Shown here in pieces: positions 1 through 22,808 of a DNA stretch of 22,808 nucleotides. The notes under the pieces are model-generated. The model was given only the letters and a program-made list of their open reading frames with translations, made no database searches and was not told the DNA's origin. Every line of letters starts with the position of its first letter. Within the stretch, counting starts at the first letter, position 1. The DNA is taken from positions 1-22,808 of the forward strand of contig JANLOX010000029.1 in assembly GCA_031366795.1 (NCBI GenBank). Reading direction: 5' to 3'. This stretch comes from Candidatus Eiseniibacteriota bacterium. GTDB taxonomy: Bacteria > Eisenbacteria > RBG-16-71-46. Both the position numbers and the translations under genes were made by a program.

Positions 1-837
1 TTGGCCCCATTCCTGGAGGAAGTACGGATAGCAGCGCGTGTCCGCCAAGATTCGCTCGACGGCGCCAACGGTGATTTCAGCGCCCTCGGCCTCGATGGGC
101 TTGGTGATGGCGCGCACCGCCGCGTCAGCGCTGAGTGGGCCGATCTCGGGAAACTCGAACAGGCGCTCGGCGTAGGACTTCGCGTCACCCATGCGCCCGC
201 GCAACTGAGGCAGGCCAGCACCCACGAGCAGCACCGGCACTTGGCGCTGGGCGCAGCGGTGCATCGCGGTGATGAGGGCGGCCAGCTGGGGCTCGGGCAC
301 GTACTGGAGTTCGTCGACGAAGATTACCAATGCCGTGCCGGCCGCCTTGGCCGCCGCGCCGGCGCTCTCCAGCAGCTGCTGCAGGTCGTGCTCCAGGTCG
401 CCGTTGTCGGCTAGGCCAGGCTCGCCTTCGTAGTCCAGGCCGACCTCGATGTCGCCGTAGGTGACCTTCAGTGCCTTGGCGAAGCCCGCCAGGGCGCGCA
501 GGCCCCGCACGGCCAAGTCCTTGGCATGCGCCAGCTTGCTCAGGCGCAGCAACGCCACGCGCAACTGCGGCGCCAGCAGGGCGGGCAGCGAGCGATCCTC
601 GGGGGCTTCGATACGGATGGTGTGCACGCCTGAGGCTTCCGCGTCGTCGCGCATGCGGTCCAGCAGCACCGTCTTGCCGACGCCGCGCAAGCCGACCATC
701 AGCACGCTGCGCGCGGACTTCCCGGCTCGCGTGCGCTCGACAGCGATGCGAACTGTTTCTCTCAGTTCGTCGCGACCAGCGAGTTCCGGCGGCGGGGAAC
801 CGGCGCCCGGGGCAAACGGGTTTCTGACTGCGTCCAT
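1..837 (-). CDS. P-loop ATP-binding protein (AAA_16/archaeal-ATPase-like family), 3' end runs off the window
   Basis: Translated by hand from ATG at 837 (absent from the ORF track because no stop is in the window): MDAVRNPFAPGAGSPPPELAGRDE..., Walker A GLRGVGKT, Walker B LVIFVDELQY, later KSYAERLF and YPYFLQEWG. Open for 279 codons to position 1. Confidence 0.88.
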   Translation of the reverse strand, partial: MDAVRNPFAPGAGSPPPELAGRDELRETVRIAVERTRAGKSARSVLMVGLRGVGKTVLLDRMRDDAEASGVHTIRIEAPEDRSLPALLAPQLRVALLRLSKLAHAKDLAVRGLRALAGFAKALKVTYGDIEVGLDYEGEPGLADNGDLEHDLQQLLESAGAAAKAAGTALVIFVDELQYVPEPQLAALITAMHRCAQRQVPVLLVGAGLPQLRGRMGDAKSYAERLFEFPEIGPLSADAAVRAITKPIEAEGAEITVGAVERILADTRCYPYFLQEWGQ

Positions 838-1310
838 GCACCGAGTGTAGAGATCTTAGGTAAGTTATGCAAGATACATAAACTCTCAAACGTTCCTATA
901 CTTGGGTGTGGCATGGCGCATGGGCCATAGGCAAGTGGTCGCGCAGCCGCAGGCTTGGTCTCGCAACCCTTTCCCATACACCCATCACAAGACCGCATCG
1001 GACTTCTCCAAAGCGGACTCAGTTGGGAGACCGGTTGTGGCCGTGACTGTGAGTTCGAGGCGCAGTCTGGCAGCCGCCCGTCAAGTTAGGGGGGTGTCGC
1101 ACAACAGCGCTGCCGGCAGTCAGCTTCATGTCGCCGCCTCGAACTCACACTGTCGGCCAAGAGCCGTCCTTGAAGATACATCGGTAGAGCGGTCGGTCGA
1201 CGCGGCCCGGCCGGCCGTACCCGCGATGCAAGAGATGCGATGGGGCCGACAGGAGCAGCATTGCCATGAAGGACTTCCATTGTTGAACCATGCAGCGATC
1301 GCCCCCTTCG

Positions 1311-1377
1311 ATGGATCCTTCGATCCACATCGCGATCGTCAACGTGGCCGCTGGTATCGATCCTTGGATCCATATCG
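1311..1377. repeat. Two imperfect 22-bp direct repeats, 45 bp apart, in the eCIS leader; candidate regulatory sites
   Basis: 1311-1332 ATGGATCCTTCGATCCACATCG vs 1356-1377 ATCGATCCTTGGATCCATATCG (19/22 identical). GATC occurs at 1297, 1314, 1322, 1334, 1359 and 1367. Confidence 0.6.
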
Positions 1378-1449
1378 ACAAGCCGTTCTATCCAGACCGT
1401 TTTTTGTCCCTCGAGACGCATAGCCCGCCGGCGAGGCAGATGAGACAAA

Positions 1450-4017
1450 GTGACAACCCATTTGGGTTTAAACGAGGCTCATCGTTTGTCATCGATCAAA
1501 GTCCTGGTCGCGGCCACGTCCCCCGACATCAAAGCCGCAGGAATCGCGGCCGCAGTGGCGGCCCGCAGCGACATGACGCTTGCGGAGAGCCGCGTCGTGA
1601 TGGTGGCGGAGATCGCCGCGCTGCTCGAGCCGAACTCGCCGTCCGGACCCCGCGCCCTGGTGCTCGTTGGCCCCCAAGTCCACACCGAAGAGCCGGCGGA
1701 CTGCTGGCTGGCCGCGCGGCCCGACTTTGTCGTCGTGCGCGTGGATGCTCCGATCGGCGACGTCGTGCGATTTGCCCTGCAGAACCTCGGCCTGTCCGAG
1801 TTGCTGTCCGAAATTCGCGCGCTCGTCGACCGCGCCGCCGCTGAACCGCAGGAGCGGGTGGCGCATTTTCAGCTGCGAGCCGTCTCTACGCTCGGCGGGC
1901 GAGGCGCCGAAGACACCTCTGTGGGGCGCACCGCGTTGAACGCGGCGATGGAATGGATCCATGTGGTGCTGCGCAGCGCCGTGTCGAAGCTGGCCGCAGG
2001 CAACGGTGACCTGCCCGGCCTGACGCTGAGCGCGGCGACGGTCGCCGATTTCCTCGACGCCAAGCCTGCACGCGCCGCGGCGGACATGGCCGCCGATGTC
2101 AAGACCGCCGACGCCGAACTGTCGCGGGTGCTGGCGGCCAACGATGCGCAGTTCGAGTCGCTGGTTCGCGCGGCCCGCGTGTTCCGCTTGAGCGCCATGG
2201 AAGTTCGCCTGCTTCTACTGGCCCTGGCGCCGGAGTTGGACTTTCGCTATCAGCGCTGCATGGGGCTGTTGCTCGACGACATGGGCCGGCGCGTTGGCAC
2301 GATCGGTCTCTGCGCCACGCTGCTGGGCGAGCCGTCGCAGGTCCGTCACGAGTTGGCGCAGAGCGGAAACCTCGAGCGGTGGCGCGTGCTGGACGGCCAC
2401 CCCGGCATCCTCCCGCCCGCCGACGAGCCACTGCGGCTGGATCCTTCCATCGTGGGGTGGCTGTTCGGCAATGACAGCTCGCTGCGCTACGACCGGCACG
2501 CCCGCCGCGCCATGCGGCTTGCGGCTTGGCCGGGTCGCTCGCTGCTGGACGGACATGCGGAGCGCGCACACGCGGCGGAGCTGGTGGATCGGCTTCGAGG
2601 CGAGGGCGAGGTGCAATGGCTGGTGCTCGGCAGCGCCGATTCCGCGGGCTGGCGAGCGCTGCTCGAGCTCGGTGCCGAGGCGAGACAGGCAGGACTCGTC
2701 CGCGTCGACGCCGCACGCCTCGCTGGCATCGAGGTCGATGAGTCCGAGGAGTGCGGAGTGCGACTGGGCCGGATGGCCCGTCTGACCGAGAGCGCACTCG
2801 TCATCGATGCGACCAGCCTGGACGGTTCCGCTCAAGAAGATGACGCCCTCCGCGTCTTCCTTGCCGCAGTCGCGCGGACCGAGGTTCGCGCCGCGGTCAT
2901 CTCCAACGACGAGGCCCGGGTCGTTCGCCTGCTCGGTTCGATGCCCTACGAGGTTAAACGGACGGCCTTGGACCGTGCTGCACGCATTGCGACGGTGCGC
3001 GCCGCCGCAGCTGGTGCGGACGCCTACTTCACCGAGGCGGCGGCGGATGCGGTCGCGACCCAGTATTCGTTGGGCGTCAACGGCCTAGAGCAGGCGATGC
3101 GGCTGGCGCGCGGCCGGCCACTCGCCCATGGCATCGACGACCCTCGTGCCACGCGCTTCATGGCAGCGTGCAAGGACGTCGCGGCCGAAGGCATCTCCAG
3201 CGTCGCTGAACGCATCGAGCCGATCTTCGGCATCGACGACGTGGTTCTTCCGCCGGACCGCAAGGACCAGTTGATCGAGATCGTGGACAGCATCCGCCTC
3301 GCGCCGAAGGTGCTCGATGGCTGGAAGTTCCGCGAGCAGCTGCCGTACGGCCGCGGTGTCACCGCGCTTTTCCACGGCCCGAGCGGCACCGGCAAGACGA
3401 TGGCGGCGATGGCGGTGGCGAAGAAGCTGGGCGTGCAAATTCTCCGGCTCGATCTGTCGCGCGTCGTCAGCAAGTACATCGGCGACACCGAGAAGAACAT
3501 CGACCGCGTCTTCGTCGATGCACAGCGCTCGGGTTCTGCGATCCTGATCGACGAGGCGGATGCGCTGTTCGGCAAGCGCAGCGAGGTCAAGGACGCCCAC
3601 GATCGCTACGCCAACATCGAGGTCGCGTTCCTGCTGCAGCGCATGGAGGCCTACGAGGGGTTGGCGATTCTCACGACCAACCTACGGCAGAACCTGGATC
3701 CGGCCTTCCTCAGGCGGCTGCGCTTCATCGTCGATTTCCCGCGGCCCGACACCGATGCGCGCGAGAAGATCTGGCGCCGCTGCCTGCCAGAGGAATCGCA
3801 TGCGCTCAACGACGCCGCCTTCCGGCAACTGGCGCGGCGCATCGACCTGACCGGTGGGCACATTCGTCAGATCACGCTGCGCGCGGCCTTCATTGCGGCC
3901 GCGTCCGACACACCCATCGGCATCGAACACATCGCCCATGCCTGCCGCGCCGAACTGGCGAAGCTCGGCATGCCGCCGATGGAGATCGAGCCCGCCGAGC
4001 GAAGGAATGCAGCGTGA
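1450..4017 (+). CDS. eCIS AAA+ ATPase (Afp15/Pvc15-like), 855 aa, with N-terminal extension
   Basis: C-terminal AAA module: Walker A GPSGTGKT, Walker B ILIDEADALFGKR, DRYANIEVAFLLQRME, AILTTN, AFLRRLRF. Family-typical FRLSAMEVRLLLLALAPELD..Y segment. First ATPase module appears degenerate. GTG start is uncertain. Confidence 0.92.
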   Translation: MTTHLGLNEAHRLSSIKVLVAATSPDIKAAGIAAAVAARSDMTLAESRVVMVAEIAALLEPNSPSGPRALVLVGPQVHTEEPADCWLAARPDFVVVRVDAPIGDVVRFALQNLGLSELLSEIRALVDRAAAEPQERVAHFQLRAVSTLGGRGAEDTSVGRTALNAAMEWIHVVLRSAVSKLAAGNGDLPGLTLSAATVADFLDAKPARAAADMAADVKTADAELSRVLAANDAQFESLVRAARVFRLSAMEVRLLLLALAPELDFRYQRCMGLLLDDMGRRVGTIGLCATLLGEPSQVRHELAQSGNLERWRVLDGHPGILPPADEPLRLDPSIVGWLFGNDSSLRYDRHARRAMRLAAWPGRSLLDGHAERAHAAELVDRLRGEGEVQWLVLGSADSAGWRALLELGAEARQAGLVRVDAARLAGIEVDESEECGVRLGRMARLTESALVIDATSLDGSAQEDDALRVFLAAVARTEVRAAVISNDEARVVRLLGSMPYEVKRTALDRAARIATVRAAAAGADAYFTEAAADAVATQYSLGVNGLEQAMRLARGRPLAHGIDDPRATRFMAACKDVAAEGISSVAERIEPIFGIDDVVLPPDRKDQLIEIVDSIRLAPKVLDGWKFREQLPYGRGVTALFHGPSGTGKTMAAMAVAKKLGVQILRLDLSRVVSKYIGDTEKNIDRVFVDAQRSGSAILIDEADALFGKRSEVKDAHDRYANIEVAFLLQRMEAYEGLAILTTNLRQNLDPAFLRRLRFIVDFPRPDTDAREKIWRRCLPEESHALNDAAFRQLARRIDLTGGHIRQITLRAAFIAAASDTPIGIEHIAHACRAELAKLGMPPMEIEPAERRNAA

Positions 4018-4598
4018 ACGGCAGAGCGCTACTTCATGTGACGAACGCGTTGCGCGCGCGCTTGAAATCGGCGCTCGACGCGTCGCGCGTGCCGGGAACG
4101 GTGTTCGTCGGGTCGCTCGGCGACGCCGACGCCAATGGTGCCGCGCTGATCCTGTTTCTCTATCGGGTCGAGCCGCACGCATCCCTGCGCAACGACGAGC
4201 ACCGTGTGGCATCGGGGACTGCCGCGTCCCCCGTCGACGTGTTCCGCAATTCGCTGCCGCTGAACCTCTATTTCCTCGTCACGGTGGGAACGCTGCCGGG
4301 CTCGAGCGAGGAAACATTGCTGGGCGCGCTCGGTTTCGCGATGCAGGCCTTGCAGGCCGATCCCGAGTTGACCGGGGCGTCGCTAGACCACGAGGCGGTG
4401 CATCTGTCGCTCGAGTCGCTGGGCACCGAAGAGCTCAGCCGGATCTGGGCTCTGTTTCCCACGGCCAACTACCGCACGTCGATCGTGTACCTCGCGTCGC
4501 CGGTGTGGATCGATCCGCTGTTGCCGTTGGCCGCATCGAAGCCGGTGACGGAGGACTCGCTGTTCGCCGGTGCCAAGGTCGCGGAGACGACGCCATGA
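4014..4598 (+). CDS. DUF4255/Pvc16-like tail terminator (cap) protein, 194 aa
   Basis: Motifs LILFLYRVEPHASLRN, LPLNLYFLVT, EELSRIWALF..YRTSIVY typical of DUF4255. GTGA overlap with the ATPase stop. Confidence 0.88.
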   Translation: MNGRALLHVTNALRARLKSALDASRVPGTVFVGSLGDADANGAALILFLYRVEPHASLRNDEHRVASGTAASPVDVFRNSLPLNLYFLVTVGTLPGSSEETLLGALGFAMQALQADPELTGASLDHEAVHLSLESLGTEELSRIWALFPTANYRTSIVYLASPVWIDPLLPLAASKPVTEDSLFAGAKVAETTP

Positions 4599-5263
4599 GC
4601 CGGCCGTTCGACATCCATCTGCCGCTCGAGCTGGCCTATCGGCGCAGCGTGCTGTTTGCGATCGAGGTTCTCGACGCGGTGACGCTCGGCAGGGTGAGCC
4701 AGGGGGTCAAGGTCACGGCCACGGGCCTGAAAGGCCTTCCAATCGTCAATGCCGGTGGCCTCTTCGTATGGCTTCGCGAGGATTCGACAGCACTGCAGAA
4801 GGTCTCGATCGATCCCGGCGTGCTGCCCCTGGAGAGCGTCGAGCTCTCGGCGGCCGACGTGCAGATGCCGCTGTCGATCGTCGAGTTGGCGCCGCGCAGC
4901 GACTATCCCTTCCCGTCGGGGATCGCCGGCATTCGCTCGTCCCTCGTCGAACATCGCGTGACGCCGCCGGCGCGTCCCCAGCCCGTGCCGAACGCCGAAG
5001 TACGGCTCACCTGGCTGGACGACGACGGTGTGACGTGGCACGACTCGCCCACAAGGTCGCACACGAGTGCGCGCGGTGATTTCGCAGCGATCCTGAGGTT
5101 TGCCCGGGCCGACGTCCCAAGCCTGGATACCCACGGCGCCCTGAGCGTTCGCCTTCGCATGATCCGCGACGGGCAGACCGAGCTCGGGACCGCCGCTTTT
5201 GCGCTTCCGCAAGGCCGCGTCGCGGACGGGCCGACCTATGCGTGGGACGAACTGCAGCCCTGA
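4595..5263 (+). CDS. Hypothetical eCIS protein, 222 aa, beta-rich; possible cap-associated protein
   Basis: True start is most likely ATG 4595 (MSRPFDIHLPLE), overlapping the DUF4255 stop with GGAG upstream, not 3854 as in the ORF track. Segments IEVLDAVT..VSQGV.V, L.PRSDYPFP.G and PVPNAEVRL resemble Ig/carboxypeptidase-regulatory-like strands. Confidence 0.7.
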   Translation: MSRPFDIHLPLELAYRRSVLFAIEVLDAVTLGRVSQGVKVTATGLKGLPIVNAGGLFVWLREDSTALQKVSIDPGVLPLESVELSAADVQMPLSIVELAPRSDYPFPSGIAGIRSSLVEHRVTPPARPQPVPNAEVRLTWLDDDGVTWHDSPTRSHTSARGDFAAILRFARADVPSLDTHGALSVRLRMIRDGQTELGTAAFALPQGRVADGPTYAWDELQP

Positions 5264-5285
5264 GTCCGCACAAGGAGACCGACCC

Positions 5286-6458
5286 ATGACCACCTACACG
5301 CGACTGCCCACCGGACACACACCTTCTCCGCAAAACGCGCCGCGCGGCGACGGCGAACACTGTGATCCCGGCACTCCTGCCACCCCGGCCGATCAGCCCA
5401 AGGACCCGGGGTGCGACTGCGCCGACTACCCGGTGAGCAAGCCACCGGTGCTCAAGGAACCCGACAAATGCGAGGAGTCCGATTGCAACTGTCCCAAGCC
5501 GCCGACCTCGACGATCAGCTGCCTTGACAAGTTGATTGCCCAGCAGGCCAAGGAGATCAGCGAGGCTGACCGCGCCAAGCTGTTCAAGGCAGATCTGGAA
5601 GCGCTACTGGTGAAGACCAAGGCCGCGACCATCGACTACACACAAGACAAATACAACAAGCTCGTCAACGATTGGGTACGGCTCGACGCCCTGATCGCCG
5701 AGTTGATCCGCAAGCTGGTCTGCGCGGTGCCGTGCTGGAAGTGCCTCATCGAGTGCTACGTCTGCCCGCTGCTCTACGAGATCCGCTACCGCGAGCAATT
5801 GCTCTACGGCGACGGCACGCAGTACAGCACGGTGGGCTCGCTCTACGACCAGCGCTACTGGCACGACCGCAACCGCGACATGAAGAGGCGCGCATTGGAC
5901 CGCATCAAGGCGGTGCTGGCGGCCTGGGAGAAGCCCGCCCAGACGATCGAGAAGACGCTGACGGACAACGAGAAACTGATCGCCGATGCGGGCAAGCTGC
6001 TCGCGACGAACGCAACGAGCGCCGTCTACGACGTCTTCCTGCGCCTGGTCCCGCTGCATCTGGCCATCGCACCGCCGGCGAGTTTGGGCAAGGTCACCAG
6101 GATCTCGAGCGAATACACCGAGATTTGCGAGTGCGACGAAGGCTATCCGGACGACTGCTGCGGACCCGACTTGGGCGTCACGACCCTGCGCCAGCGCCTC
6201 ATCGGCCCGCAGCCGTACCTCATCCTTCCGGGCGACTACTACAAGGTCATCTGCTGCATCACCGAGAAGCGCTACCTGCCCGCCAAGGACGCCTGGTCGG
6301 CCGCCGAGTCGATGTTCGAGAGCGTCGACGCCCAGATCAAGACCTACCAGAAGGACATCGACGACAAGCTGAACGCGCTCGAGAAGAGCGTCAAGGCCGC
6401 GCTGCCCCCGGACTGCAAGATCTTGGAAACGCCGCAGCAAGACCCCACGGCCAGCTGA
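5286..6458 (+). CDS. Cysteine-rich, largely helical hypothetical protein, 390 aa
   Basis: AAGGAG at 5272-5277 before ATG 5286; strongly biased codon usage; 19 Cys in clusters (CDC, CNC, CAVPCWKCLIECYVC, CEC, CC, CC); Pro-rich N-terminus; Lys/Asp/Glu-rich helical stretches. Confidence 0.85.
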   Translation: MTTYTRLPTGHTPSPQNAPRGDGEHCDPGTPATPADQPKDPGCDCADYPVSKPPVLKEPDKCEESDCNCPKPPTSTISCLDKLIAQQAKEISEADRAKLFKADLEALLVKTKAATIDYTQDKYNKLVNDWVRLDALIAELIRKLVCAVPCWKCLIECYVCPLLYEIRYREQLLYGDGTQYSTVGSLYDQRYWHDRNRDMKRRALDRIKAVLAAWEKPAQTIEKTLTDNEKLIADAGKLLATNATSAVYDVFLRLVPLHLAIAPPASLGKVTRISSEYTEICECDEGYPDDCCGPDLGVTTLRQRLIGPQPYLILPGDYYKVICCITEKRYLPAKDAWSAAESMFESVDAQIKTYQKDIDDKLNALEKSVKAALPPDCKILETPQQDPTAS

Positions 6459-6479
6459 ACCTAAAACGGGAGAACCGCG

Positions 6480-8024
6480 ATGCCCGAATACCTCCACCCA
6501 GGCGTTTACATCGAAGAGATCGAGCGCGGACCGAAGCCGATCGAGGGCGTGCCGACGAGCACCGCTGCGTTCGTCGGCGAGACTGAGCGGGGCAGCATCA
6601 AGCCGACCCTGGTCACCAGCTACAAGGACTACCAGCGCTATTTCGGGGGCGTGTTCGGCGACCACAAGTACATGCCCTACGCCGTCAACGGCTTCTTTGA
6701 AAACGGCGGCAAGCGCATGTTCGTGTGCCGCGTGGTCGACCAGGGCGCCGCCAAGGCGAGCGTCGCGTTCGGCAATTTCACGGTCGAGGCCGTCGGCCCC
6801 GGCCTGTGGGGCAATCGTGTTTACGCGCAGATCGACGACAGCAAGACGAAGAAACCGGACGGGGCCGGCGGTGCCGTCGCCGTCGGCTTCCGCCTGCGGC
6901 TCGCGTACTACGCGTCGACCCCCACGCAGGATCCGAAGGCATGGTTCGACGATCCGACCAAACCCCCGCGTCCCGCGTTCTCGGAGACTTTCGAGGACCT
7001 CGTGGTCGACGAGAACTCCCCCGACTACTTCGACAAGCGGCTGCGCGACAGCTCGTCGCTCGCGACGCTGGTGCGCGGCGCCGGCGCTGCCGCCGGCGAG
7101 CTGCCGGCCCGGGAGTTTCACCCGCTCGCGAGCGGAGACGACGGAACCGTTCCGCTGGACAGCGCGGACTTTGTCGGCGTGAAGGATGCGCAACGGGCGG
7201 ATTTCCAGGGGCTCGCGGCGCTGCGGCTCGATCCCTACCGCGAGGTCTCTCTGGTCTACGCGCCTGGCGTGGAGTTCGACATCGCGCGCGAGGTGGTGAC
7301 GCATTGCGAGTTGCTCAGGTACCGCTTCGCGGTGGTCGACGCCGCGAAGACAACGGTGGTTTCCACCTTCGAGCCGCGCAATGAGGTCACCGACACCAAG
7401 TACGCGGCGCTGTACTACCCGTGGATCTGGATCTCGGACCCGCAGACCGGTGCCCGCAAGCTGATGCCGCCGGGCGGCCACGTGCTCGGGATTTACGGGC
7501 GAACCGATTCGGAGCGCGGGGTGTTCAAGGCACCCGCCAACGAGATCGTGCGCGGCGCGCTGGAGCTGCAGGTCGACACCGACGACAACACGCAGGACTC
7601 GCTCAACCCGAAGGGAATCAATGCGATCCGCGAGTTTCCCGGGCGCGGCATCCGCGTCTGGGGCGCGCGTACGCTCAGCTCCGACGGCCTGTGGAAGTAC
7701 GTGAGCGTGCGCCGGCTGTTCATCTTCCTCGAGCGCTCGATCTACGAGGGCACGCAGTGGGTGGTGTTCGAGCCCAACGACGACCGGCTGTGGGCCCGCG
7801 TGGTCGACACGATCCGGCTCTTCCTGCGCGGCCAGTGGCGGCTCAGCGCGCTCTTCGGTCGCACCGAGCAGGAAGCGTTCTTCATCACCTGCGACCGAAC
7901 CACGATGACCCAGGACGACATTCTCAACGGCCGGCTGATCTGCGAGATCGGCATCGCGCCGGTGAGGCCGGCCGAGTTCGTCGTGTTCCGCATCTTCCAG
8001 AACACCGCTGAAGCGCAGCGATAG
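6480..8024 (+). CDS. Contractile tail sheath protein (Afp2/3/4-like), 514 aa
   Basis: N-terminal MPEYLHPGVYIEE..G.KPIEGVPTS, AALYYPWI, RGVFKAPANE, GIRVWGARTL, WKYVSVRR, WVVFEPND, IGIAPVRPAEFVVFRI. GGAG upstream. Confidence 0.97.
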   Translation: MPEYLHPGVYIEEIERGPKPIEGVPTSTAAFVGETERGSIKPTLVTSYKDYQRYFGGVFGDHKYMPYAVNGFFENGGKRMFVCRVVDQGAAKASVAFGNFTVEAVGPGLWGNRVYAQIDDSKTKKPDGAGGAVAVGFRLRLAYYASTPTQDPKAWFDDPTKPPRPAFSETFEDLVVDENSPDYFDKRLRDSSSLATLVRGAGAAAGELPAREFHPLASGDDGTVPLDSADFVGVKDAQRADFQGLAALRLDPYREVSLVYAPGVEFDIAREVVTHCELLRYRFAVVDAAKTTVVSTFEPRNEVTDTKYAALYYPWIWISDPQTGARKLMPPGGHVLGIYGRTDSERGVFKAPANEIVRGALELQVDTDDNTQDSLNPKGINAIREFPGRGIRVWGARTLSSDGLWKYVSVRRLFIFLERSIYEGTQWVVFEPNDDRLWARVVDTIRLFLRGQWRLSALFGRTEQEAFFITCDRTTMTQDDILNGRLICEIGIAPVRPAEFVVFRIFQNTAEAQR

Positions 8025-8033
8025 GAGTGAGCC

Positions 8034-8477
8034 ATGGCACGCAACGATCCCCTGCGCAATTTCCGTTACCGGCTCGAAATCGACAGCATCGCTCAAGCCG
8101 GATTCAGCGAAGTCACGATCGCCGAGACCACCATCGACGCGATCGACTACCGCGACGGCAACGACCCGCCGCACGTCCGCAAACTCTCGGGCATCACCAA
8201 GTACGGAAACATCACGCTCAAGTGGGGCCTGAGCATCGGCGCGAATGCGCTCGACCTCATCAAGTGGCACTCCGACATTTCCGCCGGCCATGTGCTGGAA
8301 AAACGCAAGAGCGTCGCCATCGTCGTGCAGGACGAGGCGGGTGTCGACAAGGCACGCTTCGTCGTCACCGACGCCTGGCCGATCAAGTACACCCCGAGCG
8401 GCCTCAACGCCAAGGGCAGCGAAGTGATCATCGAATCGCTCGAGCTGGCCAACGAAGGCATCGAACGAGTGATGTAG
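8034..8477 (+). CDS. Tail tube protein (T4 gp19-like, Afp1-like), 147 aa
   Basis: RNDPLRNFRYRLEID, IDYRDG, RKLSG.TKYGNITLKWG, AWPIKY...LNA..SEVIIESLELANEG. AGGAG upstream; directly follows the sheath. Confidence 0.95.
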   Translation: MARNDPLRNFRYRLEIDSIAQAGFSEVTIAETTIDAIDYRDGNDPPHVRKLSGITKYGNITLKWGLSIGANALDLIKWHSDISAGHVLEKRKSVAIVVQDEAGVDKARFVVTDAWPIKYTPSGLNAKGSEVIIESLELANEGIERVM

Positions 8478-8492
8478 CAAGGAGAACACGCC

Positions 8493-8888
8493 ATGACTGC
8501 CAACACACATCCCGGGTTCCAGACCGAAATCGAGTTCGAATTGCCGAAGGGGTATGTGGACGAAGCGGGCACCCTGCACCGGCGCGGACTGATGCGGCTG
8601 GCCACCGCCGCCGACGAGATCCTGCCGCTGCGCGACCCGCGTGTACAGCAGAACGAGGCCTACCTCGCGGTCATCGTGCTGGCGCGTGTGATCGTGCGCC
8701 TGGGGTCGCTGGCCGACATCCACACCGGCGTGATCGAGGGGCTGTACGCCTCCGACCTCGCCTACCTGCAGCGGCTCTACGAGAAGTTCAACAGCGACGA
8801 CGAGGCCGCCGCCGACCCCGCCCCCGCGCGACAGACGGCGAAGGGCCTCGACGGCCTGCGCAGGATGACCACCCTGGGGGAAGCATGA
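8493..8888 (+). CDS. Tail assembly chaperone-like eCIS protein, 131 aa
   Basis: FQTEIEFELPKGYVD..GTLHR.G.MRLATAADEI.PLRDPRV..NEAYL and DLAYLQ.LY..FN, a conserved eCIS gene found after the tube; ends LGEA. AAGGAG upstream. Confidence 0.8.
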   Translation: MTANTHPGFQTEIEFELPKGYVDEAGTLHRRGLMRLATAADEILPLRDPRVQQNEAYLAVIVLARVIVRLGSLADIHTGVIEGLYASDLAYLQRLYEKFNSDDEAAADPAPARQTAKGLDGLRRMTTLGEA

Positions 8889-9067
8889 AGGCCTATCCCG
8901 TCAAGTCGCTGTACGAGGAAATGGCCTTCATCGCCCATCACTTCCACTGGTGCCCCAGCGATCTGATGCAGCTCGAGCACGGGGAGCGGCGCCGCTGGTG
9001 CCGCGAGATTTCGAACATCAACCGTTCGCTCGACGGCGCGCCGGCCCACAACCCCTTCGACGTTTGA
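8885..9067 (+). CDS. DUF6760-like small eCIS protein, 60 aa
   Basis: MKAYPVKSLYEEMAFIAHHFHW...LM.LEH.ERRRWCREIS.IN; ATGA overlap at 8885. It is the 3' end of track ORF 8027..9067. Confidence 0.82.
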   Translation: MKAYPVKSLYEEMAFIAHHFHWCPSDLMQLEHGERRRWCREISNINRSLDGAPAHNPFDV

Positions 9068-9079
9068 GGAGACTTCACG

Positions 9080-9505
9080 ATGGCGCGCCAGGATCCCTTG
9101 CGAGGCTTCCGCTACCTGGTCGAGATCGACGGGATCGCGAGCGGCGGCTTCGCGCGCGTGAAGGGGATCAGCCGCGAAGTGAAGCATGAATCGCACCGCG
9201 AGGGTGGAGTCAACGACTACGAGCACAAGCTCGTGACACAGGTGTCCTATCCCGTCGTGGTGCTCGAGCGCGGACTCGCGCTGGATGACCTCTGGAAATG
9301 GGCCCTCGCGGCGGCCGACGGCGACGTGACACGCAAGACGGTATTCGTGCGCCTGCAGGATGAGGCCGACCGCAAGGCATGGGCGTGGCAGATCGAGAGC
9401 GCGTTCCCGGTCAAGTGGTCGTCGTCGGACCTCGACGCGGTGTCGTCGCAGGTGGTGATGGAAAGCCTTGAACTCGCCCACCATGGCCTGAGGAAGGCGA
9501 CATGA
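9080..9505 (+). CDS. Second tail tube protein (gp19-like, Afp5-like), 141 aa
   Basis: QDPLRGFRYLVEIDG, REGGVN...HKL, VVLERG, AFPVKW...LDA....V.MESLELAHHG; paralogous to 8034..8477. GAGGA upstream. Confidence 0.93.
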   Translation: MARQDPLRGFRYLVEIDGIASGGFARVKGISREVKHESHREGGVNDYEHKLVTQVSYPVVVLERGLALDDLWKWALAAADGDVTRKTVFVRLQDEADRKAWAWQIESAFPVKWSSSDLDAVSSQVVMESLELAHHGLRKAT

Positions 9506-10881
9506 TCGCGACCCGCCGGCTTGCCCTGGCAGCACGCGCCACCGCGGCCCGCTTCGCGCGGCGCCGGTCGTGCACACGCTCGGGAGCGCGGCTGCCGGCG
9601 TGGTTTCCGCTCTCGCTGCTATGGGCACCCAGGCGCAAGCGGCTGAGCGCGAAACCCGCGGCGACCAGCTCCGGCGCGGCCGGCATCGGCACGAGTGCCG
9701 GTCTCGTCACACAGGTCTCGCATTTGCATCGGCATTGGCATCTCGCGCTGCGCGTCGACCGGGAGCCGCACAACGCGACGGCTGTGTCGCCCGCGCTCGG
9801 CTGGGTGCGTCACGCGGTGCGCACGAGCGCCACCGAATGGCGTCGACGCATCGATCCCGGGTTGGCGCCGGCGGCTCCCGGGATGGTGCCCCGGCCTCCG
9901 CCGCAGCGCGCCGATGACGCGCGCGGCAGCATCGGGGGAACGGCGCGACCGACAGCGCGCGACGATGCAGGGGCGGCATCGTCGCCGCTGGCTGAACCCG
10001 GGCCGTCACCGCGCGGTGACGGGTCCGGGTCGCCGCCCGTCAGCCTCTGGTCGCACCGGCCCTTGGCCCTGGTTCGACGCAGCGGCAGTTCGGCCCGCAC
10101 GACGGCCGCACCGACGTCCGCCGCCGGCGCGTCGCCACCGCTCGCCGCATGGCCCGGCCAGAGGCCCGCGACCGCGCAGACCACGCCGGCGCTCGCCACT
10201 CGCAGCGTGACGCGGCACGCACTCGATCCCACCGAGGCGCCCGCGCTGCCGATGTCTCGGCGGCCGCACGTCGGGCCGTCCAAATCGACCCGTGGCGCGG
10301 CGAGTTCGTCCGCGGCCGCGCCGTCTTCCGCACGCAGTTCCGCGCCGATGGAACGCGCGCCGTCATCGCCGCCGCTTGCGCAGCCACGCAACATCGCCGC
10401 CGACGCGCCGCCCGTGGTCACGCCGGTGACGACGTGGCGCCGCGTCGTACCGACGAAGCAGACGACCTCCCGCCGCACGACCGCGCTCGTGTGGCCCCCC
10501 ACCACGCGCAACGACCGGCGGGGCGGTGACACCAACAACGCCGCTGCGCCCTCGACCTGGCGCCGCGCTGCGCCCCCCGCGACGCCGTCGTCGCGTCACA
10601 CGGCGGAGCTGGTGTGGTCCACCCGCGAACGTGGCGACTTGCGCGCCGGCGACACCGCCGGCAGTGCCTACGCAGCAGCCGGCTCGGCGAGCGCATCAGG
10701 CATGTCGGCCAGCGCCACCACGACCGAACTCACGCCCCAAGCGGCCACAGCCGCTGCGCGAGCCCTCGCAGCGCAACGCGCGAACCCGTTCGACACCGCA
10801 CTGATCGATCGCCTCGCCGAGGACGTGATCCGTCGTGTCGAGCGGCGTGTGCGCATCGAACGCGAGCGGCGCGGACTGTGA
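9502..10881 (+). CDS. Ala/Pro/Arg/Thr/Ser-rich low-complexity eCIS protein with conserved-looking C-terminal helix, 459 aa
   Basis: Fills the gap between tube 2 and the Afp7-like gene with an ATGA overlap; ends IDRLAEDVIRRVERRVRIERERRGL, a type of C-terminus seen at this position in eCIS loci. Start and internal frame are less certain. Confidence 0.68.
   Translation: MIATRRLALAARATAARFARRRSCTRSGARLPAWFPLSLLWAPRRKRLSAKPAATSSGAAGIGTSAGLVTQVSHLHRHWHLALRVDREPHNATAVSPALGWVRHAVRTSATEWRRRIDPGLAPAAPGMVPRPPPQRADDARGSIGGTARPTARDDAGAASSPLAEPGPSPRGDGSGSPPVSLWSHRPLALVRRSGSSARTTAAPTSAAGASPPLAAWPGQRPATAQTTPALATRSVTRHALDPTEAPALPMSRRPHVGPSKSTRGAASSSAAAPSSARSSAPMERAPSSPPLAQPRNIAADAPPVVTPVTTWRRVVPTKQTTSRRTTALVWPPTTRNDRRGGDTNNAAAPSTWRRAAPPATPSSRHTAELVWSTRERGDLRAGDTAGSAYAAAGSASASGMSASATTTELTPQAATAAARALAAQRANPFDTALIDRLAEDVIRRVERRVRIERERRGL
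10432..10656 (+). repeat. Two in-frame 34-aa internal repeats (period 123 nt)
   Basis: 10432-10533 TWRRVVPTKQTTSRRTTALVWPPTTRNDRRGGDT vs 10555-10656 TWRRAAPPATPSSRHTAELVWSTRERGDLRAGDT; 17/34 identical without gaps. Confidence 0.75.
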
Positions 10882-10888
10882 GGCCGGC

Positions 10889-11587
10889 ATGAGCAAGCAG
10901 CAGCTCAAGAAGGCGAGCATCACCGTCCTCGACGGTGCCGACAAGGGCAAGGTCATCTCGGTGCTCTTCAACCCCGCCGAGTACAGCTTCGAGCGATCGA
11001 ACTCGTACAAGGCCACGCCGCTGCCGGGGCTGGGTGCGCCGCTGCTCCAGTTCGTCAACGGCGAGGCCGACCAGTTGAGCATGGAGCTGTTCCTCGACGA
11101 CTACACCGATCCCGAGGGCCCGACCTCGCGCGAGCGCAAGGAACGCGAGCCGCTGATGGCACGCCTCAACGACTTGAGCCATCTCCTGGAGATCGACAGC
11201 AAGCTGCATGCGCCGCCGCCGGTGCGCTTCAACTGGGGGCCGATGGAGTTCACCGCGGTCATCGAGAAGCTCGGACGCAAGGTGACCATGTTCCATCCGG
11301 ACGGTACGCCGGCACGCGCGACGCTATCGGTGAGCTTCAAGGAATACCGCACGCTGCGGCAGCAGCTCGAGGATCCGCGCCGCGAGTCCTCGGACAAGAC
11401 CAAGCGCCGTGTCGTCGTCGGACGCGACGCGCTCTGGCTGATCGCGGCCCGCGAATACAACGACCCGAGCGCCTGGGTGCTTATTGCCGAGGAGAACGAC
11501 CTCGACGACCCGCGCGAGATCGGCCCCGGGGACTGGTTGCTGCTTCCGCCCATCGAGAACCCGCATGGAACTCGCAACACTCTCTAG
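10889..11587 (+). CDS. CIS tube-initiator protein with C-terminal LysM-like domain (Afp7-like), 232 aa
   Basis: Start ATG 10889 (MSKQQLKKASI). VLFNPAEYS, PPPVRFNWG, TMFHPDGTP.RA..SVSFKEY, then LysM-like DALWLIAAREY.DP..W..IAEEN.LDDPR.I.PG..L.LP. Confidence 0.9.
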   Translation: MSKQQLKKASITVLDGADKGKVISVLFNPAEYSFERSNSYKATPLPGLGAPLLQFVNGEADQLSMELFLDDYTDPEGPTSRERKEREPLMARLNDLSHLLEIDSKLHAPPPVRFNWGPMEFTAVIEKLGRKVTMFHPDGTPARATLSVSFKEYRTLRQQLEDPRRESSDKTKRRVVVGRDALWLIAAREYNDPSAWVLIAEENDLDDPREIGPGDWLLLPPIENPHGTRNTL

Positions 11588-12671
11588 CCGCTACGGCGAG
11601 TTCTATGCGCCGGCCTTCGCGGTGCGGGTGGGGCGGGCCGACCTGCGGCGCGACCTGCTCGTCGCGGTCAGCGAGGTCGAGGTCGACCTGGTGCTGGGGG
11701 CCGCGTCGCGCTTCACCTTCAACGTGACCGACTGCTACAACCTGGAGGCCCGCGCGTTCGAGACCGGGCGTGGCGCCGATGCGATCGAGTTGCTGACCTT
11801 CGGCAGCGAGATCGAGGTCTGCCTCGGCTACGGCGACTCGAAGTCGATGCCCGCGATGGTGAGCGGCGTGATCACCGAGATCACCACCTCGTTCCCGGAA
11901 ACCGGCAAGCCCGAGCTGTCTGTCTCGGGCTACGACCACGGCTTCCAGCTGACCCTCGGCAAGAACTCGCGCACCTGGTCCAACGAGCTCGAGAGCAACA
12001 CGGTGCAAGAGATCGCGGGGTACAACAACCTGAGCGCGAAGGTGCAGGTCACCAAGGAGCGGCTCGCGCAGATCGAGCAGAACCAGGAGAGCGACTGGGC
12101 CTTCATCAAGAAGCTCGCCGATCGCAACCATTTCGAGGTCTACGTCGACGAGGCGCGCACCCTGCACTTCGGCCCGCCCGACGACAAGGCCACCGCGATC
12201 GTGCGGCTCGCGTGGGGCGAAGGGCTGCTCAGCTTCAAGCCCGAGGCCAATCTGGCCAGCCAGGTCGCCAAGGTCGAGGTCTACGGCTGGGACCGCAACC
12301 GCAAGGAGGCGATCGTCGGCGTGGCCAACGCGGGTGAAGAATCGGGGCTCACCGGCAAGAGCGGCGGCGAGCGGCTGAAGAGCTTCGTGCGCGACCCGAG
12401 CAAGTTGCCCACGCTGCGGCTGCGCCAGCCGGTGTTCACCCAGTCCGAAGCCAACGCACGCGCCAAGGCCGCGCTCAACGAGCGTGCCAAGCAGTTCGTG
12501 ACCGGCGACGCCGAGTCGATCGGGCTGCCCGAGATCCGCCCCAACCGCAACGTGTTGCTCGACAACCTGGGCTCGCCGTTCTCCAAGACGTACTACGTGC
12601 AGCAGGCAACCCACAAGGTCGACAGCAACGGCTATCGCACCAAGTTCAAGGTGAAGGAGACGGGACTGTGA
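11565..12671 (+). CDS. Phage late control D-like baseplate hub (gp27-like N-terminal half of VgrG/Afp8), 368 aa
   Basis: Start ATG 11565 (MELATLS..YGEFYAPAFAV). IEVCLGYG, LSVSGYD, QNQESDWAFIKKLADR, L.WGEGLLSF.P, V.VYGWD, IGLPEIRP, FS.TYYV....H. Confidence 0.9.
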   Translation: MELATLSSRYGEFYAPAFAVRVGRADLRRDLLVAVSEVEVDLVLGAASRFTFNVTDCYNLEARAFETGRGADAIELLTFGSEIEVCLGYGDSKSMPAMVSGVITEITTSFPETGKPELSVSGYDHGFQLTLGKNSRTWSNELESNTVQEIAGYNNLSAKVQVTKERLAQIEQNQESDWAFIKKLADRNHFEVYVDEARTLHFGPPDDKATAIVRLAWGEGLLSFKPEANLASQVAKVEVYGWDRNRKEAIVGVANAGEESGLTGKSGGERLKSFVRDPSKLPTLRLRQPVFTQSEANARAKAALNERAKQFVTGDAESIGLPEIRPNRNVLLDNLGSPFSKTYYVQQATHKVDSNGYRTKFKVKETGL

Positions 12672-13306
12672 GCCTCATCGACCCCTCGTCGCGCGAAACC
12701 TCGCACGAGTCCGGCGGCTTCGTGAAGGGCGTGGCCATCGCGCTCGTCACGCAGAACCGCGACGACGAGAACCAGTGCCGCGTCAAGGTGCGCTACCCGT
12801 GGCACGACAAGCCACGCGACAGCTACTGGGCCCGGCTCGCCACGCCGATGGCCGGCAACGAGCGCGGCCTGGTGCTGATCCCCGAGGTGGGCGACGAAGT
12901 GCTGGTGGCCTTCGAGCGCGAGGACATCCGGTTTCCGTACATTCTGGGCGCGCTGTGGAACGGCAAGGACAAGCCGCCGCTCGCGAACGATGACGGCAAC
13001 AACGACAAGCGCATCCTCACGTCCCGCAAGAAGCACCACCTGCTGTTCGACGACGGTGCCCAGGGCGTCGTCGAACTCGCCCACGAGAAGGGCCGCAAGG
13101 TGACGATCGACGACCACGGCATCGTGGTCCAGGACGAGCACGGCAACCAGATCAAGATCGATAGCGACAGCGGCGCGATGTCGCTGCAGGCGAGCGGGCA
13201 GCTCAGCATCAAGGCGGCCACCATCTCGATCGAGGCGACCGGCACGCTCGAACTGAAGGCGAACGCCACCCTGACCGTGCGCGGCACGATCGTCAACATC
13301 AACTGA
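12668..13306 (+). CDS. Baseplate assembly protein V-like spike (gp5 OB-fold plus short beta-repeat needle), 212 aa
   Basis: GVAIALVT.N.D....RVKVRYPW, SYWARLA.PMAG..RG...IPEVGDEVLVAFE..D...PYILGALWNG, followed by short beta repeats ending GTIVNIN. Confidence 0.92.
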   Translation: MSLIDPSSRETSHESGGFVKGVAIALVTQNRDDENQCRVKVRYPWHDKPRDSYWARLATPMAGNERGLVLIPEVGDEVLVAFEREDIRFPYILGALWNGKDKPPLANDDGNNDKRILTSRKKHHLLFDDGAQGVVELAHEKGRKVTIDDHGIVVQDEHGNQIKIDSDSGAMSLQASGQLSIKAATISIEATGTLELKANATLTVRGTIVNIN

Positions 13307-13310
13307 CGCC

Positions 13311-13607
13311 ATGGGACAGCCCGCCGCCCGCTTCGGTGACACCACGAGCCACGGCACGCCCCTCGCGCCGGGCCCCGGATGCCCGACTGTGCTGATCGGC
13401 GGCCAGCCGGCTTGGCGCTGCCTGTCGGACACACATGTGTGCCCACTCTCCGACGGCCCGAAGCCGCATGTCGGAGGCGTCGTGCTCGTGGGTAGCCTGA
13501 CGGTCATGATCGGCGGCCTGTTCGCCGCACGGCAGGGCGACCTGGTGGTCGAAGTCGGCGCGCCGAATGCCATCGCCAGCGGCGCCACCACGGTGTTGAT
13601 CGGATGA
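13311..13607 (+). CDS. PAAR-domain spike tip protein, 98 aa
   Basis: QPAARFGD...H, TVLIGGQPAWR, HVCP...PH, AARQGD, TVLIG; no C-terminal extension. Confidence 0.93.
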   Translation: MGQPAARFGDTTSHGTPLAPGPGCPTVLIGGQPAWRCLSDTHVCPLSDGPKPHVGGVVLVGSLTVMIGGLFAARQGDLVVEVGAPNAIASGATTVLIG

Positions 13608-14032
13608 AAACTACTGCGCCCACCGACGATCGCAAGGACTTCCTCGGCCGCGGATGGGCGATGCCGGTGGCGCTCGACCCGCGCACCCGCCAGGTCGCGT
13701 TCGCCGAGTACGAGGACGACATCCGGCAGGCGATCTTCATCATTCTCGAGACCGCCCCCGGCGAGCGCCTGATGCGGCCGAACTTCGGCTGCGGCATCCA
13801 CGAGCTGGTGTTCGCCGCGCTCGACAGCACCACGCTGCAGCGCATCCGCTCGGAGGTGCAGGACGCGCTGCGCCGCTACGAGGCGCGCATCGACGTGCTC
13901 GGCGTCGGCGTCGACGAGGCCGCCAGCGCCGAAGGCAAGCTGCTGGTCGAAATCGAGTACCGCGTGCGCAAGACCAACCAGCTCGGCAACCTCGTGTTCC
14001 CGTTCTACTTCCTCGAAGGAGGGCGTCTGTGA
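13604..14032 (+). CDS. GPW/gp25-family baseplate protein (Afp9-like), 142 aa
   Basis: DFLGRGWAMP, DIRQAI.IIL.T.PGERLMRPNFGCG, RYEARI, NLVFPFY. Confidence 0.95.
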   Translation: MKTTAPTDDRKDFLGRGWAMPVALDPRTRQVAFAEYEDDIRQAIFIILETAPGERLMRPNFGCGIHELVFAALDSTTLQRIRSEVQDALRRYEARIDVLGVGVDEAASAEGKLLVEIEYRVRKTNQLGNLVFPFYFLEGGRL

Positions 14033-17000
14033 AAGCACCGCAGTCCCCGTCGCTCGACCCGCGGCGCGAACATAACTTCGAGGCCGAGCTGACAGCACGC
14101 GCCCGTGCCTGGGTGCCCGCGTGGGGTTTCGAGGACGGCGGCCACGATTTCGGCCACGCGCTGCTACAGGTCGCCTCGCAGTTCAACGCGAAGGTCGCCG
14201 AAGGCCTCGACCGAGGCGGCGACAAGATGCAGCGCGGCTTCCTCGACTGGCTCGCGGTGCGTGGCGATGCGGCCCGGCCGGCGCGCATGCCGGTCGTCTT
14301 CAAGATGGTCGACAAGGCGCCCGCCGCGGTGCTCGCGCTTGCCCCGGTGCGCATGCAGGTCGACGCGCAGGACGCCACCGTGGTGTTCGAGACCGAGGAC
14401 GACGTGCGCGTGATCCCGGGGCGCCTCGAGGTGGTGGTCGCCACCGACGCCGACCAGGACGCGATCTTTCTGCAAATGCCCGGGCTCACCTCGATCGAGC
14501 CGCTCAAGCCGCTGCCCACGCAATGGCGCCTGAAGAGCTTTGCCGCGGCGGGGTCGACCCAGTTGCAGCTCGACCCCGAGGTCGGCCTGGTCGCCGGCCT
14601 GGTCGTCGAGCTGGCGGGCCTGCAGTACCGGATCGACAAGGTCGACAAGGACATCGTGACGATCGACCCTGCGCTGCCCACGGGTGCCGGCGTCGAGGCG
14701 GGGAGCGTCGCGCACATGGTGATGGCTTTCGAGCCCTTCAATCCCTCGGCGCGCAACCGCCAGCAGCATGCCGTCTACCTCGGGCATCTCGACCTGCTCA
14801 ACATCGAGGCTGCGGCCACCATCGACGTGATCGGCGCGCAGGCGCTCGGTGCCGGCGCGACCTGGGCGTACTGGGGCAAGGTCGCCGGCCAAGACAGCGT
14901 CGCCTGGCAAGCGCTGGCGCTGGCCAAGACGCAGCCGAGCGACGGCGTGCGCCTGGACAAGCCCCGAGGCGCGGTCGAGCCGCGCGACCTGGGTGCGGTG
15001 AAGAAGGCACGCTGGATCGGCGCCTTCACCCCGAATGTTCTCGGCAACGCGCCCACGCTCTCGGTCGACGCGCTCGAGCTGCGCATCAACTTCCGCCCCG
15101 AGCCGGCGTGCCCGATCGTCAACGCCGACGACAGCACTACGCTGGCCGCGCAAGCGCTGGCGAACACGACACCGCTGGTGCTGAGCGGCGTGTTCTACCC
15201 CTTGGGCCGCACGCCGCGCCAGTTCGACACCTTTTACCTCGGGTGCCCGGAGGCCTTCTCGAAGCCGGGGGCCCACGTGCAGCTGTGCTTCGAACTGGCC
15301 GACCCGACCTCGTACGCGCTGTCGACGGTTCACCACGGTGCGTTTGCCGAGGCGGTGCTTGCGGGCGTGGGCCAGGACCGGGCTCTGCACCTGTTTGAAT
15401 TCAAGCCCGCGCAGGCGACGGTTTCGCCGCTGTTCGCCCGCGAGCCGCTGCAGCCCCCCTCGCCGGTCTACAACGCCAGCCCGCTGAGCGTGCTACCGAT
15501 TCCGCTCGACGCCAAACCGACCTACCGCCTGCCGATGTGGGCCGAAGGCCAAGACTTCGTGGTGGCGACGGTGGCCGGCTCGCACGTCTGGCTGTGGCGC
15601 GAGGTCGCGGCAGACTCCAAGAAAAGCGGTTGGCGCGATTTGGGCGTGTTGCCCACCGGCGTGGCGAAACCGCCGCCGGTCGACGGCCTGGTCTACCTCG
15701 GCGGCAATCCGTCTCCGCGCCTCGTCGCGCTGCAAGACGGCCGGCTCTCGCTGCGTGCGATGACCGACGCTGCGACGTGGGTGGAAGTGATCCCCAAAGA
15801 CGGCGCGGACAAGCACGTCGTGCTGAAGGCCATCGCCGCGATCCTCGTCATCGATGGCACCGGACGGCTGGTCACGTCGGCCGCGGAGGACCTGGTCGGC
15901 GTGGACGCCGACGGCAAGCTCTACCGCGTGACCACCGCGGGCATCTGCACCTATTTGAACGTGCCGGCGTTGTCGACGCGGGTGACGCCGATTGCGCTGA
16001 AACACAACGGGGGGCTCACCGTCGTCGCGGCGGAGAAATCGCTGACCATGCTCGTCGCGCTCAAACCCACCGGCGGCGTGAGCTCGCAGCGCATCGACGC
16101 CGTGGCCACGATTCTGGGCTTCTCGCTCGAGGCGACGCTGGACGGCATCGATCTCGCCTGCCTGGCCAGCGCGCGCGACGAGTCCGCGGCCTATCTCGTC
16201 ACCTGGGTTCCCGCGGCCACCGGTGCCAGGGCGGAGATTTTCAAGAGCGAGGTGCCCGCCAGCGCGGGCCGAATCGGCGGCGCGCCCACCCGCATTGCCA
16301 CGCAGGTACTGATTCCCGGCGAGAACGGCGACGCGGTCGTCGCCCCCTTCGACCTCGGTCGCCGGTTGAAGCTGAATGCGGACGTCGAGACGGGCATCGT
16401 CGTTCCCGCCGGCGCACCCGCGCTCGCCGTGAACGACGTGATCACGCTTCGGATCGCCAACAACCTGCGCGTCAAGAAAATTGACGGTGCCGGCGTGACG
16501 CGCGCCACCGAAACGTTCCACCCGATCGCCGGCACGTTCGGCGCAGGGCCCGTCACCCGCGAACTCCTCGCGTACCGCATGTCGACCGGAGCCACCGGCA
16601 ATGTTCTCGGTCTCAAAAAATTCGAGCTGGCCCCGGGAGAGCACGGCGTCGCGGCCGACTCGACGCTGCTGATCCAGATCGGCGCGGTGGCGCACGAATA
16701 TGTCGTCGACAGCGTCGCGGTCGCGAGCTCTGCCTGGATCGTGACGCTGGCCAGCGCGTTGCCGGCGGGTGCCACCGGCAACGCCAGCTATTGGCTGCCG
16801 GTTCAAACGGGCGGACGCATCGCGCCGTTCGCCCGCCTGAACCCGGCGCATCTGAACGAGAAGTGCGACGTGACGCTGCTCGAGCACGGAGCGCTCGTTT
16901 TTCCGGGCGCTAAGCCCGAACGCCAGACGGCGCAGGCGTTCGCCACGGTGACCAACTTCGCCACGCTCGTCGTGATGGGTGAAAACTTCGCTGCCGCTCC

Positions 17001-19140
17001 CGTGCCGGGGGCGAACGCGAAGTTCCTGCTCGACTCCGCGGTGGGTGATTGGTCGCACCAGTTGGGCGACGGGGTTTCGAACCCCGAACTGTCGTGGGAA
17101 TACTGGAACGGCGCGTGGTCGAAACTCATCATCGAACCCGACGAAACGCTGAACCTGAAGTCGACCGGCGCGTTGCGCTTCGTGGTTCCGCCAGACATCG
17201 GGCCGACCGACTGGGCTGGCAAGACGAGCTTCTGGGTCCGCGCGCGCCTCGTCGGCGGCGACTACGGCTCCGAGGAAGTCACCGTGCTCATCGAGGACTT
17301 GGGCAACCGCAAGACGAAACAGACGATCCAGCGCTCGTCCAAGGGCATCCGCCCACCGTCCGTCGTGAACCTCGGAATCTCGTATTCGATGCGCGACGGC
17401 GTGATGCCGGCGTACGTGCTCGCCGAGGACAGCGGTTCGATTCGCGACCAGAGCGATGCGAATCGCACCGAAGGCGCGATCGTCGAAGGCTTCATTCCCC
17501 TGGCCGTCACACTCGGGCGCCTGCGGGCCGGCGATGCAGCCACACCGACGGCGCCCGTCGAACCCTGTCCGCCCGAGTGCGACTGCGCAGACGGCTTGGT
17601 TGCCACCGCAGCAACCGCGGCGACCGGCGCCTCGACCCCGGCCAGCGCATCGGCGGCGGTCACGGTCGCCACCGGACGCGCGCTGTTTCTGGGCTTCGAC
17701 GCCGACCTGTCCGGCGCCTCGGTGAACGTGCTTTTCGTTAGCGCTCGCGAACACGACCACGCGGCGCTCGCGCCCCTGCGCGTCGATGCGCTGGTGGGCA
17801 ACCGGTTCGTTCCACTCGTTTCGCGCGACGGCACACGCGCGCTGGGCGAGACCGGCTTGCTCACGCTGGCGTTCTCGCAGCCGCCGACGCGCGCCGAGCT
17901 GTTCGGCCGCACGCTCGTGTGGCTGCGGCTGGCGCCGACCACGAAAGCGGCCGGAGACGGCGCGGCCTGGCAGCCGAGCCTGACGGGCGCCTACCTCAAC
18001 GCCGCATGGGTGAGTGCCACCGAAACCTTGACGCGCGAACTGCTGGGTTCTTCCGAAGGTGCACCCGACCTGACGCTAAAACTGGCCCGACCGCCGGTGC
18101 TGCGTGATTCGCTCGAGCTGCGGGTGCGCGATCTCCTGGGTGACGAGGAGCGCCAGGCCCTGCAAGCGGCAGACCCCGATCTGGTGCTGAACGACGCCGA
18201 TCTGCCCGGCGACTGGGTGCGCTGGAAACAGGTCGCCGATCCCGCCGACGCGGGCCCCGCCGAGCGTGTCTTTGCATTCGACGAAACCACCGGTGTCCTC
18301 CGCTTCGGCGATGGCCTGCACGGCGCCATTCCTCCGGTGGGCCGCGACTCGATCGTCGCGTTCCGGTATCAGCGCACCGAACCCCCGGTCAAGGGAGCTG
18401 TCGACGTTCCGGCGAACACCATCGAGGCGCGGGCCCAGCTCAACCTCGTGACGCCGGTGGGCGGTGTCGAAGCGGTGTTCTCGGCCGACCATGCGGCCGG
18501 TGGGGCGCCGCCCGAGCCCGACGACCGCGTGCTGCGTTTCGGCTCGGCCAAGCTGCGTCACCGCGGCCGCGCCGTCACCGCGCGCGATCTCGAAGACCTC
18601 GCGCTGGCGAGTTCCCCCGACATCGTGCAGGCACGTGCGCTCGTGCAGCCCAGGCACACGCGCTTGGTCGTCGTGATGCGCGGCCCCACGCCCGCCCCGA
18701 CGCTGGCGCAGCGCCGCGAACTCGGCCGGCTGCTGCTCGGCGTGGCACCATTCACGTTCGGCGCCGCCAGCGGCTTCGCGATCGACGGCCCGCGCATCCG
18801 CCAGCTGCGCATCCGGCTCGCGCTGCGGGTCGAGGGCCTCGACCACGCAGGACGTGTCGCGCAGCAAGTCGCCGCGCGTCTCGAAACGTTTTTCGACAGC
18901 GCCACCGGCGGGCTCGCGGGCGACGGCTGGCCCCTCGGCGCGAACCCTCGCGAGGACGACATCGCGCTGTCTCTGCTCGACCTGGCGCATCTGCACAGCA
19001 TCGCTGCCGTCAGCCTCGTCGAAGCCGTCGACGACACGACCGAGCGCCCATGGCCCGGGACCTTGAAGCCGGACCAGATCGTACGTCTGGCCGACGATGC
19101 GATCCGCTTTGAATTCCAGAGCATGGAGGTCGCCGCGTGA
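14029..19140 (+). CDS. Very large baseplate J/gp6-like wedge protein (Afp11/12 class) with a long internal insertion, 1703 aa
   Basis: True start is most likely GTG 14029 (GAAGGAGG upstream, GTGA overlap), not 13654. Motifs P.LDPR, VFET, FYPLG..P..FDTFYL, LSWEYWNG.W, WVRARL..GDYG, ELLGSS.G.P, G..RFGDG.HG.IPP, AAGG..PE, LRHR.RAVT..D.E.LA. Confidence 0.88.
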   Translation: MKAPQSPSLDPRREHNFEAELTARARAWVPAWGFEDGGHDFGHALLQVASQFNAKVAEGLDRGGDKMQRGFLDWLAVRGDAARPARMPVVFKMVDKAPAAVLALAPVRMQVDAQDATVVFETEDDVRVIPGRLEVVVATDADQDAIFLQMPGLTSIEPLKPLPTQWRLKSFAAAGSTQLQLDPEVGLVAGLVVELAGLQYRIDKVDKDIVTIDPALPTGAGVEAGSVAHMVMAFEPFNPSARNRQQHAVYLGHLDLLNIEAAATIDVIGAQALGAGATWAYWGKVAGQDSVAWQALALAKTQPSDGVRLDKPRGAVEPRDLGAVKKARWIGAFTPNVLGNAPTLSVDALELRINFRPEPACPIVNADDSTTLAAQALANTTPLVLSGVFYPLGRTPRQFDTFYLGCPEAFSKPGAHVQLCFELADPTSYALSTVHHGAFAEAVLAGVGQDRALHLFEFKPAQATVSPLFAREPLQPPSPVYNASPLSVLPIPLDAKPTYRLPMWAEGQDFVVATVAGSHVWLWREVAADSKKSGWRDLGVLPTGVAKPPPVDGLVYLGGNPSPRLVALQDGRLSLRAMTDAATWVEVIPKDGADKHVVLKAIAAILVIDGTGRLVTSAAEDLVGVDADGKLYRVTTAGICTYLNVPALSTRVTPIALKHNGGLTVVAAEKSLTMLVALKPTGGVSSQRIDAVATILGFSLEATLDGIDLACLASARDESAAYLVTWVPAATGARAEIFKSEVPASAGRIGGAPTRIATQVLIPGENGDAVVAPFDLGRRLKLNADVETGIVVPAGAPALAVNDVITLRIANNLRVKKIDGAGVTRATETFHPIAGTFGAGPVTRELLAYRMSTGATGNVLGLKKFELAPGEHGVAADSTLLIQIGAVAHEYVVDSVAVASSAWIVTLASALPAGATGNASYWLPVQTGGRIAPFARLNPAHLNEKCDVTLLEHGALVFPGAKPERQTAQAFATVTNFATLVVMGENFAAAPVPGANAKFLLDSAVGDWSHQLGDGVSNPELSWEYWNGAWSKLIIEPDETLNLKSTGALRFVVPPDIGPTDWAGKTSFWVRARLVGGDYGSEEVTVLIEDLGNRKTKQTIQRSSKGIRPPSVVNLGISYSMRDGVMPAYVLAEDSGSIRDQSDANRTEGAIVEGFIPLAVTLGRLRAGDAATPTAPVEPCPPECDCADGLVATAATAATGASTPASASAAVTVATGRALFLGFDADLSGASVNVLFVSAREHDHAALAPLRVDALVGNRFVPLVSRDGTRALGETGLLTLAFSQPPTRAELFGRTLVWLRLAPTTKAAGDGAAWQPSLTGAYLNAAWVSATETLTRELLGSSEGAPDLTLKLARPPVLRDSLELRVRDLLGDEERQALQAADPDLVLNDADLPGDWVRWKQVADPADAGPAERVFAFDETTGVLRFGDGLHGAIPPVGRDSIVAFRYQRTEPPVKGAVDVPANTIEARAQLNLVTPVGGVEAVFSADHAAGGAPPEPDDRVLRFGSAKLRHRGRAVTARDLEDLALASSPDIVQARALVQPRHTRLVVVMRGPTPAPTLAQRRELGRLLLGVAPFTFGAASGFAIDGPRIRQLRIRLALRVEGLDHAGRVAQQVAARLETFFDSATGGLAGDGWPLGANPREDDIALSLLDLAHLHSIAAVSLVEAVDDTTERPWPGTLKPDQIVRLADDAIRFEFQSMEVAA

Positions 19141-21089
19141 GCCAGCTTTCGCCGCTGCTGTTCGATCTGCGCTACGACGACCTGGTGGAACTCGGGCGCT
19201 CGCGCCTGCCCGCACTCGCCCCGCCGTGGACCGACCACAACGCGCACGACCCCGGCATCACGCTGATCGAGTTGCTCGCGTGGGTCGCCGAAGCGCAGCT
19301 GTATTCGCTCGGGCGGATGCGCCGCGACGAGCGAGCGGCCTACGCCGCGCTGTTCGGCGTGGGCGCGGCGGGCACCCGCGCGGCACGCGGGCTGCTGTGG
19401 GTCGATCGCTCCGATGCCGCATCGCCGGCCACCACCCTGCGCGATGCCCTCGTCGTCGAGCCCGATGCCGTGGTGCACCTGGCCGACGACGACACCTTGG
19501 TGTTCCACCCCGCCTTCAAGACGCTCTTCGCGCCGGGTCGCATCGTCGCCCTGCGCTCGCGCGCGTCGGGCGGTGCCGTGCGTGACCACACATCGGCCAA
19601 CGAACGGGGTGGCTCCGCGTTCCTGCCGTTCGGCGACGCCGCCGGGCCGCGCGACGTGCTGACGCTGGAGTACGAAACACGGGCCGATGGCGGCGTCGTT
19701 CCGTCGGCCGCAGCGGACGCGTCCGGCGCCCATTGGGTGATCGGGATTCGTGTCGCCGAGGGCACCCCCCGCGCCGCCGAATCGCCGGATGCCGGCAGCG
19801 CGGGTGAGGCGGGAGAGGTCGGTCGGCTCAGCGTGGCCTTGCTCACCGCCACCGACCGGTTTTCACTGCCGGTGGTGGAGGACTCCAGCCAAACCATGCT
19901 GCGCACCGGTGCGCTGGTGCTCGACATGTCGCAGGTGCAGGGTTCGCCCGCGGCGTTCAGCCTCGAGTTCCGCGCACCGCGCGGGCTGCCGCGGGCGCCG
20001 CGTGTGTTGCGCATCGAGCCCAACGTGCTGCCGATCACGCAGCGCCGCAGCATCGTCGGCGAACTCCACGTCGCCAATGGCCAACCCGACCTGGATGTCG
20101 AGCTCGACACGCCGGGCCTGTGTTTCGACGCGGGTGACGAGCCGGTCCAGGTGGAGGTGCGCGACACCACCACGTCGACCGTCTGGACGCGCTGCGAGCA
20201 CCTGTCCGACCAGGGCCCAAACGACAACACGTTCGAGTTCGACGAGACTGCGGCGCGGCTGCTGTTCGGCAACGGCCACAACGGTCGCCGGCCCGTGGCG
20301 GACGCCCAGGTGCTCGTGTCGTACCCGGTAAGCGATGGGGAGGACGGCAACGTGGCGCGCAACCGGACGTGGCGCGTCGCCGGCGTCGCGGGCACCTTCG
20401 GCGTCAACCTGGACCCGGTGTACGGCGGCAAGGGCCGGCTCGACGGCACGGACCTGAGGCGCGAGGCACGCCGCCGTGCGCGCGACGACCACGCCCTCGT
20501 GAGCGCGGCCGACATCGAGGCCGCCGCGAAGTCGCTGCCTTTGCTTGAGGTGATTCGCGCCTGGGTGCCGCCACTGCGCCAAGGCGTGCCGCAGACAGGA
20601 ACGGTCACGCTGATCGCGATGCGCAGCCGGCCCGGGAACGTCGAGCCCGCGCAAGCGCTGGAGACGCCGCGCTGGCTCGAAGCCGTTCGCCGCCAGCTCG
20701 CCGGGCGGATGCCGCTGGGCACACGCCTCGCCGTGTCGGCGCCTCGGTATGTGGGCTTCGCGATTCGCGCACAACTGCAGATCGAGCGTGGACGCGACCC
20801 CCGGCAGATCGAAGCCAAGGTGCGCGAAGCGCTGCGCCAACGGCTCGCGCTGGTGCCCACCGAGGGCACGGCGAAACCCCGCGAACCCGGCATCCCGGTG
20901 ACATCGCGCGACGTGGCGGCGTGGATCCGCAGCGTCGACGGCGTGGCCGACGTGCTGCCGCTCGCGCTGGTCGCCGGGACGAACAGTGTCGGCGAGATCG
21001 TGGTGCCGCATGACGGCCTGCCGCAGCTCGACCTCGACCAGAGCGACATCCGTGCGCAGCGCGCGGCGACGACGGGGAGCGCGGCATGA
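19137..21089 (+). CDS. Second baseplate J/gp6-like protein (putative baseplate assembly protein), 650 aa
   Basis: L.D.RY.DLV, WTDHNAHDPGITLIELLAW, FLPFG, LLFGNG.NGRRP, ALVSAADIE..A, PLGTRL.V..P.Y. GTGA overlap. Confidence 0.9.
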   Translation: MSQLSPLLFDLRYDDLVELGRSRLPALAPPWTDHNAHDPGITLIELLAWVAEAQLYSLGRMRRDERAAYAALFGVGAAGTRAARGLLWVDRSDAASPATTLRDALVVEPDAVVHLADDDTLVFHPAFKTLFAPGRIVALRSRASGGAVRDHTSANERGGSAFLPFGDAAGPRDVLTLEYETRADGGVVPSAAADASGAHWVIGIRVAEGTPRAAESPDAGSAGEAGEVGRLSVALLTATDRFSLPVVEDSSQTMLRTGALVLDMSQVQGSPAAFSLEFRAPRGLPRAPRVLRIEPNVLPITQRRSIVGELHVANGQPDLDVELDTPGLCFDAGDEPVQVEVRDTTTSTVWTRCEHLSDQGPNDNTFEFDETAARLLFGNGHNGRRPVADAQVLVSYPVSDGEDGNVARNRTWRVAGVAGTFGVNLDPVYGGKGRLDGTDLRREARRRARDDHALVSAADIEAAAKSLPLLEVIRAWVPPLRQGVPQTGTVTLIAMRSRPGNVEPAQALETPRWLEAVRRQLAGRMPLGTRLAVSAPRYVGFAIRAQLQIERGRDPRQIEAKVREALRQRLALVPTEGTAKPREPGIPVTSRDVAAWIRSVDGVADVLPLALVAGTNSVGEIVVPHDGLPQLDLDQSDIRAQRAATTGSAA

Positions 21090-21165
21090 GCGCGCCCCGC
21101 CCACGCGGCTACCACTTCGCCTCGGCGGCACAGTGGAAGGCGTGCCTGCTGTCGCGGGGGGACGC
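21086..21165 (+). pseudogene. 5' stub (~26 codons) of the next eCIS gene, probably a tail/baseplate protein, cut off by a sequence junction
   Basis: ATGA overlap with GGGGAG upstream; MSAPRPRGYHFASAAQWKACLLSRGD reads like a real N-terminus, after which the frame becomes Ser/Arg/Cys-rich antisense-like sequence. Junction position is approximate. Confidence 0.5.
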
Positions 21166-21387
21166 GGCGACCACGGCGGGGCGCGGCTCCAGGAGTCGGG
21201 CGATCGCGGTCTGCTGGCTCGCCAGCGTCTCCTGCAGCGACTGCAGCCGCAGGTGCAGGACCGCGAGTCCAATCCCCATCACCGCGGTGCCGAGCAGGGC
21301 AAGCAGCGCGATTCGACGGGTCCAGTCGGGCGGCTCGTCCTCGGGGTACAGCAGGTTTCCGGTCAGCGGCACCCGGGTGACGTCCAT
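21165..21387 (-). CDS. N-terminal fragment of a single-pass membrane protein with a short coiled coil, truncated at the junction
   Basis: From ATG 21387: MDVTRVPLTGNLLYPEDEPPDWTRR-IALLALLGTAVMGIGLAVLHL-RLQSLQETLASQQTAIARLLEPRPAVVAA; clear hydrophobic helix and normal high-GC codon use on the minus strand. Confidence 0.5.
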
Positions 21388-21550
21388 CCGATATCGCCCG
21401 CCCGTGCCGGAGAAGGTGTCGAGCGGGCTGCTTTCGCGGTCGGACTCGCGGTCCCCTTTGCGCGCGCGTCCGCGTTGTGGTGTGTGCACCCCCAACCCTT
21501 TCCTGAAGACACCAACTTGTTGCTGGCTCTGGGCCCCCCCCCGACTCTCC

Positions 21551-22048
21551 CTGGTCCTCGACGCCGACGCCCTGACCCTGCTCTCCCGCGACCCCACGCT
21601 GTTCGCCCTGCTGCACAAGGATTGCGTCCTGACCCCCCATGCCGGCGAATTCGCCCGGCTGTTCCCCGATATCGCGGCCAAACTGGACGCCCCCGCCATC
21701 AAAGGCCCGGCCTATTCCAAGGTCGACGCCTCGCGCGAGGCTGCGGCCCGGGCGGGCTGTGTGGTGCTGTTCAAGGGGGCGGATACCGTGATCGCGTCGC
21801 CCGACGGCACCTGCGCCATCAACTCTGCCGCCTATGACCGCGCCGCCCCGTGGCTCGCCACCGCAGGGTCAGGCGATGTTCTGGCGGGGTTCATCACCGG
21901 CCTTCTGGCGCGCGGCTTCCACCCCCAACAAGCCGCCGAGACCGCCGCATGGCTGCACGTCGAATGCGCTCGCAGTTTTGGACCGGGGTTGATTGCCGAG
22001 GATTTGCCCGAGGAACTGCCAAAAGTGTTCCGCGCCTTGGGTCTGTAG
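21551..22048 (+). pseudogene. nnr: C-terminal fragment of NAD(P)H-hydrate dehydratase (Nnr/YjeF carbohydrate-kinase-like domain), 5' part missing
   Basis: LVLDADAL, VLTPHAGEFARL, VVLFKGADTVIA, WLATAGSGDVLAG, AAWLH, GPGLIAEDL. The epimerase domain and the start of the dehydratase domain are absent. Confidence 0.88.
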
Positions 22049-22133
22049 GTCGGGTGATAGCCCGACTCGGCGCGCTCAGCGTGGCAACAGAGTCTGGCTA
22101 TCGCGCCGACCTACGGGTTGCTGCGGTCAAACC

Positions 22134-22149
22134 CTAAAATATGGTTAAC
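22134..22149. promoter_or_regulatory. Possible CtrA-binding site
   Basis: CTAA-AATATGG-TTAAC matches TTAA-N7-TTAAC with one mismatch, in an AT-rich gap of an alphaproteobacterial-like segment; it lies between convergent genes. Confidence 0.3.
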
Positions 22150-22209
22150 GGAAGTCGGCAACCATATGATTTTAGACGATTTACCAAAGGTTTCACGCGT
22201 GAAAACCCG

Positions 22210-22683
22210 TCAGGCGGTAACCATGCCCAAGCAGGCAAGCTCCAACCCGCCAGCGTAAATCACCGCGTCATTCTCGAATGTCAGGGTGAAAAAGCGCGCC
22301 TCGGGCAGGGTTTCAGCCCGGATATATTCGCCGTCCGCCAACCGAGCGGCCGCGATCATCGCCTGCGGCTGGCCAAACATCGCCTTTGCGCGCCAGTCGC
22401 GGACCAGAATCTGTTGCGCGGCAGAGACCGTCACATCCTCGGTCGGGCAGTCCACCCCCAGCGTGCCATGGGCGATCCTGACCACGCGGGCATTTCTGAC
22501 CACCGACACCGCGACCTGAACCAGACGCCGCGCCCCGGCCCGGGTCAGGATGCGGTCACCGGGCTGCAGATACTCCACCGGCAGCGCGCCATCCAAGGTC
22601 AGAACCGGCGTGCCCGCCAGCACCGCCATCAGGGGGGCCACGGCGTCGGTCAATGCGGTCGTCTTGAAGGTTGCCTGCGCCAT
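22210..22683 (-). CDS. Hint-domain (Hint_2-like) protein, Rhodobacteraceae type, catalytically degenerate, 157 aa
   Basis: AGTPVLTLDGALPVEYLQPGDRILTR.G, VVRI..GTLG...P..D..VS..Q.IL, A..LADG, FFTLTFE...VIYAGG. GGGAG upstream of ATG 22683. Confidence 0.88.
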   Translation of the reverse strand: MAQATFKTTALTDAVAPLMAVLAGTPVLTLDGALPVEYLQPGDRILTRAGARRLVQVAVSVVRNARVVRIAHGTLGVDCPTEDVTVSAAQQILVRDWRAKAMFGQPQAMIAAARLADGEYIRAETLPEARFFTLTFENDAVIYAGGLELACLGMVTA

Positions 22684-22808
22684 GATACGCTCCCGTTGCT
22701 GTACCCGGCCTTTATTGCGGCCAATTGTGGCGAGATCAGGTTAACGCCGCGCCTTTTTCGGGAAGTTCCGCGGCCTGATTGCGGCAAAACCAGCCGCATG
22801 CTTTTTCC

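Follow-up and report, generated by a model that had tools for sequence, protein, structure and literature searches.

The window, the 22,808-nucleotide stretch of DNA analysed here, contains an eCIS core composed of a sheath (PF04984/PF17482), a gp19-type tube (PF06841, matched twice), an ATPase (PF00004) and a terminator (PF14065). It also contains a spike and baseplate set (PF05954, gp5 OB PF04717, PAAR PF05488, gp25 PF04965 and Baseplate_J PF04865), among which the match to PF05954 (gpD-like hub) lies below the curated cut-off (27.2 vs 30.1 bits). Next to the sheath gene lies a gene for a protein with 19 cysteines, hereafter the 19-Cys protein (Table 1). In the block ahead of it, the GTG start of the cap gene overlaps the ATPase stop and the coding frame of the cap gene is shown by a GC3 frame switch, while the gene for the 222-residue protein overlaps the cap gene by an ATGA. 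The neighbouring long ORF at 3854–5263 is really these two genes, cap and 222-residue protein, rather than one.

Table 1. Features at and around the gene for the 19-Cys protein
Feature	Position	Strand	Basis or remark
AAA+ ATPase (Afp15-like), first gene of the operon block	1450–4017	+	PF00004 (E 4e-26), PF22977 winged helix
Short cap/tail terminator, 194 aa, Pvc16_N domain only	4014–4598	+	PF14065 (E 3e-26)
222-aa protein, two beta-sandwich (transthyretin/pilin-like) domains	4595–5263	+	Own family, 235 matches, all "hypothetical"
Shine-Dalgarno sequence AAGGAG, 8 nt 5′ of the ATG	5272–5277	+	Read from the sequence
19-Cys protein gene, 390 aa, unannotated eCIS-linked family	5286–6458	+	Translation without stops
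N-terminal Pro-rich arm, aa 1–78, with conserved Cys 26, 45, 62, 67 and 69	5286–5519	+	
Helical core, aa 79–260	5520–6065	+	AlphaFold2 model
Cys stripe C146-x3-C150-x2-C153-x3-C157-x2-C160	5721–5765	+	End of helix 120–147 and along helix 151–174
Mostly non-helical Cys-rich stretch, aa 261–314	6066–6227	+	C281, C283, C291, C292; conserved motif PDDCCGPD
58-residue C-terminal helix, aa 315–372, with C323 and C324	6228–6401	+	AlphaFold2
Tail sheath gene, immediately 3′ of the 19-Cys gene	6480–8024	+	PF04984 and PF17482

The ORF encoding the 19-Cys protein is a real gene. Translation and residue count confirm the 390 residues and 19 cysteines given in a preliminary description of this DNA (positions 26, 43, 45, 62, 67, 69, 79, 146, 150, 153, 157, 160, 281, 283, 291, 292, 323, 324 and 377), and the strong ribosome-binding site and the codon bias akin to that of the sheath and tube genes hold as well, GC3 being 0.88 here, 0.895 in the sheath gene and 0.845 in tube1. 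As described there, the protein bears no signal peptide: its N-terminus is not hydrophobic and a TM-like segment is lacking, the top 19-residue Kyte-Doolittle mean being 1.58, over a Cys cluster. The Pro-rich N-terminus with CxC pairs is likewise present, residues 1–78 holding 16 prolines and 6 cysteines that include C43xC45 and C67xC69, and so are the three reported clusters, CAVPCWKCLIECYVC (146–160), CEC...CC (281–292) and CC (323–324). Cysteine accounts for 4.9% of the 19-Cys protein and 3.1% of PAAR, vs 0–1.0% of the remaining eCIS proteins in the window, and the gene is the sole Cys-rich one among the window's eCIS genes.

The protein belongs to an unannotated family of 595 matches, which form 161 clusters at 50% identity. 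No Pfam (E ≤ 0.01), NCBIfam or PHROG family matches it, the family profile gives 0 matches at E ≤ 1 among PDB sequences, and the Protein atlas returned no usable match for it (P0001) or for its relative P0196, in agreement with the first reading, which had recognised no family and found no counterpart among Afp1–16. In the published literature on contractile injection systems that we searched the family is undescribed; the supplementary gene tables of PMC8213781 and PMC10020575 lie outside that search and may contain it as an accessory cluster without a name. Two standard assignments were considered and rejected. The protein is not the Afp16/Pvc16 cap, as it has no Pvc16_N (DUF4255) domain and that domain is encoded by the separate cap gene; nor is it the tape measure (Afp14), a long protein, helical or of low complexity, whose slot between the tube genes and the tube-initiator/hub genes is filled by the ORF at 9502–10881, whereas the 19-Cys gene lies 5′ of the sheath gene.

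An alignment of 25 family members (51–76% identity) identifies the invariant cysteines that the preliminary description had proposed to look for: 17 of the 19 are invariant, and the same 18-Cys pattern is common to 101 of 207 family members. Together with the cysteine share relative to the neighbouring proteins, this establishes that the cysteine richness is not due to chance. More distant relatives fall into two further tiers. Tier 2 relatives have 6–8 cysteines and retain C79, C146, C160, C281, C291 and C324, with or without C292 and C377, having lost C26, C45, C62, C67 and C69 of the N-terminal arm jointly with C150, C153, C157, C283 and C323 (a 5+5 set), while tier 3 relatives (the P0196 group) are nearly Cys-free. 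Both tiers keep the fold signature, which comprises Y118, W130, W151 and H258 plus prolines. Since the distant relatives carry 6–8 cysteines or almost none, the cysteines are an add-on to the family. The conserved cysteines come in even-numbered sets (18 in all, 5+5 lost jointly, 6–8 left), and the joint loss fits paired staples, which would probably be disulfides.

AlphaFold2 predicts an elongated all-helical rod (pLDDT 89.3, pTM 0.83), bearing out the long helices suggested at the outset. The predicted core helices span residues 78–117, 120–147, 151–174, 186–213, 217–241 and 243–260. For the N-terminal arm no secondary structure is predicted, yet residues 31–60 have a pLDDT of 91–92, and the arm is conserved in sequence, with motifs invariant or nearly so in the 25-sequence alignment. 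The confident helical model has no structural relative in the fold searches: Foldseek against PDB and BFVD gives no match at E ≤ 1e-3, and the best VIA matches (Z 8.1 in the wide search, 7.0 in PDB) are generic coiled coils below the threshold for helical models. Pore-forming and other toxin folds are not among the matches in these searches.

Helix-to-helix disulfide staples are found in the twin Cx3C/Cx9C helical-hairpin proteins of the mitochondrial intermembrane space. In the same manner, the Cx3C spacings at 146–150 and 153–157 of the 19-Cys protein place cysteines on one helix face; however, the mitochondrial proteins are small and two-helix, no homology is implied, and the pairing in the 19-Cys protein is putative. 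A ferredoxin-type 4Fe-4S site was also considered and rejected. The ferredoxin motif is CxxCxxCxxxCP, whereas the spacing here is C-x2-C-x3-C-x2-C-P and lies inside a predicted helix.

Where cytoplasmic proteins have conserved clusters of cysteines, these usually serve to bind metals. As eCIS are assembled in the cytoplasm, which is reducing and does not allow disulfides to form, the cysteines of the 19-Cys protein could bind Zn or Fe-S instead. The protein might then be a cytoplasmic assembly factor or a redox or metal sensor, a helical scaffold that works with the ATPase and the cap proteins in sheath-tube polymerisation, or gates it, and is absent from the finished particle. The operon link to the ATPase and cap genes is consistent with such a role, as is the resemblance, short of identity, of C150-x2-C153-x3-C157-x2-C160-P to the ferredoxin motif, and the T6SS offers a parallel in the helical TssA, which coordinates sheath-tube assembly. 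We nevertheless regard this role as unlikely. The Cys-poor relatives keep the fold signature, and in tier 2 (contig L023) also the locus position, which means that metal binding cannot be the core function; moreover, a 5+5 loss that leaves 6–8 cysteines fits pairs better than four-ligand sites, and C153, C157 and C160 share a face of a predicted helix, whereas Fe-S motifs are borne by loops.

The gene had been described as inserted before the sheath gene, which proved wrong. In each of the 14 related loci whose context is available (13 genome loci plus metagenome contig L023, which carries the distant tier 2 relative P0285), the sheath gene follows it directly, and the homologues located by this search, as the preliminary description had proposed to check, occur only in eCIS loci of the related lineage and at this same position. 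Where the contig extends far enough, the genes run in the order AAA ATPase, short Pvc16_N cap, 222-residue tandem beta-sandwich protein, 19-Cys gene and sheath, and it is unchanged around P0285; for the tier 3 relative P0196, no locus was found among the metagenome contigs. The ATPase is syntenic in 12 of the 13 genome loci, the 13th being cut, cap ORFs of 192–194 residues occur in 12/12 loci examined, the ORF in the beta-sandwich slot has ~225 residues, and the sheath is 64–69% identical across the 13. This constancy of place in every related locus examined makes it likely that the 19-Cys protein is a built-in, so far undescribed component of the particle and not a toxin that can be swapped.

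The locus labels cover at least six phylum-level groups (Acidobacteriota, Gemmatimonadetes, Binatia, Anaeromyxobacteraceae, Nitrospira and Burkholderiales). In the phylum of the window, one genome of 206 (G000) encodes the family and 17 have a sheath match, the other sheath carriers having a sheath identity of at most 42%. Among 401 sampled Acidobacteriota genomes, the two with a strong family match are exactly the two with a full-length sheath at 64–72% identity, and the remaining 44 sheath-carrying genomes of that sample have no family match. Loci with sheaths at 47–57% identity (L025–L028), possible sister lineages, have little in common beyond the sheath. The family is present in a single copy in each of the five genomes searched. 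Judged by mean pairwise identity, the 19-Cys protein (0.55) evolves at the pace of the ATPase (0.56) and the beta-sandwich protein (0.55). Its distances correlate with those of the locus genes at a Spearman coefficient of 0.25–0.74, computed on related sequences that are not independent; the strongest correlation, with the ATPase (0.74), is for the same reason weak evidence either way.

Payload genes follow afp16 in Afp and PVC loci, and the position of the 19-Cys gene after the cap genes can by itself also be read as a payload slot. The PVC ATPase handles payload loading, and the 19-Cys protein could accordingly be pictured as a conserved non-enzymatic cargo, a rod that the AAA ATPase loads into the tube lumen through the N-terminal extension and that, once injected, might exert its effect on membranes or by binding to a target. 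The lumen could accommodate a narrow helical rod, the distance correlation is highest with the ATPase, and the N-terminal extension is highly variable in length, being absent, 78 residues long, or 150–220 residues of low-complexity repeats (P0191, P0174). (A fusion of the 19-Cys protein with its beta-sandwich neighbour in P0174 was rejected, the hhalign probability being 0.2 and the extension consisting of such repeats.) PVC/Afp payloads carry N-terminal packaging leaders, according to the accessible text of bioRxiv 10.1101/2023.08.15.553202, and share with the 19-Cys protein a gene after the cap gene, an N-terminal extension ahead of the folded part and an AAA ATPase in the locus.

Several observations nevertheless make cargo quite unlikely. 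PVC payloads are recognised by a disordered, poorly conserved leader of ~50 residues and by a toxin or enzyme domain together with variation between loci, and the 19-Cys protein shows neither. The disordered loading leader proposed in the preliminary description is contradicted by an arm that is conserved, Cys-bearing, predicted to be ordered, and absent from basal relatives that keep the same locus position. In addition, the gene is invariant in position (14/14 loci) and single-copy, with no swapping; the residues invariant across the family are W, Y, P, L and one H, among which there is no catalytic-looking motif; and the lack of a toxin-fold match points, weakly, the same way. Furthermore, complete relative loci continue 3′ of the baseplate with a Tail_P2_I-like gene and two unknown genes, to which L029 and L030 add a protein of 1148–1174 residues. 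In L030 this protein, at the 3′ end that payloads usually occupy, carries eCIS_core (DUF4157) and Endonuclea_NS_2. Against this last argument, a recognisable eCIS_core toxin is present in only one of the three complete loci. Of the two fates that had been proposed, a lumen-loaded effector or a metal-binding or disulfide-crosslinked structural protein, the Cys-crosslinked structural protein fits the data best, whereas the effector is weakened by synteny, single copy and the 3′-end nuclease of L030.

The 222-residue neighbour bears on where such a structural protein would sit. Its AlphaFold2 model (pLDDT 91.4) resembles pilin, SlaB and transthyretin-like folds in Foldseek (E 7e-5 to 1e-3) and gives VIA Z values of 8–9.3, and in our scans no Pfam, NCBIfam or PHROG model matched it. 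In AlgoCIS, the cap module consists of a short cap, Alg16A (197 aa), and an Ig-like cap adaptor, Alg16B, as given in the accessible part of PMC8894135. Adaptors of this type, Ig-like or beta-barrel proteins encoded next to a short cap, bridge the cap and the last sheath ring. Both clusters are of eCIS type, and here too a cap reduced to a Pvc16_N-type domain (194 aa) is followed by a separate beta-sandwich protein, whereas a third, helical Cys-rich gene is not described in the part of that paper available to us (PMC8894135) and the 19-Cys protein has no likeness in sequence or fold to Alg16A or Alg16B. The 222-residue protein may thus be regarded as a positional analogue of the cap adaptor, by position and domain type; no AlgoCIS chain matched it in the fold searches, and the label is for this reason an analogy only.

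On this basis we tentatively favour, with a probability of about 0.4, the reading that the 19-Cys protein is a lineage-specific structural subunit of the eCIS particle, probably of the distal cap module, rather than cargo. The predicted rod, with its Pro-rich arm ordered along it in the AlphaFold2 model, would share the distal end with the short cap and the adaptor-like beta-sandwich protein, a siting suggested by analogy to the split cap and cap adaptor of AlgoCIS and by the three genes adjoining just 5′ of the sheath gene. The 18 conserved cysteines would staple the protein in pairs, most likely through disulfides that form when the particle encounters an oxidising medium; five of these staples may tie the arm to the bundle and four lie within it, hardening a surface-exposed part. 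An extended form of this reading is a three-part distal "crown" of new-fold rod, short cap and beta-sandwich adaptor, spread across at least six phyla, in which up to nine disulfides form after the particle leaves the cytoplasm and the oxidation state sets stability or firing readiness, in effect a redox timer; we consider this version very doubtful.

A precedent for a protein encoded in this interval may exist in Sco4256 of the class IId eCIS of Streptomyces coelicolor, whose gene, going by SCO gene numbers, we take to lie between the ATPase/terminator genes and the sheath gene. According to the accessible text of PMC10020575, Sco4256 is of unknown function, conserved in its lineage, seldom found outside eCIS regions and detected in purified particles; its first domain is pilus-chaperone-like (Ig-like) and is accompanied by a transmembrane region and, in some cases, by a toxin or lectin domain. 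The likeness is that of an interval-encoded protein present in particles; in contrast, the 19-Cys protein is all-helical in its model, has no TM segment and shows no detected homology to Sco4256.

Cysteines also harden or gate other extracellular contractile machines, as in the fibre-wedge disulfides of phage Pam3 (PMC9942802), the C268-C1000 disulfide of Alg11 (bioRxiv 10.1101/2025.10.08.681156) and the sheath disulfide network of phage Milano (PMC10811340), as far as the available text of these sources goes. There, however, they lie in standard parts (sheath, wedge, fibre), whereas here a dedicated extra protein holds up to nine putative pairs and the standard parts of the locus are Cys-poor. 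Phages with disulfide-attached fibres (PMC9942802) and disulfide-locked sheaths (PMC10811340), again in the accessible text, are consistent with another arrangement, in which the rod is an external appendage off the cap that braces the sheath surface or hangs fibre-like from the baseplate, either by itself or together with the beta-sandwich protein, and might connect particles to one another. The gene position directly 5′ of the sheath gene, the strong ribosome-binding site and the sheath-like GC3 agree with this, and some members have a long N-terminal spacer rich in Pro or in Gly/Thr/Asn or, at the C-terminus, an Ala-zipper coiled coil, features frequent in surface proteins. Such an appendage seems improbable, though: the usual fibre position, after the Tail_P2_I-like gene, is filled by other genes in the complete loci and in G000 contig C332, and the absence of a second Cys-rich protein among the eCIS proteins of the window lends no support to an intermolecular disulfide dock of the Pam3 kind.

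Work is under way to engineer eCIS for protein delivery, and the set of their parts is taken to be Afp1–16 plus payloads. In a widespread soil and sediment lineage, cap and sheath are separated by two additional genes, both strictly conserved, for the Cys-rich rod and the beta-sandwich protein. Domain-based surveys would be blind to them, as neither matched a Pfam, NCBIfam or PHROG model in our scans. Should the rod prove to belong to the particle, the known architectures would gain a structural element of a new kind and perhaps a stabilisation that depends on redox state. Its graded relatives, with 18, 6–8 and about 0 cysteines, offer a natural experiment, already in place, on the contribution of the cysteines. 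A profile search that included the distant members enlarged this set by three close relatives of P0241 only.

The gene encoded immediately before the sheath gene is a real and conserved eCIS gene, restricted to one lineage and belonging to a family without annotation. The preliminary description of it was accurate: the stop-free translation is 390 residues long, with 19 cysteines (positions 26, 43, 45, 62, 67, 69, 79, 146, 150, 153, 157, 160, 281, 283, 291, 292, 323, 324 and 377), AAGGAG lies 8 nt upstream of the ATG, and GC3 (0.88) is close to that of the sheath gene (0.895). Cysteine makes up 4.9% of the protein, as compared with 0–1.0% of the remaining eCIS proteins of the window and 3.1% of PAAR, and no hydrophobic N-terminus or TM-like segment was seen. 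Also in accordance with that description, the protein matches no Pfam, NCBIfam or PHROGs family, and a profile of 118 homologues retrieved nothing from PDB sequences at E ≤ 1.

Features of the window, with coordinates where available
Feature	Coordinates	Strand
AAA ATPase	1450-4017	
Short cap, 194-aa Pvc16_N	4014-4598	
222-aa tandem beta-sandwich protein	4595-5263	
390-aa, 19-Cys protein	5286-6458	+
Sheath	6480-8024	
Tube		
Small ORF		
Second tube		
Tape-measure candidate	9502-10881	
CIS_tube		
gpD-like hub		
gp5 OB domain		
PAAR		
gp25		
Baseplate protein, gp6/Baseplate-assembly-like, 1828 aa	13654-19140	
Baseplate protein, Baseplate_J-like	19137-21089	
Carb_kinase (NAD(P)H-hydrate dehydratase)-like ORF, then contig end	21086-22808	

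The window is the entire contig C227 of a 4.18-Mb bin of 474 contigs, and its composition is ordinary for that bin (GC z = +1.0; tetranucleotide 72nd percentile). A single gene at 3854-5263 was rejected: the long ORF there is an artefact, an alternative frame that happens to be open, and the stretch holds two genes instead, with a GC3 frame switch near 4600. The first of these matches Pvc16_N (E 3e-26) and the second forms its own family, with 235 matches that are all named 'hypothetical'. Start and stop codons overlap between ATPase and cap (GTGA) and between cap and 222-aa protein (ATGA). Further downstream, the 459-aa product of the ORF between the second tube and CIS_tube genes, probably the tape measure, is of low complexity, rich in Ala, Arg, Ser, Thr and Pro, with an Arg/Glu-rich C-terminus of ordinary composition; tblastn matches it in almost none of 13 related loci, where a similar-sized gene occupies the slot.

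The word-indexed search returned 595 homologues of the 390-aa protein at E ≤ 1e-3, with identities of 50–95% among the 120 listed; all names among the matches listed are 'hypothetical protein', except for one JGI label, 'uncharacterized protein Usg'. An exhaustive search gave 161 representative clusters at 50% identity. In 13 loci taken from species-representative genomes, with record titles of Thermoanaerobaculia, Pyrinomonadaceae, Blastocatellia, other Acidobacteriota, Gemmatimonadetes, Candidatus Binatia, Anaeromyxobacteraceae, Nitrospira and Burkholderiales, the family gene is immediately 5′ of the sheath gene in every case, and the ATPase, a 192–194-aa Pvc16_N ORF and an ORF of ~225 aa precede it whenever the contig extends to that point. 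The metagenome contig L023, which carries a relative of the distant member P0281, has the identical gene order. The gene had been described as inserted before the sheath gene, a reading that does not hold, as it is not private to the host genome and keeps this place across the loci. All five carrier genomes examined (5/5) have one family copy each.

Within the window's phylum, the family occurs in 1 of 206 genomes, the host genome; a sheath homologue occurs in 17, the other 16 at ≤42% identity. A sample of 401 Acidobacteriota genomes gave two strong matches to the family profile (E 1e-102 and 2e-96), one of them in the unpublished genome G234. A full-length sheath, at 72% and 64% identity, occurs in precisely these two genomes; in the remaining 44 with a sheath match the family is absent, and their sheaths, mostly partial, reach ≤58%. 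The gene thus accompanies a single eCIS lineage, whose occurrence within each phylum is sporadic. Six weak Acidobacteriota matches (E 4e-5 to 5e-4, 57–83 profile positions) were not accepted, three of them lying inside ORFs of >2100 aa. No description of the family was found in the article texts searched.

Metagenome runs X3 and X4, from a second study, contain contigs that carry the ORF with zero differences, and the strain variants in runs X5 and X6 have 16 listed differing places, none in a cysteine codon. Aligned with window positions 5200–6500, X3 and X4 also show a second, diverged family member (one contig of ~4.1–4.3 kb, patchy match, 80–90% likeness), and therefore more than one variant of the eCIS lineage co-occurs in these sediments. 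The family N-terminus is a hotspot of length change: repeats rich in Gly/Thr/Asn extend P0174 by ~220 aa, and PYPPPEDGG-type repeats extend P0191 by ~150 aa. At the C-terminus, P0172 carries an Ala-zipper-like coiled coil of ~150 aa.

The cysteine pattern is modular. Across 25 sequences at 51–76% identity, 17 cysteines are invariant and C26 nearly so, while C43 is private to a few. Among 207 family members of 280–460 aa, the exact 18-cysteine pattern is common to 101, and ~50 others deviate from it at one or two sites, most often C26. A second tier (e.g. P0246, P0241, P0247 and P0254) is without the N-arm, the Pro-rich residues 1–78; it retains C79, C146, C160, C281, C291 and C324, with or without C292 and C377, and loses C26, C45, C62, C67 and C69 of the N-arm together with C150, C153, C157, C283 and C323 of the bundle. 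A third tier (P0196, with nine near-identical cluster members, P0199, P0203 and P0224) is almost cysteine-free. Distant members retain Y118, W130, W151, L254, P256, H258, P263, P310 and P315; the fold therefore works without cysteines, which are a reinforcement added later. Because they occur in even-numbered sets (5 + 5, then 6–8), the cysteines may act as pairwise staples, most simply disulfides tying the N-arm to the helices. Assembly of the particle in a reducing cytoplasm would also allow metal binding; the stripe C150-x2-C153-x3-C157-x2-C160-P lies in a predicted helix, and its spacing is not that of ferredoxin.

AlphaFold2, run on a 118-sequence alignment, confidently predicts a helical rod (mean pLDDT 89.3, pTM 0.83), with helices at residues 78–117, 120–147, 151–174, 186–213, 217–241, 243–260, 301–306 and 315–372. 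N-arm residues 31–60 have no secondary structure and a pLDDT of 91–92, and the N-arm is thus predicted to be ordered on the bundle, contrary to the proposal of a disordered N-terminal loading leader. Foldseek found no match at E ≤ 1e-3 in the PDB or BFVD; the best Z was 8.1 for VIA-align against 48,161 chains and 7.0 for re-alignment of Foldseek's own list, all matches being generic long-helix proteins below the level that the tool's notes deem meaningful for helical models. The modelled fold has no recognisable solved relative, which is no proof of a new fold.

The neighbouring 222-aa protein is modelled (pLDDT 91.4) as two beta-sandwich domains resembling SlaB and domains of the transthyretin-like and CnaB/pilin types (Foldseek E 7e-5 to 1e-3; VIA Z 8–9.3), which are common folds; no AlgoCIS chain is listed among its fold-search matches. 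Passages of PMC8894135 describe the AlgoCIS cap Alg16A, 197 aa, as matching the N-terminal domain of Pvc16/Afp16 only, and the separate adaptor Alg16B, an Ig-like domain plus beta-barrel needed for proper particles, as a bridge from the cap to the last sheath ring. The 194-aa Pvc16_N protein and the adjoining beta-sandwich protein resemble this split in position and domain type only. The Streptomyces coelicolor protein Sco4256, of unknown function and conserved in class IId eCIS, was detected in 3/3 particle purifications according to passages of PMC10020575, and thus offers a precedent for a lineage-specific extra eCIS protein that co-purifies with the particle. Disulfides are important in contractile machines and are described as attaching fibres in phage Pam3 (PMC9942802) and, as the C268–C1000 bond of Alg11, as required for firing (bioRxiv 10.1101/2025.10.08.681156). 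The 390-aa protein is not homologous to Alg16A, Alg16B, Sco4256, Alg11 or the Pam3 proteins.

The best combined explanation, at a probability of roughly 0.4, would be a structural subunit, stapled by its cysteines, that is placed at the distal end next to cap and adaptor. Taking the parts singly, we lean slightly towards a structural subunit over a cargo or transient factor; disulfide staples may form in the released particle, a claim we rank below the subunit assignment and above the distal placement, which is doubtful. Two alternatives are considered unlikely: a cytoplasmic factor for assembly or metal binding, and a brace or appendage on the outside of the particle at some other site.

In three complete loci from this lineage, the baseplate genes are followed by Tail_P2_I-like, 470–726-aa and 281–285-aa proteins and, in two (L029 and L030), by a protein of 1148–1174 aa. 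The 1148-aa protein at the 3′ end of the L030 locus (11628-15074; Gemmatimonadetes-labelled MAG) carries eCIS_core (PF13699, DUF4157, E 9e-33) and Endonuclea_NS_2, a pair typical of eCIS toxins in passages of PMC8213781. It is likely the nuclease payload of that locus, and the 390-aa protein has a different place; the 1174-aa L029 counterpart has no Pfam match. Payload genes come after the cap genes in Afp and PVC, as the family gene does, and N-terminal extensions vary widely (P0191, P0174), both of which allow a conserved cargo. The best distance correlation, with the ATPase (Spearman 0.74), counts weakly on the same side, since related loci are non-independent. However, the fixed position and single copy, the mean pairwise identity of 0.55 (ATPase 0.56, beta-sandwich protein 0.55, below sheath 0.74 and tube 0.79), the lack of catalytic-looking invariant residues, and a conserved N-arm with a predicted ordered structure, which basal relatives lack, all favour a built-in part; we consider a conserved cargo improbable.

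The next three genes of the host's locus (Tail_P2_I-like, ~500-aa and ~250-aa) start at base 5 of its 4,720-bp contig C332; the split could reflect a break in the assembly, a chimera at the contig end or a strain variant whose locus is truncated. In the 1828-aa baseplate protein, TIGR02243 matches residues 1450–1770 only, and the long N-terminal part, 40–47% identical across loci, may represent a large extension of the baseplate, comparable to the 'cage' of AlgoCIS.
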